A stretch of DNA of 64,000 nt, taken from positions 5,216,001 through 5,280,000 of the forward strand of contig OZ245365.1 of the NCBI GenBank assembly GCA_965226495.1, given 5' to 3'. Below, in pieces: positions 1-64,000 of this stretch. Position 1 is the stretch's first letter. Each line of letters begins with the position of its first letter. The notes under the pieces were generated by a model, which was not told the DNA's origin, made no database searches, and was given only the letters and a program-made list of their open reading frames with translations. The translations under genes were made by a program, and so were the position numbers. Origin of the DNA: Candidatus Marinacidobacterales bacterium (lineage in GTDB: Bacteria; Acidobacteriota; Vicinamibacteria; Marinacidobacterales; DATDRI01).

Positions 1-1232
1 ATCTGGCGAAGGGCCTTGATGTCTTGGGTCGGATCCATCGGCACCGCGATGATGTCGGCGTACTTGCCGACCTCGATGGAACCGATGTCCTTGTCGGCAT
101 CGAGAAGTTTGGCGGTCTCGATCGTCCCGGAGCGCAGCGCTTGGAGGGGCGTCATCCCCGCCGCGACGTAGTACTCGGCTTCTCGCACCGTGGCGATCGT
201 CCCATCGTTGGGCTCCTGAGGAAGCTGATCGGTGCCGAGGGCGATCTTGACTCCTACCTCGATGGCCGTCTGAAGCATTTTCCAGTGCTCCTTGCCCACC
301 GAGTCACGGCGTTTGAGATACCACTCCGGCGATCCGATCTTCTCGAAGAAAGGCGCGGTGGCCGGCTGGGTGACCACCATCGTCGGCACCAGCCAGGTGC
401 CATGCTCCTTCATTTTCACCAGGGTCTCGCGATCGAGCGTGTAGCCGTGCTCGATGCAATCGATCCCCAACTCCACCGCCGTCGTCGTCGCTTGCGAAGA
501 ACCGGAGTGAGCGGTGACCTTTCTGCCAAACCTGTGGGCGGCATCGATCACTGCTTCCATCTCTTCCGGCGTCATGGTGGCTTTCCCGATCGCGCCGCTT
601 TGGGTCGCGATGCCCCCCGAAATCATGATCTTGATCCACACCGCCCCAGCCGCGACGCGCTGCCGCACCGCTTTCATCAACTCATAGGGACCGTCGTAGG
701 TGACTTCGCCGGCGCCGTGGCCTGCGGTGATGGGAACGGACTCACCGGCGCTGAAGATGCGCGGACCGATGGCCTGCCCCTTGTCGATAGCCTTTTTGAG
801 AGCAATCGCCGCGGAACGGCTGTCACCGGGCGGCCGCACCGTGGTCACCCCGGCCAGAAGGGATCCGCGCGCATTGTCCGCAACGCGGAGTGCCAGCTCG
901 GTGTCTTTTTCATTCGCCAGCTCGGCCTGCATCTTGCCCGGAAGAATGAACCCGAAATGCTGATGCATGTTCATCAGATCCGGAACGAGCCACATGCCGT
1001 CGGCACGGAGCACTTCCGCGCCGTTGGGAACGCGCGTACTCCCGGCTGGGCCTATCGCGGAGATGCGCTCGCCTTCGATGACGACGACGCCGTCTCGAAT
1101 CGGAGCTCCGCCATCGAGATCGACGATGTTCGCCCCGACGATCGCCTTCACTTGAGACTCCGCCGTCTGCGGCGACAAGACAGAGAGTGCCGCCGCAGAC
1201 AGCCCAATCAGAGCGGCCTGAATTTGCTGCAT
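1..1232 (-). CDS. Secreted metal-dependent amidohydrolase (Xaa-Pro dipeptidase-like), 3' end runs off the window
   Basis: Read manually on the minus strand from ATG 1232: MQQIQAALIGLSAAALSVLSPQTAESQVKAIVGANIVD...MNMHQHFG...WIKIM...AHSG...IEHG...GTDQ. Colinear with the adjacent amidohydrolase. Absent from the ORF track because it has no stop in the window. Confidence 0.88.
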   Translation of the reverse strand, partial: MQQIQAALIGLSAAALSVLSPQTAESQVKAIVGANIVDLDGGAPIRDGVVVIEGERISAIGPAGSTRVPNGAEVLRADGMWLVPDLMNMHQHFGFILPGKMQAELANEKDTELALRVADNARGSLLAGVTTVRPPGDSRSAAIALKKAIDKGQAIGPRIFSAGESVPITAGHGAGEVTYDGPYELMKAVRQRVAAGAVWIKIMISGGIATQSGAIGKATMTPEEMEAVIDAAHRFGRKVTAHSGSSQATTTAVELGIDCIEHGYTLDRETLVKMKEHGTWLVPTMVVTQPATAPFFEKIGSPEWYLKRRDSVGKEHWKMLQTAIEVGVKIALGTDQLPQEPNDGTIATVREAEYYVAAGMTPLQALRSGTIETAKLLDADKDIGSIEVGKYADIIAVPMDPTQDIKALRQ

Positions 1233-1252
1233 TTTGAACCAGCCTGCTTTCT

Positions 1253-2566
1253 CTATTGGCCGGAAGCCCGGCTCCCGGTAGCCATGTCGTTGCGATACAC
1301 CTCGCCGCCCTTCATCACGAACTGAATCTGGCGAAGAGCCATGATGTCCGCCGTCGGATCCATCGGCACCGCCAAGATGTCCGCGTACTTGCCCACTTCG
1401 ATGGAGCCAATGTCGTTATCGGCATCGAGAAGCTTCGCCGTTTCAATGGTCCCGGATCGCAAAGCTTGAAGTGGCGTCATGCCCGCCTCGACGTAGTACT
1501 GAGCCTCTCGAACGGTGGATGTCGTCCCATCGTTTGGCTCATGAGGCATTTGATCCGTACCGAGGCCGATGTTGACGCCGACTTCAACGGCCGTCTGAAG
1601 CATCTTCCAATGCTCCTTACCGACCGAATCGCGGCGCTTCAGATACCACTCGGGAGATCCGATCTTCTCGAAGAAAGGAGCAGTAGCCGGCTGACTGACG
1701 ACGATGGTCGGCACCAGCCAAACACCATTCGCTTTCATTTTCTCTAGCGTGGGACGATCGAGAAAGTAGCCATGCTCGATGCAGTCGATCCCCAGATCAA
1801 CAGCGGTCGTCGTCGCTTGCGGGGAGCCGGAATGGGCAGTAACCTTTCTTCCGAATCGGTGCGCGGCATCGATCACCGCTTCCATCTCTTCTGGCGTCAT
1901 CGTGGCTTCCGCGATCGCGCCGCCTTGGCTCGCGATGCCTCCGGAGATCATGATCTTGATCCAACTTGCCCCGTCGGTCACGCGTTCTCGTACCGCTTTC
2001 ATAAGCTCGTACGGACCATCGTAGGTTTCGCCATGTCTCGACCCGTGGCCGGCGGTGATTGGAACACTATCGCTGGGGCTGAAGATGCGAGGCCCAATCG
2101 CCTGGCCCTTCTTGATCGCCTTATCGAGGGCAATCGATGCGGCGTGAGTGTCACCGGTGCTCCGTATGGTGGTGACGCCCGATAGAAGCGATAACCGCGC
2201 GTTGTAGGCAACCCGCAGAGCGAGCTCGGTTTGTTTCTCGTCGGCCAATTCGGCCGCCATCTTGCCGGGCAGCTTGAGGCCGAAGTGGACATGCATGTTC
2301 ATGAGGCCAGGAACGAGCCACATGCCGTCGGCGTGAATCACCTCCGCACCGGTTGGAACGCGGGTACTCGAAGCCGGGCCAATGGCGGAAATCCGCTCGT
2401 CCACGATCACCACCACCGCATCACGAATCGGCTCCCCGCCGTCGATATCGACGACGTTAGCCCCCACGATGGCCCTGACAACGGAGTCGTCGGAATCACC
2501 AGATTGGGCCGCCGCACCCACCGCGGTCGACAGCACCAAGATCAGAACGCTTGTTAGCCTTTGCAT
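1253..2566 (-). CDS. Secreted metal-dependent amidohydrolase (Xaa-Pro dipeptidase-like)
   Basis: HxH (MHVH), carboxylated-Lys region WIKIM, HSG, EHG, GTD and the C-terminal GSIEVGKYADI motif. Signal peptide from ATG 2566. Confidence 0.9.
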   Translation of the reverse strand: MQRLTSVLILVLSTAVGAAAQSGDSDDSVVRAIVGANVVDIDGGEPIRDAVVVIVDERISAIGPASSTRVPTGAEVIHADGMWLVPGLMNMHVHFGLKLPGKMAAELADEKQTELALRVAYNARLSLLSGVTTIRSTGDTHAASIALDKAIKKGQAIGPRIFSPSDSVPITAGHGSRHGETYDGPYELMKAVRERVTDGASWIKIMISGGIASQGGAIAEATMTPEEMEAVIDAAHRFGRKVTAHSGSPQATTTAVDLGIDCIEHGYFLDRPTLEKMKANGVWLVPTIVVSQPATAPFFEKIGSPEWYLKRRDSVGKEHWKMLQTAVEVGVNIGLGTDQMPHEPNDGTTSTVREAQYYVEAGMTPLQALRSGTIETAKLLDADNDIGSIEVGKYADILAVPMDPTADIMALRQIQFVMKGGEVYRNDMATGSRASGQ

Positions 2567-2685
2567 ACTGAATACCTCCCTGTCCGAAAGCACTTGTAAA
2601 CCGGCAGCACTCTGCCGTCAAGGGCCGGGGGGGCGTGGCGAGACGCGTCTCAATGTGGTTCTATAATGATGAAGGAGAACTCAGG

Positions 2686-3444
2686 ATGGGCGCGAAACTC
2701 TTTTTGGGGAAATTCCTGCTGGTGAGCGGCTGCTGGATGGTTGCTGGATCTGTCTCTGCGGAAGCTACTGCAAAAGAAGAACGCTTCCAATGGCGGGGAC
2801 AAGTGGACGGCGTGGACGAGATCATGATCCGGGGTAGCTCCATTCGCATCAAGCACCTCGAAGCCAAGCCCATCCAACGCCAGGACCATCGCTTCAGCGC
2901 CCCGCTCCCGAGTCGCGAGGTTCATCTCAAGCTCAACAAGATCAAAGGGCGAGGCGATGTGCGGCTCATCGAGGAACCGAGCTCGTGGAACGACTATACC
3001 GCGGTGGTCCGAGTGGACGACGGCAAGCAGATGGGGGACGACGACTACGAGTTCGAGCTCGTCTGGCGGAGCGACGACTGGGATGACTGGGAGAACGACG
3101 ATTGGGATGACGAAGATGATTGGGACGATTTCGACAATCGCCGAGAAGGTGTCTTTCGGTGGGAAGGACGCGTCGACATCGGCGCCGAGATCGAGATCCG
3201 CGGCGACCAGCATGGCGTGAAAGACATGGGTGGCCAAGGGACCGAGGAGCGTCGCGCCCGCTTCCAGTCTCCCCTGCCCGAACGCGAGGTGCCGGTATCG
3301 CTCCACAAGATCGACGGCCGGGGTGACGTGGAGCTCCTCCAGACCCCGAGCTCCGCGAACGACTACACTGCGGTCGTGAAGATAGAGGATGACAAGATGG
3401 GTGCCGATACCTACGAGTTTGAGTTGACGTGGCCACGCAGATAG
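2686..3444 (+). CDS. Secreted hypothetical protein with two tandem homologous beta-domains and an acidic Trp/Asp linker
   Basis: SD GAAGGAG before ATG 2686 and a signal peptide. Internal repeat F(Q/R)W(R/E)G(Q/R)VD...F(S/Q)(A/S)PLPxREV...GRGDV...NDYTAVV...DD...YEFELxW occurs twice. Confidence 0.8.
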   Translation: MGAKLFLGKFLLVSGCWMVAGSVSAEATAKEERFQWRGQVDGVDEIMIRGSSIRIKHLEAKPIQRQDHRFSAPLPSREVHLKLNKIKGRGDVRLIEEPSSWNDYTAVVRVDDGKQMGDDDYEFELVWRSDDWDDWENDDWDDEDDWDDFDNRREGVFRWEGRVDIGAEIEIRGDQHGVKDMGGQGTEERRARFQSPLPEREVPVSLHKIDGRGDVELLQTPSSANDYTAVVKIEDDKMGADTYEFELTWPRR

Positions 3445-3522
3445 AAGTGTTGGGCGCTTCAGATACTCCGTCTTAGGGAATTTCGGGGATTCCCATTTCA
3501 GAAAATTGCCCGGTGGGACCAA

Positions 3523-4410
3523 ATGAAAATTCAAATCTTGTTGATCCTAGCGTTCCCCGCTAGCCTCGCGCTGGCACAATCAGAAGCGCCCTCGCCGGAG
3601 GAGCTCGCGAACTGCTCCTATCAAGGGATCTATGACGATGCAGTTCAGCTCGAGAACGGCTCGTTCGAGGGCGAGCCCTTCGTCCCTGGGGGTGCGTCTC
3701 GCCCGTCGGTCCGGCTGGTCCGCGATTTCCGGTTGACAGGCGATCTGGACGGAGACGGGCAGGACGAAGCCGTCGTTCTCCTCGCGGAGAGTTCCGGAGG
3801 AACCGGGACAAACTACTATCTGGCCGCGGTCGGCCGACGCGATGGCTCTACCATGAACCTCGGCACTGCCTTGGTGGGGGATCGCGTTCAGGTCATGGAC
3901 GCGCGCGTCATCAAAGAGCGCGTGGTGCTCGACGTCGTTCAAGCAGGCCCCAAGGACCCCATGTGTTGTCCATCTCAAAAAGCCACACGGAGCTGGTCAT
4001 TCACAGCGTCTGGATTCGCCGAGAGCGAGCCGAGGTTCACCGGAACGTTTTCCCTCGAAGACCTCGAAGGTGTGGAGTGGATCCTAACCCACCTCGCGTG
4101 GGACGAGCCAGCGCCGGCGGAGCCGAAGGTGACTCTGAAGGTCGAGGGCAATCGCGTGAGCGGGGTGGGTGGCTGTAATCGCTACTTCGCCGATGTCCAA
4201 AGCGCATCAGCCGGTGAGTTGCAGGTGGGACCCATCGGCGGCACGTGGATGATTTGCTCCGGAGATGCCATGGAGCTCGAATTCCGCTACCACGATGCCC
4301 TCGTCGGAGCGCTGAAGTACGGCTTCGTGGCGGGCAAGCTTTCACTAACGACCAAGGAAGGCGAGGTCTACGGGACGCTTCTCTTCCAGCGTGGAGAAGG
4401 AGCACAGTGA
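3523..4410 (+). CDS. Secreted META (HslJ-like) domain protein
   Basis: Signal peptide. C-terminal W...VSGVGGCNRY...GPIGGTWMIC...E META signature. Confidence 0.85.
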   Translation: MKIQILLILAFPASLALAQSEAPSPEELANCSYQGIYDDAVQLENGSFEGEPFVPGGASRPSVRLVRDFRLTGDLDGDGQDEAVVLLAESSGGTGTNYYLAAVGRRDGSTMNLGTALVGDRVQVMDARVIKERVVLDVVQAGPKDPMCCPSQKATRSWSFTASGFAESEPRFTGTFSLEDLEGVEWILTHLAWDEPAPAEPKVTLKVEGNRVSGVGGCNRYFADVQSASAGELQVGPIGGTWMICSGDAMELEFRYHDALVGALKYGFVAGKLSLTTKEGEVYGTLLFQRGEGAQ

Positions 4411-4476
4411 AGGCAACGCCACTCGTAAGTGTCGTCGCCATCGAGCTCGCGATTACATCGACCTAAAAAATTGGAC

Positions 4477-4872
4477 CTACGCTGCCGACGGGCCTTGATA
4501 CCTGGCATCACCGAACCCCAATATCATGATGAAGATAGGGGCTAACAAGATGAGCCCAATCGCGAAGCCGACCCCCTTGCCGAAGGACTTGGCTAGGTCG
4601 ATATTAATGATGATGGCGAAAATGAAGTTGACGAACGGGATCATGGCCAGGATCAGCCACCACCATGGCCGGCCGACGATCTTGAGCAGCACGATGATGT
4701 TGTAGAAGGGTACCAGGATGGCCCACCCCGGCTCCCCCGCCTTGGTGAAGACTCGCCAGAACGCGGCGAGAATGGCAACCACGAACACCAAATAAACCGC
4801 CCAGAATAGCGGGCCCGGCCCTTCGTATGTTTGCTCTTGCAAGGAAACCATCATCGTCAGCAGGTTCGTCAT
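4477..4872 (-). CDS. DUF5684-like small membrane protein
   Basis: WRVFTKAGEPGWAILVPFYN...GRPWWW...LAKSFGKGVGF...LGFGDARY family pattern. Confidence 0.85.
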   Translation of the reverse strand: MTNLLTMMVSLQEQTYEGPGPLFWAVYLVFVVAILAAFWRVFTKAGEPGWAILVPFYNIIVLLKIVGRPWWWLILAMIPFVNFIFAIIINIDLAKSFGKGVGFAIGLILLAPIFIMILGFGDARYQGPSAA

Positions 4873-5137
4873 GGTTTTTTCCCCTTAGATCTCACTTTCT
4901 TGAACTTGGAAACTAGAATCGGAGTTCGCTCACGGGTGAATGCCGCATAGTACTACTTGACCGCCCGAGAAAACCTCCCGAGCACTCCATCTGTTGCGTA
5001 ATTCTTCTCATCAACCCCAATAGATAGTGTCCGTTTTGTGATTTGACGGGGCCCGGAACCCGTTTTGACCGGCCTCCGGACTCATGCTAGTCTCGGTAAT
5101 CCCCGACAGTTCACGTAAGGTTGATTTAGGTAAATAT

Positions 5138-6394
5138 ATGATAAAAAAAGACTTACTGGATAATGGACTCACCGTGGTGACGGAGGCCATGCCCCACGTC
5201 CGCTCCGTAGCGATCGGGATCTGGCTCCGCCGGGGAAGCCGCCACGAGCAGCGGGTCAAGGGGGGTATCTCCCATTTCATCGAGCATATGGTGTTCAAAG
5301 GAACCACCCGCCGCACCCAGGTCGAGATCGCCCAGGAGATGGACGCGATCGGGGGTCAGACCGACGCCTTCACATCCAAGGAATACGCCAGTTTCAATGC
5401 CAAGGTGCTCGACGAGCACGTCCCGCAAGTAGTTGACCTCTTGGCGGATATCGTGCTCAATCCGAGCTTCGATCCACAGGAGCTCGAGCGGGAGCGAAAA
5501 GTCATCTTCGAAGAGATCAAAATGGTGGAGGACACTCCCGATGACCTCGTCCACGAGATCTTTATCGAGTCGTTCTGGCCTGATCACCCACTTGGACTCC
5601 CCATTCTTGGCACGGAGGAGACGGTCGCGGCGCTCGATCGCGACCAGCTCCTGAGGTTCTTCCGGGAAACCTACACCCCCGCCAACCTCATCGTGTCGGC
5701 GGCCGGGAATTTGGACCACGAGAAAGTGGTCGACCTCGTCGATAGCCATTTTCGACCCCTACAGCCGAGCCCCAACGGAGTTTATGAGTCTCCGCCGTTG
5801 GTTGACGCGGCGATGCGCTTCCGGGAAAAGGACCTGGAGCAGGTCCATCTGGTCCTGGGCACCGTCGCGCCCCATCAGAGCCATATCGACCGGTATACCT
5901 GTTACGTGTTGAACACGATCCTGGGTGGGACGATGAGCTCGCGACTCTTCCAGGTGATTCGGGAGAAACGAGGCCTGGCCTATAGCGTCTATTCCGGTCT
6001 CAGCTGCTATCGGGATGCCGGCAATCTCACCATCTACGCGGCCACCAGTCCTCAGACCAGTGCCCAGGTCGTTGACCTGGTGCTCGAGGAGCTGCGCCGG
6101 ATCCGCCGTGAGCCGGTCGGGGACAAGGAGCTACGCCGTGCCAAGGACCACCTCAAGGGAAGCATCATGCTGGGATTGGAAGGTACCGGTTCTCGCATGT
6201 CCCAGCTGGCGCAGCACGAGATGTATTTCGGGCGGCAGATCTCGCTAGACGAGACGCTCGCCGCTATCGAGAACGTGAACCGCGAGGAGATCATGCGGTT
6301 GGCAGGGGAATTGTTCGATGAAAGGCCGCTCGGTTTGACGGCGGTCGGCAATTTGGCCAAACTAAAACCGCTGCCGGAGCAATTGGTTGCCTAA
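5138..6394 (+). CDS. M16 family (pitrilysin-like) zinc peptidase
   Basis: HxxEH (HFIEH), MVFKGT and GG-MSSRLFQ-IRE-RGLAY motifs. Confidence 0.93.
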   Translation: MIKKDLLDNGLTVVTEAMPHVRSVAIGIWLRRGSRHEQRVKGGISHFIEHMVFKGTTRRTQVEIAQEMDAIGGQTDAFTSKEYASFNAKVLDEHVPQVVDLLADIVLNPSFDPQELERERKVIFEEIKMVEDTPDDLVHEIFIESFWPDHPLGLPILGTEETVAALDRDQLLRFFRETYTPANLIVSAAGNLDHEKVVDLVDSHFRPLQPSPNGVYESPPLVDAAMRFREKDLEQVHLVLGTVAPHQSHIDRYTCYVLNTILGGTMSSRLFQVIREKRGLAYSVYSGLSCYRDAGNLTIYAATSPQTSAQVVDLVLEELRRIRREPVGDKELRRAKDHLKGSIMLGLEGTGSRMSQLAQHEMYFGRQISLDETLAAIENVNREEIMRLAGELFDERPLGLTAVGNLAKLKPLPEQLVA

Positions 6395-6445
6395 AACTCT
6401 ACCGTTCGGGGACCTCGATCAGTATACTGTTCCCGGAGGTTTCCC

Positions 6446-7285
6446 ATAGCCCTACAGATATCCGTTCTGGGCAGCGGCAGTAGCGGTAACGTCACGTTTG
6501 TCTCCAACGGCTCGGAGAACATCCTCATTGATGCCGGTTTAGCCTGCCGGGAAATAGAAAAACGGCTGGCGACCCTCGGAGTTCAGCCAAACGCCATCAC
6601 CGCTCTCTTGCTCTCTCACGAGCACCACGACCATGCCCGGGCCGCATTGCCCTTCGCCCGAAAGCATCGAACGCCGATCTTCGCCACCGAGGGCACCTTC
6701 CACCGACTCAAGGACCGGTCCGCTGAGAAGTACAAGAAGGTGGAATGGCTTCGCCTGAAAGCTAATCGCAGCTTGAAGCTGGCGAAGATGGTGGTAGACA
6801 TCTTCCCAACGCCGCACGATGCAGTGGAGCCGGTAGGATTCGCGGTCCGGCAAGGACAACTACGGTTTTCTCATGTCACGGATATTGGCCATATCTCGCA
6901 AGCGGTGGAAGAAGCGCTCCGAGGATCTCAGGCGATCCTCGTCGAGTCCAATCATGACGTGGATATGCTTCGACAGGGGCCCTACCCTGATTCCTTGAAA
7001 CAGAGGGTGGGAAGCCGTTTGGGTCACCTCTCGAACGAGGCGTTGGCCGTCTATCTGGAGCAGAGACTCCCGATGTCGGTCCGACATCTTTTCCTCGCTC
7101 ATATTTCCCGCACCAACAACCACGAGAGCCTTGCTATAGGGGCGTGCCGGGAAGCGCTTCAAAGAAGGGGCGACCCCGTACCGATGATCCACTTGACGTA
7201 TCCCGATCGACCCACGCACCTCCTTCGGCTCAGGGATCCTCGCCGGGCCGAAGTCAATAATCGACAACGGGTCCTCGCCTTTTAA
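6446..7285 (+). CDS. MBL-fold metallo-hydrolase, YycJ/WalJ (PhnP-like) family; apparent ATA start
   Basis: Frame is open upstream of the ORF-track start: ALQISVLGSGSSGN...LIDAG...SHEHHDH...PHDA...TDIG...ESNHD...GHLSN...HIS. SD GGAGGT lies 5 nt before ATA 6446. Confidence 0.85.
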   Translation: MALQISVLGSGSSGNVTFVSNGSENILIDAGLACREIEKRLATLGVQPNAITALLLSHEHHDHARAALPFARKHRTPIFATEGTFHRLKDRSAEKYKKVEWLRLKANRSLKLAKMVVDIFPTPHDAVEPVGFAVRQGQLRFSHVTDIGHISQAVEEALRGSQAILVESNHDVDMLRQGPYPDSLKQRVGSRLGHLSNEALAVYLEQRLPMSVRHLFLAHISRTNNHESLAIGACREALQRRGDPVPMIHLTYPDRPTHLLRLRDPRRAEVNNRQRVLAF

Positions 7286-7299
7286 CGGGAGGAGCGGGG

Positions 7300-8607
7300 A
7301 TGCTGACCGACCGCTACACACACCCCCAAATGGGGGATCTTTGGAGCGAACAGAAGAAGTTCGAGACGTGGTTGGCGGTCGAGATAGCGGCCGCCGAAGC
7401 GATGGCCGCCGAAGGCATCGTTCCCACTGAAGCCGTAGGAGAGATCAAGAAAAAGGCCAGTTTCTCCATCGAGCGCATCGACGAGATCGAGCGTGACGTC
7501 AAGCACGATGTGGTCGCTTTTACGACCGCCGTCGCGGAGACGGTAGGCGACGCCAGCCGCTGGATCCACTTCGGTCTCACCAGCTCCGATGTCGTCGATA
7601 CCGCCTTGGGGCTGAGACTTCGAGACGCCGCCGACCTCATCTTGGACGACGTCGACGCTCTCCTCAGTGTCCTCCGCAATCGAGCCTTGGATCACAAGCG
7701 CACGCTGATGGTCGGGCGGACGCACGGCGTCCATGCGGAGCCCATGACCTTCGGTTTAAAGCTAGCGCTTTGGTACGCCGAGGTCGCTCGGAGCCGCGAG
7801 CGCGTGGCCCGGGCCCGCGATGGGGTTGCCGTCGGAAAGCTCTCCGGAGCCGTAGGCACCTTTGCGCACCTATCTCCCAGCATCGAAGAGAAGACCTGTA
7901 GAAGCCTCGGGTTGAAACCAGCCCCGATTTCTTCACAGATACTCGGCCGCGATCGTCACGCGGAGATGCTCGGCGCTCTTGCGATCCTCGCCAGCACTCT
8001 CGACCGGATCGCCACCGAGATCCGAGGCCTGCAGCGAACCGAGATCCGGGAGGTGGAGGAGTTCTTCGACAAGAAACAAAAGGGCTCGTCCTCCATGCCC
8101 CACAAGCGAAACCCGGTGTCTTGCGAACAGGTCTCGGGACTGGCCCGCGTCATTCGCGCCAACCTGCAAACGGCGCTCGAAAACATACCGCTCTGGCACG
8201 AGAGAGACATCTCTCACTCTTCGGCGGAGCGGATGATCCTCCCCTCGAGCTTCATCTTGACCGACCACATACTTCGGAAGATGACGAGTGTCGTGGATAA
8301 TCTCATCGTTTACCCGGAGCGCATGCGGCAGAATCTCGAGTCCATGGGTGGGCTCGTCTTCAGCGGGCAAGTGTTATTGGAGCTAGCGAAACGTGGGCTC
8401 TCGAGAGAAGAGGCTTACAAGATCGTCCAGCGCAATGCGATGGCGGTCTGGAGCGACAAAAGTAACCGGGAAGACTTCAAATCTCTCCTCGCCAAGGACC
8501 CCGAGATTCAGGAACGACTCTCGCCGGAGGAGCTCGAAGCAACCTTCGATTACGACAACCAAATACGACAAGTCGATTCCATTTTGGAAAGAGTGTTCGA
8601 GTCTTGA
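7300..8607 (+). CDS. purB: Adenylosuccinate lyase
   Basis: KHDV, GRTHGVHAEP and the GSSSMPHKRNP signature; first gene of the pur cluster. Confidence 0.97.
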   Translation: MLTDRYTHPQMGDLWSEQKKFETWLAVEIAAAEAMAAEGIVPTEAVGEIKKKASFSIERIDEIERDVKHDVVAFTTAVAETVGDASRWIHFGLTSSDVVDTALGLRLRDAADLILDDVDALLSVLRNRALDHKRTLMVGRTHGVHAEPMTFGLKLALWYAEVARSRERVARARDGVAVGKLSGAVGTFAHLSPSIEEKTCRSLGLKPAPISSQILGRDRHAEMLGALAILASTLDRIATEIRGLQRTEIREVEEFFDKKQKGSSSMPHKRNPVSCEQVSGLARVIRANLQTALENIPLWHERDISHSSAERMILPSSFILTDHILRKMTSVVDNLIVYPERMRQNLESMGGLVFSGQVLLELAKRGLSREEAYKIVQRNAMAVWSDKSNREDFKSLLAKDPEIQERLSPEELEATFDYDNQIRQVDSILERVFES

Positions 8608-8846
8608 GAGCTAAAGTCTTCGTACGGCTGAAGCCCTCCGTCCATGACCCGCAGGGCGAAACCATCCGGGGTGCCCTCGAGACCATGGGTTACCAAGGTG
8701 TCTCCGACGTACGCCAAGGCAAGTACTTCGAGATGTCTCTGGTTGCCTCTTCGCGGGAAGAGGCAGAGAGCCAGGTTCGCGAGATCGCGAACCGCGTTCT
8801 GTCGAACCCGGTCATCGAGACGTTCGAAGTGGAGATCCTAGACTGA
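8604..8846 (+). CDS. purS: FGAM synthase subunit PurS
   Basis: DPQG...VRQGKYFE...LSNPVIE; TTG start overlaps the purB stop. Confidence 0.95.
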   Translation: MRAKVFVRLKPSVHDPQGETIRGALETMGYQGVSDVRQGKYFEMSLVASSREEAESQVREIANRVLSNPVIETFEVEILD

Positions 8847-9538
8847 TGCCGCGCTTCGCGGTGCTCGTCTTCCCCGGTTCCAATTGTGAAGGGGACGTTC
8901 TCTACGCGCTACGGGATGTGCTCGGTCAAGAAGCGGAGCTGGTTTGGCACAAGGAAACTTCCCTCGATGGTTTCGACGCCGCCTTCCTGCCGGGAGGCTT
9001 CGCTCACGGTGATTATCTCCGGCCCGGTGCCATCGCGCGCTTTTCTCCGATCATGAAGTCGGTTGTCTCGATGGCTGAGGCGGGGAAACCCGTCATCGGA
9101 ATCTGTAACGGCTTTCAGGTCTTGATGGAGGCGGGGCTTCTTCCCGGCGCCATGCTGCGCAACCGGAGCCTTCACTACGTCTGCCGCTATGTGAATCTTC
9201 GCGTGGAAACCACGAAGTCCCCTCTCACCAATACCTGCACCGCAGGGGACGTGCTGCAAGTGCCGATCGGGCACGCCGACGGTAACTTCTTCGCCGACGA
9301 CTCCGAGCTCGAAGAGCTCGAGAAGCGAGGCCGTGTGATGTTCCGGTACTCGACGCCGAGCGGCGAGTTGACCGACGAGGCGAATCCCAACGGCTCGCTT
9401 AACCACATCGCCGGCATCGTGAGCACCGAAGGCAACGTGGTCGGGCTCATGCCACATCTCGATCGTTGCTACGAGCCTGAATTGGGCACCGATCATGGTC
9501 GTCGCCTCTTCCAGAGTCTCATCGCATCGGTCTCATGA
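8846..9538 (+). CDS. purQ: FGAM synthase glutaminase subunit PurQ
   Basis: [29 protein letters not shown]; MPHLDR in place of the usual MPHPER. Confidence 0.96.
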
Positions 9539-11754
9539 ACGTCTCTCAAAAGGATCTCCTCGAAACTCACAACCTGACCGAGGGCGAGTATCGGCAGATC
9601 GTCGAGAAGCTCGGGCGCGAACCCAACCTGACGGAGCTCGGCCTCTTCTCGGTCATGTGGTCCGAGCACTGCAGCTACAAGAGCTCCCGCATGCATCTGA
9701 AGCGACTCCCCACGAAAGGGCCGCGTGTGCTTCAAGGCCCCGGCGAGAACGCGGGCGTCGTGGATCTGGGACACGGACTCGCCGCGGTCTTTAAGGTCGA
9801 GTCCCACAACCACCCTTCTTTTATCGAGCCCTTCCAGGGCGCGGCGACCGGCGTGGGCGGCATTATTCGTGACATCTTTACGATGGGCGCACGTCCCGTC
9901 GCTTTGATGAACTCGCTCCGTTTCGGCCCCCTGTCGGTTCCCAAGAACCGCTCTCTGCTAGAAGGAGTTGTCGCGGGCATCGCGTCCTATGGGAACTGCA
10001 CCGGCATCCCGACCGTCGGTGGCGAAGTGGCTTTCGAAGACTGCTACAACCTCAACCCCTTGGTGAATGCGTTTTGTCTCGGGATCGCCCCCAAAGATCG
10101 GATCTTCCGCGCGCGCGCGGAAGGGCAGGGCAATCCAGTCTTTTATGTCGGCGCCAAGACTGGTAAGGATGGCATCCATGGCGCGACCATGGCGTCTGCC
10201 GAGTTCGATGAGGCGGCCGAAGAGAAGCGACCGACTGTTCAGGTCGGAGATCCCTTCATGGAAAAACTCCTCTTCGAGGCTTGCCTCGAGTTGATGAGCA
10301 CCGATGCGTTGGTCGCGATTCAGGATATGGGCGCCGCCGGACTGACCTGCTCGACCTCCGAGCTTGCGGCCCGCGGAGGCACCGGCATTGCGATCGATAT
10401 CGCCGACGTGCCCCAGCGGGAAAAGGGCATGACCCCCTACGAGATCATGCTGTCCGAGTCCCAGGAGCGGATGCTTCTCGTTGCCAAAGCGGGACGGGAA
10501 TCGGAAGTCGAGGCCATCTTCGACAAGTGGGACTTACATGCCGTCAAGATTGGAAGGGTCACCAGCGACGAAATGCTCCGCGTGCGCAATGGTGAAAAGG
10601 AAGTCGCCGTCGTGCCGTGCCGTGCCCTGGTCGAAGACGGTCCGATCTATGAGCGCCCCATGGAACGGCCTTCCTATCTCGACGAGGCGACGAAATTGGA
10701 TCTGAGCAGCGTTCCTGAACCAGAAGACACAGGCGCTGTGCTAGAACGGCTCCTCGCATCTCATGGTTTAGCCAATAAACATTGGATCTTCCAGCAGTAC
10801 GATCACATGGTGCAGAGCAACACCATCGTGATGCCAGGCTCCGACGCCGGTGTCATTCGTCTCAAGGGAACTCCGCTTGCCCTCGCGATGAGCCTCGACG
10901 GCAATGGTCGCTACGCCTATCTCGATCCCTATCTCGGTGGAGCGCTCGCGGTTGCCGAGTCCTGCCGCAACGTATCCGCCGCCGGAGCGACCCCCATTGG
11001 GGCCACCAACTGCCTCAACTTCGGAAGCCCGGAGAAACCCGCGGTCATGTGGCAGTTCGCTCGCGTCATAGACGGCATCACTGATGCCTGCACCGCACTC
11101 GGTATTCCCATCACCGGCGGCAACGTCAGCTTCTACAACGAGACCGAGGGCGAAAGTATCTACCCCACTCCGGTAGTAGGAACGGTGGGAATACTCGAAG
11201 ACAAGACGTGCCGGGTGAGTCATCATTTCAAAGGCCCCGGAGATTGGATCTACCTCGCGGGCGTAACCACCGACGAGCTAGGGGGCAGCGAGTACCTCAA
11301 GACCATCCACGGCCGGATCCAAGGGCTTCCGCCACGGCTCGATCTCGTTCAGGAAAAGGCGGTGCAAGCCTTTACTCGAGACGCGGCGGCCCGAAAGTGG
11401 CTTCGTTCCGCCCACGATTTGAGTGAAGGCGGGTTGGCCGTCGCGCTCGCGGAGAGTCTCTTTGGTCCCCTCGGTGAAACGGTCGGGGCCACCGTCTCTT
11501 TGGAATGCCCTGGTCGCACGGACGCATTGCTCTTCAGCGAAGGGACCAGCCGGATTCTCGTCAGCGTGGCTGCGAAGCATGCGGAAGAGCTCGAATCACT
11601 GGCGGAAGAACACGGTGTGGCTTTATCTCGCCTGGGAATCACCGGGGGGGAGCGACTCCGCGTGCAGATAAACGGCGTCGATGCCATGTCGCTCGAGATT
11701 TCCGAACTGCGGGAGGGATGGTGGTCATCCATAGAAAGGGACATGCAGCCATGA
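9535..11754 (+). CDS. purL: FGAM synthase subunit PurL (small type)
   Basis: [31 protein letters not shown] and GGNVSFYN motifs. Confidence 0.97.
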
Positions 11755-13154
11755 AGGATGGCTTCCACGACGAGTGCGGTGTCTTTGGGATCTTCTCCCA
11801 TCCTGACGCGGCACGACTCACCTATCTTGGTCTCTACGCACTCCAGCACCGCGGCCAGGAGGCAGCGGGGATGGTCACCTCCGCACCGGATGGGCTTCGC
11901 ATCAAGAAATCCAAGGGCTATGTCGCCGATGTTTTCAACGAGCAGGCCTTGCAAGAGCTCGAAGGCTCCGCCGCCATGGGACACGTTCGCTACTCGACCG
12001 CCGGGGAAAACTCCGCCGTCAATGCGCAGCCGCTACTCATCGATTGCAAGTTCGGCGAGATCGCGGTGTGCCACAACGGAAACCTGGTCAATGACCAGGC
12101 CCTCAGAAAGGACCTGGTGGACCGCGGATCCATCTTCCGCACCAACAGTGACACCGAAGTTATCTTGCACCTTTTCGCGAGATCGGATCAGAAGGGAGTA
12201 GAGGACGCTCTCCTAGACGCGCTACGTCCGTTGGAGGGAGCCTTCACCCTGCTCTTCATCACCAAGGAGGCTCTCTACGGCGTTCGCGATCCGCGAGGGT
12301 TCCGCCCGCTCATTATCGGAAAGCTGGGCGATAGCTACGTTCTGTGCTCCGAGACCTGTGCCCTGGACCTCATCGACGCGACCTACGTCAGGGAGGTGGA
12401 GCCTGGGGAGCTGGTGGTCATCGACAAGAACGGACTCCGATCGATCCGTCCATTCGCGACTGAACAACCCCGCCAATGCGTCTTCGAGCACGTCTACTTC
12501 TCCCGGCCGGACAGCGTTGTCTTCGGCCGAAGCGTCCACGTTTCTCGTATCGAGATGGGAAAGCTCTTGGCACAGGAGACAGCGGTCGATGCCGATGTCG
12601 TGGTGCCGGTGCCGGACTCCGGTGTGGTCGCGGCGGTGGGCTACTCGATGGCGTCCGGCCTACCCCTCGAGTTCGGGCTCATCCGCAACCACTATGTGGG
12701 TCGCACGTTCATCGAACCGCATCAATCCATTCGGCATTTCGGCGTCAAAGTGAAGCTCAACCCCGTCCGCTCTGTGCTCGAAGGACGGAGGGTGGTACTG
12801 ATCGACGACTCCATCGTGCGGGGAACCACCAGTCAGAAGATCGTGGGGATGGTGCGAAACGCCGGAGCTCGCGAAGTCCATCTTCGTGTTTCCTCCCCGC
12901 CCATCACCGGTCCCTGTTACTACGGCATCGACACCCCGGAGAAGAAGGACCTTATTGCCGCCACTCATTCCGTCGAGGAGATCCAAGAGTTCCTAGCCGC
13001 CGACAGCCTTGCCTACCTTTCCCACGGCGCGCTCATGGCCTCGGTCCAAAACGGTTCCGATCAATTCTGCTCCGCCTGCTTCAACGGCAACTATCCGGTT
13101 CCGCTTACCGACGAAGCCCTCGGACAAAGAAAGCTTTTCGAGAAGACTCGTTAG
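11751..13154 (+). CDS. purF: Amidophosphoribosyltransferase (intact copy)
   Basis: ATGA overlap with purL. Propeptide then CGVFG, LQHRGQE, HVRYST, HNGN, PRPP loop [11 protein letters not shown], and Fe-S cysteines. Confidence 0.97.
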
Positions 13155-13409
13155 TCGAGGCCCCACCGTCGGCGCATTCAAAACCTGCCTAGGGGGGGCT
13201 GGAAACGAAACTCGTTCCCATGCCACATCTGTGGCAGCGTCAACGAAGGAAAATCCGCAGGGATGATTGAGCATCACGATGTCGCGGTCCCGCAGATCTC
13301 GCTCATCGATGGGGAAAGAACTTCCCGATTGCGAGAATCCAGCGCTCGCAAAAACTCAAGTCTCGTCGCCGCATGATATCTTTCTGCGATTCGGTCGGAG
13401 TTCAAGAAC

Positions 13410-14075
13410 GTGCGCAAGTGGATCCCTAACCTGGTGACGGTGACCGGTATGGGGTGCGGTTTTGTTGCGATTCTGGTGGCCCATCGTGGTGCCGTCGATG
13501 CTTCTCTCTTCCTCATCCTGTGCGCAGTGATCTGCGACATCCTCGATGGCAAGCTCGCTCGGTTTCTGGGAGTCTCCTCGAGCTTCGGAGCCCAGCTCGA
13601 TTCGTTCTCCGACGTCATCGCCTTCGGCGTCGCGCCCGCGGTGATTCTATTCGAAGCATCGTTACACCGCCTAGGCTGGCTCGGCGCGGCCGCCGCCTTC
13701 CTCTTTCTCGCTATGTCGGCGGTCCGGCTCATCCGGTTCAATCTGGACGCATCCCTGCAAGAGCGACGGGATTTCTTCCGCGGTTTTTCCACGCCCACGG
13801 CGGCCCTGTATCTCATAAGCTTCATCGTAATGCGAGACCTGCTGCCGGCGTGGATAGGCGTTCTCTATGCCGCCGGTCTGGCGTTTCTCATGGTCTCCTC
13901 GCTCCCCGTCCCATCGTTCGAGGGAACCCGGCTCTCGCCCGCCTATCTCGTCGTCGCTCTGCTGAACACGCTGATACTTCTGCTCAGCCCCACCGTTTGG
14001 ACTTTCGCCTGGTGGAATTTATACGCGCTCTTCGTCCTATCTCTCGGCTACAAAAGGCGGCCGGCGGAAGGATGA
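13410..14075 (+). CDS. pssA: CDP-alcohol phosphatidyltransferase (PssA/archaetidylserine-synthase-like)
   Basis: IPNLVT start, DILDGKLAR-x8-G-x3-D-x3-D motif, RLIRFN and FxGF-TP. Confidence 0.85.
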   Translation: MRKWIPNLVTVTGMGCGFVAILVAHRGAVDASLFLILCAVICDILDGKLARFLGVSSSFGAQLDSFSDVIAFGVAPAVILFEASLHRLGWLGAAAAFLFLAMSAVRLIRFNLDASLQERRDFFRGFSTPTAALYLISFIVMRDLLPAWIGVLYAAGLAFLMVSSLPVPSFEGTRLSPAYLVVALLNTLILLLSPTVWTFAWWNLYALFVLSLGYKRRPAEG

Positions 14076-17000
14076 TCCTTCGGTGGCCCGTCAAAGACTC
14101 TAGACGCGTCATCCAGATGCTGGCTCAACTCAAACAAGCGGAGCCATGTGGGTATAACCCTCTCGAGAAATCGTTTCCTCTGGAACCGGTACAAGAGCGT
14201 GTACATGGGAAGCCGGCTCACCAGTAAATGCTGCAGCGAGAGCGTGAAGCCGCGCCGCCAGTCGCGCGCGTCGATCGAAGCTTCGACCTCTTCATCGAGC
14301 AACTGGCGATGAAGTGCTACGTAGTGCCCGAGCTCATCTTTCGTAGCAGCAGGTGAGAGCACGAAACAGAGGAGCTCGGCCAGATCGTGCTGCGGCGCTC
14401 CGAGCGTCGCGAGCTCCCAGTCATAGGCGCAGAGCTCGAGCCCGGCCCCGTTTCCGTGGCGAAAGGCGACGTTTCGGGAATTGAAGTCGTTGTGAATGAG
14501 GGTGCGTGGCATGCTCGTCAACTCCTCGGACCAGATGTCGACGTCGTCCACGGCTCGCTCTTGCGCCGCCACGAGCCCGTCTCCGGCCCAGTCTCGAAAC
14601 CAGGGACGCGCGTGCTCGGAAAGCGCTTGCCAGAGATCGCCCATCTCGTTCAAAGATGCGGAAGTTACGACGGGTCCCAGCCATTCTTGCCTTTCGAGCT
14701 CGGACTCGCGTCCATACCAGACCGAGTGGATCTTCGCGAGTCCCCGAATGGCGGCTTCCGTAGCAGCGCGTGACCAGCCATCTGCTTGGTCAGCGCTATC
14801 CAATAGCCAAAGCCCTTCCAGATCCTCAAGAGCGAGCGCCCAGAGCCCCTCGTCATCGTCGCGAACCGTGCCGTACAAGGCAGGCATGAAGTTTCGAAGC
14901 CGCGCGTCATCCTGCTCGTAAAGAGCCAGCTCTCGTCGATGACATAGCGTGAAGCTGAGCTTCCTCCCGAAACGATCGAAGAGCTCACCGAGACGGGTCG
15001 AGCACAGATCCGCCACGACCTGCGCCACGGCCAATACGTCGTCATCGGAGGGCTTCACCTTCAAGAACAAACGCAGTGTTCGCTCCTGCGCGTCGGACGT
15101 ACGGAATCGCGTCGTGGCGCGATAGAGGCCGGTCTCGCGCGTGCTGTACCAGGATGTTAGCTCGGTGAGAATGCTCTGCTCGACGCCCACTGGCTCGAGC
15201 TCGAGCTCGAGAATATCGAGGGAATCGTCGCCGAAATGCCGGCTGAGAACACTCTGGAGCCACTCGTCCACCGGGGCATCACGACCGTCACGGTCGCGGC
15301 GTCGAGCCGGCGCCACCAGAACACCACGATCGATGAACGACGTGTAAGCGCGATCGAGATAGCCGGGCCCGGAATCCGGGCAAGAGACGCGAAGACGTGC
15401 CAGCCGTCGATCGGTATTCTCCGTCAGGACCCGCGTCTTTCGGCAGTCCTCGAAGAGCTCGAGTGAAAAAACCTCTTGCCCGTCTTTCGCCGTCACTCGC
15501 TTGGACAAGAACGGCTGCAGATGATGGAGAGCGTGGTTCCGCGCGCTGGCACTTTCCTGAAGGCGGGACAACCACTCGCGATAGCCCGCGAGCTTCATCG
15601 GGTAGCCGAAAAGATTCATCCACAAGACCAGCTCGCGCCAGTGCCGCGGCTTCGGACTTCGAATGTGGTGGACGGCGAGAGCTCTCTCCTCCGGTTCTTG
15701 TGACAAGGCCACGACTGCCCGGCTCGCGTAGTCGACGGGACAGCCGTCGAGTTGCAGGTCGAGATCCGGGGCCATTTCCATCTCGATGCATCCTCTGACA
15801 AAACGCGAGAGGAAGTCGCTCTCGTTGCCGCGACCTCTGACATCGGAGCCCGTAAGCAGGGCGAGCCGATAAACGGATGCGCCGAGCCCGCGTTCGGAAG
15901 CTTCGCGAACCAGTGCTTCGGCCACGCACTTGCTCTCTGCGTAACCGAGCTGAAGATCTGGAAGGAAGGGCAGCACGTCGTCGACTTCGGCAAGCTCGCT
16001 CGCCCGCGTTGTGTAACAGACGCCGAGGGTCGAGACGAAGTGGAATCGCTTCGCCTTTCCGAGACAGGCCAATCTCAGGAGCTCCCGCGTGCCCAGAACG
16101 TTGACCTCACGCAAGTCGCGATACGGATAGACGAAATTGACCGCGGCGGCGTTGTGATAGATGGCGTCCGTTGTTTGCGCCAGCTCTTCGAACGCGTCGA
16201 GTCCTTCGCTCAAGTCTCCCTTCATGGGCACGATACGTCGCTCGAACGATGGACTCCACAGATCATGGGACTCGAGATTTCTTCGGAGGCGCTCCGAGCC
16301 GCCTTCCCCACGCACCAGGCAAACGATTTGCGCTCGAGTTTGCTCGAGAAGCTCTTTCAACAGATACGCTCCAAAGAATCCAGTGGCGCCGGTGAGAAGA
16401 ATCGAGCGCGGCTCGTCTCCCGAAATGACCCGCGGGGCGGGGCGAATGTCCTTCGGCAGACAGGTGTCCGCGAGCATCAGGGCGAGCTCAGAGCCCCTGG
16501 GCCTCGTCGAGCGACGCGCTCGCTGGCTGCCGGCGTTGCGGAGCTGGCCCTGCAATCGTTGCAGTGCTCCGGGCTCGAGAAGCTCCGCAATAGAAACATT
16601 CCGACCGACCCACCGCCCGATCGCCGTTTGAACCTCGACCACGCCGAGTGAATCCACGTAACGGGAGAGGGACGATCGAAGGTCGACCGATGCCAAGGGA
16701 GCACCGGAGAGCTGCGCGACCAGACTGCGGATCTTCGGTTCGATAGCATCGCTCTGGATCGCGTCGTCACCGTTCACGGAACGCGCGAGCATCTTCATTT
16801 TCCCGGCTGCGAAGGCGTCCCGGCAGGCCCAGCGCCTGAGCTTTCCGCTCGACGTCTTCAGTAGAGCCCGAGGCGGCACGAGGGCGATCGTGCCGAGCCG
16901 GAGCCCGTGACGCTCGAGGACCGCCGCTCGCAGAGATTGCATGATTTCAGAAGCGTATCGAGCTCGCTCCTCTTCGCTGGCGCTCATCATCGCCCGGTCC

Positions 17001-18499
17001 ACTTTGACCTCGGCGAGCACAGAGGCTTCCTCGCCATCGTCTCGAGACGTTCCAAATACGGCAACCCCGCCGCCTCGAACTCCGGGATGAGCCTCTTCGG
17101 CCGTCCACTCGATGTCACTCGGGGAGTAATTGACGCCGCGAACGATCAGAACGTCTTTCATTCGCCCCACGACGAAGAGCTCTCCGTCCAGGACGAAGCC
17201 AAGATCACCGGTGCGGAGAAAGGGACCTTCTTGCGTATCTTCCAGGACGGCACGAAACGTTCTCGTGCTCTCCTCGGGATCGTTCCAATAGCCTGCACAC
17301 ACACTTGGGCTTGCGAGCCATATCTCACCCACCTCGCCCGAGGCACAACGAGTGCGGTGCTCAGGGTCCGCGATCACAAGCTGGGTATCGCGATGAGGCT
17401 GCCCGCTTCCCACTCGAAGCACACCTTTCGCTGCATCGTTCGAAGGCGTGGCCTGGCCTTTTTCGAGGAGCTCCCGGTCCAGCTGGATCAGAACAGGCGA
17501 GTCCTCGTGCCTGCGGCTGGTGACGAGAACGGTGGACTCCGCGAGCCCGTAGACCGGATAAAAAGCCCGCCAATCGAAGCCACAGGGCCGGAACGCGTCC
17601 AGGAACGAGCAAAGCGTTTCCGCGCGCACCGGTTCTGCACCGTTATACGCTACGCGCCACGAGCGCAAATCCAGCGAGGCGCGCTCCGCTTTCGACGTCT
17701 TGCGGACGCAAAGCTCATAGGCGAAGTTCGGAGCGCCGCTGTTCGTCGCGCGATAACGTGAGATGGCGCTCAGCCACCGCAGAGGTTTCGTCAGAAACGC
17801 CCCCGGCGAAAATACATAAGCGGGAAAGCCGCTATAAAGAGGTTGCAAGATTCCGTCGATGAGCCCCATGTCGTGGTGCATCGGAAGCCACGAAACGGAA
17901 ACGCTACCGCGCTCGTTGCCTTCGGCCTCGGCGCCGTGAGCCAGGTTGTGCATCAGGTTTCCATGACTCACCATGACGCCGCGCGGGGCGGCGGTGGAGC
18001 CGGACGTGTATTGGAGAAACGCCAGTTGCCGCGCGTCGAGCGGTGTCTCCGTCCAAGCGCCCGCGAGCTCCGTCGGCACTGCATTGGACTCGACGAAGCG
18101 GACTGAAGAGCCCATTTCCGCACGAACGCTCTCGGGAAGCTCGTCGTCGCTGAGGATGACCTCGACCGCGGCGTCGCGGGCGATACCGCGTAAGCGCGGC
18201 AAGCTCTCTTGGCGGAGCACGGGGCTCGGTCGGTAGGCGGGCACCGCCACCGCACCCGCGTAGAGGCATCCGAGGAAGGCGCCGATGAACTCCAAGCCGC
18301 TATCGAGCGTCAAGAGAACGCGCTGTCCTTCGGCGCCAGCCTCCTGGAGCTTGGCCGCAATCGCGCGGGATCTTCTGTCGAGCTGGGCATAGGTGAAGCT
18401 CGCGCCCTCGACCTCGCCGTCGTCGAGAAAGGTGTAGGCAGGCTTGTCGGGAGAAGACAGCGACCGGCGCCGCAATACATCGACGATGGTGACTGTCAC
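14048..18499 (-). CDS. Multidomain fatty acyl-AMP ligase - ACP - thioester reductase - APH/choline-kinase-like phosphotransferase
   Basis: FAAL: AFLQYTSGST, YGLAES, FLRTGDLG, KTSSGKLRR. ACP: YVDSL with Ser617. Reductase: LLTGATGFFG, GYAESK. Kinase: LFLKVK, RELALY, LIHNDFNSRN, AYDWE. Confidence 0.9.
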   Translation of the reverse strand: MTVTIVDVLRRRSLSSPDKPAYTFLDDGEVEGASFTYAQLDRRSRAIAAKLQEAGAEGQRVLLTLDSGLEFIGAFLGCLYAGAVAVPAYRPSPVLRQESLPRLRGIARDAAVEVILSDDELPESVRAEMGSSVRFVESNAVPTELAGAWTETPLDARQLAFLQYTSGSTAAPRGVMVSHGNLMHNLAHGAEAEGNERGSVSVSWLPMHHDMGLIDGILQPLYSGFPAYVFSPGAFLTKPLRWLSAISRYRATNSGAPNFAYELCVRKTSKAERASLDLRSWRVAYNGAEPVRAETLCSFLDAFRPCGFDWRAFYPVYGLAESTVLVTSRRHEDSPVLIQLDRELLEKGQATPSNDAAKGVLRVGSGQPHRDTQLVIADPEHRTRCASGEVGEIWLASPSVCAGYWNDPEESTRTFRAVLEDTQEGPFLRTGDLGFVLDGELFVVGRMKDVLIVRGVNYSPSDIEWTAEEAHPGVRGGGVAVFGTSRDDGEEASVLAEVKVDRAMMSASEEERARYASEIMQSLRAAVLERHGLRLGTIALVPPRALLKTSSGKLRRWACRDAFAAGKMKMLARSVNGDDAIQSDAIEPKIRSLVAQLSGAPLASVDLRSSLSRYVDSLGVVEVQTAIGRWVGRNVSIAELLEPGALQRLQGQLRNAGSQRARRSTRPRGSELALMLADTCLPKDIRPAPRVISGDEPRSILLTGATGFFGAYLLKELLEQTRAQIVCLVRGEGGSERLRRNLESHDLWSPSFERRIVPMKGDLSEGLDAFEELAQTTDAIYHNAAAVNFVYPYRDLREVNVLGTRELLRLACLGKAKRFHFVSTLGVCYTTRASELAEVDDVLPFLPDLQLGYAESKCVAEALVREASERGLGASVYRLALLTGSDVRGRGNESDFLSRFVRGCIEMEMAPDLDLQLDGCPVDYASRAVVALSQEPEERALAVHHIRSPKPRHWRELVLWMNLFGYPMKLAGYREWLSRLQESASARNHALHHLQPFLSKRVTAKDGQEVFSLELFEDCRKTRVLTENTDRRLARLRVSCPDSGPGYLDRAYTSFIDRGVLVAPARRRDRDGRDAPVDEWLQSVLSRHFGDDSLDILELELEPVGVEQSILTELTSWYSTRETGLYRATTRFRTSDAQERTLRLFLKVKPSDDDVLAVAQVVADLCSTRLGELFDRFGRKLSFTLCHRRELALYEQDDARLRNFMPALYGTVRDDDEGLWALALEDLEGLWLLDSADQADGWSRAATEAAIRGLAKIHSVWYGRESELERQEWLGPVVTSASLNEMGDLWQALSEHARPWFRDWAGDGLVAAQERAVDDVDIWSEELTSMPRTLIHNDFNSRNVAFRHGNGAGLELCAYDWELATLGAPQHDLAELLCFVLSPAATKDELGHYVALHRQLLDEEVEASIDARDWRRGFTLSLQHLLVSRLPMYTLLYRFQRKRFLERVIPTWLRLFELSQHLDDASRVFDGPPKDHPSAGRLL

Positions 18500-19260
18500 A
18501 GCGCCGCCTCCTTCCCCGCCTGCTCAATCCGGGCTGCGTCCAGATAGCCGACGAAGCGCTCTCGAATCGCCGCTTTGTTCTCCTCGAGCTCCTCCAGCCG
18601 CCAGCTCTCTGTGTGGATAGGTGCATGGACGTGCACGTGCACCGTCCCCGGAAACACGCCGAATCCCTTTCCCGGATTGATCTCGGCCGGGATTTCGATG
18701 AACAGAGGAACGATAGGGGCTTTGAGATTGGTCGCTAAGTGAAACGTTCCCTTGTTGAACGGCCCGATCTGGCCCGTCGTAACGCGCGTTCCTTCTGGGC
18801 TCAGGAAGACGGACTCCCCGGTTCGGCGAAGAGTGCGCTCGGCCGCCTGGAAGCAGCGAATGCGCTTGTCAGGCATCGATTGAGGCGGCGTAAAGAAAGT
18901 GCCGATGAGCCACGCCATGAGCCCAAGAGGTGGGAGAAGCAAGAATCTGCGCTTCATAAAAAAGCGGGTGTTGGGAAGCCCGAGCGCAATGAGTATGAAC
19001 AGATCGATGGTCGAAGTGTGGTTCGCAACGTAAACCTTCTGCGATGTCGGAAAGGGATGTTCCTGGTGCACGACGAGACGGATGCCCCCGAGCCACAACA
19101 TCGTGTGGCCAACCACTTTCGCAATCACTTCCTGGCAAAAGCGGCGAGTGCGAAATAGCGTTGCGATCGAGATCGCGAGCATGAGAGCTCCCGCAAGTGT
19201 CATCAGGAGCATCGATGCGGCGAAGAGGAGCACCGAGCGCAGAAAATTAGGTTTCGCCAT
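18496..19260 (-). CDS. Lysophospholipid (PlsC-like) acyltransferase
   Basis: NHTSTID (HX4D), SPEGTR and FNKGTF motifs; 4-nt overlap with the FAAL gene. Confidence 0.9.
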   Translation of the reverse strand: MAKPNFLRSVLLFAASMLLMTLAGALMLAISIATLFRTRRFCQEVIAKVVGHTMLWLGGIRLVVHQEHPFPTSQKVYVANHTSTIDLFILIALGLPNTRFFMKRRFLLLPPLGLMAWLIGTFFTPPQSMPDKRIRCFQAAERTLRRTGESVFLSPEGTRVTTGQIGPFNKGTFHLATNLKAPIVPLFIEIPAEINPGKGFGVFPGTVHVHVHAPIHTESWRLEELEENKAAIRERFVGYLDAARIEQAGKEAAL

Positions 19261-20218
19261 TCGACTTCCTCTTTCTGCAGACAACGGTCTGCATCGCGAG
19301 ATTCAATTGCTTTTCGAACGCTAGAACGGGCAACGTCAAGATCTGCCCCAGGACATAGACATAGCCCCACTTCTGCAAGTCCAGTCCTCTGCCTTTCAAG
19401 AGCTTGAAGGCCGCTCCCGCGAACAAATAGAAGTAGGCGGGGAAAGCTCCGTAGGGCATGTAGTCCACGATGTCGAACCCCGCCCGCTCCATGAGCTTGA
19501 AGAGGTGTTCCTTGTCGTAGAGCGCCGTGTGTTGGGGCGCCTGGAGACCGGGCCACCGCTCGCGGAACAAGCCAAAAGTGATGCTATCGAGACGAGGCAC
19601 TTCGACAATGAAGTGGCCGTCATCCTTCATCACAGAGCGCGCCGTCTCGAGCGTGCGCAGCGGGTCGTAGTCGTGCTCGAGGAAATGCCACATCGTGATG
19701 AGATCGAAACTCCCCCCGCGAAACTCCTGTTCGTAGAAGAGGCCGCAGTGAAAATCGATGTGCTCGAATCCTTCGGCGCCCTCGAAATCCTTGAAGTCGA
19801 CGCCCGTCACACGAGCATCGTGTACGACTCGCATCTTGTTCAGGAAGGTTCCAGCACCACAGCCCACGTCGAGAATCTCGTTCGGATTACCCGGCTTCAG
19901 GTATGGCCGGACGATCTGCTCTTTCTTCCGATCGAGCTGGTCCATGACGTAGTTGTAGACGGGTGTCAGAGAGCCCCAGTCTCTCTTCTTCCGGTGCGCG
20001 ATGTACTCATCGTCGTAATAATCCTTGATGTGTTCGACGTCGATCCGCGGATGCTGATACGCGAGGCCGCATTCGGCGCAGCGGACGAAATGGAACCACC
20101 CAGGCTTTCCCGTGAGATCCTCCTGGGCGCTCACGAACGGTTCGCGCGCAGCGCTCGAGCAGTAATAGCAGCTCACCGGCTCGAAGATGGATGCGTCCGG
20201 AACGATCGTTGCGTTCAC
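19247..20218 (-). CDS. Class I SAM-dependent methyltransferase with N-terminal Zn ribbon
   Basis: CYYC...CAEC, ILDVGCGAG, MWHFLEH; GTGA overlap with the UbiA-like stop. Confidence 0.88.
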   Translation of the reverse strand: MNATIVPDASIFEPVSCYYCSSAAREPFVSAQEDLTGKPGWFHFVRCAECGLAYQHPRIDVEHIKDYYDDEYIAHRKKRDWGSLTPVYNYVMDQLDRKKEQIVRPYLKPGNPNEILDVGCGAGTFLNKMRVVHDARVTGVDFKDFEGAEGFEHIDFHCGLFYEQEFRGGSFDLITMWHFLEHDYDPLRTLETARSVMKDDGHFIVEVPRLDSITFGLFRERWPGLQAPQHTALYDKEHLFKLMERAGFDIVDYMPYGAFPAYFYLFAGAAFKLLKGRGLDLQKWGYVYVLGQILTLPVLAFEKQLNLAMQTVVCRKRKSNGET

Positions 20219-21012
20219 GCACGACCTCCGTAAGCACTCAACAGAACCAAGAAAGACAGCATGAAAGCCCCGCGACCCAGGCGAGCACAATCGTTCCTCC
20301 GCCGAAATTGCAGAAAGCTCGTGGCCGCGAGCGCGAGGGCGAGGCCACTGAGAGAGAACAGGACGACGCTAGAGACTTCGTTCGTGAGGGACACCCAGGC
20401 CGCGAGAACCCAGATAGTCAGATCGGCAGCTACGACGACCTTGATCCCCTTGAACTGATGTGTCCTTTTGTCGTGCAGCGGTTCGTAGAGGGCGAACGTG
20501 AAGAACACGAGGGCCAGCGTCCCGAGCAGGAGCTGGTCGACCGGCGCCGACGCGAGTCGCGCACCGACGTACGCAAAGAACGGGTACTTGAGAAGCACGA
20601 TGTGGTACGCCACGGCGCGCGGCGCACGGTCGGCCAGCCAGCGGTACCAGAGGAAAAAGAACAGAAGCGCGACGAGATAAAGGAGCTGCAAATCCCGCTG
20701 TCCCAGTAGAAGGAGCAGAACGACTCCCACCCCAGCAACCCACAACCTGTGAAACGAAGTGAGGGAGCTGACGCGGGAAAGCACGCGCTCGGGAAACGCG
20801 ACACGATCGGTCTTCACGTCACTCAGATCGTCCCAGAGGCGGAACTGAAAGAGGAGAACCACGACCGTAACCAAAGCTCTTGGACGAGCCGCGGCATCGC
20901 CGGCCAAAAGGCTCGGAATCGCGAGAAACAGAGTGACCGGTACGAACAGCGTCAACGGGAACCGCTCGCGGCGGTATCTCAGAATCGACGAATCACTCGA
21001 CCAGATGGACAC
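20215..21012 (-). CDS. UbiA-superfamily prenyltransferase-like membrane protein (RERFP subfamily)
   Basis: Multiple TM helices; Asp-rich motif FRLWDDLSDVKTD...PERVL (analogue of NDxxDxxxD...RPL) and a second acidic motif YEPLHD. Confidence 0.75.
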   Translation of the reverse strand: MSIWSSDSSILRYRRERFPLTLFVPVTLFLAIPSLLAGDAAARPRALVTVVVLLFQFRLWDDLSDVKTDRVAFPERVLSRVSSLTSFHRLWVAGVGVVLLLLLGQRDLQLLYLVALLFFFLWYRWLADRAPRAVAYHIVLLKYPFFAYVGARLASAPVDQLLLGTLALVFFTFALYEPLHDKRTHQFKGIKVVVAADLTIWVLAAWVSLTNEVSSVVLFSLSGLALALAATSFLQFRRRNDCARLGRGAFMLSFLVLLSAYGGRA

Positions 21013-23539
21013 GACCCAAATCTCCGTCGACCTCGAGCGCGCGACCGTCCGTGATCAGACGCATGGCGTCCTTGACGCCTACGACCGAGGGAATACCGAA
21101 CTCGCGCGCCAGAATCGCTCCGTGGGAGAGGAGCCCACCTCGCTCCAGGACGAGCCCTTTGATGAGAGGAAACGCAGGACCCCAGCCTGGATCCGTTTGC
21201 CGCGTCACGAGGACGTCACCGCCTCGCAAACGCTGGCACTCCGTCACGTCGTGGAGGATCGCAGCCGGTCCTCGCACCTTGCCGGTGCCTGCACCGATAC
21301 CCACGAGAGTCTGCGGGTCTGCGGCGCCCGCGGCCCGAGCCTCCTCATCGAGCCCGTTCTCATCAAGGTGCTCGCCGACGGGCAACACGAAATGCTCCGG
21401 CGGCTCGATGCCGCCGAGCCGCTGGTGCTCGCTCTTGCGCTTAGCGATCTCGGGAAACCTCTCGCCTCCGGAGAGGAAACGATCAAGCTCCTGCCACGTC
21501 AGAAAGAACGCGTCGTCCGGGTGCTTTAACGTGCCCTGTGCGACGAGCTTCTCTCCGATGGCGAGCACAATCCGGCGGCAGCGACTGTACAGAAGTGCCT
21601 GCTTGAGACGGGCCCGTTCGCGTAGCGAGATCGCCCGGTGTGTCCACGAGAGGAGTCGAGGGAAAACCAGGGACTTCTTCAGGCTGAGCTGCGCGCGCAC
21701 GCGCTCGGTCGCCGCGACGCGACGCGACGCCTGGTCAGCTAGCGTCTCGCGCGGTGCGCGCGCCTCCGAGGCGACGTAAGGCTTCAAGAGGTCGAGCAAG
21801 CGCTCGGGGTTTTCCTGAAAGCTGGGCACCGTCATCATCAACTCTCCCGAGCAGCGGAATCCCCAGCGTTCCAGATATGCGTCGACGGTACGGTGAAATG
21901 GAGCGAAACGCTCTTCGTTTTCCAAAGCGCGAAGGATCTCGCCGCTGTCTTTGTTCCGAAACAGCGCCGCGAGCTCCGAATCCTGGCGAACGAGCCGCGA
22001 TAGCTCCCAGAGGTCCAACGCCGGTTGAGCACTGACGACATCGGGAAGCCCCTTCAACAGATCCCCAAGTTGGCGGTCGTCTCCGCCAAGAAGTGATTTG
22101 AGCGCGCCGCTCGTTACCATCGCGGCCGCATCGGCGAGAGATGCCCCGAGCCACCGGAAGCGACGAATTTCGAGAAACGCTCGTAGAGCGCGATGCTGGT
22201 CTCTAAGGGAGCGATCTCCCAGACGATCCGGGTGCCATTCGCTCGCGAAGCGATCAACCGTCATTTCGAACTCGTGGACGCGTCGGTCGAAGCCGACATA
22301 GAGCCAGCTCGTCTTGAGGCAGATCCACGCAAGCTCCATGGCCTGCCGCAATCTCGAATCTTTCTCGACCGAAGTCTCGCCTTCGGCACCATCCCGCCGC
22401 GTACCCACGAACTCGTCGAAAGAGCGGGTCAACCACTCACCGAAAGGAACCGCGCGGAGCACTCGGTGAACGTTTGTGACGTTGTAGTAGATCCGAGCTG
22501 CGTGGACGCCGATGATGTTTCGGAAAGCGCCGTCCGCGGCGTCGAGGCGTCGCTGGGTAATCCCGAATGCACGGCCGAGGTTTCGAAAATAGTGCTCGTA
22601 GCCGACGGCAGCGACGGAGTATAGAAACGGCGTCACTGGTCCGGGGAAATTCTCGTTGATGTTCGCGTTCGACCAGACGACACGCTCTGCTACCCGAGCG
22701 TTTCGAGTTGGAACCGTGATCGGCCTCGACTGCACGAGGTAGACGCGTCCTTCGGGATCGATCGTCCATTCGATGTCCTGAGGTCCACCGAATCGTAGCT
22801 CGAGCTCGAGTCCGAACCTTCCGAGCTCTTCGAGCTGTTTCTCACTAAGGAGTGCGTCACGGTCTTTGCCCGGAGGTTTGGTCATCCGAAGGCAGCTCAG
22901 GTCCTGCCGCCTCAACGAGAAACGACCCGGGTCGGCGCGGCCCGACACCAGAGCCTCACCGGCACCGTAAACGTATTCACCGAGGAGCTCTTCCGATGCC
23001 GAGGGCGCTCTCGTGAACAAGACGCCGGAGATCGACGCGTCAATTTGTTGCTGGACAATGACGCCCACGCCTCGCAGTCGCGCGCCGCGCGCGAGCTGGT
23101 AGGAAAGCGAGCGCTCCGACCAGGCGGACGCCCAACATGCTTTGAGCGCTTGCTCGAGTCCGTCCGCGCTCACGACGTCGGGAAACGAGTCAAGGAGGCC
23201 GGCGTAGGACGACTCGCTCCCGTCCTCGCCGACCCCGGAGCTTCGTACGATGACTCTCTGCCCCTCGAGATGCTCTTCCCAGAACCGGACGAGCTCCTCG
23301 CGCAGCGCGAGCGGCAGCCTCGAGCCGAGAAGGACCTCTCGAATCTCGGCCCCGTTCGCTACCGAATCGAGCGATCTCTCCAGCATGAATGCCTCGAGCA
23401 CTTCGTGAGGTACGACGAATCCCGGAGGCACTGGCAAGCCTTCGCCCAACATTCGAGAAAGGCGGGCCGCCTTTCCGCCCACGCGCTCGACATCGCATGC
23501 GTCCGAGAGCGGAAGAAGTCCCGCGACGCTCAAGCCCAC
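20993..23539 (-). CDS. PEP-utilising dikinase, rifampin-phosphotransferase-like architecture (ATP-grasp / substrate domain / C-terminal His swivel)
   Basis: GGKAARL, VRSSGVGEDG..SYAG, QDIEW, QSRPIT; C-terminal TDPGW...GGLLSHGAILAREFGIP. No pyruvate-binding barrel. Confidence 0.9.
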   Translation of the reverse strand: MGLSVAGLLPLSDACDVERVGGKAARLSRMLGEGLPVPPGFVVPHEVLEAFMLERSLDSVANGAEIREVLLGSRLPLALREELVRFWEEHLEGQRVIVRSSGVGEDGSESSYAGLLDSFPDVVSADGLEQALKACWASAWSERSLSYQLARGARLRGVGVIVQQQIDASISGVLFTRAPSASEELLGEYVYGAGEALVSGRADPGRFSLRRQDLSCLRMTKPPGKDRDALLSEKQLEELGRFGLELELRFGGPQDIEWTIDPEGRVYLVQSRPITVPTRNARVAERVVWSNANINENFPGPVTPFLYSVAAVGYEHYFRNLGRAFGITQRRLDAADGAFRNIIGVHAARIYYNVTNVHRVLRAVPFGEWLTRSFDEFVGTRRDGAEGETSVEKDSRLRQAMELAWICLKTSWLYVGFDRRVHEFEMTVDRFASEWHPDRLGDRSLRDQHRALRAFLEIRRFRWLGASLADAAAMVTSGALKSLLGGDDRQLGDLLKGLPDVVSAQPALDLWELSRLVRQDSELAALFRNKDSGEILRALENEERFAPFHRTVDAYLERWGFRCSGELMMTVPSFQENPERLLDLLKPYVASEARAPRETLADQASRRVAATERVRAQLSLKKSLVFPRLLSWTHRAISLRERARLKQALLYSRCRRIVLAIGEKLVAQGTLKHPDDAFFLTWQELDRFLSGGERFPEIAKRKSEHQRLGGIEPPEHFVLPVGEHLDENGLDEEARAAGAADPQTLVGIGAGTGKVRGPAAILHDVTECQRLRGGDVLVTRQTDPGWGPAFPLIKGLVLERGGLLSHGAILAREFGIPSVVGVKDAMRLITDGRALEVDGDLGRVHLVE

Positions 23540-24114
23540 CGCCGCTTCACACCCATCGAGAACAACGCCGCGCTAAACAAGAGATGAATCCCGGGACCGA
23601 TGAGAAGGACGAACAACCACATCTTCCAGGGCGTGGGAACCACGAAGCTCATCACCACCAGCATTCCCACGATCGAGTCCAACCGGTCGCCAAAAAAGCA
23701 AACGAGTCGGGCCAGACGGCTGCGCGGTGCACAGCCCGGTGGCACGCTGAGCTGTCGTTTCAGGAAGGAGTTGGGCATTTCCCCGAGCATGAAGCCGAAG
23801 CTCGCGAGCCCTCCAAGAGCAAAGAACTGGAAACCGGTGAGCGGCCAAATGCCGTCGGTCCACGTGGGATGCAAGGTAGCGAGCAAGTGATGGAGGCCTG
23901 CGAACGCGAGGGCCGCCGCGGGCACCATGACGATGAAGCCTCGGGGCGTTTTATTGTCGCCGAAGATACGCTTTCCGCGAAAGCTTCGTCCGCCGTCGAG
24001 CGGCGTCGTGAAACGCCGCGACAATGCCGTTCTCAGCCAGATTGTTTGAACAATGCCGGCAAGCGTGAAAGCGACGACGACAAAGAGCGCGCACGAGAGC
24101 GGGTCGAGATGCAT
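23530..24114 (-). CDS. CDP-archaeol synthase (CarS/DUF46)-like cytidylyltransferase
   Basis: PLDGGRSFRGKRIFGDNKTPRGF, GEMPNSFLKRQLSVPPG and DRLDS are CarS-family motifs. ATG 24114 overlaps the desaturase stop (TGATG). Confidence 0.85.
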   Translation of the reverse strand: MHLDPLSCALFVVVAFTLAGIVQTIWLRTALSRRFTTPLDGGRSFRGKRIFGDNKTPRGFIVMVPAAALAFAGLHHLLATLHPTWTDGIWPLTGFQFFALGGLASFGFMLGEMPNSFLKRQLSVPPGCAPRSRLARLVCFFGDRLDSIVGMLVVMSFVVPTPWKMWLFVLLIGPGIHLLFSAALFSMGVKRRWA

Positions 24115-25076
24115 CACACCTCGGAGCTGGACTGGGTTCGATTCTGGAACATGAAGACTTCTGCGGGTAGCCGTCGGGCGGCGAGAATCCAGCGCCACCA
24201 GACGGCAATATTCTTGGGCTGGTAGTCGACACGGGAAAGGAAGTAGCCTGGAATCTGTGGATGGATGTGGTGAAGCTCGTGCGCGTCTACGTTGGCCAGA
24301 ATCCATTGCGAGAACCAACGCGGGAAGCGAAGTGAGCGCGTGAACACCTCCTGCTCGCGAGCCGAGAAAGGTCGGACCGATTCGTTGCCGCTGACCTTCA
24401 TCGGAACGTGGGTGTGCTGACTCAGAATGAGGGAGTCGATAAAAACCATACTCAGCAGAACTCCGACGCCGAGACTGCGCAGCAAGGTCGAGAACCCAAA
24501 GGCGTAGATGACGCCCACATAAAGGGCGGCAAGTCCCAGAATGTTCACCGCGATGCGCTTTCGAAGGGGAGAAGCGGGAAAGAGTTTTTGCAGCCGCGGC
24601 CAGTTCCAGAAGTTATTGATGCGGTAGACGAGAACGAAGATGGGAATCCAGAATCGCCAGCAAACGTTCATCAACACACGTTCTGCACGAGAGAGCTCTC
24701 GCGGCACGAGCGTCGCCGTCGTGGGATCCAGATCCTGCCAACCAGTCCAGTGGTGATGCTGGTTGTGGATGGCCGTCCAGGCGTGAAAAGGGATGAAGCT
24801 GAAAACGCCCGCGATTTGGCCCGCGAGGTGGTTCCACCGAGGGGTTCGAAAGAGAATTCCATGCCCGCATTCGTGGAGGAGCACAAACCACTGCACGAGC
24901 GCAAGAGCCAGGAGAGCTTGCCCGACGACCCAAGCAATGGGATGGGGGCGCCCTGCGAGGGCGATTCCGGCAACCGTTAACAGGAGGCAACCGAAGAAGT
25001 AGAGTCCTCCGAACGTGTCGCGAGGCCGGAGGTGGATGACCTCGGCAGGTAGCGGGGCGTTCAATTCCAATGACAT
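24114..25076 (-). CDS. Membrane fatty acid/lipid desaturase
   Basis: His boxes HECGH, HNQHH and HELHH; TM segments; SD AAGGAGAGG. Confidence 0.9.
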   Translation of the reverse strand: MSLELNAPLPAEVIHLRPRDTFGGLYFFGCLLLTVAGIALAGRPHPIAWVVGQALLALALVQWFVLLHECGHGILFRTPRWNHLAGQIAGVFSFIPFHAWTAIHNQHHHWTGWQDLDPTTATLVPRELSRAERVLMNVCWRFWIPIFVLVYRINNFWNWPRLQKLFPASPLRKRIAVNILGLAALYVGVIYAFGFSTLLRSLGVGVLLSMVFIDSLILSQHTHVPMKVSGNESVRPFSAREQEVFTRSLRFPRWFSQWILANVDAHELHHIHPQIPGYFLSRVDYQPKNIAVWWRWILAARRLPAEVFMFQNRTQSSSEV

Positions 25077-25123
25077 CAGCGATGCCTCTCCTTCGAAACT
25101 TACTACCTTCCCCTTGGGGAATG

Positions 25124-25153
25124 GGTTTACACTGAGAGGCTTGCGCGTGTCAA
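25124..25153 (-). promoter_or_regulatory. Candidate sigma70 promoter of the lipid operon
   Basis: TTGACA (minus strand, 25153-25148) followed 17-18 nt later by a weak -10 (GTAAAC/TAAACC), upstream of the desaturase. Confidence 0.35.
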
Positions 25154-25170
25154 CACCGTGAAACGAATGG

Positions 25171-26229
25171 CTAAGGGATCTCGCAGAGCAGGATGTGCTC
25201 TTCGTAAACGGAGCCGATCAAGAGCCACTTCTCATAGACGGCAGCGACGCTCGACGTGGACAAATCGTCGCCCAGGCTCAGGAACTCTTCTCGAAATGCG
25301 CCAGACGTTGGATCGAAAGAGAGGACTTGTGACGGCGAGAAGCTCTTGGCGTCGCGGGCGTTCTTCAAAAACGCAAGCATTTGCGGATGAGCGCCGATCC
25401 AGACCGTGCCGTCGCTTGCGACCTCGAGATTATCCACGCCGGTTCCCGTATCGTAGCTTTCTCGAAAGGACAACGAGCCCGTGTCGGGATCCCGGTCGTA
25501 CCAAAGGACGGCGCGCCCGGTCGTCGATGCGACGTAGACGGAGAGGCCGTCCGGCGAGATCGTGATTCCGTTGGGGTAGGCGACGTTTTCGGCCACGACG
25601 CGGAACGCGTTCCCGTCGTAATAGACGATGTCGGATTCGGCGCGTCTCAGGAACTCCTCGGCTGTTCGTCGAAAGCCGTTTTGATAGCGATGATCGTTCG
25701 TGGCGTAGAACTGTCTCGGACCCACCGCAAGGATATCGTTCGGACTCCGCAGGTGGTCGTCGGTCAGGGTCTCGCGATGCAGGAGCGAACCCTCTCGAAC
25801 GTCGAAGACCTCGATCGCGTGGCTCCCCCTGGGATGGCTGACGGCAAAGAGCGCCTCCTGGCCCTCCGGGCCTCGAAAGAGGCTCAGGCCGTGCGGTTGA
25901 AACTCGATATCGAGCTCGCCGGTCAGCTTCTTTGGTTTGGGCTCCGCGCTTCCGAGCTCGAGCGCGTAAATCGCTCCTCGCACCCGCTGTCCCGTTCGCT
26001 GCGCCCGCCGATCCGTCGACGAGATGAACGCAATCCCAGTCTCCGGATGCACGGTAATGTCTTCCGGTCCCGGCATGCCGCCGACGGGCCGGCAGCTGCC
26101 CTCGAAGTGAGGCTCGATCGTCTTGAAATGCCCGGCTGCCTGGAGAGCGTCGAACGCGAACCACGCGAGAATCCCGAGCAACACGAACGCGACGAGCGCT
26201 AGCTTCCTCATCGATTCAGCGGATAACAT
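25171..26229 (-). CDS. Paraoxonase/arylesterase-like six-bladed beta-propeller hydrolase, membrane anchored
   Basis: N-terminal TM; GPEDI, PHGLS, SPNDI, TNDH, PNGI and VDNL match PON/SMP-30 motifs. Confidence 0.85.
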   Translation of the reverse strand: MLSAESMRKLALVAFVLLGILAWFAFDALQAAGHFKTIEPHFEGSCRPVGGMPGPEDITVHPETGIAFISSTDRRAQRTGQRVRGAIYALELGSAEPKPKKLTGELDIEFQPHGLSLFRGPEGQEALFAVSHPRGSHAIEVFDVREGSLLHRETLTDDHLRSPNDILAVGPRQFYATNDHRYQNGFRRTAEEFLRRAESDIVYYDGNAFRVVAENVAYPNGITISPDGLSVYVASTTGRAVLWYDRDPDTGSLSFRESYDTGTGVDNLEVASDGTVWIGAHPQMLAFLKNARDAKSFSPSQVLSFDPTSGAFREEFLSLGDDLSTSSVAAVYEKWLLIGSVYEEHILLCEIP

Positions 26230-26296
26230 ACTACAAGTGCGCCGATGGACCAGCCTACCTAGCTCAGTCTCCTGCCGCCTTCAACCATCGCACACT

Positions 26297-27100
26297 CGCC
26301 ATGGGACACGTCCGCTACTCGACCGCCGGGGAGAACTCGGGCGTCAATGTTCAGCCGTTACTCATCGATTGCAAGTTCGGCGAGATCGCCGTCTGCCACA
26401 ATGGGAATCTGGTCAATGATCAGGTCCTCAGAAAAGACCTGGTGGATCGTGGATCCATCTTTCGCACCAACAGCGATCCGCGCGGATTCCGCCCGCTCGT
26501 TATCGGAAAGCTCGGCGATAGCTACGTTTTTTGCTCCGAGACCTGTGCCTTGGATCTGATCGACGCGACCTATGTTAGGGAGGTCGAACCGGGGGAGCTA
26601 GTGGTCATCGACAAAAACGGACTCCGATCGATAACCACTACGTGGGTCGCACATTCATCGAACCACATCAATCGATTCGGCATTTCGGCGTGAAAGTGAA
26701 GCTCAACCCCGTGCGCTCTGTGCTCGAAGGACGGAGGGTGGTGTTGATCGACGACTCCATCGTGCGCGGAACCACCAGCCAGAAGATCGTCGGCATGGTA
26801 CGGAACGCCGGCGCCCGAGAAATCCACCTTCGCGTATCCTCCCCGCCCACCACCGGTCCCTGCTACTACGGCATCGACACCCCAGAGAAGAAGGACCTTA
26901 TTGCCGCCACTCATTCCGTCGAGGAGATCCAAGAGTTCCTAAGCGCCGACAGCCTCGCCTACCTCTCCCACGGCGCGCTCATGGCTTCGGTCCAAAACGG
27001 AGCGGATCAATTCTGCTCGGCGTGTTTCAACGGCAACTATCCAGTCCCGCTTACTGACGAAGCCCTCGGGCAACGAAAGCTCTTCGAGAAGACTCGCTAG
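26297..27100 (+). pseudogene. purF: purF relic 2 (5'-truncated, two internal deletions)
   Basis: Colinear with 11972-13154. Lacks the N-terminal Cys. In-frame deletion NSD|PRGF near 26475 and a frameshifting deletion near 26632. Confidence 0.93.
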
Positions 27101-27164
27101 GCGTCTATGCTCGTCCCACTCATCGGGGCGCGTTTGCGTCACCGCGACATCATCGGCAGACTCG
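27101..27164 (+). repeat. 64-bp sequence downstream of purF relic 2, repeated at 29553-29616
   Basis: gcgtctatgctcgtcccactc...ggcagactcg occurs after relics 2 and 3 (2 mismatches) but not after intact purF. Confidence 0.9.
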
Positions 27165-27277
27165 CGCAGCACAGCTTTCGTCATCCCTGGAGCAGGCACC
27201 AGAATCGGGCCTGAACGAGCCTAGAGGGCTTGCTCCGGTGAGGCTTTGCCGGCCCGATCTCGTCACCAGCTTGTATG

Positions 27278-27306
27278 GAGCCAGCCTTCGCCGAAGGCTA
27301 CGGCTC
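27278..27306. repeat. REP-like hairpin
   Basis: gagcc-agccttcg-c-cgaaggct-ac-ggctc inverted repeat, followed by ggcaggc. Confidence 0.5.
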
Positions 27307-27489
27307 GGCAGGCCTGGTGGGGGCCGGAACAGGTGCAGGCATACCCGCTGTCTATCGACCACGCGAGCCGAAGTGTCCTTCATACTGCACCTTCCCTCGA
27401 TTCCGCTGGTAATTCGGTCAAACCGAAGCTGAGCCGTCCTCCAAACCCGTTGAATCCACACAGATTCTCCAGCCTTTGCGGCGTCCGCG

Positions 27490-27567
27490 GGCGGCGACTT
27501 CGAGGCCCTCAATGAGCTCGACTTGACCGCTAACGAATTCAACTTCGGCATCGTCTTCCGCTTCTGA
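27490..27567 (+). pseudogene. C-terminal remnant of a probable outer-membrane beta-barrel gene
   Basis: Translates GGDFEALNELDLTANEFNFGIVFRF*: amphipathic last strand ending in Phe; no plausible upstream gene body. Confidence 0.4.
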
Positions 27568-27625
27568 GCGGGCGGCACACAACTATCGCCACCGCACGGC
27601 AGCCGTCGTCATCACCGGCTTGATC

Positions 27626-28141
27626 TCATTCAAACAATTGTTCGATCTTCTTCATCGGCATGAATAGCCTCGACGGCTGCTGGGGAAACGCCTGAAATTC
27701 GTAAGATTGATAAAAGCCAGCGGCGCCTCCTTTGGCGTCAACGACGACCGCATACGAAGCGATTTCCTTTGAGAGCTCCAAGCTTCGCCGAAGGGCATCC
27801 ATTAGAAGATGTTCGCCCAAACGTTGGCCGCGGTAGTTCTGATCGGTGGCCAGTCGACCTAGAAGGGTTGCTGGAACAAAAGGGTATTTGGGAAGCTTCC
27901 GAGCAATGTTATCGGGCAGATCGCTGAGTGCGATGGAAAACGATGAGAGCGTATAGTAGCCGACGACGCGGTGATCGACACCGGCGAGCACGAACGGCGC
28001 CGCGATGCGGTTTCTAGCATCCTGGCTAGCGCGCTGTTTGAGATAGAGGTCAAGCGCTGCGACGCCGCAAGCAAAAGACGCTCTCTCATGGTGTTTTGCA
28101 AGTGGCTCTATGGCGAATTCGTGCTCATCTGATGGCGACAA
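27626..28141 (-). CDS. GNAT toxin (TacT/AtaT/KacT-like)
   Basis: F.CG...LD.YL, PATLLGRLATD..YRGQRLGEHLL.DA, VVVDAK, FY..YEF. Confidence 0.92.
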   Translation of the reverse strand: MSPSDEHEFAIEPLAKHHERASFACGVAALDLYLKQRASQDARNRIAAPFVLAGVDHRVVGYYTLSSFSIALSDLPDNIARKLPKYPFVPATLLGRLATDQNYRGQRLGEHLLMDALRRSLELSKEIASYAVVVDAKGGAAGFYQSYEFQAFPQQPSRLFMPMKKIEQLFE

Positions 28142-28429
28142 TTACGCACTCGTGCGTTCCTTGTAACGCCGTGCGGCCGCCTTCAGCTTTGTCCCAGGTG
28201 TAGCATTGGACAATAACGCTGTCACGAAAACCTCACTGTCCCGTACGCCCAAGCGGAAAGCCTCATGCTCTTGAATGACTCCCATGGCAGCATTTCGCAC
28301 GCTCGCGATCACGAAATCCGTTAGCGAACGACCTTCTAAGGCAGCGGCTTTTTCAAACAGTTCCTTTTGAGCACGCGTGGTCCTCGCCTCTAGTCGTGCG
28401 CTCTTCGTTTCTGAGCTCGTCGTCGGCAT
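28142..28429 (-). CDS. DUF1778 RHH antitoxin (TacA-like)
   Basis: KSARLEAR...K.LFEKAAALEGRSLTDFVI; directly upstream of the GNAT toxin. Confidence 0.92.
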   Translation of the reverse strand: MPTTSSETKSARLEARTTRAQKELFEKAAALEGRSLTDFVIASVRNAAMGVIQEHEAFRLGVRDSEVFVTALLSNATPGTKLKAAARRYKERTSA

Positions 28430-28457
28430 CTCTCTACCCCCCTGACTTCATTTGTTC

Positions 28458-28486
28458 ATTGTACGGCATATTGCCGTACATGTCAA
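28458..28486 (-). promoter_or_regulatory. GNAT-RHH TA promoter with operator palindrome
   Basis: TTGACA-17-TACAAT on the minus strand. Perfect IR tgtacggca-tat-tgccgtaca (28460-28480) fills the spacer, as in kacAT-type operators. Confidence 0.85.
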
Positions 28487-28540
28487 GGGTGGGTTCACGC
28501 AAGCGCCTTGGGTGCTATGAGGCGTCACAACTCTGTTAAA

Positions 28541-28652
28541 ATTCAAGGTGGTAGAGCGTTTACTTCCTTCACCATTGGGCGTTTTTGGCGAGCTGTCTCG
28601 GACCGCCTATGACGGTAAAAGAGCTGATATGGCGGCCGCGTTCGAGGACGAC
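28541..28652 (+). mobile_element. Probable degenerate IS91/ISCR-family transposase fragment
   Basis: Across frameshifts reads VYFLHH / GELSRTAY / TVKEL / MAAAFEDD, resembling the IPKxLRxYF...LGELSRxAYETVKE segment of Y2 transposases. Recognised by eye, not searched. Confidence 0.4.
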
Positions 28653-29552
28653 TCCATTAGAAGGAGCCTTCAGCCTGCTCTTCCTCACCAAGGACGCTCT
28701 CTACGGCGTTCGCGACCCGCGAGGATTCCGCCCCCTCGTTATCGGAAAGCTCGGCGATAGCTACGTTCTGTGCTCCGAGACCTGTGCCTTGGATCTGATC
28801 GACGCGACCTACGTCAGGGAGGTGGAGCCTGGGGAGATCGTGGTCATCGACAAGAACGGACTCCGATCGATCCGCCCATTCGCCACCGAACAACCCCGCC
28901 AGTGCGTCTTCGAGCACGTCTATTTCTCCCGGCCCGATAGCGTCGTCTTCGGCCGAAGTGTCCACGTCTCCCGTATCGAGATGGGAAAACGCTTGGCACA
29001 AGAAACTGCGGTGGATGCCGATGTCGTGGTGCCGGTGCCGGACTCCGGTATGTTCGCGGCGGTGGGCTACTCGATGGCCTCGGGCATTCCTCTCGAGTTC
29101 GGACTCATCCGCAACCACTACGTGGGTCGCACATTCATCGAACCACATCAATCGATTCGGCATTTCGGCGTGAAAGTGAAGCTCAACCCCGTCCGCTCGG
29201 TGCTCGAGGGACGGAGGGTGGTGCTGATCGACGACTCCATCGTGCGGGGAACCACCAGCCAGAAGATCGTCGGCATGGTACGAAACGCCGGCGCTCGAGA
29301 AGTCCATCTCCGTGCTACTACGGAATCGACACCCCGGAGAAGAAAGACCTCATTGCCTCCTCTCATTCCGTCGAGGAGATCCAAAAATTCCTCGGCGCCG
29401 ACAGCCTCAGCTATCTCTCCCACCGCTCGCTCATGGCCTCGGTCCAAAACGGAGCGGATCAATTCTGCTCCGCCTGTTTCAACGGCAACTACCCGGTTCC
29501 GCTTACCGACGAAGCCCTCGGGCAAAGAAAGCTCTTCGAGAAGACTCGCTAG
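28653..29552 (+). pseudogene. purF: purF relic 3 (5'-truncated, frameshifting deletion near 29313)
   Basis: Colinear with about 12227-13154; lacks the SSPPITGP segment. Confidence 0.93.
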
Positions 29553-29698
29553 GCGTCTATGCTCGTCCCACTCGTCGGGGCGCGTTGGCGTCACCGCGAC
29601 ATCATCGGCAGACTCGATTCTCCAATGATTTGCGCAATTGAACTACTATTTCGCCACCCACACGTCCCCTGTGGTTAGGCGCAGGGGACGGGGGTGCG

Positions 29699-30139
29699 TT
29701 GCAACAAGAACAGATCCTCGGGTCACGAAACATCGTGAGGCCGGGTCAGTCTCTAGTCAAGCCAACGGTAATTACTTTTGAGAAGGCGAGCGTTCACATA
29801 CCCGCTCAGAGTTGGCTCGTGGTTCCTCGTTTTGTCACCCCCATGTTTGTATGGGAAGTGTCGTTTGGTGTTCATAATGACACCGCCTTCGGTTTCGCAT
29901 ATTTCATCATTTATTCCTACATAAACATCCTTCCGTTCTTTCTGCTCGAGACCATGGGGATGATTGGGACAAGTGGCTGGTTTAGTCAGGGAGGAATTCT
30001 CCACAATGCGACGACTATCCAAGGGCAGGTCGTTGTTGCGATCGCGTGCCTCGTTTGGTGGATGACGGTGGCAGGTGCGATTGGTTTTGCCATAGACCTG
30101 GTAAGCGGCTCGAAGGCTAGGCGCCAAGGTTTAGGCTAA
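29699..30139 (+). CDS. Hypothetical membrane protein, AT-richer than the surroundings; start uncertain
   Basis: Hydrophobic segments; bracketed by GTTAGGC (29674) and GGCTAAC overlapping the stop. Confidence 0.5.
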   Translation: MQQEQILGSRNIVRPGQSLVKPTVITFEKASVHIPAQSWLVVPRFVTPMFVWEVSFGVHNDTAFGFAYFIIYSYINILPFFLLETMGMIGTSGWFSQGGILHNATTIQGQVVVAIACLVWWMTVAGAIGFAIDLVSGSKARRQGLG

Positions 30140-30208
30140 CCGGGAATCGACACCCTGCAGAAGAATTCGGCCATACAACTCTCAGGTCGCCTCTCAAGGA
30201 GGTTTTTC

Positions 30209-31407
30209 GTGAAAACACGTCACGTTTCGATCCTGGCCGTCGCGGCCTTCGGCTTTGTCCTCATCCTTGTCGGCACCGGAACCGTCGCTGCCGAGGTCGG
30301 CATCGAGTACATCGCCCACGCCTGTTTCGTCATCGAATCGCCCGAGGGGACGCGCGTCGTCATCGATCCGTACAACACGCAGCGCTGGCTCGGTTACGGC
30401 TTCCCCCAAGACATAGAGGCGAACGCGGTTCTGGTGACCCATCCTCACTATGATCACGACGCGTCCTACTACTGGGGAGATGCCGTTCCGGTGTTTCGCG
30501 AGGCGGGGAGCTTCTCGATAGGCGACGTCGGGCTGCAAGGCGTCTTGGGTGTCATGCCGATCCTTATGGGAAGGACTTCGAACAGAAAAACACCATCTGG
30601 ATCGTGGAGACCGGAGGCCTCCGCATCGTGCACCTCGGTGACAACGGTCCACTTACCGAAGAGAACCTGAAGGAAATGGGCCGGATTGACGTTCTGATGC
30701 TTCCCGTCGACGGGCTCGATCACATCCTCAAAACGGCTGAGGTCGAGGCTATCCGCGACGCCTTGAACCCGGCCGTGACGATACCGATGCACTATCGGCT
30801 CGAAGGTTTCTTGGGCCTTCCGCGCTCGCTCGGCCCGCTCGGTCCCTGGGAGGAAAAGCAATCGGACGTGGAACGGCTGCCGTCCAACCAGACGCGCCTA
30901 ACGGCCGGAAAGCTTGGTTCTTCCCGCATCCTCGTCTTCGAGCCCACGCCATCGCTTCGGGTCTGGCCGAAGGGACTGGCGGAAGGATGGCAAAAGCTGG
31001 ATGAAGCGAGAAGGCTGATGGGCGAGAATCGAGAAGCGGCGGCCAAGCTCCTGGCGGAGGCGGCCGAACTCGGTGACTCGATCGTCTTCGCCGTTCAATG
31101 GGCGCGCGCGCTCAAGCAAACGGAGCGGGCAGATGAGGCCATGGCCTTCTTAGAAGCGGCGCTTGCGCGCGCCGAGCAAGACGATTGGGAGTATCGCATG
31201 AGGGCCCATGCCCTGCTCGGCGAGCTCTATCGCGATAAGGGCTGGACGGAACGCGCCGCCGGACAATACCGCATCGTGCTCGACAACAGCTACCGGACGG
31301 AGCTTCGCGAGCAAGCGCAGGCTTTTTTCGCCGCGACAGGATCCAAGCGACCAGCTCCATCGTGGATCCTTAGCTCGACGAAGATTGGCTCCGCCAACAC
31401 TCGATAG
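30209..31407 (+). CDS. Secreted MBL-fold hydrolase with C-terminal TPR-like helices; frameshift near 30550
   Basis: AHACF..IDPY..THPHYDH in frame 1; HADPYG...HLGD...IPMHY and TPR-like repeats in frame 2. Confidence 0.75.
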
Positions 31408-31457
31408 GCCTACAAACGAGTGCATGAACGAGGCGCGGACGATAAACGGCAGGAGGC

Positions 31458-32024
31458 ATGACCTTTCGTGCCGGAGTGCTAATCGCGTTATGCGCTAGGG
31501 AGCGCCGTCGCAACGCCCACCTCGCTGCGGCGCAGGACTCATCGAGTGACGAAGTCCAACCGCTGCGGTTCGTCATCACAGCAGAGCCGTCATCGTATGA
31601 CGTAAACGAAATCCCGACCACGCAGTATCCGACCAGCAAAGAAGCCGTGTTCTCCGTCACAGTAGAAATACAAAATGTCAGCGAGCAGGACCGCCTGTTC
31701 TATGACTTCGAAGTCTCCGGGACGCCAACCTGCCACTTGACGGGCCCCGACGGAGAGCCGATTGAGATTGCCTATCGCATCTCAGACCCAGCGCCTCCTA
31801 CGAAAAAAAGCTTTGTCCTGATCAAGGCCGGGGAGTCGCGGCCAAAACACTTCGACGTCTCGTTTTGGACCGGTGATGCTGTCGCTCCAGGGACCTACAC
31901 ATTGTCGATGGACTATAAGGTCTGGATGAACTCGTACTTCGATCCTGAAAAGAGTGCGCGTGTGGATGTGGATGCATGGACCGGCACGTTGCACTCCAAC
32001 GAAGTGACAATCGACGTGCACTAG
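31458..32024 (+). CDS. Hypothetical protein, copy 1 of a duplicated secreted Ig-like protein
   Basis: Near-identical to 33965-34531; signal peptide altered by compensating +1/-1 indels. Confidence 0.75.
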   Translation: MTFRAGVLIALCARERRRNAHLAAAQDSSSDEVQPLRFVITAEPSSYDVNEIPTTQYPTSKEAVFSVTVEIQNVSEQDRLFYDFEVSGTPTCHLTGPDGEPIEIAYRISDPAPPTKKSFVLIKAGESRPKHFDVSFWTGDAVAPGTYTLSMDYKVWMNSYFDPEKSARVDVDAWTGTLHSNEVTIDVH

Positions 32025-32076
32025 GATGCCGGGCACGGACTTCTTGAAACAGTTCAATGATTCCAATCGCGCGCGC

Positions 32077-33135
32077 TTACGTAAGGCCGTACCATGCCCC
32101 CCGGCCAGCCCCATGCTGCCTTAGATGGCCGGCGCTGGTTAGCGCTTTGAGATGGTCCTTAATTGTGTTCCGGTTCGCCCTCGTGACTTTCGCCGCTTGG
32201 GCGACGGTGACCCGTCCGCGCTCACGGCACAGTTCGAGGATCTGTACCGAGAGCTCCGGCAAATCGCCGAGAATGAGACGCTCCCGCTCCATCTTTTTCT
32301 CGAGTCGCGCTTTCTGTCGTTGAATGGACTTCAGGAAGAAGCTGAGCCAGGGCTGCCAATCCGGCGTATCTGTCCGAATAGTCTCCTGCGTTCCCCGCAA
32401 CGCGAGATAGTATGCATCCTTGCTTTGCTCTATCACGCTCTCGAGCGAGCTAAAAGGCACATAGGCATAGCCTGCCCGTAGCAACAGCAGCGTTGTCAGG
32501 ATGCGTGACAGGCGACCGTTACCGTCCTGAAATGGATGAATCTCCAAGAACACGACGATGAAGAGCGCGATCACAATGACCGGATGCAGGTCCTGCGTTT
32601 CCAGGCCCTCCCGCGTCCAATCAATCAGCTCTGCCATCAGGCGCGGCGTATCGAACGGGCGAGGCGTCTGAAAGACAACGCCGAGGCTCTCGCCGTCTGG
32701 GCCAAACGCTTCAACATGGTTGTCTAGCGTTTTGTATTCCCCACGATGCCGCTCGTCCTTCGATGTGTATTGGAGCAGGTCGCGATGCAATTGCTTGAGG
32801 TGGTTCTCGGATAGCGTGATGTCCTGCCAATGCTCAAATACGGTCTCCATGACTTCCGCGTAGCCGGCGACCTCCTCTTCGTCGCGGGAAGCGAAAGCTT
32901 TCATATCCAGATTGGCAAGTAGTCGCTCGACATCCTTGTCGCTCAGTTTTGCCCCTTCGATCCGTGTCGATGAACCGATGCTCTCGATAGTGGCAACACG
33001 ACGCAGCGAGGTGAGTCGCTCTGGGGATATCCGCCCGATGGCAGTCCAAGCGCCCTTGAATTCATCGATTTCCGCGATCAGTTTGAGAATCTCCGACGTG
33101 ATTGCTAGCGCGTGGGTCCGGATGCCGTCCGCCAT
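32077..33135 (-). CDS. Fic family protein with N-terminal inhibitory motif and C-terminal wHTH
   Basis: HPFQDGNGRLSR Fic motif and STRIEG inhibitory motif; SD GGAGG before ATG 33135. Confidence 0.93.
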   Translation of the reverse strand: MADGIRTHALAITSEILKLIAEIDEFKGAWTAIGRISPERLTSLRRVATIESIGSSTRIEGAKLSDKDVERLLANLDMKAFASRDEEEVAGYAEVMETVFEHWQDITLSENHLKQLHRDLLQYTSKDERHRGEYKTLDNHVEAFGPDGESLGVVFQTPRPFDTPRLMAELIDWTREGLETQDLHPVIVIALFIVVFLEIHPFQDGNGRLSRILTTLLLLRAGYAYVPFSSLESVIEQSKDAYYLALRGTQETIRTDTPDWQPWLSFFLKSIQRQKARLEKKMERERLILGDLPELSVQILELCRERGRVTVAQAAKVTRANRNTIKDHLKALTSAGHLRQHGAGRGAWYGLT

Positions 33136-33142
33136 TTTGACC

Positions 33143-33211
33143 TCCAATTCCATCCATTTAGAGGATAGTACCGCTCCATCCAATTGTCCATCCATTTCCA
33201 TCCAATTGTCC
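33143..33211. repeat. Tandem TCCATCCA(A/T)TT repeats upstream of fic
   Basis: About four 11-12 nt units at 33149, 33175, 33187 and 33197. Confidence 0.65.
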
Positions 33212-33266
33212 GGCAACGGCGCCTGGCCTTGATTGGACTTGCGAAATAGGGATGCACTGTGTTAAT

Positions 33267-33296
33267 GTGAAACTGTGAAAAATATCACAGTTTCAC
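33267..33296. promoter_or_regulatory. 12-bp inverted repeat over the antitoxin start (probable TA operator)
   Basis: gtgaaactgtga-aaaata-tcacagtttcac is a perfect IR covering GTG 33275. Confidence 0.65.
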
Positions 33297-33517
33297 TCCC
33301 AGACGATATTTATCGACAGGCGCGCATAAAGGCCGCTGAGCGAGACACTTCTGTCAGTGCCTTGGTCCGGGAGTTCCTCCTCAAACTGGGGAGGGAAGAG
33401 TCCGACTTCGAGCGACGCCGGCGACTTCAGACCGAAGTGTTGGAGACGCTGAAGAGCTTCCGGGCTGCCGACCGCTTGACCCGCGAGGAACTCCACCAGC
33501 GCAATGCGCTTCGTTGA
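33275..33517 (+). CDS. RHH/CopG-type antitoxin (VapB-like)
   Basis: MKNITVSL...ARIKAAE..TSVSALVREFL...REELH; overlaps the PIN gene. Confidence 0.88.
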   Translation: MKNITVSLPDDIYRQARIKAAERDTSVSALVREFLLKLGREESDFERRRRLQTEVLETLKSFRAADRLTREELHQRNALR

Positions 33518-33920
33518 CACGAATATCCTCCTCTACGCAGCAAGCACTTCTCCAGACGAGCAGGAGAAGGCACGAATCGCGCTCGCACTTCTCGATTCGG
33601 AAGACATGGCCCTCTCGGTGCAAGTACTGCAGGAGTTCTACGTACAGGCCACTCGCCCCGGCAAGTCGAATGCGATGAGCCACGAGCAGGCTTCACTTCT
33701 CATCGAGTCCTTCCTCCGCTTTCGCGTTCAAGAGACAACGGTTACGTTGATGCAGTCCGCTCTCGATACAAGAGACCGTTTCCAGATCTCCTATTGGGAT
33801 GCGGCAATTATCGAAGCGGCGAGAGCGCTCGGATGTCGCACCGTTCTCACAGAAGATCTGAACGACGGACAAGACTTCGCGGGTGTCACTGTGGAGAACC
33901 CCTTCCGCAAGCTCGTCTGA
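33504..33920 (+). CDS. PIN-domain toxin (VapC-like)
   Basis: FVDTNILLY, SVQVLQEF, SYWDAAII, TEDL, NPF. Confidence 0.92.
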   Translation: MRFVDTNILLYAASTSPDEQEKARIALALLDSEDMALSVQVLQEFYVQATRPGKSNAMSHEQASLLIESFLRFRVQETTVTLMQSALDTRDRFQISYWDAAIIEAARALGCRTVLTEDLNDGQDFAGVTVENPFRKLV

Positions 33921-33964
33921 CTCATCGTCCGGAGAAGTAGCGGACACGGAAATCGAGGATTCAT

Positions 33965-34531
33965 ATGACCTTTCGTGCTGGAGTGCTAATCGTGTTGTGC
34001 GCTGGGAGCGTCGTCGCCAATGCCCGCTTCGCTGCGCCGCAGGACTCATCGAGTGAAGAGGTCCAACCGCTGCGGTTCGTCATCACAGCTGAGCAGTCAT
34101 CGTATGACGTAAACGAAATCCCGACCACGCAGTATCCGACCAGCAAAGAAGCCGTGTTCTCCATCAAAGGAGAAATACGGAATATCAGCCAGCAGGACCG
34201 CTTGTTCTATGACTTCGAAGCCACCGGGACCCCCACCTACCACTTGACGGGACCCGACGGAGAGCCGATTGAGATTGCCTATCGCATCTCAGACCCAGCG
34301 CCTCCTACGAAAGAGAGCTTCGTCCTGATCAAGGCCAGGGAGTCGCTGCCGAAACACTTCGACGTCTCGTTCTGGACCGGCGATGCTGTCGCTCCAGGGA
34401 CCTACACATTGTCGATGGACTATAAGGTCCGCATGAACTGGTACTTCGATACTGAAAAGAGTGCGCGTGTTGATGTGGATGCATGGACCGGCACGTTGCA
34501 CTCTAACGAACTGACGATCGCCGTGCATTAG
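33965..34531 (+). CDS. Hypothetical secreted Ig-like protein, copy 2
   Basis: Intact signal peptide; PGTYTL..Y...WTG..SN..I C-terminal beta-sandwich pattern. Confidence 0.8.
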   Translation: MTFRAGVLIVLCAGSVVANARFAAPQDSSSEEVQPLRFVITAEQSSYDVNEIPTTQYPTSKEAVFSIKGEIRNISQQDRLFYDFEATGTPTYHLTGPDGEPIEIAYRISDPAPPTKESFVLIKARESLPKHFDVSFWTGDAVAPGTYTLSMDYKVRMNWYFDTEKSARVDVDAWTGTLHSNELTIAVH

Positions 34532-34538
34532 GATGCCG

Positions 34539-34583
34539 GTCCATCTTCGCGTTTCTTCTCCGTTCATTCCGTCGAGGAGTTCT
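34539..34583 (+). pseudogene. purF: purF micro-relic 4
   Basis: 34539-34562 matches 12876-12899 (21/24) and 34564-34579 matches 12965-12980 (16/16), in the same order and orientation. Confidence 0.75.
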
Positions 34584-34597
34584 TGTTACCTTCAGTT

Positions 34598-34615
34598 ACT
34601 CGGTCCGGACCGAGT
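34598..34615. terminator. 18-bp perfect palindrome between convergent genes (possible terminator or binding site)
   Basis: actcggtcc/ggaccgagt. Confidence 0.35.
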
Positions 34616-34633
34616 CGTTATCACAAATGTTTC

Positions 34634-35206
34634 TCAGTAGGTCGTCAGCGTGAATTCCACCGGGAACGACCGCGAAAGCATTTCGTAGACCGGAGAGAAG
34701 AGCGCCAGTTCGGTGAGCTCCTTTACGCTTGCCTCGCTCCTGACGCGCATGTTGACCGTAACCTTGTTGAAGCCCCTACGCACGTCGTCGGCAAGACCGA
34801 AAAGGCCGCGGACGTCCATGTCGCCCGTGTACGAAGATTCGACGGCTTCGATCTCAATGCCGCGCACGGCTGCGTGGTAGACGAGGGTCCCTGTCAAGCA
34901 GGTGGCCAGCGCGTGCAAGACATACTCCATCGAATTCGGCGCGCTGTTTTGACCCGCAGCGATCGTCGGCTCGTCGGCGTCGAGCGTGAATGCCTCTTTG
35001 CGCGTCGTGTCCTCGGCGTTGCCGGCGAAGAAGTCCTTGATCCGGCTGCGGCTCAGGCCGCCGTTGATCCATTGGTTGGTGGCCCGCCACTGAAATTTTG
35101 CATAGCCGGGGTCTGACTCGATCGCCCCGATCACGTCCATGACCTGGCTCACGTCGACGCCATTGGTCGTCTCTTTCTTTTCTTCAATTCCATTACTGGT
35201 TGTCAT
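34634..35206 (-). CDS. OsmC family protein
   Basis: NGVDV...W...ADEP...G...PN.EY.L.ALA.C...GD.D.RG..G...FSPV. Confidence 0.88.
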   Translation of the reverse strand: MTTSNGIEEKKETTNGVDVSQVMDVIGAIESDPGYAKFQWRATNQWINGGLSRSRIKDFFAGNAEDTTRKEAFTLDADEPTIAAGQNSAPNSMEYVLHALATCLTGTLVYHAAVRGIEIEAVESSYTGDMDVRGLFGLADDVRRGFNKVTVNMRVRSEASVKELTELALFSPVYEMLSRSFPVEFTLTTY

Positions 35207-35350
35207 TTCATCTCTCCTGAAGAGTTGATGCCGCGGGATTGCGACCGTCAGAGACCATGTTAAGAAGTTGGACGCCTTGCCCGATAGTGTAGGATGTGTA
35301 GTGTTGAACTACATATTCTGTAGTTCGAAACAGCACGCGGAGGGGGCACA

Positions 35351-36058
35351 ATGGCGGGCTACGGGCAGTTCTGCCCGGTGGCGAAGGCCACCGAGGTCAT
35401 CGGCGAAAAGTGGACGGTGCTGGTTTTGCGTGAGCTCTTTTTGGGCACGACGCGATTCAATGATTTCCAGCGCGCGATCTCGCGCATGTCGCCGACACTG
35501 CTCGCGAAAAGGCTCAGGCACCTCGAAAAGTGCGGCGTCGTCATTCGCAAGAAACTCTCCGGACAGAAGGGCTATGAATACCGCTTGACCGCGGCCGGCA
35601 AGGAGCTCGGTCCATTGATCGAAGTCCTGGCGGTTTGGGGTATGCGCTGGGCGCGCAGTCAGCTGACGGACGACGAGCTCGATGTGGAATTCCTGATGCG
35701 GGAACTCCAGCGACGGCTACAGACCGAGCATCTGCCCGATGGCGAGACCGTCATCTGCTTGATGTTCGACAAACTAAAGAGGCGAAAGACCTGGTGGCTC
35801 CTCGTCGAGGGCGATGTGGTGGACCTGTGTACCGAGGACCCGGGCAAAGACGTCGATCTCTATATCAGTTCGAGAGTGCGCACCATCGTCGAAGTCTGGG
35901 AGGGCGACCTCGACATGCGCAAAGCCCTGCGCAACGGGTTGATCAAGGCGCAAGGTTCGCGCCACCTCATTCGCACGATGCCAGACTGGTTCGGCGTTTC
36001 CCTGTACAAACACGTCCAGCGGGGCGACCCGAAGCTCATGCGGAAGGCCGCTGATTAG
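35351..36058 (+). CDS. HxlR family transcriptional regulator with C-terminal SCP2-like domain
   Basis: YGQFCPVAKA.E..GEKWT.L.LREL..G..RFND; divergent from the OsmC gene. Confidence 0.9.
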   Translation: MAGYGQFCPVAKATEVIGEKWTVLVLRELFLGTTRFNDFQRAISRMSPTLLAKRLRHLEKCGVVIRKKLSGQKGYEYRLTAAGKELGPLIEVLAVWGMRWARSQLTDDELDVEFLMRELQRRLQTEHLPDGETVICLMFDKLKRRKTWWLLVEGDVVDLCTEDPGKDVDLYISSRVRTIVEVWEGDLDMRKALRNGLIKAQGSRHLIRTMPDWFGVSLYKHVQRGDPKLMRKAAD

Positions 36059-36112
36059 CCATGAACGGCGCTGTCACGAGTGTCTGGCAAGGACCAAATC
36101 AGAACTGTTCAG

Positions 36113-36214
36113 TTCACCCGCCCCCTGTGCCCCTATCCGATGGTCGCGACCTACGACGGAGTGGGTGATCCGAACGACGAGGCTAGCTACGGCTGCCGGT
36201 CGTCAGGCTCGTAG
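36113..36214 (+). pseudogene. C-terminal remnant of a tannase/feruloyl esterase gene
   Basis: FTRPLCPYPMVATYDGVGDPNDEASYGC...* is the conserved C-terminus of the family; the rest of the gene is absent. Confidence 0.75.
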
Positions 36215-36250
36215 ACGGGACATTGCTAGTCCGACTGGTCGATCATCGTT

Positions 36251-36288
36251 CCCCTCACCCCAGCCCTCTCCCCAGAGGGGAGAGGGAG
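36251..36288. repeat. REP element (CCCCTCACCCC..CCCTCTCCCC...GGGGAGAGGG type)
   Basis: ccctctcccc-aga-ggggagaggg hairpin preceded by cccctcacccc. Confidence 0.75.
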
Positions 36289-36310
36289 AATGCTGACTCG
36301 CTCCCTTCTC

Positions 36311-37426
36311 TCACTGTTCGGTGCCGTCAAGTAGCGCGTAGACTCGCTGCACGGCGTGGGGGTGCACGCCCGGACCCTCGATTTGAGGATAGTGCTCGGC
36401 GTGATGGGTCATGTCGATCGTTTGGGCCGCCTCTTCCTCGCTGACACCAGCCTCATGCTTGACCACGATCTTCGTCCAAAGATCGCGCAAGTAGGCCTGG
36501 AAGTGGTCGATCTTCTCGACGTCCTCGAACGCCGCGCCGTGACCGGGGAGGACGACATCGAAGTCCAAGTTCTTGAGCTCCTCGAGGGTGTCGGCCCATT
36601 CATTCAAGTAGGCGTTGCCCATGTAGCTGAGGCCGCCGGTCAAAAGATCACCGGTTGCGATGACCCTCTCCTGTGGCAGGTAGACGACGACGTCACCGCC
36701 GGTATGGCCACGGCCGAAGAACAGTAGCTGAATCTCCCGGCCTCCCCGGATCAGCGTTATGCGTTTCGTCAGCGTGATGGTTGGTGGCGTCGGGACCACG
36801 GCATTCGTTGCGTCTTGATAATGCTTCAGGACGGTCAGCTGCTTTCGGAGCTCCGCTTCGGCGTCTGAATCGGTCGCGTCAATGTCGTCAATGGCCGTTT
36901 GGAGCTTGCTTTCCGTTTCCTTGATTCGATCCGGCAACCCTCCGACAAACAGGTCCCAGGCCCGGCCTTCCATCGATGCCCCCGATACGAGTTGCTCTCG
37001 TGTGAATTTGTGCCCGATGATCTCGACATCGTCGCCGAAGGTCTGGTTGCCGTGTGCGTGGTCGAAATGAAAATGCGTATTCACGACGTAGCGTACGGGC
37101 TTGTCGGTGATGTTCTTCAGCTCTTTCAACAACGCCCACGAAGCGGCCGGCGTCATGTGAGAGTCCACCAGGAGCACGTCGTTTTCATTGATGATGACGC
37201 TGCCGTTGCAGCCGACTGTCAAGTTGCCGGTGCCGACGGCATGGTAGATATCGTCGCGAACCTTGTGAAAGGTGAAAGCCTCGCCTTCCCAGGAGGCGCC
37301 AGGCGGGGGTCCCGCGTCATTGATAGCTGCGTGGGGGATAGCTGCGTCGGGTGCCTGCACTGGCTGACATGCCCAGTTTGCGGCCAGAGCCAAGGCTGCG
37401 ATCACGCGAAAAGCTTTCCCCTGCAT
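36311..37426 (-). CDS. MBL-fold metallo-hydrolase lipoprotein (cyclase-like)
   Basis: Lipobox-like NWAC; THFHFDHAHGN, GHTGGD, TGD, PGHG. Confidence 0.88.
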   Translation of the reverse strand: MQGKAFRVIAALALAANWACQPVQAPDAAIPHAAINDAGPPPGASWEGEAFTFHKVRDDIYHAVGTGNLTVGCNGSVIINENDVLLVDSHMTPAASWALLKELKNITDKPVRYVVNTHFHFDHAHGNQTFGDDVEIIGHKFTREQLVSGASMEGRAWDLFVGGLPDRIKETESKLQTAIDDIDATDSDAEAELRKQLTVLKHYQDATNAVVPTPPTITLTKRITLIRGGREIQLLFFGRGHTGGDVVVYLPQERVIATGDLLTGGLSYMGNAYLNEWADTLEELKNLDFDVVLPGHGAAFEDVEKIDHFQAYLRDLWTKIVVKHEAGVSEEEAAQTIDMTHHAEHYPQIEGPGVHPHAVQRVYALLDGTEQ

Positions 37427-37538
37427 GTTGACCCTCCAGATTGATCGATAGAAGGGGGGAGCCTACGCCATCGGGCGTTTCGTTTCAACGACACTGGCTT
37501 TGCTTCAACACCACTACCCGGCGAGGTAAAGTGGGCCG

Positions 37539-38411
37539 ATGATGTGGATTAGTTTCTTGGCCCTTCTCACCACTGCTGCTCCCGTTATTACCCAAGACCC
37601 GCCTGATGATATTGACGACATCGACGCCTTCATGGAGCGTGTTCTCAAACAGCGCGAGGTGAATTGGGAGAATCTCCACAACTACTTCTGCAAGGAGCGG
37701 ACCGAGCTTTCCGTCGAGGGCTCGTTGCCCGGCGTACCTATTCAGGGATTTCGAAAGGAGTTTCTCTGGTTCGTGCGGGACGGTTACGTGGTCCGGAGCC
37801 CGCTTTCCGTGGACGGCGTCAAAGTTTCCGCCAAGGACCGCGAGCAAGCGGAGAGGAAGTGGATCGATCAAGTCAAGAAAAGAGAACGAGAGCGCGGACC
37901 GGATCGAGAAACGTTCTTCGGTCTGGAGTTCGAGCCCGGGAACTACTTCTACGCGGGGCGGCAGGAGTTCGAAGGGCATGAGGTCATCGTGGTGGAGTAC
38001 TACCCCGAATCTGGACCCTGGCAAGACGATGACGAAGATGGCGACTCGGAGGACGACGAGATCGAAGCGCAGATCAGCAAGGTTCTCCTGGTGACAATGC
38101 TGATCGACCCGAAAGAGAACCAGATCGTAAAGATGACGCTGGATAACGTCGGTTTCGATTTCTTGCCCGCTAAATGGCTCTTTCAGCTCGACACCATCGA
38201 AGTCTCGCTCACCATGCATAGGCCCATAGAAGACATTTGGCTGGCTCGCGACATCAAGGCCTACGCACGGGTCACCTTGGCCGGCGGAGATCTGGGGATT
38301 CGTTACAAGTCGACCTTCTACGATTACGTGAAAGCGGAGACACGTGCCACCGTCCGCTTCCCTCCGCGAGGTAGTACCGAGAAGGACGAAGACGAGAAGC
38401 CGCCGGAATGA
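37539..38411 (+). CDS. Secreted hypothetical protein coupled to an Omp85 gene
   Basis: Signal peptide, beta-rich; ATGA overlap with the next gene. Confidence 0.75.
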   Translation: MMWISFLALLTTAAPVITQDPPDDIDDIDAFMERVLKQREVNWENLHNYFCKERTELSVEGSLPGVPIQGFRKEFLWFVRDGYVVRSPLSVDGVKVSAKDREQAERKWIDQVKKRERERGPDRETFFGLEFEPGNYFYAGRQEFEGHEVIVVEYYPESGPWQDDDEDGDSEDDEIEAQISKVLLVTMLIDPKENQIVKMTLDNVGFDFLPAKWLFQLDTIEVSLTMHRPIEDIWLARDIKAYARVTLAGGDLGIRYKSTFYDYVKAETRATVRFPPRGSTEKDEDEKPPE

Positions 38412-39592
38412 AGCTTCTCGCTGCACTCACTCTCCTGGGTGCGCTCGTCCAGACGGACTCTCGCATCACCACGTTGCGAGTTCACGGAAACCATACTGTC
38501 CCCGACGCGGAGGTTCTCCGCATTGCGGCCGTCGCGCGAGGCGACGCCTTCGAGTTGGACACGGCGAGCGAGATCAAAGATCGCCTTCTGAAGAGCGGAA
38601 AGTTCGCCACCGCCGAGGTTCGCGTACGTTATCGGGGACTCTCCGAGTCGAGCGATGTCGCGCTAGTTCTCTTGGTCCGGGAGAAACGCTCCACCGCGAG
38701 CCGATTCATGGTGGGTCCACTCGTGGACATATCGAGCGAGTACGGGCTGACGCTGGGCGCTCGATTCGCCTTCGTGGACTTCGCAACCGAAGGTGGACAC
38801 ATCGCCTTTCCCATGAGCTGGGGAGGGAAGCGTCAGGCGGGAGTGGAGACCACCTTTCCCGTCGGCGATGGTCAACATCTACGTTTCGACCTGTCACGTT
38901 GGCGCCAGGTCAATCCGCACTTCGACATCCCCGACAACCGCCTCGAGGTGGGGGGACGGTTCGTCAAGCACGTTCGCCGCGCCACCTTCCACGTTCGCGG
39001 CCAATGGTCGGACGTCGATTTCGAGCTTCCGGATCAGCGTTTCGCGACGCTCGGGGCTAAGGCCGTCTTCGACACGCGGATCGACCCCACCATGCCAGGT
39101 GATGCGGTCTATCTAGGTCTCGATTGGCGACGCCTCTTCTTTCTCGCCGGAGTCGACCGGTCCGATGTGAACCAGTACGCACTCGATCTTCGAGGCTATA
39201 AGCGCCTCATCGGCCAATCACTCCTCGCAGGCCAGTTCTACTGGGCGATCGCCGACGGCCCCATGCCCTCCTACGAGCAGCCCTTCGTCGGCGGAGGAAA
39301 AACATTGCGCGGCTATAAGGCGGGTCGCTTCATCGGAGACAATGCCGCGTACGGTACGGTGGAGCTAAGACTACCGCTGACTTCACCCACGTCTTTCGCG
39401 CGGGTGGGCCTGCATTTTTTCTACGATACCGGCACCGCGTACGACTATGGAGTGCGCTTCGACAGCGCTCGCTTCCATCATGCGCTCGGCGTCGGGGCCT
39501 TCCTCAAGGTATTGATCGGCCTACGCATCGATATGGGTTGGGACCTCGAGGGAGGCTCGCGGTTCTCGATCGAATCGCAGATGAAGTTCTAA
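38408..39592 (+). CDS. BamA/TamA (Omp85) family protein with one POTRA domain
   Basis: RVHGNH POTRA start, GG..TLRGY motif, ELRLPL, terminal Phe. Confidence 0.85.
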   Translation: MKLLAALTLLGALVQTDSRITTLRVHGNHTVPDAEVLRIAAVARGDAFELDTASEIKDRLLKSGKFATAEVRVRYRGLSESSDVALVLLVREKRSTASRFMVGPLVDISSEYGLTLGARFAFVDFATEGGHIAFPMSWGGKRQAGVETTFPVGDGQHLRFDLSRWRQVNPHFDIPDNRLEVGGRFVKHVRRATFHVRGQWSDVDFELPDQRFATLGAKAVFDTRIDPTMPGDAVYLGLDWRRLFFLAGVDRSDVNQYALDLRGYKRLIGQSLLAGQFYWAIADGPMPSYEQPFVGGGKTLRGYKAGRFIGDNAAYGTVELRLPLTSPTSFARVGLHFFYDTGTAYDYGVRFDSARFHHALGVGAFLKVLIGLRIDMGWDLEGGSRFSIESQMKF

Positions 39593-39595
39593 CGG

Positions 39596-40099
39596 CTAGC
39601 GTTTCAAATCGGCTGGCTCGAATGTCTCGAGCTCGGTGACTCTTCTGAAGTCCGCGTCTGCGGTCGCAAGTGCATGGAGTCCCGCTAACGTTGCGGCCGC
39701 TGCGACAAGAGAGTCATTGACCAAGAGTCCATACTTCTTCCTGAAATCGTGAGAGTGGAGCAGACTCTTCACGTCTAGAGGGAGGATGGCAACACCCATT
39801 AAAGGAATCCGCTCGACCTGCTCCCGATAAGTCTCGAGGCTCATCACAAGCTCTGGTTTTGCTCGGAGCTTTCGCACGACGTTTCCAGTCGTTAGCAATC
39901 CCCGAGAGACCGCCTCGATCATCATCAGTCGGTGGGCCACCTCCGCGAGAACGACGGCGGAAGTAATACCTTTCAAATCCCCACTCTCGCAGCGTTCCAG
40001 AAATTCCCTGCAATCTGCTGACGCACCGGTGAAGTGATAGATAAAGATCGTGGAATCGATGAAGACGCGGGACCTCGGCGGGATCTGGTCAAGCGTCAT
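39596..40099 (-). CDS. PIN-domain toxin (VapC-like)
   Basis: VFIDSTIFIY, VLAEV.HR, GLLVNDSL, ATAD.DF. Confidence 0.9.
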   Translation of the reverse strand: MTLDQIPPRSRVFIDSTIFIYHFTGASADCREFLERCESGDLKGITSAVVLAEVAHRLMMIEAVSRGLLTTGNVVRKLRAKPELVMSLETYREQVERIPLMGVAILPLDVKSLLHSHDFRKKYGLLVNDSLVAAAATLAGLHALATADADFRRVTELETFEPADLKR

Positions 40100-40118
40100 C
40101 GAGTATCTTCAAGAATCA

Positions 40119-40361
40119 TTAAGTACCGAGGAGCTCGTCCTCTTCCTCCATGATCTCGCGTACGTCCGCCTCTGGCAGATACAAGGCGCCCCAACTCTCG
40201 GCGACGAATCCCGCCGTCCCCTGCCGCTCGCCCTTTTCGCCCAAGTACCGCTCCAGCGCTTCCCCGACGATGCCGCTGATTTGCTTGCCCTGACGGGCCG
40301 CCTCCAGCTTGACTCGCCGGAAGAGTCCCTCGTCGACGAGGGTGCTCACTTTTTTCCTCAC
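40119..40361 (-). CDS. RHH antitoxin
   Basis: RKKVSTLVDEGLFRRVKLEAARQGKQISGIVGEALERYL; directly upstream of the PIN gene. Confidence 0.82.
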   Translation of the reverse strand: MRKKVSTLVDEGLFRRVKLEAARQGKQISGIVGEALERYLGEKGERQGTAGFVAESWGALYLPEADVREIMEEEDELLGT

Positions 40362-40367
40362 ATCATG

Positions 40368-40396
40368 ATGGTAACCTGAAAAGAAGATGCTGTCAA
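40368..40396 (-). promoter_or_regulatory. sigma70 promoter giving a probably leaderless TA transcript
   Basis: TTGACA-17-TACCAT with the GTG start 7 nt after the -10; palindrome catcatgatg overlaps it. Confidence 0.7.
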
Positions 40397-40515
40397 GATC
40401 ACATAATATCAAGAAGTTACGAAGTAGGGATTGTGGGTCTCAAGTATTACTTGAGATCTTGTTTCACGTTGAACCCCGAGTAACACCGGGAACGTTGATG
40501 GCCCTTCGAAGGATC

Positions 40516-43233
40516 CTATATATTCAGTTCGAATTGAGGGTCATCGCCCTCGAGCGGCTCGCCTTCGCTGTCGACGTGAACGACGGGCCCGAAGTCGAGC
40601 TCGCGAATCCCTGCCTCCACTTTCGCTGCATCACCCACGACCACCAGTAGCATATGCTCTGGCCGGATGTATCTCCGTGCGGCCTCACGAATTCTATCGA
40701 TGGTGGTGTCTTCGATTCCGCTGACGTATCGGGCGAGCTCTCGGAGCGGAAGTCCATAACAGTCGAGCTCCGCGACCTCCCCGCCCACTTGACCGAGAGT
40801 CTCGAACCTCTGTGCGTCGCCTCGTACGAGGGTCGCCTTGGCATCTGACAACTCCTCATTAGTAACCGGGCGGCTCCAGGAAGCCATGTCCTCGAACTCT
40901 TTCACCATCTCCCGAAGCGCGGGCTTGGTCACTCCAGACTCCACCGCTGAGACCCCCAGGAAGACACTCTGGACGGTTCCGTAGCGAAGCACACTGAAGG
41001 CACCGTAGCTAAAACCCTTGTCCTCACGTAAGTTCGAATTGAGGCGGCTCGAAAACCCCCCGCCCAGAATTGCGTTCATAACCTCGAGCGTGTGGTAGTC
41101 GACAGTGGTCCTTTTGGGACCGGTCATGACGACTCGAAGCTCCGACTGCGCCGAGCCGGGCCGATCGATCAGGTAGACTTTCCGGTGAGGCTCCGCGACC
41201 GGCTCGAAGTGTGCCAGCTCGGGGTTCGCCGATTCTCCCCAGTCGGAGAATGCTCTTTCTGCCGCTCTTCGCGCTTCGTCTACCGAGACGTCACCCACGA
41301 TGACCAAACTCGCGTTCCTCGGACTGTAGTGGTTGCGGTAAAAAGGCAGGAGATCTTCCCGTTGGATGGACTTTACCGACGCTTCTTCTCCTCCGACCGG
41401 CCGGCCGTAAGGGTGCTTGCCGCCGAACAACATCTTGCGGGCTACGCGACCGGCGGTGGCATTCGGATTAGCTCTGTCTTGGAGGATCGAATCGAGTCTT
41501 CGCTTCCGAGCTCGCTCCAACTCATCAGCGGGGAAGCTCGGGTGTACGACGACATCGGACATGAGCTTCAAGGAAGGTGTTAGGTGTCGCCGCAACGTGT
41601 CCAACGAGACGACGCTCCACTCCCGGCTCGCCCCCGCGGAGAGATGACTTCCCATCCGTTCGAGCTCGGCCTCGATCTCGAGTGAGTTCAGAGAGCTTGT
41701 TCCTTCCTCCAGCATTTCAGCAGTGAAAAACGCGACACCGGTTTTGTCCGTCGCATCGGCGACGGCTCCCGCCTTGATGACCAGCGCCGCCGCGACCTTG
41801 GGGATTTCTCGGCGCTCGACGACGCGAAGCGTCAAGCCGTTGGCAAGTTGCACCGACGAGATCTCCGGCGGGTGAAATGTTGGGCTCGACCGCAGGACGG
41901 GCTTGGTGGATCGGTCCGGCCCCTCGGCCGTCGACTTCACCGATTCCTTCTGGACGAAGGACGTCGCCAGACGCGGCTTCAGTAGGTAGCGCTCCGCGGC
42001 GACGCGAAGATCCTCGGCGGTCAGGCTCTGATACCGCTCGTAATCCTGGCCGATGAAATCGGGCGAGCCCAGATAAGTGTTGTACATGGCAAGCCGGTCG
42101 GCCTTGCCGCCGAACCCACCGATCCGTTCGAGCGCGGACAGGAAGTCGAACTCTTGTTTGGCCTTGACCCGTTCCAACTCGCTATCGCTCGGCCCTTCGC
42201 TGGCGAACCGCGTGAGCTCCTCGTCGATCAGAGACTCCAAGGCATCTAGAGAGACTCCGGGGCGGGCGGTCGCCACGATACCCAACATGCCGGCGATCTC
42301 GAGGGAGTAGTTGAACGCGGTTACGTCGGAGGCTTTTTGTTCGTCGTACACTAAACGCTTGTAAAGCCTAGAGTTCTTGCCCTCGGACAAAATCGTGGTG
42401 ACCAGGTCGAGAGCAGCGTCTTCCTCCTCGAAGTACGAAACGGAAGGCCACGACAAGTAGAGCCTCTCCTGAGGAACCCGATCTTCGACGACCAGCCGGC
42501 GATTGGTATCCAAATGGATGACCCACCGATCCGGTCGACTCAGCAGCGGGCCGGGGGCGAGCGGACCGAAGTACGTCTCCACCAGGTCGCGAGCCTCCGG
42601 AATCTCGAAGTCTCCCGCGATCACCAGGGTGCAATTGTTCGGCGCGTAAAACGTCTGGAAGAACTCCTTCACGTCATCCACCGAGGCGCGAGAGAGATCT
42701 TCCATGCTTCCAATGATGTGCCAGGAGTATGGGTGCCCCTTGGGGAACAAATTCTCGAAGAGCGACTCCATCGCGCGACCATAAGGAACGTTGTCCATCC
42801 CTTGGCGTCGCTCGTTCTTGACGACATCGCGCTGGTTATCCAGGTTCTCTTGCGTCAGAGCGTCGAGGAGATAACCCATCCGATCCGATTCTGCCCAGAG
42901 CACCAACTCCAGCGAGCCCGAAGGGACGGTCTCGAAGTAGTTCGTGCGATCGAAGTCGGTGGTACCGTTGACTCCTCCTTGAAAGATATTTGCGCCGGCT
43001 CGCTCCATCATCGACACATATTCGCCCTTCACGTTCTTCGAGCCCTCGAACATCATGTGCTCGAAAAGGTGAGCGAACCCCGTTTTGCCCGGCTTCTCGT
43101 TCTTGGACCCGACGTGATACCAGAGGTTGACGTGTACCACCGGAAGCTTGTGATCCTGGTGGAAAATCACATCGAGTCCGTTGGGGAGGGTGAGTTTCTC
43201 GAACGAAATCTGCGGAACGGTTTCTTCTTTCAT
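40516..43233 (-). CDS. M16 family zinc protease (PqqL-like, two fused halves)
   Basis: WYHVGS..E..G.TGFAHLFEHMMF, V.NERR; second half GGGFSSRLN.NLRE.KG.SYG. Confidence 0.93.
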   Translation of the reverse strand: MKEETVPQISFEKLTLPNGLDVIFHQDHKLPVVHVNLWYHVGSKNEKPGKTGFAHLFEHMMFEGSKNVKGEYVSMMERAGANIFQGGVNGTTDFDRTNYFETVPSGSLELVLWAESDRMGYLLDALTQENLDNQRDVVKNERRQGMDNVPYGRAMESLFENLFPKGHPYSWHIIGSMEDLSRASVDDVKEFFQTFYAPNNCTLVIAGDFEIPEARDLVETYFGPLAPGPLLSRPDRWVIHLDTNRRLVVEDRVPQERLYLSWPSVSYFEEEDAALDLVTTILSEGKNSRLYKRLVYDEQKASDVTAFNYSLEIAGMLGIVATARPGVSLDALESLIDEELTRFASEGPSDSELERVKAKQEFDFLSALERIGGFGGKADRLAMYNTYLGSPDFIGQDYERYQSLTAEDLRVAAERYLLKPRLATSFVQKESVKSTAEGPDRSTKPVLRSSPTFHPPEISSVQLANGLTLRVVERREIPKVAAALVIKAGAVADATDKTGVAFFTAEMLEEGTSSLNSLEIEAELERMGSHLSAGASREWSVVSLDTLRRHLTPSLKLMSDVVVHPSFPADELERARKRRLDSILQDRANPNATAGRVARKMLFGGKHPYGRPVGGEEASVKSIQREDLLPFYRNHYSPRNASLVIVGDVSVDEARRAAERAFSDWGESANPELAHFEPVAEPHRKVYLIDRPGSAQSELRVVMTGPKRTTVDYHTLEVMNAILGGGFSSRLNSNLREDKGFSYGAFSVLRYGTVQSVFLGVSAVESGVTKPALREMVKEFEDMASWSRPVTNEELSDAKATLVRGDAQRFETLGQVGGEVAELDCYGLPLRELARYVSGIEDTTIDRIREAARRYIRPEHMLLVVVGDAAKVEAGIRELDFGPVVHVDSEGEPLEGDDPQFELNI

Positions 43234-43284
43234 CTTCCAGGTGTCTCCGGACAAAGAGTAATAAGGGGCGGCTTCAAATAGGCA

Positions 43285-44292
43285 TCAATGGACATCAATA
43301 CTCTGGGAACCGGAACCCGGTTCCAGCGGCAATCGGCCTAAACGTTGAAGTCCTTCTAACGTTTCCTCCACCGACCCCTTCCTCAAGCCGTACTTTTTCT
43401 CGAAGAAGCGAAGGTAGAAGCGGTGTTTGACCTTGCCCCAGTTGTAGAGAGCCAAGGCGCCGGCAAGTGAGCCGGTGAAGAAGACAGGGAGACAGATCCA
43501 CCAGCCGACGCCATTTCGGAGCTTCTTCCAAGTGCTCCATTTCGTATGTACTTCCTGGCGGAAGGCAAGGTCACGGAAGTACCCGCAATAGACTCCCATG
43601 GCGTCGAGCCAGATGGAAGTGAACCGACCATTCACTCCACCCACCTGTGTATCACCCTGCTTGAGGGCGCGAAGAAAATCATCCCGCGTCGAACCGGAGC
43701 AAACCGTATAGCAGCTCCCGAGTCGGGTCAAGGTATGCGCATCGCTTCCACCTACCAAAGCCTTTCCGGGTAGGCGGCTGACCACGACCGAGGTAAGCAG
43801 GTTCTGTCGGTGTCCCTGGGACCCGTTGATACCTTCGAAGAGATCGAAGGAAGCGATCATTTTGTCCATGAACCGCTCGGCATTGCGAAAACTCGGGAAG
43901 CCATGAAAGAGATGATTCAAGACGTACGGCAGCTCGCTGGCCCGCAGGTATCCGATCAGCTCGTCGAAATCGCGCTTGAGGATCTGGATCTCCTTATGCT
44001 GCTCCTCGTTCAAACCATAGACTCCGATGTGGATGGTGTTGCCAAACTCGGGAAGATGGACGGAGACTTCTTCACCGGTCACGAAGTCAGGCGCGTCGGG
44101 GTGGGCGTCGAGAAAGGCCAAGCAACCATCGAGCGAGTCGTGGTCGGTGATAGTGACCAGGTCCATGCCCCGCCCCTTGGCGGTCTGGTAGACCCGCTCG
44201 GGAGTGTTGTAGGAGTCCATAGGCTCGAAGGCCTTCATATGATTGGTTTTACCGCTGAAGTAGGTATGGCAATGAAGGTCGATTTTCAACAT
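43285..44292 (-). CDS. PHP-domain phosphoesterase with C-terminal TM
   Basis: DLHCHT, ITDHD, GEEV, NH, GGSDAH. Confidence 0.85.
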   Translation of the reverse strand: MLKIDLHCHTYFSGKTNHMKAFEPMDSYNTPERVYQTAKGRGMDLVTITDHDSLDGCLAFLDAHPDAPDFVTGEEVSVHLPEFGNTIHIGVYGLNEEQHKEIQILKRDFDELIGYLRASELPYVLNHLFHGFPSFRNAERFMDKMIASFDLFEGINGSQGHRQNLLTSVVVSRLPGKALVGGSDAHTLTRLGSCYTVCSGSTRDDFLRALKQGDTQVGGVNGRFTSIWLDAMGVYCGYFRDLAFRQEVHTKWSTWKKLRNGVGWWICLPVFFTGSLAGALALYNWGKVKHRFYLRFFEKKYGLRKGSVEETLEGLQRLGRLPLEPGSGSQSIDVH

Positions 44293-44440
44293 TTGGGCAC
44301 TCGATCGAGCAGGAGATCCTTGGACCGCCGGGGCCTCGTCGCCCCCGCCGGCACAGCGCGCTATTGCCCTGGGCCTCGGAGATCGTCATTTTAGTTAGGC
44401 TTGGGACGCCTTTTCAACCGTGGCGCTATAATGTGAAGCC

Positions 44441-45019
44441 ATGAAGGTATTGGCATTCTGGGCATTGTTAACTTTCATCCAAGCCACGAGCGCTTTTTTC
44501 ACCACGCCTCTGTCGATCGAGCGGATGGCAACGAAGCAGGCGGTGGTGGAAACGACGATGGGTAACTTCGTCATCGAGTTTCTACCAGGCGTCGCGCCCA
44601 ATCATGTCGGCTATTTCTTGAAGCTGGCCTCGGAAGAAGCCTATGACGGCACATCGTTTCATCGGGTGATCAAGTACGGCATCATTAAGGGAGGGGATCC
44701 GCTCACCAAGGATCCCGAGGCTCGGGATCGATACGGCACGGGAGGCCTGGGAGTCCTTGCGGCCGAGTTCAGCGAGGAGCAACACACGCGAGGCGCGGTC
44801 TCGGCGGTTCGGATCCCGAGCAAACCGGACAGTGCTGGCTCCCAATTTTTCATCTACGTCACCGATCAGCTCTCACTGGACGGCCAGTTTTCGGTCTTCG
44901 CCCGCGTCGTGGAAGGCATCGACGTGGTGCAGAAAATTTCTGAAGTGCCCGCGGATGAAGAAACGATGGCCACGGAGCGGGTCGAGATCGTATCAGTCAA
45001 GGTTCGCGACAAAGAGTGA
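44441..45019 (+). CDS. Cyclophilin-type peptidylprolyl isomerase
   Basis: APNHV..F, YDGTSFHRVI, GGDP, SAGSQFFI, LDGQFSVF. Confidence 0.88.
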   Translation: MKVLAFWALLTFIQATSAFFTTPLSIERMATKQAVVETTMGNFVIEFLPGVAPNHVGYFLKLASEEAYDGTSFHRVIKYGIIKGGDPLTKDPEARDRYGTGGLGVLAAEFSEEQHTRGAVSAVRIPSKPDSAGSQFFIYVTDQLSLDGQFSVFARVVEGIDVVQKISEVPADEETMATERVEIVSVKVRDKE

Positions 45020-45035
45020 TGGGAGTGATGGGGCC

Positions 45036-46024
45036 ATGGCGGATTTAGATGTCGTCATCGTAGGAGGCGGGCCGGCGGGGCTATCCGCTTCGATCGAGTG
45101 TAAGGAGCGCAACCTTTCGCACGTGGTCATCGAGAAAGGCTCCATCGTCGAGTCCCTTAGACGCTTTCCCATGAACATGATCTACTTCACCACCCCGGAT
45201 CTGCTCGAGATCGGAGGTCTGCCGTTGGTGACTTCTCGAGAGAAACCAACCCGGCTCGAAGCGCTCAAGTATTACCGGAGGGCGGCGCAGCGTTACGACT
45301 TGCCATTGAAGCTCTATGAGCGGGTTGAGGAGGTCGGCCGGGAGAATGGGCACTTTCATGTGCGCACGATGCCGCGCGTGGGCGAGGCTCGCAGCTATTC
45401 CGCCCGCAGGGTCATCGTTGCTACCGGGTACTACGACAATCCGAATTTTTTGGGCATCCCGGGAGAGAACTTACCGAAAGTCTCACACTATTATCAGGAA
45501 GCGCACCCCTACTACCAAATGGAAGTTGCGGTCATCGGCGGAGCGAATTCGGCGCGGAGACCGCGCTCGATCTCTACCGCTCGGGCGCCAAAGTGACTCT
45601 CATCCATCGAGACAAGGATCTCTCGACCCACATCAAGTATTGGGTACGCCCCGACATCGGAAACCGCATCAAGCGTGGGGAGATCCCGGCGTTGTTCGAA
45701 ACGGAAGTGGAAGAAATCCTACCAGACAAACTCCGTTTGAAAGGGAAGGACGGTCGGCGCTCGGAGATCCCCAACGACTTCGTGGTGGCCCTCATTGGGT
45801 ATCATCCGGATTATCCGTTTCTCGAGTCGATGGGTATCGAGATCGAATCGGAGACGGGAAAACCAGTGCACGACCCGGACACATTCGAGACCAATGTGCC
45901 CGGTCTCTATGTCGCGGGAGGGATGGTCTCGGGACGCCAGACCAACAAGATCTTCATCGAGAATGGCCGCTTTCATGGCGGCAAAATCGTTGCCCATCTG
46001 GCCCTTGGTCCATCAAGTCTCTAA
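45036..46024 (+). CDS. ypdA: YpdA-family putative bacillithiol disulfide reductase (FAD/NADPH oxidoreductase); frameshift near 45555
   Basis: GGGPAG, FTTPDLLEIG, KPTR.EAL.YYR, ATGYYD, HYY.EAHPY, GGANSA|AETALDLYR, KYWV.PDI.NRI, IFIENGRFHG. Confidence 0.85.
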
Positions 46025-46036
46025 GGAGGCTTACGC

Positions 46037-46435
46037 GTGCTAGGAAGTCATGGTCCACGTCGGATCCGCATCAGCTCGGGCAAGCTGAGTTTCTCCGCTA
46101 CCTTGATGGACAATCGAGCCGCCCGCGCGTTCTGGAAGCAGCTACCGGTCGAAGCCAAGGCGAGCACCTGGGGCCACGAGATCTATTTCCCGGTACCCAT
46201 CGAGCTCGCATCCACCGAAGACGACAAGGATGTCGTCGCCATGGGTGACATTGCCTACTGGCCTCCGGGGAGCGCCGTCTGCATTTTCTTCGGCCGGACC
46301 CCCGCTAGTCGCGGGGAAGAGATTCGAGCCGCGAGCCCGGTAACGCTTTTCGGCAAAGTCGAGGGCGATCCCACGCTTTTCAATACGGTGGAGGCTGGAC
46401 AGCTCGTGCGGGTCGAGCAGGACACGTCGACATGA
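46037..46435 (+). CDS. Cyclophilin-like fold protein (DUF369/TM1367-like)
   Basis: LP......WG.EIYF, GDIAYWPPG.A.CIFFG.TP, ASPV; SD AAGGAGG. Confidence 0.85.
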   Translation: MLGSHGPRRIRISSGKLSFSATLMDNRAARAFWKQLPVEAKASTWGHEIYFPVPIELASTEDDKDVVAMGDIAYWPPGSAVCIFFGRTPASRGEEIRAASPVTLFGKVEGDPTLFNTVEAGQLVRVEQDTST

Positions 46436-47079
46436 TCCCCGCGAACATCTCTGAGTCACTCATCAAGCTGGGGCAAGGATTCTACTCCCGCGGATGGGCG
46501 CTCGGGACGAGCGGGAACTTGAGTGCGGTCGTCGATCGCAATCCTCTCCGGCTCGCTCTCACCGTGAGCGGTGTGGATAAAGGGACGCTGACTCCCGACC
46601 AACTCATCATCATCGACGAACACCAGAACGTGATCCATGGAACCGGCCGTCCTTCTGCCGAAGCGCGGCTTCACCTTACCGTCGCCGGGCTCAAGGGCGC
46701 GGGCGCGGTCTTGCACACCCATTCGGTCTGGAGCAACATCCTGTCGGAGATGAACGGCAACCACAGTGGGCTCACCATCGAGGGCTACGAAATGCTCAAG
46801 GGCTTGGAAGGCATCGAGTCCCACGACCACCGCGAGTGGTTGCCTATCCTCGAAAACTCACAGGACTATGAAGCCCTCGCCCGCAACGTGGCAAGAGTAT
46901 TGACCGACCATCCCGACTCCCACGGGTTCTTGCTGCGGCGTCATGGGCTCTACACGTGGGGGCGAGATGTAGCGGAGGCCAAACGCCACGTGGAGATCCT
47001 CGAGTTCCTAATGGAAGTGATGGGCCGCATGGCGTGCGCGCCGGAAAGAAGAAGGGGTAAAGAGAATGGCCACAGTTAG
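46432..47079 (+). CDS. mtnB: Methylthioribulose-1-phosphate dehydratase
   Basis: [41 protein letters not shown]. Confidence 0.95.
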
Positions 47080-47626
47080 AATCCCCGACGATAACAAGAC
47101 GTTGGTAGACCCCGAAGAGATCAGGAACTGCCTCGCACCAATCGGCATCAGCTACGAACGCTGGAAACCGAACCACCCCATGGCGGATGGCGCCCCGGCG
47201 GAGGAAATTTTGGACGCCTACAAAGAAGAGCTCGAAAGGCTCAAGCGTGAGGGTGGCTACGTGACTGCAGACGTCATCGATGTCGACTCGGAGACCCCTG
47301 GACTCGACGAGATGCTCGCCCAGTTCAACCGCGAACACTGGCACGACGAAGATGAAGTACGCTTCGTCATTCAGGGCCGCGGTCTTTTTCACATCCGACC
47401 CAAGGGCGGAAAGGTGACCGCTATCGAGGTGGAGGCCGGGGACCTCCTCCGCGTACCCCGTGGCACGTGGCACTGGTTCGATCTGTGTGAGGATCGAACG
47501 ATCCGTTGCATCCGATTGTTTCAGGATCCCTCTGGCTGGACCCCGAGCTACACCGAAAGCGGAGTCGATAAGCATTTCGAGCCCGTCTGTCTGGGACCGT
47601 CCTTCAAACCCGTCAACTCCCCATAG
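47066..47626 (+). CDS. mtnD: Acireductone dioxygenase
   Basis: [13 protein letters not shown]...G.GLF...GDL..VP.GT.HWF...IRLF. Confidence 0.95.
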
Positions 47627-47633
47627 AACCACA

Positions 47634-48347
47634 ATGAGCGGAGCCCTCTCGTACTCGGGTGTCGGCTCGATTCTGCTAGATATAGAAGGCACGACGACAC
47701 CGGTCGACTTCGTCTACCAGGTACTCTTCCCCTACGCTCGGGCCCAGGTGAAGGACTTCCTCGAACATCACGCCGAAGCCGCTTCGCCGGACATCGAGCT
47801 GCTGCGCCTCGAGCACGAGCAGGACTTGAACCGTGGGGCTCGCCCTCCCGCCTCGTCCGACGCCGTGTCATACGTGCACTGGCTCATGGATCAGGATCGG
47901 AAATCGACCGGATTGAAATCGCTCCAAGGAAAAATTTGGGAGGAAGGTTATCGAAGCGGTGAGCTTCGCGGACAGGTCTATCCCGACGTCCGATCGGCGT
48001 TCGAGCGCTGGCGACGGCAGGAGAAAAAGATCTGCATCTACTCGTCGGGGAGTGTGCTCGCCCAGAAACTCCTCTTCTCTCATTCGACGGCAGGCGATCT
48101 AACACCCTTTGTCGATGCGTACTTCGACACCACGACCGGGCCTAAGAAAGAAGCCGAGAGCTATCGGAGGATCTCCGAAGCGCTATCGCTCGACCCGCTA
48201 GCTATCGTGTTTTTCTCTGACGTCGTCACCGAGCTCGATGCCTCGCGCGAGGCAGACATGCAAACCGGCCTCTGCGTCCGAGAAGGACAACCCGAATCTT
48301 CGAAGCACACCGTCTTCTCGACGTTCGACGAAATCTTCCTGGAGTAG
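47634..48347 (+). CDS. mtnC: Enolase-phosphatase E1 (acireductone synthase)
   Basis: LLDIEGTTTP..FV..VLFPYA, DRKSTGLKSLQGKIW, YSSGSV.AQKLLF, FSD...ELDA. Confidence 0.95.
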   Translation: MSGALSYSGVGSILLDIEGTTTPVDFVYQVLFPYARAQVKDFLEHHAEAASPDIELLRLEHEQDLNRGARPPASSDAVSYVHWLMDQDRKSTGLKSLQGKIWEEGYRSGELRGQVYPDVRSAFERWRRQEKKICIYSSGSVLAQKLLFSHSTAGDLTPFVDAYFDTTTGPKKEAESYRRISEALSLDPLAIVFFSDVVTELDASREADMQTGLCVREGQPESSKHTVFSTFDEIFLE

Positions 48348-48494
48348 TATCAAACAACTTTCCACTGCCGAGCTCCACTCGTGACCACGGCGCTGCTTCT
48401 GGCGCTCTGTCTGACGGGCGTCGCGGTGGCCTGCCGGACATGGGACTTCGTGCCACGGATGACGGTGCGGGAGGACCGCGATCCGGTGGCGCCG

Positions 48495-48524
48495 TTGACA
48501 TGAGCGAAGGCCGTTCGTTATCAT
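48495..48524 (+). promoter_or_regulatory. sigma70 promoter of the Tad locus
   Basis: TTGACA-18-TATCAT 27 nt upstream of the first pilin-like ORF. Confidence 0.65.
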
Positions 48525-48551
48525 GCGCTTACCCTCGAACCCCGACACAAG

Positions 48552-48785
48552 ATGAAGAATCTGATCTCGTGCAGCCGGCTGCGCTCTAGGCTTCCTCGCT
48601 CTTTGCCGAATGCAGCGTTCGGCCGAAAGGAATCTGACTCCGAAAAGGGTCAGGCCCTTCTCGAAACGGTCATGTCCGTTGGGTTCCTGGTCACGATTGC
48701 CATTGCGATGAACAAGATGCTCCGCCCGATCGTGGTGGAGGCGTTCGAGAAAATCGCGACCGCTCTGTCTTCGGTGGGGCCCTGA
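48552..48785 (+). CDS. Flp/TadE-like pilin
   Basis: EKG|QALLE cleavage motif followed by a hydrophobic helix. Confidence 0.7.
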   Translation: MKNLISCSRLRSRLPRSLPNAAFGRKESDSEKGQALLETVMSVGFLVTIAIAMNKMLRPIVVEAFEKIATALSSVGP

Positions 48786-48790
48786 CAGCA

Positions 48791-49018
48791 ATGTCTGCAA
48801 AGTCAACAAAGACGATCAAGATGACCGTAAACACCGAGCGCAACAGAACAGTCGACGACGAGCGCGGGGTCACCACCATCGAGTACACTATGGTCCTGGG
48901 GTTCATGTCCGTCATTTCTATCTACGTCACCATCTCGCTCGTCAACGTTCTCAAGAACACGGTCGCGGTGCTGACGATCAAGATGGCCATTTTTTTGACC
49001 GGGTTTCCCTCTTCCTAG
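48791..49018 (+). CDS. Flp family type IVc pilin
   Basis: DERG|VTTIEY motif. Confidence 0.85.
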   Translation: MSAKSTKTIKMTVNTERNRTVDDERGVTTIEYTMVLGFMSVISIYVTISLVNVLKNTVAVLTIKMAIFLTGFPSS

Positions 49019-49032
49019 CTTAGGAGGTCTTC

Positions 49033-49296
49033 GTGATGTGGAATCGAATGGGGTCGAGATTGAGCGATTGGGCTTCGCTAAGCGTCATCCGCGCGCAGTC
49101 GGGGTTGAAACGGCTCGCAGCCAAGGCTCGCGATCAGCGCGGCGCCATAACCATCGAGTACATCCTGATCATCGCTCTCATCGCCATCATCATTATTACG
49201 CTCTTCACGGTACTGCTGTGGCCGCTCCTGAAGCCGGCGCTCGAGGATCTGATCGCTCGCATCGTGGAAGCCATCAGCGGCGGCAATATCGAATAG
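49033..49296 (+). CDS. Flp family type IVc pilin (likely major pilin)
   Basis: DQRG|AITIEY motif; strong SD TAGGAGG. Confidence 0.88.
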   Translation: MMWNRMGSRLSDWASLSVIRAQSGLKRLAAKARDQRGAITIEYILIIALIAIIIITLFTVLLWPLLKPALEDLIARIVEAISGGNIE

Positions 49297-49311
49297 CGGA
49301 GCCGTAGCGAC

Positions 49312-49758
49312 GTGATACCCATACGACGGCTCCGGCGCGCCCGAGGCGAGAAGGGACAGAGCGCCCTCGAGCTCATGATGACGATGTCGCTCATTTTCTT
49401 CCTGATGTTCGCCATGGTGCACGTCTCGCTCATCTGCTGCACGAAACTTCTGACGAACTATTCGGCGTGGGCCGCGGCCCGGGTGTGGGCGGTGAACAAA
49501 GACAACGCGCGAGGCAAGGCCGAGCAGGCGGGCGTGGCGATCCTCGAAATCCTGCGCTTCGGGCCCATCGATACGAGCTTCGTCGACGTGCAGGAAGGGA
49601 ACGAAGGCGTCGAGGTAAACTACGAGACTACGCTCGGCGTGCCGTTTCTGCTGAAGAACAACGCTGCGGGTCACGTCACCACGAGAGGCTGGGGCGCCGT
49701 GCCTCGGGATCCGAACGGGTTCGAAGAAGAAGGCGACAACCGGGAGCGCTCTCAATGA
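49312..49758 (+). CDS. TadE-like minor pilin
   Basis: EKG|QSALE, TM, NYSAWAAAR. Confidence 0.85.
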   Translation: MIPIRRLRRARGEKGQSALELMMTMSLIFFLMFAMVHVSLICCTKLLTNYSAWAAARVWAVNKDNARGKAEQAGVAILEILRFGPIDTSFVDVQEGNEGVEVNYETTLGVPFLLKNNAAGHVTTRGWGAVPRDPNGFEEEGDNRERSQ

Positions 49759-50948
49759 GCCCGGAAGGGCAAATGCCCCAACGCGCGCGAGAGCGGCTAG
49801 GGGACGAGTCCGGCCAGACGATGTTCTTCGTTCTGTGCAGCTTCCTGACGTTTTTCATGTTCTTCGCGCTCGTGGCCAACGTCGGCCAGGCGGTCAACCG
49901 GCGCGTGCTGTTGCAGATGGTCGCCGACACCGGCGCGTTCTCGGGCGCGTCCGCTCAGGCGACCGGCTTGAACACCATCTCGACGTTCAACAAAGTCATC
50001 GACGACGCGTGGGACGTGACGACAATCCTCATGCTCGGATGGACAATCCAGTACTGCGGTCTTGCCATCTATCATCCCTCTCGACGCTAGGCACCCATCC
50101 AAATACAGATTGGACGAATGGTCCGGCGTTCGCTCTTCCATTCCAAGGCCAAGAAACTGGCGCAAAGACAGTGAGTCCGAACACCGCCAGCAGATCCCGC
50201 GCTCTGAATCGATGCGCTCAAAGTAGCCGATCAACAGCATTCGAAAATACACACCCGGCGGTATGCTCGGCCGACCTTGCTTCTTCGCGTAATACGGCGA
50301 GACGAAGTCATTACCCGCATATACCAGGTGATCGAAACGATCATGTCCACGTTGATCCGGGTCACAAATCACGGGGGGGCGGCGTGGGCGATCATGGAAG
50401 CCGAGATGGTGACGCGCGAAAACATTCGGCATTTGTTTCCCGACGGTACGGTCCACAGTCCGCTCGAGTCGTTCCCGAGCCTTCTCGACAGCCCCGGCTC
50501 CGCGGGGATGGGAGCCTCTCACATCTATAACGTCAAACAGGCGTGGCCGTCGCTGTTTTCCGGCGTCCAGCTGGTGCGGCTGAAACAAAAAAGCGCGACC
50601 AAGGGATGGACGTGCTATTCGTATCCGGTAACGTTCATCGGGAAGTCCCGTAATTTCAAGCTCTCGTGGGAGAAGCAGGACGAGGACGAAGTCACGCGGT
50701 TTTATTGGTGGGTCACGGCCGATCCGGTGGACGCGCTGGTGCTGCCGAAGCGCGATGCGTTTCCGTTCGGCTTCCCTCAACTGCCGGAAATGACGGCGGT
50801 CGCGCTCGCGAAACCCGTGGGCGGCGATATCGAACCGGGGGGCGAAGGCGCCAAATATGTCGCTCGGATGATTCCACTTTCGATCATTGACGCCAAGTTC
50901 CTGAACCTCGGAGGTAACTTGCCGAGTCTCACCGAGGTGCTTCATTAA
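49755..50948 (+). pseudogene. TadG-like pilin interrupted by an IS fragment
   Basis: ESG|QTMFF..TM..NVGQ....LQ.VAD.GA.SGA N-terminus. Stops within 50060-50300. C-terminal part continues in the same frame (TAVALAKP.GG...YVARMIP). Confidence 0.78.
50110..50298 (-). mobile_element. Internal fragment of an IS1182/IS5-group transposase
   Basis: PYYAKKQGRPSIPPGVYFRMLLIGYFERIDSERGICWRCSDSLSLRQFLGLGMEERTPDHSS (DUF772-type N-terminal region). No IS ends seen. Confidence 0.88.
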
Positions 50949-50952
50949 GAAA

Positions 50953-51714
50953 ATGACAAGAGGCGGCGAGACGGGACAGGCCTTCGTCGAGACCCTGCTC
51001 ATGATCTGGCTGTTGACGCTCTTGCTGTCGGCGATCTTTCAGGTTTTCCTCGTGCACAACTACACGTTCCAGATGGCGAACAACGCTTATTACAGCCTGT
51101 TCAAGGACAAAGCGTATGGGAAACACAACGATCCCGACATGGAGTTCGTCGGATTTCCGAACTGGAACAAGAAACCTCTACGCACGGTCGTTCCTCTACA
51201 ACAGGCGGGTGGCCGCGTGCACGATCTTTCCGGGGGGCCCGGTGTCAGTTGGTCCGAAGACGATCGCGCCGCGGTGCCGATGATGCCGTACTTCGAGGAA
51301 TCCATCATCGAGCAACTTCAAAACAACGGGATTACCCGCGCGCCGGTTCGACTGAAAATCGGCTCTCCGGTGTCCGGCCACAACTACCTCGATCTGAAGT
51401 TTCTCAACATGGCCATGGGGACCGAGGGCGGGTTCGGAGCGTTCGCGAACATGATCGCTTCTATCGTTGGTATCTCGACGGAACTCGGGCGCAGCTACAC
51501 GGACTACACCGACGGCTACACGGACGGCGACCTCGACGGCCTGCTCGATGACTACGACGATGAGAACGACGATCTGAATAGTCAGGATCCCGAGACGGCC
51601 CGCCGGGCGTGGGACGAGGCCCATGGCGATTTCAATCACGACGGCTACAACGACGCGTGCGAAGCGATTCGCGGGAACAACGATGCATCCTGCAGAAATA
51701 ATCGACCCTGGTAG
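50953..51714 (+). CDS. TadE-like minor pilin with acidic, Cys-containing C-terminus
   Basis: ETG|QAFVE motif, TM; Asp-rich tail with DGDLDG and DFNHDG. Confidence 0.8.
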   Translation: MTRGGETGQAFVETLLMIWLLTLLLSAIFQVFLVHNYTFQMANNAYYSLFKDKAYGKHNDPDMEFVGFPNWNKKPLRTVVPLQQAGGRVHDLSGGPGVSWSEDDRAAVPMMPYFEESIIEQLQNNGITRAPVRLKIGSPVSGHNYLDLKFLNMAMGTEGGFGAFANMIASIVGISTELGRSYTDYTDGYTDGDLDGLLDDYDDENDDLNSQDPETARRAWDEAHGDFNHDGYNDACEAIRGNNDASCRNNRPW

Positions 51715-51741
51715 GGACGCCAAGGAAGTTAAGGAGAGCCC

Positions 51742-52561
51742 ATGAAAGGCAAGCCCGCCATCATCATTTCGCTCTTGTTCGGACTCCTGGCCTGGGTATT
51801 CGTTTGGCTGTATCTCACCACTCGAGAGCGCGAGCTCCTGGAAATCGCGGATCAGAGGCCGGTGGTGGTGGCGGCCACCGACATCCTCCCGGGAACGGCT
51901 ATCGAAGAAAATATGATCGCCGAGACCCAGGTGCCGCTGAAGTTCCTCCAGCCCGGTGCGTTCTCCTCGATCCGCGACGCCGTCGGCCAGGTGCCCGCGG
52001 TGCCCATTCAGGAAGGCGGCCAGATTACCGGAACGTCGATGACGGGCGTGGGCCGCTCACTCTCCACGAAGATCCCGCGCGGGCGGCGCGCGGTGTCCCT
52101 TGCGGTGACCGAACGTCACCGGCGTATCGAGCCTCGTCCGGCCGAGCAACTATGTCGACGTGCTCGCCACGTTGAAGCTAGGTACCGCACCCGGCTCGAC
52201 CGATCAGCGCACGTTCGTAATGACCGTGTTCCAAAACGTTCTGGTGCTCGCGGTCGGGCAGGACATGGGCACGGTGACCGAGCGCTCGGCCGACGACGAC
52301 GGACTGTCAGCGCTGTCCGGGAGCCAGAGTCAAGCGTTCAATACGGTCACGCTCGCGCTTTCCCCCAGCCAGGTTCAGGATTTGGTCCTGGCTCAAGACA
52401 TCGGTGACGTGTCGCTCTCCCTGCGCTCGTTTCGCGAAGGAGAGCAGCCCGTCGACCTCGAACGCTCGGTGCCAAGTAGTGTATTCGGTGTAGACGACAG
52501 CGCGATCATGCCGCGGCGCGTGCCGTCGTGGCAAGAAATTCGCGGCAGCTCGAGCAGATAA
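51742..52561 (+). CDS. cpaB: Flp pilus assembly protein CpaB/RcpC; frameshift near 52113
   Basis: VVVAA.DI.PGT.I (SAF), IP.G.RAVSL; removing one A restores D.TGVS.LVRP.NYVDVL...QNV.VLAVG...TVTL...LSLR. Confidence 0.85.
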
Positions 52562-52630
52562 GCGGGCTCGCGCCTTGAAGTTTGCCTGTGCACGGCGGCA
52601 TATCTGACGGGCTTGGAAGGAGAACTGACG

Positions 52631-53929
52631 ATGAGGGCAAAAACGCTTCGAGGCGGTCCTCTAGCACTGGTCGCCCTGGGACTCGCGTACACTCTCGCGA
52701 CGGCCTCCTGGGCTAGCCAGCAAGCGGAAGAAACGGTCATGGTCGGAGGGCAGAAGCTCCTGCGGCTCAATGCTCCCGTCGGCCGGGTCGCGATTGGCGA
52801 CGACGAAGTGGCGGATTTTCGCGTGCTCGAAAATCGTCGCGAAGTACTGATCCTCGGGCGCCGTCCGGGGCAAACGTCGCTCACCATCTGGGATCAACAG
52901 GGGAGCATACAGCGTGAGGTCAGCGTGCGCGTGCGCCCCTCCTCGGGAAGCGCCCGGCAGATCATCGACGAGCTCGAACAGCTCATCGGCGGTATCGAGG
53001 GCCTCGAGTATCGCGAAGTCGGCGGCATCGTGTGGCTCGAAGGCGAGGTCCTGACCGAGCGCGACCTCGAGCGCATCGGCAGGGTGCTCGAGGGTTATCC
53101 CGAGGTGCGGACCCTCGTCGAGCTCTCCCCCATCACCGCGGAGATGATGGACCGCGCCGCGGCCGATGCAGTCAAGACGGTTCAGTTGGACGTCACCATC
53201 ATGGAGGTCGATAAGAGCCTCATGCGTAATCTCGGCGTGCGCTGGTCGTCGTCGATCTCCCCGCAGTCGGCGCTCCCGTTCGAGGGCGGCAGCATCGGCC
53301 CCATCACCGGCGTGATCAAAAATCTCCTGCCGAGCCTCGACATGATCACGAGCTCTGGCAGAGGACGGGTGCTGTCGCGGGCCACGCTCATCACCAGGAG
53401 CGGTCAGCCGGCCGAGCTCTTCGTCGGCGGTGAGATCCCGATCCCGGTTGCACAGGGGGGCGGCGCCATCAGCATCGAGTACAAGGAGTACGGCGTGAAG
53501 CTCGAGTTCGAGCCCTTCGTGGACACGCAGGACAACATCGACACCAGGATTTTCGTCGAGACCAGCAACCTCGGCGGGGCGGCGCCCGGCGGAGGCGCCC
53601 CGGGCCTCATCACCAGTCGGGTGAGCACTAACGTGTTCGTGGAACCGGGCGATAGCATCACCCTCGGCGGGCTCGTCAAATCGGAAGATGCGCAGCGCAT
53701 CGACAAAGTACCTGGCCTCGGGAACATCCCGGTGCTCGGGAACTTGTTCAAGTCGAAGAGCTACGTGCGCAACGAGACCGAGCTCGTCATCTTCGCGACG
53801 CCGCGCGTCGTCTCCGCCTCCGAGGCGGGTGGTGAGCTGCGCGACAAAGTGACGGCCGACTTCGAGGAGTTCGACGAGATCGAGTCGTTCGACCGGAACA
53901 AAGACAAGAAGAAGAAAAAGGATCCCTAA
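52631..53929 (+). CDS. cpaC: Tad secretin CpaC/RcpA with BON domain
   Basis: RVAIGD.EVAD...G.T.L..W N-domain; GGEIPIP, YKEYGVKL, KVPGLGNIP.LG.LF, ETELVIF.TP. Confidence 0.92.
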   Translation: MRAKTLRGGPLALVALGLAYTLATASWASQQAEETVMVGGQKLLRLNAPVGRVAIGDDEVADFRVLENRREVLILGRRPGQTSLTIWDQQGSIQREVSVRVRPSSGSARQIIDELEQLIGGIEGLEYREVGGIVWLEGEVLTERDLERIGRVLEGYPEVRTLVELSPITAEMMDRAAADAVKTVQLDVTIMEVDKSLMRNLGVRWSSSISPQSALPFEGGSIGPITGVIKNLLPSLDMITSSGRGRVLSRATLITRSGQPAELFVGGEIPIPVAQGGGAISIEYKEYGVKLEFEPFVDTQDNIDTRIFVETSNLGGAAPGGGAPGLITSRVSTNVFVEPGDSITLGGLVKSEDAQRIDKVPGLGNIPVLGNLFKSKSYVRNETELVIFATPRVVSASEAGGELRDKVTADFEEFDEIESFDRNKDKKKKKDP

Positions 53930-53960
53930 CGCCTGAAGGCAGAAGGCAGCTGCAACGTCA

Positions 53961-56108
53961 ATGGCAGGTACTGCGATAAGCGTTCTCTCTGTCAAAGGGG
54001 GCGGAGGTGCGACCTTGGTCGCGAGCAACCTCGCCGTTTCGCTCAAGCGCGAGACGCGCGGGAACGTCGCGCTGGTGGACCTCGGCCATCCACTTCCCGG
54101 CACGGTGTCGCTCTATCTCGGTCTCCAGGAAACCAAAGCCATCGCCGACATCGTCCCGCTTCTCGACCGGCTTCAGCCCGCACTCCTCAAGGGCTATCTG
54201 ACCACGCACTCCTCGGGGGTCGCGGTCGTGCCGGCGGCGAACGACTCGCTCCAGGAAAAAATTCTGTCGCCGGAGAAGCTAGAGCGTTTCGTCGAGCTCC
54301 TACTACGTGCGTACGACTACGTCGTCATCGATCTCGCCTCGACCCTCTCCGAGGACGTCATACAGATTCTGGACGCGAGCGCCCTGGTGTGCCTCGTGGT
54401 CACCCCCGACGTCGGTTCGGTGACGCAGGGCTACCGCGCCGTCGAGTACCTGCAGTCGTATCACTTCTCGCGAGACATGATGCGGCTGGTGCTCAACCGC
54501 TACGGGACTCAGATGCGCTTTCCGCCCGAGACCATCGAGGAGAGCGTGGGCCTTCCCATCGCGCTCTACCTGCCGCAGGATGCGGACCTGGTCGAACAAT
54601 CGATCTCGGATGCGGAGCCGTTCGTCACCGGCTCGCCCCGCCACCCGGTGAGCAAAGCTCTCGACGGTTTCACCCAGCAGATCGTCGCCGACCTCGGCGA
54701 CGGCTCAGTTGTCGCCCAACTGGGTGAGCCCCGCCGCGCCCGCGGGGACGCTCCCCGCCGTGCCGCCGAGGCGAACGACGCGACCGACGCCGATGCTCCG
54801 GTGGAGTCGACGAAGGAGCAGGAAGAGACTCGCGACATCAAGATCCGGATCCACCGCCGTCTAATCGACGAAATCGACTTCAAGAAGGCGGACCTCGAGG
54901 CCGCCAAGGATCCGAAGAAAAAATCGAAGCTGCGGGGGAAGACCGAGGTCAAGATCGTGAGCCTTCTCGACGAAGAGGCGAAGGGGCTCACCGACCGGGA
55001 ACAGCGCAAACGCCTGGTGGAGGAGATCCTCGACGAGGCCCTCGGACTCGGGCCTCTCGAAGCGCTGCTGCGAGATCCCGACGTCACAGAGATCATGGTG
55101 AACGGCATCGATCACGTGTATGCCGAGCGCAAGGGCAAGATCGTTCTGACCGGCAGCAGCTTTCTGACGGAAGACCAGCTGCGCGCGATCATCGAGCGTA
55201 TCGTGACCCCCCTCGGCCGCCGCATCGACGAGAAGTCACCGATGGTGGATGCGCGCCTCGAGGACGGCTCGCGGGTGAACGCCATCATACGGCCGCTCGC
55301 CATCGACGGCCCGAGCCTCACCATCCGCAAGTTCTCGAAGACGCCGTTCGGCGTGCCCGATCTGATTCGCTTCGGCTCGTTCACACCCCAGATGGCTCAG
55401 TTTTTCGAGGCGGCGGTGCTCGCGCGGCAGAACATCTTGATCTCGGGCGGCACCGGCTCGGGCAAAACGACTTTTTTGAACGTGCTGTCGAGCTACATCC
55501 CCCATGACGACCGCATCGTGACCATCGAAGACTCGGCCGAGCTGCAGCTCCCGCAAGAACACGTCGTGCGGCTCGAGTCGCGTCCGCCGAACATCGAAGG
55601 CGAGGGTGCGGTGACCATCCGCGATCTCGTCCGCAACGCACTGCGCATGCGCCCCGATCGTATCGTTGTCGGCGAGTGCCGCGCGGGCGAAGCGCTCGAC
55701 ATGCTGCAGGCTATGAACACCGGCCATGACGGGTCTCTCACCACGGTGCATGCCAACACGCCGAGAGATGCGCTCTCCCGTCTCGAGACGATGAGCCTGA
55801 TGGCGGGGCTCGATCTGCCGTCGCGCGCCATCCGCGAGCAAATCGGCTCGGCGGTGGATCTCGTGTTCCAGCAGTCACGGTTATCGGACGGAAGTCGGCG
55901 GGTGACGCACGTCGCGGAGGTCACCGGGCGCGAAGGCGACGTCTTCACCATGGGGGATATTTTCTTGTTCAAGCAGACGGGGATCGCGCCCGACGGCAAA
56001 GTCCAAGGCCAGTTCGTGCCCACGGGAGTCATCCCGAAGTTCATCGACAGCTTACAGCGTCGCGGTATCAAAGTGCCGCGAGAGATCTTCCTGCATCAAA
56101 CGGCGTGA
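53961..56108 (+). CDS. cpaF: Fused CpaE/TadZ (MinD-like) - CpaF/TadA ATPase
   Basis: N-terminal [14 protein letters not shown]...[18 protein letters not shown]-terminal [33 protein letters not shown]. Confidence 0.93.
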
Positions 56109-56115
56109 GGTAGCC

Positions 56116-56975
56116 ATGTCGGTCCTGTTGAAATTCATCGCCACGATCATGGTCGCGAGCGCGGTGAGCTTCACCGCGTGGGCGATCCTGCGGCCCGTCT
56201 CCGAGTGGTGGGACCGGTATTTGATCAAGTGGAGCCGGTGGATGCAGCTCGAGCTCGAGGCGATGCACTACGGCGTGCCTCGACACCGATGCCGCCAAAT
56301 CCTCGCCTACACGCGTACTGTTCCTGTCGGTTCTCGGGTTTCTCGTGAACTACAGCGTGTTTTTCGCGCTCGTCTTCGGCGGACTCGGTCTCCTGGTGCC
56401 GCGCTGGGGCATCGGCTTTCTGCGCACGCGGAGGCTCAACCGCATCAACGAGCAGCTGGGTGAAGCGCTGACGCTGGTGTCGAACTCGCTACGTTCAGGC
56501 CTCAGTCTGCAGCAGGGCATCGAGCTCGTCGTCGGAGGAGATGGACGCGCCCATCTCCGAGGAGTTCGCGACCGTGGTGAAGGAGACGAAGCTCGGTCTT
56601 CCTTTCGACGAGGCGCTCCAGAATCTCGCCGAGCGGGTGCCGACGCCGGATCTCGACATGGTGGTCACGTCCATCGTCACCATCCGCGAGACCGGCGCCA
56701 ATCTGGCCGAGGTCTTCGACGTCATCGCCCACACGGTGCGCGAGCGGAAAAAAGTGGAGGGGAAGATCAAGGCGATGACGGCCGAGGGCATGACCCAGGG
56801 GGTGATGATGTGCGGCGTTCCGCCGGTCCTGATCATCACGTTCTACTTTCTCGATCCCGCGCTCGTCGAGCCTTTGTTCAATACGGTCCTCGGCATCTTG
56901 ATGCTCGTCATCATCGCCTCGCTCGATGCGATGGGGATGTGGATGATCCTGAACACGGTGAAGATCGATGTGTGA
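56116..56975 (+). CDS. tadB: TadB platform protein; frameshifts near 56313 and 56534
   Basis: QL.EAL....SLRSGLSL, PISEEF, ETGANLAEV..T.RER, TAEG spread over three frames. Confidence 0.82.
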
Positions 56976-56985
56976 CGACGGCACG

Positions 56986-57210
56986 ATGAGATCGAGAGCG
57001 GGCTCGGGCGAAGCGGGTGCTGCCATGATCGAATATGTCTTGCTCCTCGGCTTCGTCACCGCGCTCATCGTGTTTCTGTTCGCGCTTCTCTATCCGAGCG
57101 CCGGCGACGACATCGAGACGCTCGTGAACCAGTGGGGCGACAAGATCGCAACCGAGATTGCAGGGGACAAGATCTCGAAAGGCAATGCCGACGCGTGGGG
57201 GCAAAACTGA
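56986..57210 (+). CDS. Flp-like pilin between tadB and tadC
   Basis: EAG|AAMIEY motif followed by a TM helix. Confidence 0.78.
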   Translation: MRSRAGSGEAGAAMIEYVLLLGFVTALIVFLFALLYPSAGDDIETLVNQWGDKIATEIAGDKISKGNADAWGQN

Positions 57211-57211
57211 C

Positions 57212-58105
57212 GTGCAGCTTTCATCCTTACTACTGTTGCTCGCGTACGTAACGACGTTCCTGTCGGTCTCGCTCGTTATCTACCTGCTACTCCCGGACTT
57301 TCGGCGCCGCGCGGCTCTCGCCCGGCTCGGGGCGGCCGAGGGCAAGGAGCCCATCGACTCACCGCTACTTTCGCTGATGCACCCGATGCTCCGTGCCATC
57401 GCCCCCTGGGTAGCGCACTACAAGCTGGTCTCGTATCGCGCGTCGAAGGAAAAACAAATTGCGGGCGCCGGACTCAAGGACGCGTTGACCGTCGACGAAT
57501 TCCTCGCGTGGAAGGTCGTGTTCGCGATCAGCGGCCCGCTCTTGACGGCGTTCCTGTTCCAGTTCGCGCGCCACCCCCTGATGATCGTCATCCTCGCCAT
57601 TTTGTTCTCGTTCCTTCCCGATTTCCTCTTGAAGGACATGGTGACGAAGCGCCAGCGCGCGATCGTAAGGGCGCTCCCATTCTCCGTGGATTTGTTGACG
57701 CTGGTGGTCGAAGCGGGACTCGACTTTTCGCAAGGCATCCAGCGGGTCGTTGAGCGCGGGCCTGAGGGGCCGCTCAGGGACGAGCTGTCGCTGATGATGC
57801 GCGAGATCCGTCTCGGGACCACACGCTCCGAAGCGCTGCGCTCGCTCGGCAAACGTTGCGGTGTTACCGAAGTCTCAGCGTTCACATCGGTGTTGGTCCA
57901 GGCGGATCGTCTGGGTGCCTCCATCGGCGCCGTCCTGAGAGCGCAGGCGGACGTCATGCGCTCGGAGCGTTTCGTGCGCGCGGAGAAAGCGGGCGCCCGC
58001 GCATCGAGCCTCATTCTCATGCCTCTGGTAATCTTCATCCTCCCGGCGGCCCTTCTGGTCATCGTGGGTCCGGTGCTTCTCCGTTTCGTCTACGGCATCG
58101 GATAG
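57212..58105 (+). CDS. tadC: TadC platform protein
   Basis: LP..VDLL...VEAGL.F, E.RLG..R.EAL, QADRLG.SI..VLR.QA, AEKAG. Confidence 0.92.
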   Translation: MQLSSLLLLLAYVTTFLSVSLVIYLLLPDFRRRAALARLGAAEGKEPIDSPLLSLMHPMLRAIAPWVAHYKLVSYRASKEKQIAGAGLKDALTVDEFLAWKVVFAISGPLLTAFLFQFARHPLMIVILAILFSFLPDFLLKDMVTKRQRAIVRALPFSVDLLTLVVEAGLDFSQGIQRVVERGPEGPLRDELSLMMREIRLGTTRSEALRSLGKRCGVTEVSAFTSVLVQADRLGASIGAVLRAQADVMRSERFVRAEKAGARASSLILMPLVIFILPAALLVIVGPVLLRFVYGIG

Positions 58106-58120
58106 CGGGGCTCGGATCTT

Positions 58121-59974
58121 TTGAAACGGCTGATCATCCGACATGGCGAGCGTGTCATCCGGCACGAGCTCGGCGACCAACCGGTGACCATCGGCCGGGA
58201 CCTTGAGTGCGATCTCTTCTTCTCCGACCAGCTCCTCTCACGCCAGCACTGCCGTATCGAGGCCACACCCGAGGGCGTGCGCTACGAGGATCTCGGAAGC
58301 CGTAACGGGAGCTTTTTGGACTCGAAGCGCGTCGAGATCGTGAACTTGGTGCCGCACCAAACGGTGTGCCTGGGCGGGCTCGTCGTCAGCTACGAGGACG
58401 ACAGTTCCCCGAGCGGTTCCGGCGAAGACGAGACGGTGATGCTGGAGAAGAGCGCGCCCGACGAAGACGAGACGGCCATGCTCAAGGAGCGCCCTTCCGA
58501 GCCGACGCCGAAGAGGAGCACTCCAGCGGCCGCCCCTCCGGACCCTCCACAAGACGACAAGACCCAGATTCTTCCGGTAGAGCCCGCCAAGCCCGCGGAG
58601 GACAAGACCCAGATTCTTCCCGTAAAACCTCTCAAGCCTGACGAAGCGAAGTCGAAACTTCAGAAGACCCGCGTACTGGACGCCAACGCTCTCAAGGTGG
58701 ACGTGGACAAAGTGGACCGGGGTGCTTCCGATACCAGGCTTCTGACGCGGGACGCTCGGCCGCCTCGCCAATCTTCACAGGCTCAACAGGCTCAACAGGC
58801 ACCGTCGCGTCCTGTCGACGCCCCCATGGCCGAAGAGGGCGCCGCCTCGTCAAGAGGGCGCGGCCGGTTGGCATCGTTGTCGTGGTCCGCGAAGCTTCTG
58901 TGCCTCGTCTCGAGCGTGGCGCTTCTGGTCTATCTCGTCCTCGCCTACCCCCTGGTGCGCACGCTCGGAAACGCGCTTCGGGAGGAATCGCTACGCCGGG
59001 GACGCACGCTCCTGTCGCTCACCGCGGCGACCAACGGCAACGCCGTCGGCGAAGGTCGCATCCGGGACGCCTCGGTCGACCACATTTTGCGTGAAGAGCG
59101 CGTGAAAGAAGCGCTCCTCCTCGACCTCGAAGGGAACGTGCTCGCTCCTCCGAGTCGAGCCGACGAGGTGTTGACGACGATCGACGGCATCGACGCCGAG
59201 CTCGGCAACATCCGCACGTTTTACCTCGGACGACGGGGACCCGATTACGTCATGGTGCAGCCTCTGCTGCACCGGAGTCGGCGGGTAGGCTTCGCGGTCC
59301 TCGTCTATGAAGCCGCGACCGCGTCGGCGAGCTGGGCGACGGCCGTCCTCTTTCTGGCGTTTCTCGTGCTGATCCTCGGCGTCGTCTCCGCACTCGTTTT
59401 CGGGAAGCGCATGACGCTCGAACCCCTCTCAAGTTTCCGGGACGACGTAGAGGCAGTGGTCAAAGGCGACGCGGATTACCTGCCCCCGCAGCAGGGTTTC
59501 GCCGAGCTCTCCGAGCTGGCGAGGAGCGTGAACCGGCTGATCGCGCGTGCGTTCGCCGTGAGTGCGACGCCGCCCGCGCAACCTGTGCCGGGGCAACCTG
59601 TGCCGGCTGTGCCCCTCGCTCGCCACGCGAGACCCGCTGAGACGTCTGCGAAAAGACCCATCACCGCGGCCGTCGAGACGAGCCCCCATCCCGACGCGAG
59701 GTTTTGGGTCGACGAAAACTTCATCGTGGTCCGCGCCGACGACGAAGCAGCCGCTCTCCTGGGCGCGACAGCGGCGGAGATGGAGGGTAAACACCTCATC
59801 GAAGCGGTCCCGGATCAGAAGCTTCTGGAAGTCATCCTCGACGCGGTAAACGCGCTCGAGGAGCTCCCAGCGGCGGAAACGACCGCGGAGCTCCCCGGGG
59901 GCTCGACGCTCCAGGTAACCACTTCTCGGGATCGAGATCGCGGCAGCACCGTTGTGGGCCTGCGCCGGCTATGA
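58121..59974 (+). CDS. FHA domain - Thr-motif linker - 2TM sensor - HAMP-like - PAS-like protein
   Basis: TIGR...SRQH...DLGSRNG FHA; TM helices; EL.ELARSVNRL HAMP-like; C-terminal VD....IV....AAALLG....EGK PAS-like. Confidence 0.8.
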   Translation: MKRLIIRHGERVIRHELGDQPVTIGRDLECDLFFSDQLLSRQHCRIEATPEGVRYEDLGSRNGSFLDSKRVEIVNLVPHQTVCLGGLVVSYEDDSSPSGSGEDETVMLEKSAPDEDETAMLKERPSEPTPKRSTPAAAPPDPPQDDKTQILPVEPAKPAEDKTQILPVKPLKPDEAKSKLQKTRVLDANALKVDVDKVDRGASDTRLLTRDARPPRQSSQAQQAQQAPSRPVDAPMAEEGAASSRGRGRLASLSWSAKLLCLVSSVALLVYLVLAYPLVRTLGNALREESLRRGRTLLSLTAATNGNAVGEGRIRDASVDHILREERVKEALLLDLEGNVLAPPSRADEVLTTIDGIDAELGNIRTFYLGRRGPDYVMVQPLLHRSRRVGFAVLVYEAATASASWATAVLFLAFLVLILGVVSALVFGKRMTLEPLSSFRDDVEAVVKGDADYLPPQQGFAELSELARSVNRLIARAFAVSATPPAQPVPGQPVPAVPLARHARPAETSAKRPITAAVETSPHPDARFWVDENFIVVRADDEAAALLGATAAEMEGKHLIEAVPDQKLLEVILDAVNALEELPAAETTAELPGGSTLQVTTSRDRDRGSTVVGLRRL

Positions 59975-60031
59975 TAAATTAGATCTTTAGAGAGCCCACG
60001 CCTCCCTCCCTAGTGACTCGATTTTGGGCAT

Positions 60032-60071
60032 TGAGCCACTGAGCCACTTGGCCGCTTAGCCGCTTAGCCGA
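60032..60071 (+). repeat. Five degenerate 8-bp tandem repeats
   Basis: tgagccac tgagccac ttggccgc ttagccgc ttagccga. Confidence 0.6.
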
Positions 60072-60112
60072 TGATAAGAGACGAAACCCACCCGACGTTG
60101 CGGTCTCTAGAT

Positions 60113-61156
60113 ATGCCGCGACTCGTCGTCGAGCTTCCCGATGGAAAAGAAATCCAGCATCACCTGAGCGGCAAAGAGATTACCATCGGCCGCGACCCCA
60201 AAAACGGGATCGTGATTGCCGACGACTTCATGAGCAAATTCCACGCGAAGCTCATAATCTCCAAGACGAGCTTTGTCCTCGTCGACCTCGCGAGCGCCAA
60301 CAAGACCTACGTCAACGATCAGCCCATCTCCGAGGCGCCCGTACGCTACGGAGATACGATTCGTTTCGGCGCCGTGAAATGCCGTCTCGAAGCGCCCGAG
60401 AGCCACGGGAGGAAAGCGCCGCCGGTGGTGACGCCAACGCCGCGGACGCCTCCCGTGCCCCCCGTTAAAGCGCCGCAGAACGTGGCAAGCCCCAAGCCAT
60501 CGCCCCCGGTACCCGCTCCAAGGCCGAGCCCGCGCGCCGCCGCCAAGCCATCGCCCGCGACCCCTGGCTCCGCGCCGCCCCCGATCGAAGCCGACCCCAT
60601 GAAGCGGCTTCTGAGAATCGGCGGACTCCTCATCCTTGTCTCGCTCGCGCTCGCGATCATGCTGAGGGTACTGCTGGTGCCGTCTCAAGCGCCTCCCGAA
60701 TCGGGGGCGGAAGCGGGCGGAGGCACGGAGACTGCGGTGCCGCCTGCGGACACGCCGCCTTCGACGGCGACGACCCCGGCGACCCCAGTAACGGGGATGC
60801 CCGCTCCCGTCACGCCCACCGCGGCGGCGCCGGACGAGAACGCGGAGTACTACTTCGACGAAGGGCTCGCCCATCTGGACACCGGGCGGCTGCGCAAGGC
60901 GCGCGAGAGCTTCGACAGAGCGCTCGAACTCGATCCCGACCACTCGCGGGCGCGCACCCGGCTCAGCCTCCTCGAAGAAGAGATCGAGAAGAAAATGGGG
61001 CGCCACTTCGATAACGCGCGTCAAGCGTTTCAGTTCCTCCGATACGAGGAGGCGATTGCCGAGTGGGAGATGTTTTTGCTGCTCGCAGACGAGAGGGACA
61101 CGCGCTACGGCGAGGCTCAGCAGGGCATCCAGCAGGCGCAAGCGAAGCTGCGGTAA
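60113..61156 (+). CDS. FHA - Pro-rich linker - TM - TPR protein
   Basis: TIGRD...SKFHA...DLASANKTYVN; TM; YFDEGL...A...F..ALELDPD TPR. Confidence 0.85.
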   Translation: MPRLVVELPDGKEIQHHLSGKEITIGRDPKNGIVIADDFMSKFHAKLIISKTSFVLVDLASANKTYVNDQPISEAPVRYGDTIRFGAVKCRLEAPESHGRKAPPVVTPTPRTPPVPPVKAPQNVASPKPSPPVPAPRPSPRAAAKPSPATPGSAPPPIEADPMKRLLRIGGLLILVSLALAIMLRVLLVPSQAPPESGAEAGGGTETAVPPADTPPSTATTPATPVTGMPAPVTPTAAAPDENAEYYFDEGLAHLDTGRLRKARESFDRALELDPDHSRARTRLSLLEEEIEKKMGRHFDNARQAFQFLRYEEAIAEWEMFLLLADERDTRYGEAQQGIQQAQAKLR

Positions 61157-61159
61157 GCC

Positions 61160-63022
61160 ATGTCGAAAATCATCGTCGAGCGCGCCGGCAAGAAAGAGCA
61201 GGAGGTCGCGCTCTCCGACAAAACGCTCAGCGTCGGTCGCGAGTCGGGAAACGATTTGGTGTTGCTCGGTCCCTCCGTTTCGAGGCGCCATGCGCGCATC
61301 GAGCCTTCGGCCGGGGGCTATCGGATCGTCGACCTCGGAAGCGGCAACGGTATCCTCAAAGACGGCGAGCGTGTCCCGGAGCTCGACATCAATCCGGGAA
61401 CTGTCGTGACCCTCGGCGAGTACACGCTGAGGTTCGAGCTCGACGCTCCGAGCGTCGGCGCGGCGGAAGCTCAGGCCAAGCCCGTTCTCCTCATTCTCAT
61501 AGGCGGTGGCGAGCGTATCGCTTACCCCGTGGTGGACGGTGAAACCCTGGTAGGCCGCTCGTCGGCAGCGGCCATCCGCGTGTCCGAGCCGCTCGTTTCG
61601 AGCTCGCACTTCAAAATCGTCAAACGGGGAAGCGTGTTCGCGCTCGTCGATCTCGGGAGCGAGAACGGCACCTACGTGAACGGCGTGCGCGTCAAGGAAA
61701 AAGAGCTCGAGCAAGGGACTCAAATACGAGTCGGCCCGCTCACGTTCTTTTTCGCCGCGGACGGCGTCGAGCCCGAGCCAGGGTCGATCGAGCTCATCCA
61801 GCCGGTCCAATCGCCACAGCGCCAGCCGGCGCCTGCCGCGGCGGACGGCGCGGCGCCGGATATCCCTCCCAGCAAGCCCGCGAAAGCGACGAGGGGTCTC
61901 GCCGCGCTCCCGCGCGTCGCCCTCATCGGCGGTGGCTTCTTCGTGTTGGTGGTGTTACTCATCACCTTGATCCTGCTCCGCTCGCCAGAAGACGACGCCG
62001 AGCGCGAGTTCCAGGAAGTCTTTCAGGCGAACCTGTCGGCGAAAGAGCGCGAGCGCATCGAGGAGTATCAGACTCGCGCAGAGGATTACGCGCAACGCGG
62101 CAACTTGGGCCTCGCGCTCGAGCAATACCGCAAGATCCTCGTTCTCGACCAGACGCATCAAGAGGCGCTCGCGGAATCGGCGCAACTCGAAGAGCGTCTC
62201 GAGCAGCAGGCCGAAACCGATGCCGTCCAGGCGCGGGAGGATCGCGAGCGCATGGCGCAGGTGGCGTCGCTGACCGAACAATCCGACGCGCTCGTCGCCA
62301 ACCACGAGTTCGACGAGGCGCTGGCGCTTCTCGAGGAGGCGCTGGCGCTCTCGCCCGACAGCGACGTCTTGGCGAGCAAGCGGGTCGATATGTATGTGAG
62401 CCAAGGTGATTACGAGCGGCGGCGCAACACGACGCGCGCACGTCAGGCGTACCAGAAAGCGCTCGAGCTCGACCCGGACAACGCGGACGCCCGACGGGGT
62501 GTCGGCCGCATCGACCAGAGCCGGCGCTCGGCGCGGCAAGACAAGAAGCGCGTGGGCGAGCTGACCGAGACCGGGCTCGCAGAGCTGCGGCGAGAGGAGT
62601 ATCGCGACGCGTACCGGAGCTTTTCCGAGGTGTTGAAGCTCGAGCCACAAAACGCGCGCGCCAAGGAGTTCCGCGACCAGGCGCAGACGCTCCTGGAGCA
62701 GCAGGTGCAGCCCATTTATGAAGAAGGGGTGCGGCTCTATAACGCCGACGAGCTGTCGGCGGCGATGGAGCAGTTCCAGCGGGTGCTCGACCTCCACCCC
62801 GATCACGCGGACACACGGTCGTTCGTCGCGCGCGCCATCGAGCGGGTGCGCTCCAAAGCGGTCGAGCTCTACAAGCGCGCCTACATCTACGAGGGCCTGG
62901 GACGGTCCCGTGAAGCTCTCGCGCTCTACCAGGAATCGCTGTCGCTTCTACTCGATCCGAACGAGGAGTATCACCAGAAGGCGTCCGAGCGGATCGCGGA
63001 GCTGAACCGCAAGCTCCAATAG
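61160..63022 (+). CDS. Double FHA - TM - multi-TPR protein
   Basis: SVGRE...SRRHA...DLGSGNG and LVGRS...SSSH...DLGSENGTYVNG; TM; numerous TPRs. Confidence 0.88.
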   Translation: MSKIIVERAGKKEQEVALSDKTLSVGRESGNDLVLLGPSVSRRHARIEPSAGGYRIVDLGSGNGILKDGERVPELDINPGTVVTLGEYTLRFELDAPSVGAAEAQAKPVLLILIGGGERIAYPVVDGETLVGRSSAAAIRVSEPLVSSSHFKIVKRGSVFALVDLGSENGTYVNGVRVKEKELEQGTQIRVGPLTFFFAADGVEPEPGSIELIQPVQSPQRQPAPAAADGAAPDIPPSKPAKATRGLAALPRVALIGGGFFVLVVLLITLILLRSPEDDAEREFQEVFQANLSAKERERIEEYQTRAEDYAQRGNLGLALEQYRKILVLDQTHQEALAESAQLEERLEQQAETDAVQAREDRERMAQVASLTEQSDALVANHEFDEALALLEEALALSPDSDVLASKRVDMYVSQGDYERRRNTTRARQAYQKALELDPDNADARRGVGRIDQSRRSARQDKKRVGELTETGLAELRREEYRDAYRSFSEVLKLEPQNARAKEFRDQAQTLLEQQVQPIYEEGVRLYNADELSAAMEQFQRVLDLHPDHADTRSFVARAIERVRSKAVELYKRAYIYEGLGRSREALALYQESLSLLLDPNEEYHQKASERIAELNRKLQ

Positions 63023-63043
63023 CCGCTTCGGGCGATCGCCGTC

Positions 63044-64000
63044 ATGAATCACCCCGATTTCGAGCAGGCCATCACCCACCGGCTCGTCCAATACGGCTAC
63101 GTGCAGGAGCCGCTCGTGGAGCGGGCACGCGCGTTCCAGAACACGCGCGCGATGACGCTGATGCGGGCGCTGATCGAGCTGAAGCTGGTTGCGCCCGACG
63201 CGCTCGAAAGAGTGGTCGAAGAAGTGACCGGCGCTTCTATGGTCGACCCCTCGCTTCTCACCGTCTATCAGGAGTACATCGAGACCGTGAGCAAGCTCAT
63301 CCCGAAAGAGTTCGTGACCGGTGCGATGGTGTTCCCGGTGCAGTCGGAGCTCAACACCATTAAGGTGTGCATGCTGAACCCGACGGATCCGCTCTTCATG
63401 TCGGCGCTCGAAGGCCTGTCCGGCTGTCACATCCAAGCGGTCACTGGGCACGAGCAGCACCTCACCGCGGCGATCTCCGAGCACTACGGCGTCGCGATGA
63501 ACGACCTGCCTCCCGCCGCCGTCGACGGCGAGAAGGCCCGGGCTCTAGCGGATGGGCTCGTCCGCGAGCGAGTAAAGACGCCGATGGAGGCGTTCATCGA
63601 GCCCGCGGCCGCGCTTGCGAACCGGAACCGTGACAAGCTCGCTGTCGATCCGGCGACGCTCGAAGCGGTTGTCCGCGACCCCGACGTCATCCGCTTCCTC
63701 CATCAAGTCCTCGCCCGGCTCGTGTACGCTGGTGCGAGCGACATCCACTTCGAGCCCCTCGAGTCCGGCTTCCGGGTGCGCTCGCGGATCGACGGTTCGA
63801 TGCGCGTCGCGTGGACGCTACCACAGGCGCTCGCGATCGCGAGCGTCGCCCGCCTGAAGGTGATGGCCGGAGCCGATATGAAGCCGAGCCGCGAGCCCAT
63901 CGACGCCCGCATCAGCTACGATCTCATTTGGGGCAAAGACGTCGACTTCCGCTTCTCCAGCCTTCCGTCGCTCCACGGCGAAAAGATCGTGCTCCGCGCA
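63044..64000 (+). CDS. GspE/PilB-family ATPase, runs off the window
   Basis: Read manually from ATG 63044: N-terminal GSPII_E-like domain (M.NP.D), then GASDIHFEP...RVRSRIDG...RLKVMAG.D....P.D.R...DFRFSSLPS.HGEKIVLR. Confidence 0.88.
   Translation, partial: MNHPDFEQAITHRLVQYGYVQEPLVERARAFQNTRAMTLMRALIELKLVAPDALERVVEEVTGASMVDPSLLTVYQEYIETVSKLIPKEFVTGAMVFPVQSELNTIKVCMLNPTDPLFMSALEGLSGCHIQAVTGHEQHLTAAISEHYGVAMNDLPPAAVDGEKARALADGLVRERVKTPMEAFIEPAAALANRNRDKLAVDPATLEAVVRDPDVIRFLHQVLARLVYAGASDIHFEPLESGFRVRSRIDGSMRVAWTLPQALAIASVARLKVMAGADMKPSREPIDARISYDLIWGKDVDFRFSSLPSLHGEKIVLRA

Follow-up and report, generated by a model that had tools for sequence, protein, structure and literature searches.

A conserved gene block in a Candidatus Marinacidobacterales genome: a possible operon for a fatty-alcohol-derived glycerophospholipid

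Genomic setting and gene content

The 64,000-nucleotide stretch of contig OZ245365.1 analyzed here (the window) contains a block of seven lipid genes on the minus strand (positions 14048 to 25076), each of which overlaps or abuts its neighbor. When the longest open reading frames (ORFs) are taken, the successive overlaps amount to 4, ≤38, ≤76, 20, 10, and 1 nt, with the 20-nt overlap joining the end of the dikinase gene to the start of the UbiA-like gene (Table 1). The true start of the methyltransferase gene is probably downstream of 20290, and the CarS-like gene most likely begins with the ATG at 24114, rather than with the start of the longer ORF that extends to 24318. An earlier note on this sequence described the genes, their operon-like arrangement, and the convergent pssA-like flank just as we find them, and the coordinates bear out its placement of the block between an intact purF and purF relics. 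The PON-like gene that it listed with the block does sit upstream (Pfam Arylesterase, 9.5e-21; SGL, 4.4e-9) but neighbors the block at just two of the 70 loci collected from other genomes, both close relatives, and is a lineage-specific neighbor outside the conserved block.

The block is situated in a variable region of ~27 kb downstream of purF, and synteny with two genomes of the same genus ends at the purF 3' end. The intact gene and both relics are real, and relic 1 matches purF nt 468-647, 782-941, and 1183-1650. The absence of a GGGP synthase, previously claimed for the window, extends to the whole 6.34-Mb genome, in which PcrB/GGGPS has no match. A prenyl synthase is seen neither in the block described here nor at the nine loci whose flanking ORFs were scanned. 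Three canonical UbiA genes (PF01040) are present elsewhere in the genome.

Table 1. Features of the block and its surroundings (positions within the window)
Feature	Position	Strand	Remarks
Intact purF	11505..13154	+	Left border of variable region
pssA-like CDP-alcohol phosphatidyltransferase	13410..14075	+	Convergent with operon
FAAL-ACP-thioester reductase (R)-APH-type kinase fusion	14048..18499	-	1483 aa
PlsC-type acyltransferase	18496..19284	-	262 aa
Class I SAM methyltransferase	19247..20290	-	N-terminal CxxC...CxxC element
Divergent UbiA-fold integral membrane transferase	20215..21012	-	265 aa
Rifampin-phosphotransferase-type dikinase (PPDK_N + PEP-utilizers)	20993..23539	-	848 aa
CarS-like CTP-dependent cytidylyltransferase	23530..24114	-	194 aa
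Membrane di-iron fatty-acid desaturase family protein	24114..25076	-	320 aa
PON/arylesterase-like six-bladed propeller gene	25171..26229	-	Upstream of block
purF relic 1	26292..27100	+	~90% nt identity, internal deletions
purF relic 2	28653..29552	+	purF nt 723-1650, 88% nt identity

Conservation and distribution of the block

Seeding on the UbiA-like protein recovered 70 loci from other genomes in at least nine phyla, of which 38 are interrupted by contig ends and 32 have full 10-kb flanks. By tblastn (E ≤ 1e-6), 28 of these 32 loci have all six partner genes; across all 70 loci, the dikinase was detected in 69, the methyltransferase in 63, PlsC in 58, the desaturase in 55, and the CarS-like gene and the reductase/kinase in 53 each. 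Gene order is collinear in 62 of the 70 loci, and the genes flanking the block vary from lineage to lineage. Carriers of the block include the cultured bacteria Massilia glaciei and Hyalangium rubrum. The earlier note had made its case hinge in part on co-occurrence in other genomes, and the genes indeed occur together and collinearly across this phylogenetic range. The arrangement is far beyond chance. Within its own phylum, the block is rare (3 of 300 other sampled genomes) and thus does not represent a core membrane pathway of that phylum. As far as full-text literature searching shows, the gene set is undescribed, and no matching pathway was found.

One variant locus (L033) is reduced to a minimal module of reductase-kinase, cytidylyltransferase, dikinase, and UbiA-like genes, without PlsC. 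In this module, the SDR-type R domain has given way to an HMG-CoA-reductase domain (Pfam, 4e-102) that is fused to the same kinase, and a CdsA-type gene (PF01148) takes the place of the CarS-like gene. Enzymes of the HMG-CoA-reductase family convert a thioester to an alcohol.

Enzyme assignments

The fusion protein carries AMP-binding (residues 11-405, 6e-62), NAD_binding_4 (702-929, 2.5e-54), and APH (1206-1377, 2.3e-9) domains and also matches EcKL (4.5e-7), all by Pfam; it matches NCBIfam FAAL families and exceeds the cutoff for the TIGR01746 thioester reductase (288 bits versus 213). The ACP serine is Ser617, within DSLG, and further motifs are GATGFFG, YAESK, and HNDFNSRN. R and APH fall within one HSP in 43 of the 70 loci, and the reductase-kinase fusion is conserved. 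The dikinase consists of an ATP-grasp, a central domain, and a C-terminal swiveling His domain (Pfam PPDK_N, 5e-49; PEP-utilizers, 4.5e-22), with the catalytic His motif GGLLSHGAILARE and best PDB matches to 5fbs/5hv1 (E 9e-65); its gene adjoins the UbiA-like gene in 69 of the 70 loci. The idea that two kinases act in succession, as proposed earlier, thus gains support from the conserved R-APH unit, from the retention of the kinase where L033 swaps the reductase, and from the rifampin-phosphotransferase type of the second kinase, whose gene runs into the start of the UbiA-like gene.

The UbiA-like protein has no Pfam match, PF01040 included, and its sole NCBIfam match is to the prenyltransferase PRK13592 (E 7.6e-4). 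Its AF2 model (pLDDT 91.6) gives a Foldseek TMq of 0.70 to the DGGGP synthase 6m31, and its Z values (VIA) are 16.8 to 15.0 for membrane UbiA enzymes (16.8 for 4od5 and 16.6 for 6m31), 15.1 and 14.0 for the membrane phosphoribosyltransferases (PRTases) 8j8j and 8j8k, and at most 12.6 for soluble prenyl synthases. Because Z values within ~1 tie, the fold cannot tell a DGGGPS-like enzyme from PRTase-like or aromatic prenyltransferases. The family has 1102 representatives at E ≤ 1e-3. Residues R58, D61, D62, R76, K142, Y143, and E177 are family-invariant and D65, D69, and D181 nearly so, and the DDxxDxxxD-R, KY, and ExxxD elements are compatible with a Mg-diphosphate site; the second motif begins with Glu (ExxxD) instead of Asp (DxxxD).

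The CarS-like protein matches PF01864 (48 bits versus a cutoff of 22), keeps the motifs FGDNKT, NSFxKR, and DRxDS, and aligns by profile with 5GUF (E 1.4e-7), which is also the sole clear Foldseek match of its AF2 model (pLDDT 94). Against the CarS equivalog NF003114, it scores 64.6, far under the cutoff of 148. The gene is missing from three Nitrospiria loci, and its substitution by a CdsA-type gene in L033 argues for a cytidylyltransferase role. The label "archaeal-type," applied earlier to this protein and the UbiA-like protein, holds at the level of family and fold, although neither protein attains a curated equivalog cutoff.

Of the remaining genes, PlsC (PF01553, 1.2e-21) has the motifs NHTSTID and SPEGTR, and the desaturase (PF00487, 1.5e-24) has the His boxes HECGH, HNQHHH, and HELHH. 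The methyltransferase (Methyltransf_23, 1.4e-23; motif ILDVGCGAG) is the best conserved partner, with 49-85% identity in 61 of its 63 matches, and its best named matches, which are weak, are UbiG/UbiE-type enzymes. The pssA-like protein (PF01066, 4e-17; TIGR00473, 106.7 bits versus a cutoff of 107) has the D..DG..AR...G...D...D motif and is encoded by one of eight such genes in the genome. A CDP-alcohol phosphatidyltransferase adjoins the block in 32 of the 70 loci by all-versus-all clustering and in 16 of the 70 by tblastn with the window protein. The former count, together with PlsC in 58 of the 70 loci, points to a glycerophospholipid as the end product; no glycerol-phosphate-forming gene lies within the block.

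Proposed pathway and alternatives

We tentatively read the gene set as a horizontally mobile and self-contained operon whose product is a glycerophospholipid built from a fatty alcohol and most likely held by an ether bond, and assign this reading, with the route below, a probability of roughly 0.4. From the domains, folds, families, catalytic motifs, and gene order that we observe, we infer which substrates are used, in what order the steps run, and what is produced. The FAAL domain would adenylate a free fatty acid and load it onto the fused ACP, the R domain would reduce the thioester to a primary alcohol, and the fused APH-type kinase would convert the alcohol to an alkyl phosphate, to which the dikinase phospho-histidine would donate a second phosphate, giving an alkyl (or alkenyl) diphosphate. 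The UbiA-fold enzyme may bind this diphosphate at a site made up of its Asp-rich motif with Arg and Lys residues and attach the chain to glycerol phosphate or lyso-phosphatidate at a hydroxyl, forming an ether, as archaeal DGGGP synthase does. PlsC would then acylate the other position, the CarS-like enzyme would use CTP to form a CDP-lipid, and the pssA-like transferase would add serine or another head group. The desaturase and methyltransferase might modify either the chain or the head group, for instance to give a vinyl ether or, ahead of the transfer, a donor that is allylic and methyl-branched; that these two genes are universally retained yet unaccounted for counts against the ether-lipid reading. 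The same holds for the missing PF01040 match and the ExxxD motif of the UbiA-like protein, the inability of its fold to single out a DGGGPS-like enzyme, the low equivalog score of the CarS-like protein and its absence from the Nitrospiria loci, the want of a glycerol-phosphate-forming gene, and the rarity of the block in its phylum.

Every UbiA donor known to us is either PRPP or an allylic prenyl diphosphate, and for these enzymes a donor that is not allylic would be unprecedented. A saturated primary alkyl diphosphate can form no stabilized cation, so ether formation would need new chemistry or prior desaturation, and since such a diphosphate is not known as a UbiA donor, this central step stays inferential.

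The gene set could instead make a glycerol-free alkyl-phosphate lipid, which we regard as unlikely. Here, the reductase-kinase would supply a fatty alkyl phosphate, which the CarS-like enzyme would turn into a CDP-alkanol and the CDP-alcohol transferase, in turn, into an alkyl-phospho-serine or similar product, or the UbiA-like enzyme would use PRPP to place phosphoribose on the alkyl phosphate (as a polyprenyl-phosphate mimic), in the manner of the mycobacterial membrane phosphoribosyltransferase. The maintenance of the R-APH fusion across loci, the rank of 8j8j and 8j8k near the top of the structural matches, and the PlsC-free module of L033 all suit such a product, but the PlsC gene of most loci is hard to fit without glycerol or another hydroxylated backbone, the second kinase would be redundant, and the block has no phosphatase or epimerase of an arabinan-type route. 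We also know of no CarS or CdsA enzymes with other than phosphatidate-type substrates.

The chemical objection to a non-allylic donor falls away if the UbiA-like enzyme draws on a housekeeping polyprenyl diphosphate and prenylates an alkyl- or acyl-glycerol phosphate, yielding a mixed prenyl/acyl phospholipid, with the kinases acting on other hydroxyls (alcohol recycling or backbone phosphorylation). Despite the UbiA fold, the intact diphosphate-binding motif, and the natural use of prenylated glycerol phosphates by CarS homologues (the 5GUF match), we consider this improbable: it leaves unexplained the tight reductase-kinase-dikinase-UbiA linkage, which persists even in the minimal L033 module, and it is at odds with the genome-wide absence of GGGPS/PcrB and with the lack of a prenyl synthase in the present block and at the nine scanned loci.

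There is a slim chance that the product is an alkylated small molecule or quinone-like metabolite, in which, as in tocopherol and quinone pathways, the UbiA-like enzyme would join a long-chain diphosphate to a small head group, aromatic or otherwise, for the methyltransferase to methylate, and the desaturase-family protein would be a hydroxylase. An aromatic-precursor gene is absent from the block, and phospholipid metabolism is where PlsC, the CarS-like enzyme, and the CDP-alcohol phosphatidyltransferase that recurs beside the block belong; on the other side stand the weak UbiG/UbiE-type affinities of the methyltransferase, the patchy, island-like distribution typical of specialized metabolites, and the resemblance of UbiA, methyltransferase, and alcohol kinases to phytol salvage and tocopherol synthesis. 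That the genes are mere neighbors sharing no common pathway is next to inconceivable, given overlapping coding regions and collinearity in 62 of 70 loci from at least nine phyla with unrelated flanks.

Comparison with known systems

The fatty-alcohol-derived glycerophospholipid route proposed here resembles the archaeal ether-phospholipid pathway (DGGGP synthase, CarS, and archaetidylserine synthase) in bringing together a UbiA-fold transferase, a CarS-family cytidylyltransferase, and a CDP-alcohol phosphatidyltransferase and in the implied order of ether formation, CDP activation, and head group addition. It differs in that the genome is without GGGPS/PcrB and the block without a prenyl synthase, the chain would derive from a fatty acid via FAAL-ACP-R and two kinases, PlsC, desaturase, and methyltransferase are added, and neither archaeal-type protein reaches its curated family cutoff. 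The dikinase has the domain order of rifampin phosphotransferase (Rph) and of PigC/RedH-type PEP-synthase-like enzymes, its best PDB and NCBIfam relatives, but its score of 287 falls far short of the Rph equivalog cutoff of 999, and its gene is coupled to a UbiA-like gene in 69 of the 70 loci.

According to passages of PMC9131029, the myxobacterial elb ether-lipid system comprises ElbD (FAR-ACS-ACP-acyltransferase), the HAD-like ElbB, and the NAD-epimerase-like ElbE. It has in common with the present block domains for fatty-acid activation and reduction, an ACP, and an acyltransferase function of the PlsC type, and those passages list no kinase, dikinase, UbiA, CarS, methyltransferase, or desaturase for elb. 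The present block, by contrast, has a reductase-kinase fusion, and its acyltransferase is encoded on its own.

Phytol salvage feeds tocopherol and phylloquinone synthesis through two kinases, then a UbiA-type transferase, and then a class I methyltransferase; the two kinases of plants come from other families, and an allylic isoprenoid is donated to an aromatic acceptor. The salvage of phytol to phytyl diphosphate (PMC4737080) offers a precedent for the logic of alcohol, two kinases, diphosphate, and UbiA. Both routes pass from a long-chain alcohol to monophosphate to diphosphate to UbiA-type transfer, as proposed here for the block, and both include a class I methyltransferase. What sets the present block apart is its pairing of APH-type and rifampin-phosphotransferase-type kinases with phospholipid enzymes as partners.

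Composition of the block

ORF calling in the window places seven ORFs on the minus strand, each abutting or overlapping the next, and Pfam and NCBIfam searches recover both the domains and the layout that the earlier note had described, together with the intact purF gene and the two purF relics that it had reported. For the CarS-like protein, the most likely true start is the ATG at 24114, which lies one base inside the desaturase stop codon.

Features of the block and its surroundings (window coordinates)
Feature	Position	Strand	Length	Matches, motifs, and setting
purF, intact	11505-13154	+		
pssA-like CDP-alcohol phosphatidyltransferase	13410-14075	+		Converges on 3' end of block
Seven-gene block	14048-25076	-		
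FAAL-ACP-R-APH fusion	within block	-	1483 aa	Pfam AMP-binding, NAD_binding_4, APH/EcKL
PlsC acyltransferase	within block	-		NHTSTID, SPEGTR
Class I SAM methyltransferase	within block	-		CxxC...CxxC element at N-terminus
UbiA-like membrane protein	within block	-	265 aa	Pfam, no match
Dikinase	within block	-	848 aa	PPDK_N 18-281, PEP-utilizers 773-842
CarS-like protein	within block	-		PF01864, 48.4 bits (cut-off, 22)
Fatty acid desaturase	within block	-		Three His boxes
PON/arylesterase-like gene	25171-26229	-		95 nt upstream of block
purF relic 1	26292-27100			
GNAT gene	27626-28141	-		Between the two purF relics
purF relic 2	28653-29552			
Lactamase_B_3 (metallo-beta-lactamase fold) gene	30209-30670 and 30604-31407			Split, overlapping ORFs
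Fic/DOC	32077-33216	-		
OsmC	34634-35206	-		Beside HxlR
HxlR	35351-36058	+		
Metallo-beta-lactamase-fold gene	36311-37426	-		
Omp85/POTRA-like gene	38408-39592	+		
PIN gene	39596-40099	-		

The fusion protein contains each element of a FAAL-ACP-R module, namely, a FAAL adenylation domain, a carrier serine (in DSLG), and a thioester reductase domain (R) with a Rossmann motif (GATGFFG) and a YxxxK motif (YAESK), and its fused kinase (APH) carries HNDFNSRN. The reductase scores 288 bits against TIGR01746 (NCBIfam cut-off, 213), and the highest score of the fusion against the NCBIfam FAAL models is 431 bits, below the cut-off of 775 of that subfamily model. For the APH domain, the one match is a weak one, to ACAD11 (E = 0.007), and searches of the PDB and the ESM Atlas return generic class I enzymes alone for the methyltransferase. 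The source genome has eight genes for CDP-alcohol phosphatidyltransferases, the pssA-like gene included; because two of the matches (C1:1900795 and C1:3596238) have identical scores, a duplicated gene is suggested.

Conservation across phyla

A pattern scan with the UbiA-like alignment, taking one genome per species, yielded 70 loci in other genomes. Judged from record titles, the loci in Acidobacteriota come from Marinacidobacterales-type, Thermoanaerobaculia, Vicinamibacterales, and Bryobacteraceae/Solibacteraceae genomes, and the remainder include Planctomycetota, Nitrospirota, Nitrospinota, Myxococcota, Gemmatimonadota, “Candidatus Binatota,” Bdellovibrionota, and, among Pseudomonadota, Massilia, Accumulibacter, Sideroxydans, and gammaproteobacterial bins. 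Since greedy ORF calling gave shadow ORFs in GC-rich loci, counts rely on Pfam and on tblastn with the window proteins as queries (E ≤ 1e-6). The dikinase is matched in 69 of the 70 loci, the methyltransferase in 63, PlsC in 58, the desaturase in 55, and the CarS-like protein in 53; some part of the fusion is likewise matched in 53, with R and APH in one HSP in 43 and the FAAL part in 30. Contig ends cut 38 loci, and 28 of the 32 with full flanks have all six partners, the exceptions being L016 (no CarS-like gene), L021 and L041 (no reductase/kinase match), and the variant L033.

Gene order and strand are identical in 62/70 loci, which removes the concern that these genes do not co-occur elsewhere; the original observation holds and is considerably stronger than before. 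The PON-like gene, which the earlier note had placed upstream of the set, is matched in 2/70 loci and is a local addition, whereas the seven-gene block itself is conserved. The pssA-like protein is matched by tblastn in 16/70 loci, and all-vs-all clustering finds a CDP-alcohol phosphatidyltransferase adjoining the block, upstream or downstream, in 32 loci (Pfam-checked in L014 and L038). The genes farther out vary by lineage (a sulfatase, flagellar genes, GST, regulators), and we therefore draw the unit as the desaturase, CarS-like, dikinase, UbiA-like, methyltransferase, PlsC, and (FAAL-ACP-)R-APH genes, often accompanied by a CDP-alcohol transferase.

An accessory module downstream of purF

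The source genome is a single contig of 6.34 Mb, whose closest named relatives among the 70-locus scan are marine acidobacterial MAGs. Synteny with a genome of the same genus (G001) extends to the end of purF at 13154 and resumes at 40439, such that about 27 kb (13155-40438) is extra relative to G001; a second genome of the genus (G002) has still other DNA after purF, and the 3' flank of this gene looks like a recurrent site of insertion. The extra DNA contains the block, purF relic 1, the GNAT gene, purF relic 2, and accessory genes, among them a Lactamase_B_3 gene that is probably split by a frameshift. No integrase or transposase was found among the ORFs of at least 150 aa between 27 and 41 kb of the window.

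Of 40 relatives, 3 have the CarS-like gene, none of them among the seven from its own family, and in each of the three the block is present with its gene order unchanged. Across the phylum, the UbiA-like gene was detected in 3 of 300 other genomes sampled (E ≤ 1e-10; eight candidates scored per genome). A methyltransferase tree groups sequences mostly by phylum (10 label changes, where the minimum is 8), and the four-row clade holding the window's sequence is separate from the main acidobacterial clade of 13 rows. From the variable region, the 3/300 presence in the phylum, and this tree, we conclude that the block is an accessory, transferable module and not part of core membrane synthesis in Acidobacteriota.

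DNA nearly identical to positions 18496-25076 occurs in 20 publicly available sequencing runs; these belong to 8 studies, bear 8 coded organism labels, and include none recorded as RNA.

The UbiA-like protein

The UbiA-like protein matches no Pfam family at E ≤ 0.01 and does not reach the gathering score of PF01040; a genome-wide search with that model matched three other genes, this one not among them, and one distant family member (P0015) has a precomputed PF01040 match. A word-seeded search finds just 20 relatives, and a profile search extends the family to 1102 representatives (E ≤ 1e-3), of which 336 are at E ≤ 1e-30. Among longer, fused forms of the protein, a search found a single one, of 969 aa and with a coiled-coil part, and it is uninformative.

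The AlphaFold model (pLDDT 91.6) is matched by Foldseek to solved integral-membrane UbiA enzymes with probability 1.00 and TMq of 0.63 to 0.70, the latter value for the DGGGP synthase 6m31. Comparison by VIA gives a Z of 16.8 with 4od5 (rmsd 3.5, 242 residues aligned), 16.6 with 6m31, 16.5 with 7bpu, 15.1 with the membrane phosphoribosyltransferase 8j8j, and 15.0 with 8djk (UBIAD1), as opposed to 12.6 or less with soluble prenyl synthases. The modeled protein thus has the all-helical membrane fold of solved UbiA homologues, but the DGGGPS entries 6m31 and 7bpu are tied with ApUbiA within 0.3 in Z, and the phosphoribosyltransferase and UBIAD1 lie within about 1.7, such that the predicted fold does not tell the UbiA subfamily.

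Enzymes of the UbiA superfamily bind Mg-diphosphate through NDxxDxxxD and DxxxD motifs. The first Asp-rich motif of the UbiA-like protein is DDxxDxxxD-R (D61, D62, D65, and D69), invariant or nearly so in the family, the second is ExxxD (E177 and D181), and K142 and Y143 are invariant; at the level of sequence motifs, the DDxxDxxxD-R, KY, and ExxxD elements suggest a putative site of the superfamily type.

The CarS-like protein and the dikinase

Searched as a single sequence, the CarS-like protein has no match in the PDB, whereas a 31-sequence profile (A3) aligns over nearly its full length with the CDP-archaeol synthase 5GUF (E = 1.4e-7, 35-189/38-171), matching up GD(N/G)KT, SFxKR, and D(R/Q)xD; within the family, the conserved forms are GDNKT, NSFxKR, and DRxDS. 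The sole clear Foldseek match of its model (pLDDT 94) is also 5GUF (probability 1.00, TMt 0.62). By alignment and model, the protein shares homology, fold, and cytidylyltransferase motifs with solved CarS. It scores 64.6 bits against the equivalog NF003114 (CDP-2,3-bis-(O-geranylgeranyl)-sn-glycerol synthase), short of the cut-off of 148, and PF01864 is present in 120/120 of its relatives among the matches listed. The subfamily comprises at least 2073 clusters, many automatically named CDP-archaeol synthase.

The best solved relatives of the dikinase in a PDB search (E = 9e-65) are 5fbs/5fbt/5fbu and 5hv1-3, which we take to be structures of rifampin phosphotransferase that were deposited under the name “phosphoenolpyruvate synthase.” Enzymes of the rifampin phosphotransferase type act on an oxygen of their substrate, phosphorylating or activating it via phospho-histidine, and the dikinase keeps the domain order, with an ATP-grasp domain and a C-terminal swivelling His domain whose catalytic His lies in the motif GGLLSHGAILARE. 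Its scores against the NCBIfam models Rph, RedH, and PigC are all under the cut-offs (287 against 999 for Rph, NF041857), as is that against the best PEP-synthase model (476 against 883).

Variant loci

R-APH is retained without FAAL-ACP in many loci of Proteobacteria and Nitrospinaceae and in some of Acidobacteriota, and the reductase of such loci presumably uses acyl-CoA or acyl-ACP directly. A minimal module is seen in a deltaproteobacterial MAG (L033:3823-10567), in which the cluster kinase and an HMG-CoA-reductase domain (Pfam, 4e-102) form a single fused protein of 858 aa. The kinase is 44% identical to the APH part in the window, so that the SDR-type R domain has undergone a non-homologous replacement with the kinase retained. 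HMG-CoA reductases carry out the four-electron reduction of a thioester to an alcohol. Because the reductase type is swapped and the kinase kept, this locus provides the best evidence here that the kinase would phosphorylate the alcohol product of the reductase. A CdsA-type cytidylyltransferase (PF01148) stands there in place of the CarS-like gene, which argues that the CarS position is that of a putative cytidylyltransferase. The dikinase and UbiA-like genes come next, with no methyltransferase, PlsC, or desaturase, followed by genes for a convergently oriented SDR and a type II thioesterase.

Three loci from Nitrospiria MAGs (L013, L016, and L027) have no CarS-like gene, the dikinase directly following the desaturase. 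In a Bdellovibrionales MAG (L046:9812-13256), the methyltransferase shares a 509-aa ORF with the N-terminal half of the UbiA-like protein (profile 12-166), and the kinase is a stand-alone protein of 400 aa with no reductase beside it; this fusion, seen in a single MAG, may be real or an assembly artefact. One contig of 5.1 kb, assigned by binning to “Candidatus Kuenenia” (Planctomycetota; L071:529-5096), carries the desaturase, CarS-like, and dikinase genes and the start of the UbiA-like gene, and so short a contig may be mis-binned. Anammox bacteria possess ether-linked ladderane lipids.

A proposed pathway and its alternatives

The product of the operon is probably a CDP-activated phospholipid containing a phosphorylated unit derived from a fatty alcohol. 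In the most economical reading, which finds a place for every conserved gene and to which we give a probability of about 0.4 as a whole, the product would be an ether phospholipid: the FAAL domain, ACP, and R would yield a fatty alcohol, which the fused kinase would convert to an alkyl phosphate and the phospho-histidine dikinase to an alkyl diphosphate; the UbiA-like enzyme would move the chain onto a hydroxyl of glycerol-phosphate, PlsC would add an acyl chain at the other position, the CarS-like enzyme would form the CDP-lipid, and a CDP-alcohol transferase would attach the head group. The interpretation offered in the earlier note is a reasonable hypothesis, with a central chemical step that lacks precedent. 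The weak point is the chemistry: the UbiA donors known to us are PRPP and diphosphates that are allylic, and the displacement needed with a saturated primary alkyl diphosphate would be without precedent. Phytol salvage is a precedent for the sequence of an alcohol, two kinases, a diphosphate, a UbiA enzyme, and a methyltransferase.

The desaturase and methyltransferase genes are both present in 31 of the 32 complete loci, being absent from the L033 variant only. If they act before the transfer, they could make an allylic, methyl-branched “pseudo-prenyl” donor; if after it, possible outcomes include a vinyl ether and methylation of the head group. The first option leads to a bolder reading, in which a portable operon in many phyla converts a fatty acid to an allylic, methyl-branched mimic of a prenyl diphosphate for a UbiA-type ether phospholipid. 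The acid would be reduced to an alcohol and phosphorylated twice, a head-proximal desaturase and the methyltransferase would render the chain allylic and methyl branched, the UbiA-type enzyme would ionise this donor and form the ether bond to glycerol phosphate, and the CarS-type enzyme and CDP-alcohol transferase would finish the lipid. We regard this full version as unlikely.

Three other products were considered. A glycerol-free alkyl-phosphate lipid, including one made by a PRPP-dependent UbiA-like enzyme, is improbable in our view. It is similarly doubtful that the UbiA-like enzyme prenylates with housekeeping polyprenyl diphosphate, a donor that would come from outside the block. That the operon makes an alkylated quinone-like metabolite is very unlikely.

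Significance and comparison with known systems

The synthesis of non-isoprenoid ether lipids in aerobic bacteria is only partly known, and homologues in bacteria of lipid enzymes from archaea have a central place in the debate on the “lipid divide.” The block is a candidate pathway that is concrete, compact (seven to nine genes), widespread, and directly testable; record titles name the cultured carriers Massilia glaciei B448-2 and Hyalangium rubrum. Should the UbiA-like enzyme use a diphosphate derived from a fatty acid, the chemistry known for the UbiA superfamily would become broader, and new gene markers for environmental ether lipids would become available; even if the product is another lipid, a function would be assigned to several large unannotated families, among them the UbiA-like proteins (at least 1102 representatives) and the CarS-like proteins (at least 2073 clusters). 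Were the donor a prenyl mimic, the operon would add a third route to ether phospholipids, one that is non-isoprenoid, depends on oxygen, and draws on enzymes of archaeal type; it would also be a candidate origin for the orphan alkyl glycerol ethers of soils and sediments.

Full-text searches of the open literature gave no account of a cluster of UbiA-like, CarS-like, dikinase, and reductase-kinase genes, and within that scope the operon has no counterpart as a system. The ether-lipid routes cited in our sources (a 2026 sponge-symbiont preprint, PMC9131029, PMC12419801, PMC6431249, PMC13012113, and PMC8473136) are elb, AGPS, and the PlsA/Ger type. The available text of the preprint, which concerns ether-lipid clusters of sponge symbionts, presents elb-like clusters only and has no mention of UbiA, archaeol, PEP, or phosphotransferase. 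The Pbo (PMC8473136) and ebo clusters, as far as the accessible text describes them, are unrelated to the block.

With the archaeal pathway, the block has three enzyme families in common, but it includes neither GGGPS nor any prenyl synthase, in agreement with the earlier note, and PF01884 (GGGPS/PcrB) has no match in the 94.8%-complete genome. In the accessible sections of PMC9131029, the myxobacterial elb route consists of ElbD, with a fused acyltransferase, and the partners ElbB (HAD) and ElbE (NAD-epimerase-like). Pfam finds neither that architecture nor the ElbB and ElbE domains in the block, which bears out the claimed distinction from the ElbD route as it appears in those sections; the two systems have fatty-acid activation, reduction, and acylation in common, and to these the block adds five families that are absent from elb as described there.

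Follow-up and report, generated by a model that had tools for sequence, protein, structure and literature searches.

Adenylation, a carrier protein and an SDR-type reductase are joined in a single chain in the A-T-R enzymes, among them MxaA, the mycobacterial Nrp and GPL enzymes and the carboxylic acid reductases (CARs), all of which end at the reductase (R) domain. The R domain of MxaA is an alcohol-forming four-electron reductase, and that of Mycobacterium tuberculosis Nrp (PDB 4dqv) is alcohol-forming as well. The phytol salvage of plants and cyanobacteria uses the phytol kinase VTE5, the phytyl-phosphate kinase VTE6 and UbiA-family prenyltransferases. The source pathways of the branched tetraethers of soil, which serve as climate proxies, are still debated. 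Alkyl ether lipid synthesis in aerobic bacteria is only partly known, with the myxobacterial elb and AGPS routes incompletely understood; ElbD of Myxococcus xanthus, which combines fatty-acid activation, a carrier, a FAR-type reductase and an AGPAT-like acyltransferase, is implicated in alkyl ether lipids (PMC9131029).

We analysed a window of 64,000 nucleotides from a Candidatus Marinacidobacterales bacterium (contig OZ245365.1), which holds the following gene and domains:

14048..18499, minus strand: FAAL-ACP-thioester reductase-kinase gene, 1483 aa in one uninterrupted frame
16775..18499, minus strand: fatty acyl-AMP ligase (FAAL) domain, aa 1-575, with YTSGST at 164 and SSGK with Lys553 (Pfam, NCBIfam)
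16574..16735, minus strand: putative carrier protein, aa 589-642 (weak PP-binding match); its DSL contains Ser617, the predicted phosphopantetheine site
15374..16402, minus strand: thioester reductase domain, aa 700-1042, with TGATGFFG at 703-710, Tyr853 and Lys857 (TIGR01746)
14099..15271, minus strand: APH/choline-kinase-fold kinase domain, about aa 1077-1467 (Pfam, AlphaFold model, conserved residues)

The product is a real four-domain enzyme, comprising a FAAL, a putative carrier protein, a thioester reductase and an APH/choline-kinase-fold kinase, with each catalytic motif intact. Whereas the A-T-R enzymes end at R, about 420 further residues follow here and form a predicted, active-looking kinase, and the adenylation domain is of FAAL type, not CAR type. 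The NCBIfam model for carboxylic acid reductase (NF041592) reaches only 153 bits against a cut-off of 1300, in a match confined to the R part. Domain order and content also differ from ElbD, whose reductase is N-terminal, whose acyltransferase is fused and which, as described, has no kinase; in the window the acyltransferase is a separate gene. The elb neighbours described are a HAD-like protein and NAD-dependent epimerases, with no dikinase, UbiA, CarS or CDP-alcohol transferase among them, and the window shows no HAD or epimerase neighbour (PMC9131029). A full-text literature search returned no description of either the fusion or the gene cluster.

The adenylation domain matches AMP-binding (Pfam, aa 11-405, E 6e-62) and the DIP2-like AMP C-domain (Pfam, aa 449-571). 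Its best whole-domain NCBIfam matches are FAAL families, and for the FAAL model PRK05850 (E 5e-129) the score is 431 bits, compared with 281 for the highest-scoring CoA-ligase family, both under the curated whole-protein cut-offs. The nearest solved structures are likewise FAALs (7r7g, E 2e-139; 3kxw; FadD32). By its ANL core, its motifs and its higher similarity to FAALs than to acyl-CoA synthetases, the domain belongs to the FAALs, and both YTSGST and Lys553 are invariant in 15 full-length homologues. Pfam PP-binding matches the carrier region weakly (E 0.049; 14.3 bits, with the cut-off at 20.8). All 15 full-length homologues share D616-S617-L618, and PF00550 is present in most ACP-R-K relatives.

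The reductase is recognised by NAD_binding_4 (Pfam, aa 702-929, E 2.5e-54) and TIGR01746 (NCBIfam, aa 700-1042, 288.4 bits against a cut-off of 213.35). Its score, its Rossmann TGxTGxxG and its Tyr-x3-Lys make it a thioester reductase, in which T703, G704, T706, G707, G710, Y853 and K857 are invariant among the same 15 homologues. The nearest solved structure is MxaA R (4u7w, E 3.5e-72), followed by 8v1x, Nrp and CARs. Since two-electron and four-electron reductases look the same by sequence, it is this closest solved relative, an alcohol former, that supports an alcohol as the product.

The earlier note had claimed that the reductase is not terminal, and indeed Pfam places an APH match (aa 1206-1377, 37.8 bits against a cut-off of 23.2) 3' of the reductase in the same frame, together with an EcKL match (Pfam, aa 1196-1403). 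The AlphaFold model of residues 1060-1483 is confident (pLDDT 91.3, pTM 0.90), and its best PDB matches are small-molecule kinases of the APH/choline-kinase type, including choline kinases and a 25-hydroxysteroid kinase (probability 1.00, TMt 0.41-0.58 for the top 13). The key residues Lys1147, Glu1190, His1336, Asp1338, Asn1343 and Asp1360 are invariant in 15 of 15 full-length homologues, and the catalytic H, D, N and D are invariant across 42 kinase domains. Score, fold, Lys-Glu pair, HxDxxxxN and metal-binding Asp thus define a member of the APH/choline-kinase-like family (PF01636). The extra C-terminal domain is therefore of the fold that had been proposed, with its catalytic apparatus intact, and the motif sites had been placed correctly (HNDFNSRN at 1336, DWE at 1360, the carrier Ser at 617 within DSL 616-618).

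The same note had reckoned with a missed-stop artefact absent from homologues; the fusion is instead present in 15 full-length homologues, next to hundreds of reductase-kinase proteins across many phyla. With an uninterrupted frame, a 100% identical protein of 1481 aa in another record and homologues at 38-85% identity that conserve all catalytic motifs, the probability of a lost stop or frameshift in assembly or annotation is negligible. A search with the kinase region returned 341 proteins of 815-2596 aa. Among the 120 listed, the Pfam column shows AMP-binding, reductase and kinase together in 15, a reductase without AMP-binding in 87 and HMG-CoA reductase in 18. A kinase-family profile gave 512 representative clusters at E<=1e-30, and among the best 150 of them an SDR-type reductase precedes the kinase in 77 and an HMG-CoA reductase in 29, while the kinase stands alone in 44, many of them short, which may be fragments. 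The FAAL-bearing form is a minority, seen in only 4 of the best 150, and most are (ACP-)R-K or HMGR-K.

HMG-CoA reductase belongs to an unrelated family, acts on CoA thioesters and carries out the textbook four-electron reduction of a thioester to a primary alcohol. At the HMGR-like loci an AMP-binding enzyme is encoded separately nearby and the carrier domain is absent, a layout that fits the same logic from acid to thioester, alcohol and phosphate. The HMGR-linked kinases form one clade of the kinase tree, with a single change of partner among its 106 rows. The two fusion types are hence two old lineages rather than repeated independent fusions, which weakens an argument from convergence.

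Going beyond the earlier note, we found that the fusion gene closes a conserved lipid operon, which would give the alkyl phosphate a likely fate. The neighbouring genes are:

13410..14075, plus strand: CDP-alcohol phosphatidyltransferase (Pfam CDP-OH_P_transf, E 4e-17, 63.4 bits against 22)
18496..19284, minus strand: PlsC/AGPAT-like acyltransferase (Pfam Acyltransferase, E 1.2e-21; TIGR00530 domain)
19247..20290, minus strand: SAM-dependent methyltransferase (Methyltransf_23, E 1.4e-23)
20215..21012, minus strand: UbiA-superfamily intramembrane transferase, 265 aa (motif FRLWDDLxDxxxDRxxHPER; Pfam matches of orthologues; AF2 model)
20993..23539, minus strand: rifampin-phosphotransferase/PigC/PEP-synthase-like dikinase (PPDK_N and PEP-utilizers mobile domain)
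23530..24318, minus strand: CarS-like (CDP-archaeol-synthase family) membrane protein (Pfam CarS-like, 48.4 bits against a cut-off of 22)
24114..25076, minus strand: membrane fatty-acid desaturase family protein (FA_desaturase, E 1.5e-24), in 9 of 42 loci

The operon thus runs desaturase, CarS, RPH, UbiA, methyltransferase, PlsC and FAAL-ACP-R-K. The fusion gene is the last of this translationally coupled series; its GTG start shares bases with the stop codon of the gene before it (GTGA) and is preceded by the Shine-Dalgarno sequence GGAAGGAGG. The acyltransferase gene is kept upstream of the fusion gene in 11 of 42 loci, and the methyltransferase, 50% identical to a Flavobacteriaceae cluster copy, is also present in 11. 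The likely start of the CarS-like protein is Met69 at 24114, whose ATG overlaps the desaturase stop (TGATG). By Pfam this protein is a member of its family; its function as a CarS is putative, the match to NCBIfam NF003114 reaching 64.6 bits under a cut-off of 148. The dikinase combines an ATP-grasp domain with a swivel His domain, in which His808 is part of GGLLSHGAILAREFGIP. The CDP-alcohol phosphatidyltransferase gene, which gave tblastn matches to the copies at loci L030 and L033, runs convergently to the fusion gene and overlaps the 3' end of the latter by 28 bases. Its translation shows DxxDGxxARx8GxxxDxxxD, in agreement with the family signature, DG(x)2AR(x)8G(x)3D(x)3D, and it is a member of that family.

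To see how far these neighbours are kept, we surveyed 42 genome loci with a full kinase match. A reductase lies directly upstream of the kinase in 41 of them, and at L037 the kinase stands alone in an otherwise identical operon. An RPH-like gene occurs in 25 of the 42 loci, AMP-binding in 24, a UbiA-like gene in 23, a CarS-like gene in 19 and a CDP-alcohol transferase homologue, within 10 kb of the kinase, in 14. For the 25 loci flanked by 5 kb or more on each side, the corresponding counts are 18, 16, 17, 12 and 9. Six of these 25 have none of the lipid genes, namely L019, L023, L028 and L032 (Streptomyces/Kitasatospora), L025 (Actinomadura) and L006; the well-flanked Actinomadura locus L024 has only a weak, distant AMP-binding match. 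The core cluster occurs with both reductase types in several phyla, and the complete gene order of the window recurs in Vicinamibacterales, Pyrinomonadaceae and Gemmatimonadaceae MAGs.

The conserved neighbours of the kinase gene are enzymes of phosphorylated lipid intermediates. Together with the HMG-CoA-reductase fusions and the MxaA-like R domain, they make it fairly likely that the kinase phosphorylates the alcohol product of the fused reductase. As the earlier note had proposed, a single enzyme, judged from its sequence, probably reduces a fatty acid to the fatty alcohol and goes on to phosphorylate that alcohol. It is distinctly unlikely, by comparison, that the reductase releases an aldehyde and the kinase acts on some other hydroxyl, such as that of a polar head-group alcohol in a pathway of the Kennedy type, where the order is kinase, cytidylyltransferase and CDP-alcohol phosphotransferase. 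The kinase fold is that of choline and ethanolamine kinases, and a cytidylyltransferase-family protein and a CDP-alcohol phosphotransferase do adjoin. Such a reading, however, hardly explains why 106 of the best 150 representatives join this kinase family to one or the other of two unrelated kinds of thioester reductase. CarS-family enzymes, moreover, take lipid phosphates and not soluble phospho-alcohols as substrates, and the closest solved R domain, MxaA, is an alcohol former. In favour of the Kennedy-like reading, a stop at the aldehyde has been proposed for ElbD of Myxococcus (PMC9131029).

Returning to the fused kinase as one acting on the fatty alcohol, we propose a route in which we infer all substrates and, beyond the kinase, the sequence of reactions, around the observed domains, motifs, fusion and neighbourhood conservation. 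The FAAL domain would adenylate a long-chain fatty acid and load it onto its own carrier domain at Ser617, the reductase domain would convert the thioester with NAD(P)H to the aldehyde and on to the primary fatty alcohol, and the C-terminal kinase domain would use ATP to yield the fatty alkyl phosphate. The rifampin-phosphotransferase-like dikinase may then add a second phosphate to give an alkyl diphosphate, from which the UbiA-fold membrane enzyme could pass the alkyl group to an acceptor (in the simplest case a glycerol phosphate) and so form an ether bond. The PlsC-like enzyme would acylate the free hydroxyl, the CarS-like enzyme would form the CDP-activated lipid, and the neighbouring CDP-alcohol phosphatidyltransferase would attach the head group, with the chain tailored by the desaturase and the methyltransferase. 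The cluster looks like one that makes an unusual membrane lipid, possibly an ether-linked one. We give about an even chance to the explanation as a whole, in which the four-domain enzyme makes an alkyl phosphate that the operon products use. The full route through an alkyl diphosphate and UbiA-type transfer is more tentative and, in our estimate, less likely than not. The UbiA-family donors that we know of are all diphosphates of the allylic or anomeric kind; use of a saturated primary alkyl diphosphate by this fold would have no chemical precedent, which counts against the route. The representatives and the locus L037 in which the kinase stands alone, and the well-flanked loci without lipid genes, likewise weigh against the explanation as a whole.

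The logic from lipid alcohol to monophosphate, diphosphate and UbiA-type transfer is shared with phytol salvage, although the kinases there are unrelated (CTP-dependent and membrane-bound), the alcohol is an allylic isoprenoid and the reductase fusion is absent. The dikinase resembles rifampin phosphotransferase, PigC and RedH in its layout of ATP-grasp, central domain and swivel His (PDB 5fbs/5hv1, E 1e-64), but its matches to NCBIfam Rph, PigC and RedH fall far under the equivalog cut-offs (287 bits against 999 for Rph), and its substrate is putative.

The UbiA-like protein has about six hydrophobic segments in a simple scan, and its multi-helix membrane fold and Asp-rich motif of the NDxxDxxxD type assign it to the UbiA superfamily, with no direct Pfam match for the window copy. 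Pfam UbiA does match 7 of 11 orthologues (best E 1.8e-12). Within the motif FRLWDDLxDxxxDR, D61, D62 and D69 are invariant and D65 is kept in at least 90% of sequences. The AF2 model (pLDDT 85) matches ApUbiA, DGGGP synthase (TM 0.68-0.69) and AfUbiA; the UbiA-family matches are full-length at TM 0.6-0.69, with weak Foldseek E-values (2e-3 and above). The model also matches the membrane-bound phosphoribosyltransferase 8j8j/8j8k (TM 0.55-0.61). This raises another role for the protein, namely modifying the alkyl phosphate with a phosphoribosyl or another activated group, like decaprenyl-phosphate phosphoribosyltransferase, so that a fatty alkyl phosphate would replace polyprenyl phosphate. Mycobacterial phosphomycoketide is a precedent for an alkyl phosphate in that place, and natural sugar-carrying alkyl phosphates are known. 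We nevertheless consider such a carrier lipid very unlikely, as the best TM-scores belong to DGGGP synthase, no glycosyltransferases were found among the neighbours scanned, and the CarS-like, CDP-alcohol transferase and PlsC genes would go unexplained.

An unlikely but more credible alternative dispenses with glycerol: the CarS-like protein would make a CDP-alkanol from the alkyl phosphate, and the CDP-alcohol transferase would add a head group to give a single-chain alkyl-phospho-X, leaving the dikinase and UbiA-like protein to serve something else. The two genes that it calls for are present and conserved with the kinase, and the awkward saturated alkyl diphosphate donor is not needed. Yet the RPH-like and UbiA-like proteins, commoner among the 42 loci than either CarS or the CDP-alcohol transferase, are left without a role, and the PlsC-like enzyme needs an acceptor hydroxyl, which the head group may or may not offer.

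With ether-bond formation by the UbiA-fold enzyme as the preferred reading, the closest parallel is the archaeal ether-phospholipid pathway, which shares a UbiA-fold transferase (the best TM match being DGGGP synthase, 6m31/7bpu), a CarS-family protein and a CDP-alcohol phosphatidyltransferase. The alkyl donor here would be made from a fatty acid that is reduced and then phosphorylated twice, and not by isoprenoid diphosphate synthesis; no homologue of GGGP synthase was observed, and the CarS-like match lies under the equivalog cut-off. That bacteria have an as yet unrecognised ether-lipid route mirroring the archaeal one, with fatty alkyl diphosphates, UbiA-fold coupling to glycerol phosphate and CDP activation by a CarS homologue, is speculative and, in our estimate, quite unlikely. 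If true, it would soften the divide between archaeal and bacterial lipids, here from the side of the bacteria. Since the cluster occurs in Vicinamibacteria, Pyrinomonadaceae (Acidobacteria subdivision 4) and Gemmatimonadota, it could be the missing ether-bond step, an oxygen-independent one for the alkyl-glycerol ether bonds of soil bacterial lipids including branched GDGT precursors, and the desaturase/methyltransferase pair would supply mid-chain methyl branches.

If one polypeptide does deliver fatty alkyl phosphate, bacterial lipid metabolism would gain a new committed intermediate, and the enzyme would offer a compact biocatalyst for making alkyl phosphates and perhaps, in combination with the dikinase, alkyl diphosphates. 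The cluster is present in the cultured, non-pathogenic bacteria Kosakonia sacchari SP1, Aestuariivivens insulae, Arhodomonas sp. AD133 and Hyalangium rubrum, so that the hypothesis is directly testable. In Streptomyces tendae, a GH3-type adenylating enzyme and a thymidylate-kinase-like protein are encoded on the flanks of the HMGR-K gene, and the latter protein would be a different means of adding the second phosphate.

The fusion gene occupies 14048..18499 on the minus strand as a single open frame of 1483 codons. Its GTG start overlaps the preceding gene's stop codon (GTGA) and follows GGAAGGAGG. We located the following Pfam domains along the encoded protein.

Pfam domains of the 1483-aa fusion protein
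aa 11-405, AMP-binding
aa 449-571, DIP2-like C-terminal AMP sub-domain
aa 589-642, PP-binding (weak match, E 0.049)
aa 702-929, NAD_binding_4
aa 1196-1403, EcKL
aa 1206-1377, APH

In NCBIfam, fatty-acid--AMP ligase families rank top for the first 570 residues, and the thioester-reductase domain TIGR01746 (aa 700-1042) exceeds its curated cut-off. The first three domains make an A-T-R enzyme, and the kinase that follows them belongs to the APH/choline-kinase superfamily. The motifs HNDFNSRN and DWE and the carrier serine, read from the sequence in an earlier note, were confirmed at 1336, 1360 and 617, respectively. Identity as a carboxylic acid reductase (CAR) was rejected at 153 bits against a cut-off of 1300.

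The earlier note had named one way for the fusion to fail, namely a missed stop that homologues would lack. We found 15 full-length four-domain homologues, with 38-85% identity to the window protein, and the adenylation motifs, the DSL motif with Ser617, the NAD(P)H motif, Tyr853/Lys857 and the full set of kinase residues are kept in all 15, which excludes a missed stop or frameshift. Limited to proteins of 815-2596 residues, a kinase-region search yielded 341 matches; among the 120 listed, precomputed Pfam assigns AMP-binding, reductase and kinase to 15, a reductase without AMP-binding but mostly with PP-binding to 87, and an HMG-CoA reductase domain in place of the SDR-type reductase to 18.

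To describe the kinase itself, we aligned aa 1060-1483 of the fusion protein and 41 homologous kinase regions. All 42 sequences share the catalytic-loop His, Asp and Asn and the metal-binding Asp, and the strand-3 Lys and helix-C Glu are nearly invariant. The AlphaFold model built from this alignment is confident (pLDDT 91.3, pTM 0.90), and its best PDB matches are all small-molecule kinases of the APH/choline-kinase type, including putative APHs, YtaA, PsiK, Rv3168, choline and ethanolamine kinases, macrolide kinases and 25-hydroxysteroid kinase. Identity to these matches is only 10-17%, with target-normalised TM-scores of 0.41-0.58 for the top 13; matches in the ESM Atlas are only unnamed APH/EcKL clusters.

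We searched 1.84 billion representative proteins with a profile built from the 42 kinase domains and obtained 4407 matches at E<=1e-3, of which 1195 reach <=1e-10 and 512 reach <=1e-30. The best 150 representatives were classed by phmmer with the window's own domains and the HMGR domain of locus L003 as queries.

Architectures among the best 150 representatives (phmmer; R-K, SDR-type reductase fused to kinase; HMGR-K, HMG-CoA-reductase-like domain fused to kinase; carrier counts come from a single-sequence query, which is insensitive)
R-K, 72
FAAL-R-K, 3
FAAL-ACP-R-K, 1
ACP-R-K, 1
HMGR-K, 29
Kinase only, 44

The kinase-only proteins may be fragments, because many are short and most stand-alone matches in a separate search lie on 1-4 kb contigs. 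We built a FastTree kinase tree from the window and 105 reductase-bearing representatives, leaving out one representative with a kinase match of <300 residues and all 44 kinase-only rows. The HMGR-linked kinases form one clade (1 change; mean over 200 label shuffles, 25.4), which shows that R-K and HMGR-K are two old lineages of one kinase family and not many independent fusions. The HMGR-K proteins, of 774-910 aa, carry the kinase at the C-terminus of HMG-CoA-reductase-like domains and occur in Gammaproteobacteria, Kosakonia, Flavobacteriaceae, Ca. Entotheonella and Streptomyces. Their source names are plain HMG-CoA reductases, and names across the family are generic ('thioester reductase domain-containing protein', 'hydroxymethylglutaryl-CoA reductase', 'phosphotransferase').

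HMGR-K genes in related genome loci
L003:8480-11212
L033:8321-10948
L039:8852-11176
L012:8732-11221
L019:8816-11239

The reductase partners bear on what the kinase phosphorylates. Among solved structures, the MxaA terminal reductase (4u7w, E 3.5e-72) is nearest to the R domain, ahead of an R domain from a type I PKS (8v1x), that of M. tuberculosis Nrp (4dqv) and carboxylic acid reductases. MxaA and Nrp reduce the thioester twice, to a primary alcohol. HMG-CoA reductase, whose fold is unrelated to that of SDR-type R domains, is a textbook case of an enzyme that takes a thioester to a primary alcohol in a four-electron reduction. The SDR-type loci have the FAAL that activates the acid and the carrier either fused or adjacent, and the HMGR-K loci have no carrier domain and encode a separate AMP-binding enzyme nearby. 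Both arrangements fit a sequence of acid, thioester, alcohol and phosphate ester, and mainly for this reason we infer that the kinase acts on the alcohol that the reductase releases. The reading first offered for the gene, a fatty acid to fatty alcohol to alkyl phosphate synthase, is supported as far as computation can go, and the 1483-aa enzyme is a widespread but uncharacterised A-T-R enzyme extended by a kinase that would modify its product.

The genes upstream of the fusion gene lie on the same strand and are tightly packed or overlapping. Downstream, a convergent CDP-alcohol phosphatidyltransferase gene shares a 28-base coding overlap with it (14048-14075).

Genes around the fusion gene in the window
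24114-25076 (-), fatty-acid desaturase
23530-24318 (-), CarS-like protein
20993-23539 (-), 848-aa dikinase-like protein (PPDK_N and PEP-utilizers mobile domain)
20215-21012 (-), UbiA-like membrane protein of 265 aa (window copy without Pfam match)
19247-20290 (-), SAM methyltransferase
18496-19284 (-), PlsC-like acyltransferase
13410-14075 (+), CDP-alcohol phosphatidyltransferase (Pfam E 4e-17, family signature present)

The CarS-like protein probably starts at Met69, where the ATG and the stop codon of the desaturase gene overlap (TGATG). The 848-aa protein resembles the rifamycin phosphotransferase, PigC and RedH families and PEP synthases, all under the equivalog cut-offs; it keeps the phosphohistidine motif GGLLSH(808)GAILAREFGIP, and in the PDB it is most similar to 5fbs and 5hv1, structures of Listeria rifampin phosphotransferase. 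Orthologues of the 265-aa protein occupy the same position in other loci and have the common motif FRLWDDLxDxxxDRxxHPER. Pfam UbiA matches 7 of 11 aligned members of this family (best E 1.8e-12), the window copy not among them. The AlphaFold model of the 265-aa protein (pLDDT 85.1) can be overlaid along its entire length on ApUbiA, DGGGP synthase (TM 0.68-0.69), AfUbiA and a membrane phosphoribosyltransferase, with weak Foldseek E-values of 2e-3 to 6e-2.

A genome scan returned at least 80 loci, and 42 of those listed (L001-L042) have a full-length kinase match; the window's own genome and its close relatives are not among the loci listed. The kinase directly follows a reductase in 41 of the 42 (12 SDR-type, 29 HMGR). 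Neighbours were counted by tblastn with window proteins and proteins from L003, L014, L030, L033, L039 and L042 as queries, both in all 42 loci and in the 25 with >=5 kb on both sides (well-flanked).

Genes near the kinase (tblastn; listed loci, then well-flanked loci)
RPH-like (rifampin-phosphotransferase-like) dikinase, 25/42, 18/25
AMP-binding, 24/42, 16/25
UbiA-like, 23/42, 17/25
CarS-like, 19/42, 12/25
CDP-OH transferase, 14/42, 9/25
PlsC, 11/42, 7/25
Methyltransferase, 11/42, 7/25
Desaturase, 9/42, 6/25

The complete gene order of the window recurs in Vicinamibacterales (L013, L029; partly L005), Pyrinomonadaceae (L014), an unclassified MAG (L027) and Gemmatimonadaceae (L021; partly L020). 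A CDP-alcohol transferase homologue lies downstream in L005, L013, L020 and L029 on the kinase strand, whereas it is convergent in the window. In a Bdellovibrionales MAG (L037:3773-11128), desaturase, CarS, dikinase, UbiA-like, methyltransferase and PlsC genes follow the window order, and the last gene of the operon encodes a stand-alone 376-aa kinase; no reductase was found within the locus. Flavobacteriaceae loci L039 and L041 hold the same cluster genes rearranged around an HMGR-K fusion. Marine Gammaproteobacteria (L003, L004, L007, L008, L010) and Kosakonia sacchari (L033) share a cluster running in one direction: UbiA-like, HMGR-K, dikinase, AMP-binding, CDP-OH transferase and CarS-like. 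These clusters are flanked by transport genes (MMPL and LolA-like, or ABC). A LolA-like protein, an unknown 423-aa protein and MMPL precede the cluster at L003:1979-6492, and HlyD and an ABC-2 transporter do so at L033:4371-7353; because transport genes precede the HMGR-type clusters, their product may be exported to the envelope. Between the dikinase and AMP-binding genes, L033:13500-14729 encodes a conserved protein of ~400 aa with no Pfam match, and homologues of it occur in 11 of the 42 listed loci, all HMGR-type except L001 (SDR-type; weak match).

No lipid partners were found by tblastn in 6 of the 25 well-flanked loci, namely four from Streptomyces/Kitasatospora (L019, L023, L028, L032), Actinomadura L025, and L006. 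The well-flanked Actinomadura locus L024 has only a weak, distant AMP-binding match. In Streptomyces tendae (L028:7132-11915), HMGR-K has a GH3-type adenylating enzyme on one side and a thymidylate-kinase-like protein on the other, and DUF6182 is encoded upstream; the flanking pair could be another way to activate the acid and add a second phosphate.

The conserved cluster points to a bacterial lipid pathway not described before, which may be a route to ether lipids parallel to the archaeal one. We modelled its step order on the archaeal sequence of DGGGP synthase, CarS and CDP-alcohol transferase and on phytol salvage, and all substrates, including those of FAAL, R and K, are proposed. Phytol salvage runs from phytol through phytyl-P and phytyl-PP to UbiA. 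FAAL would adenylate a long-chain fatty acid and load Ser617, R would take the thioester down to the alcohol, and K would put a phosphate on it. The dikinase would then pass the ATP beta-phosphate via His808 to the alkyl phosphate, and the UbiA-fold enzyme would use the resulting alkyl diphosphate as alkyl donor to glycerol phosphate or a lysolipid, forming an ether bond. PlsC would acylate the ether product, the CarS-like protein would convert it to a CDP-lipid, the CDP-alcohol transferase would add the head group, and the desaturase and methyltransferase would tailor the chain. The main chemical objection concerns the donor, as UbiA-family donors are, to our knowledge, allylic or anomeric diphosphates; a 2-enoyl substrate giving an allylic alcohol would remove it. 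Other readings of the same genes are that CDP-alkanol is formed directly, that the alkyl phosphate is a carrier lipid for phosphoribosyl-type transfer, or that the kinase plays a Kennedy-like role.

As far as the consulted part of PMC9131029 describes ElbD, the fusion protein differs from it in domain order, domain content and gene neighbours, and identity as an ElbD-type enzyme was rejected. The part of the lipocone paper (PMC12419801) consulted holds only an HMGR and GHMP-kinase neighbourhood, which is a different thing, and that of a sponge ether-lipid preprint only elb-type clusters. Full-text literature, a scope mostly outside subscription journals, where prior work is possible, yielded no description of a thioester reductase-kinase or HMGR-kinase fusion, of natural fatty alkyl diphosphates or of the gene cluster. 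Cultured carriers, such as Kosakonia sacchari SP1 and Aestuariivivens insulae, make the ether-lipid pathway hypothesis directly testable.

Two further candidates for the window cluster were set aside. A 183-aa ORF at 13274-13825 (-), considered as the downstream gene, is probably not a gene: its translation is Arg/Ala/Ser-rich and matches no family, and the ORF runs antisense to the gene for the CDP-OH transferase. An arylesterase/SMP-30 (SGL)-like beta-propeller protein is encoded directly upstream of the operon on the same strand (25171-26229, -), and we left it out of the cluster because none of the 42 loci has a counterpart. An Rfam scan of the 64-kb window gave no match. A promoter scan gave 1 promoter-like site against a shuffle mean of 1.9, and a terminator scan gave 16 sites against 14.1 in shuffles, no better than the shuffles. 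On the other strand, a row of purine genes adjoins the lipid cluster (7300-13154, +: purB-like lyase, purQ, purL and purF-like amidotransferase). PurL from this row has 94% identity to a partial protein assigned to Vicinamibacteria, and its other named matches come from Vicinamibacteria/Vicinamibacterales and Acidobacteriota. The G+C content of the window is about 0.60, and over the last 12 kb (52001-64000) it climbs from about 0.57-0.60 to 0.62-0.65.
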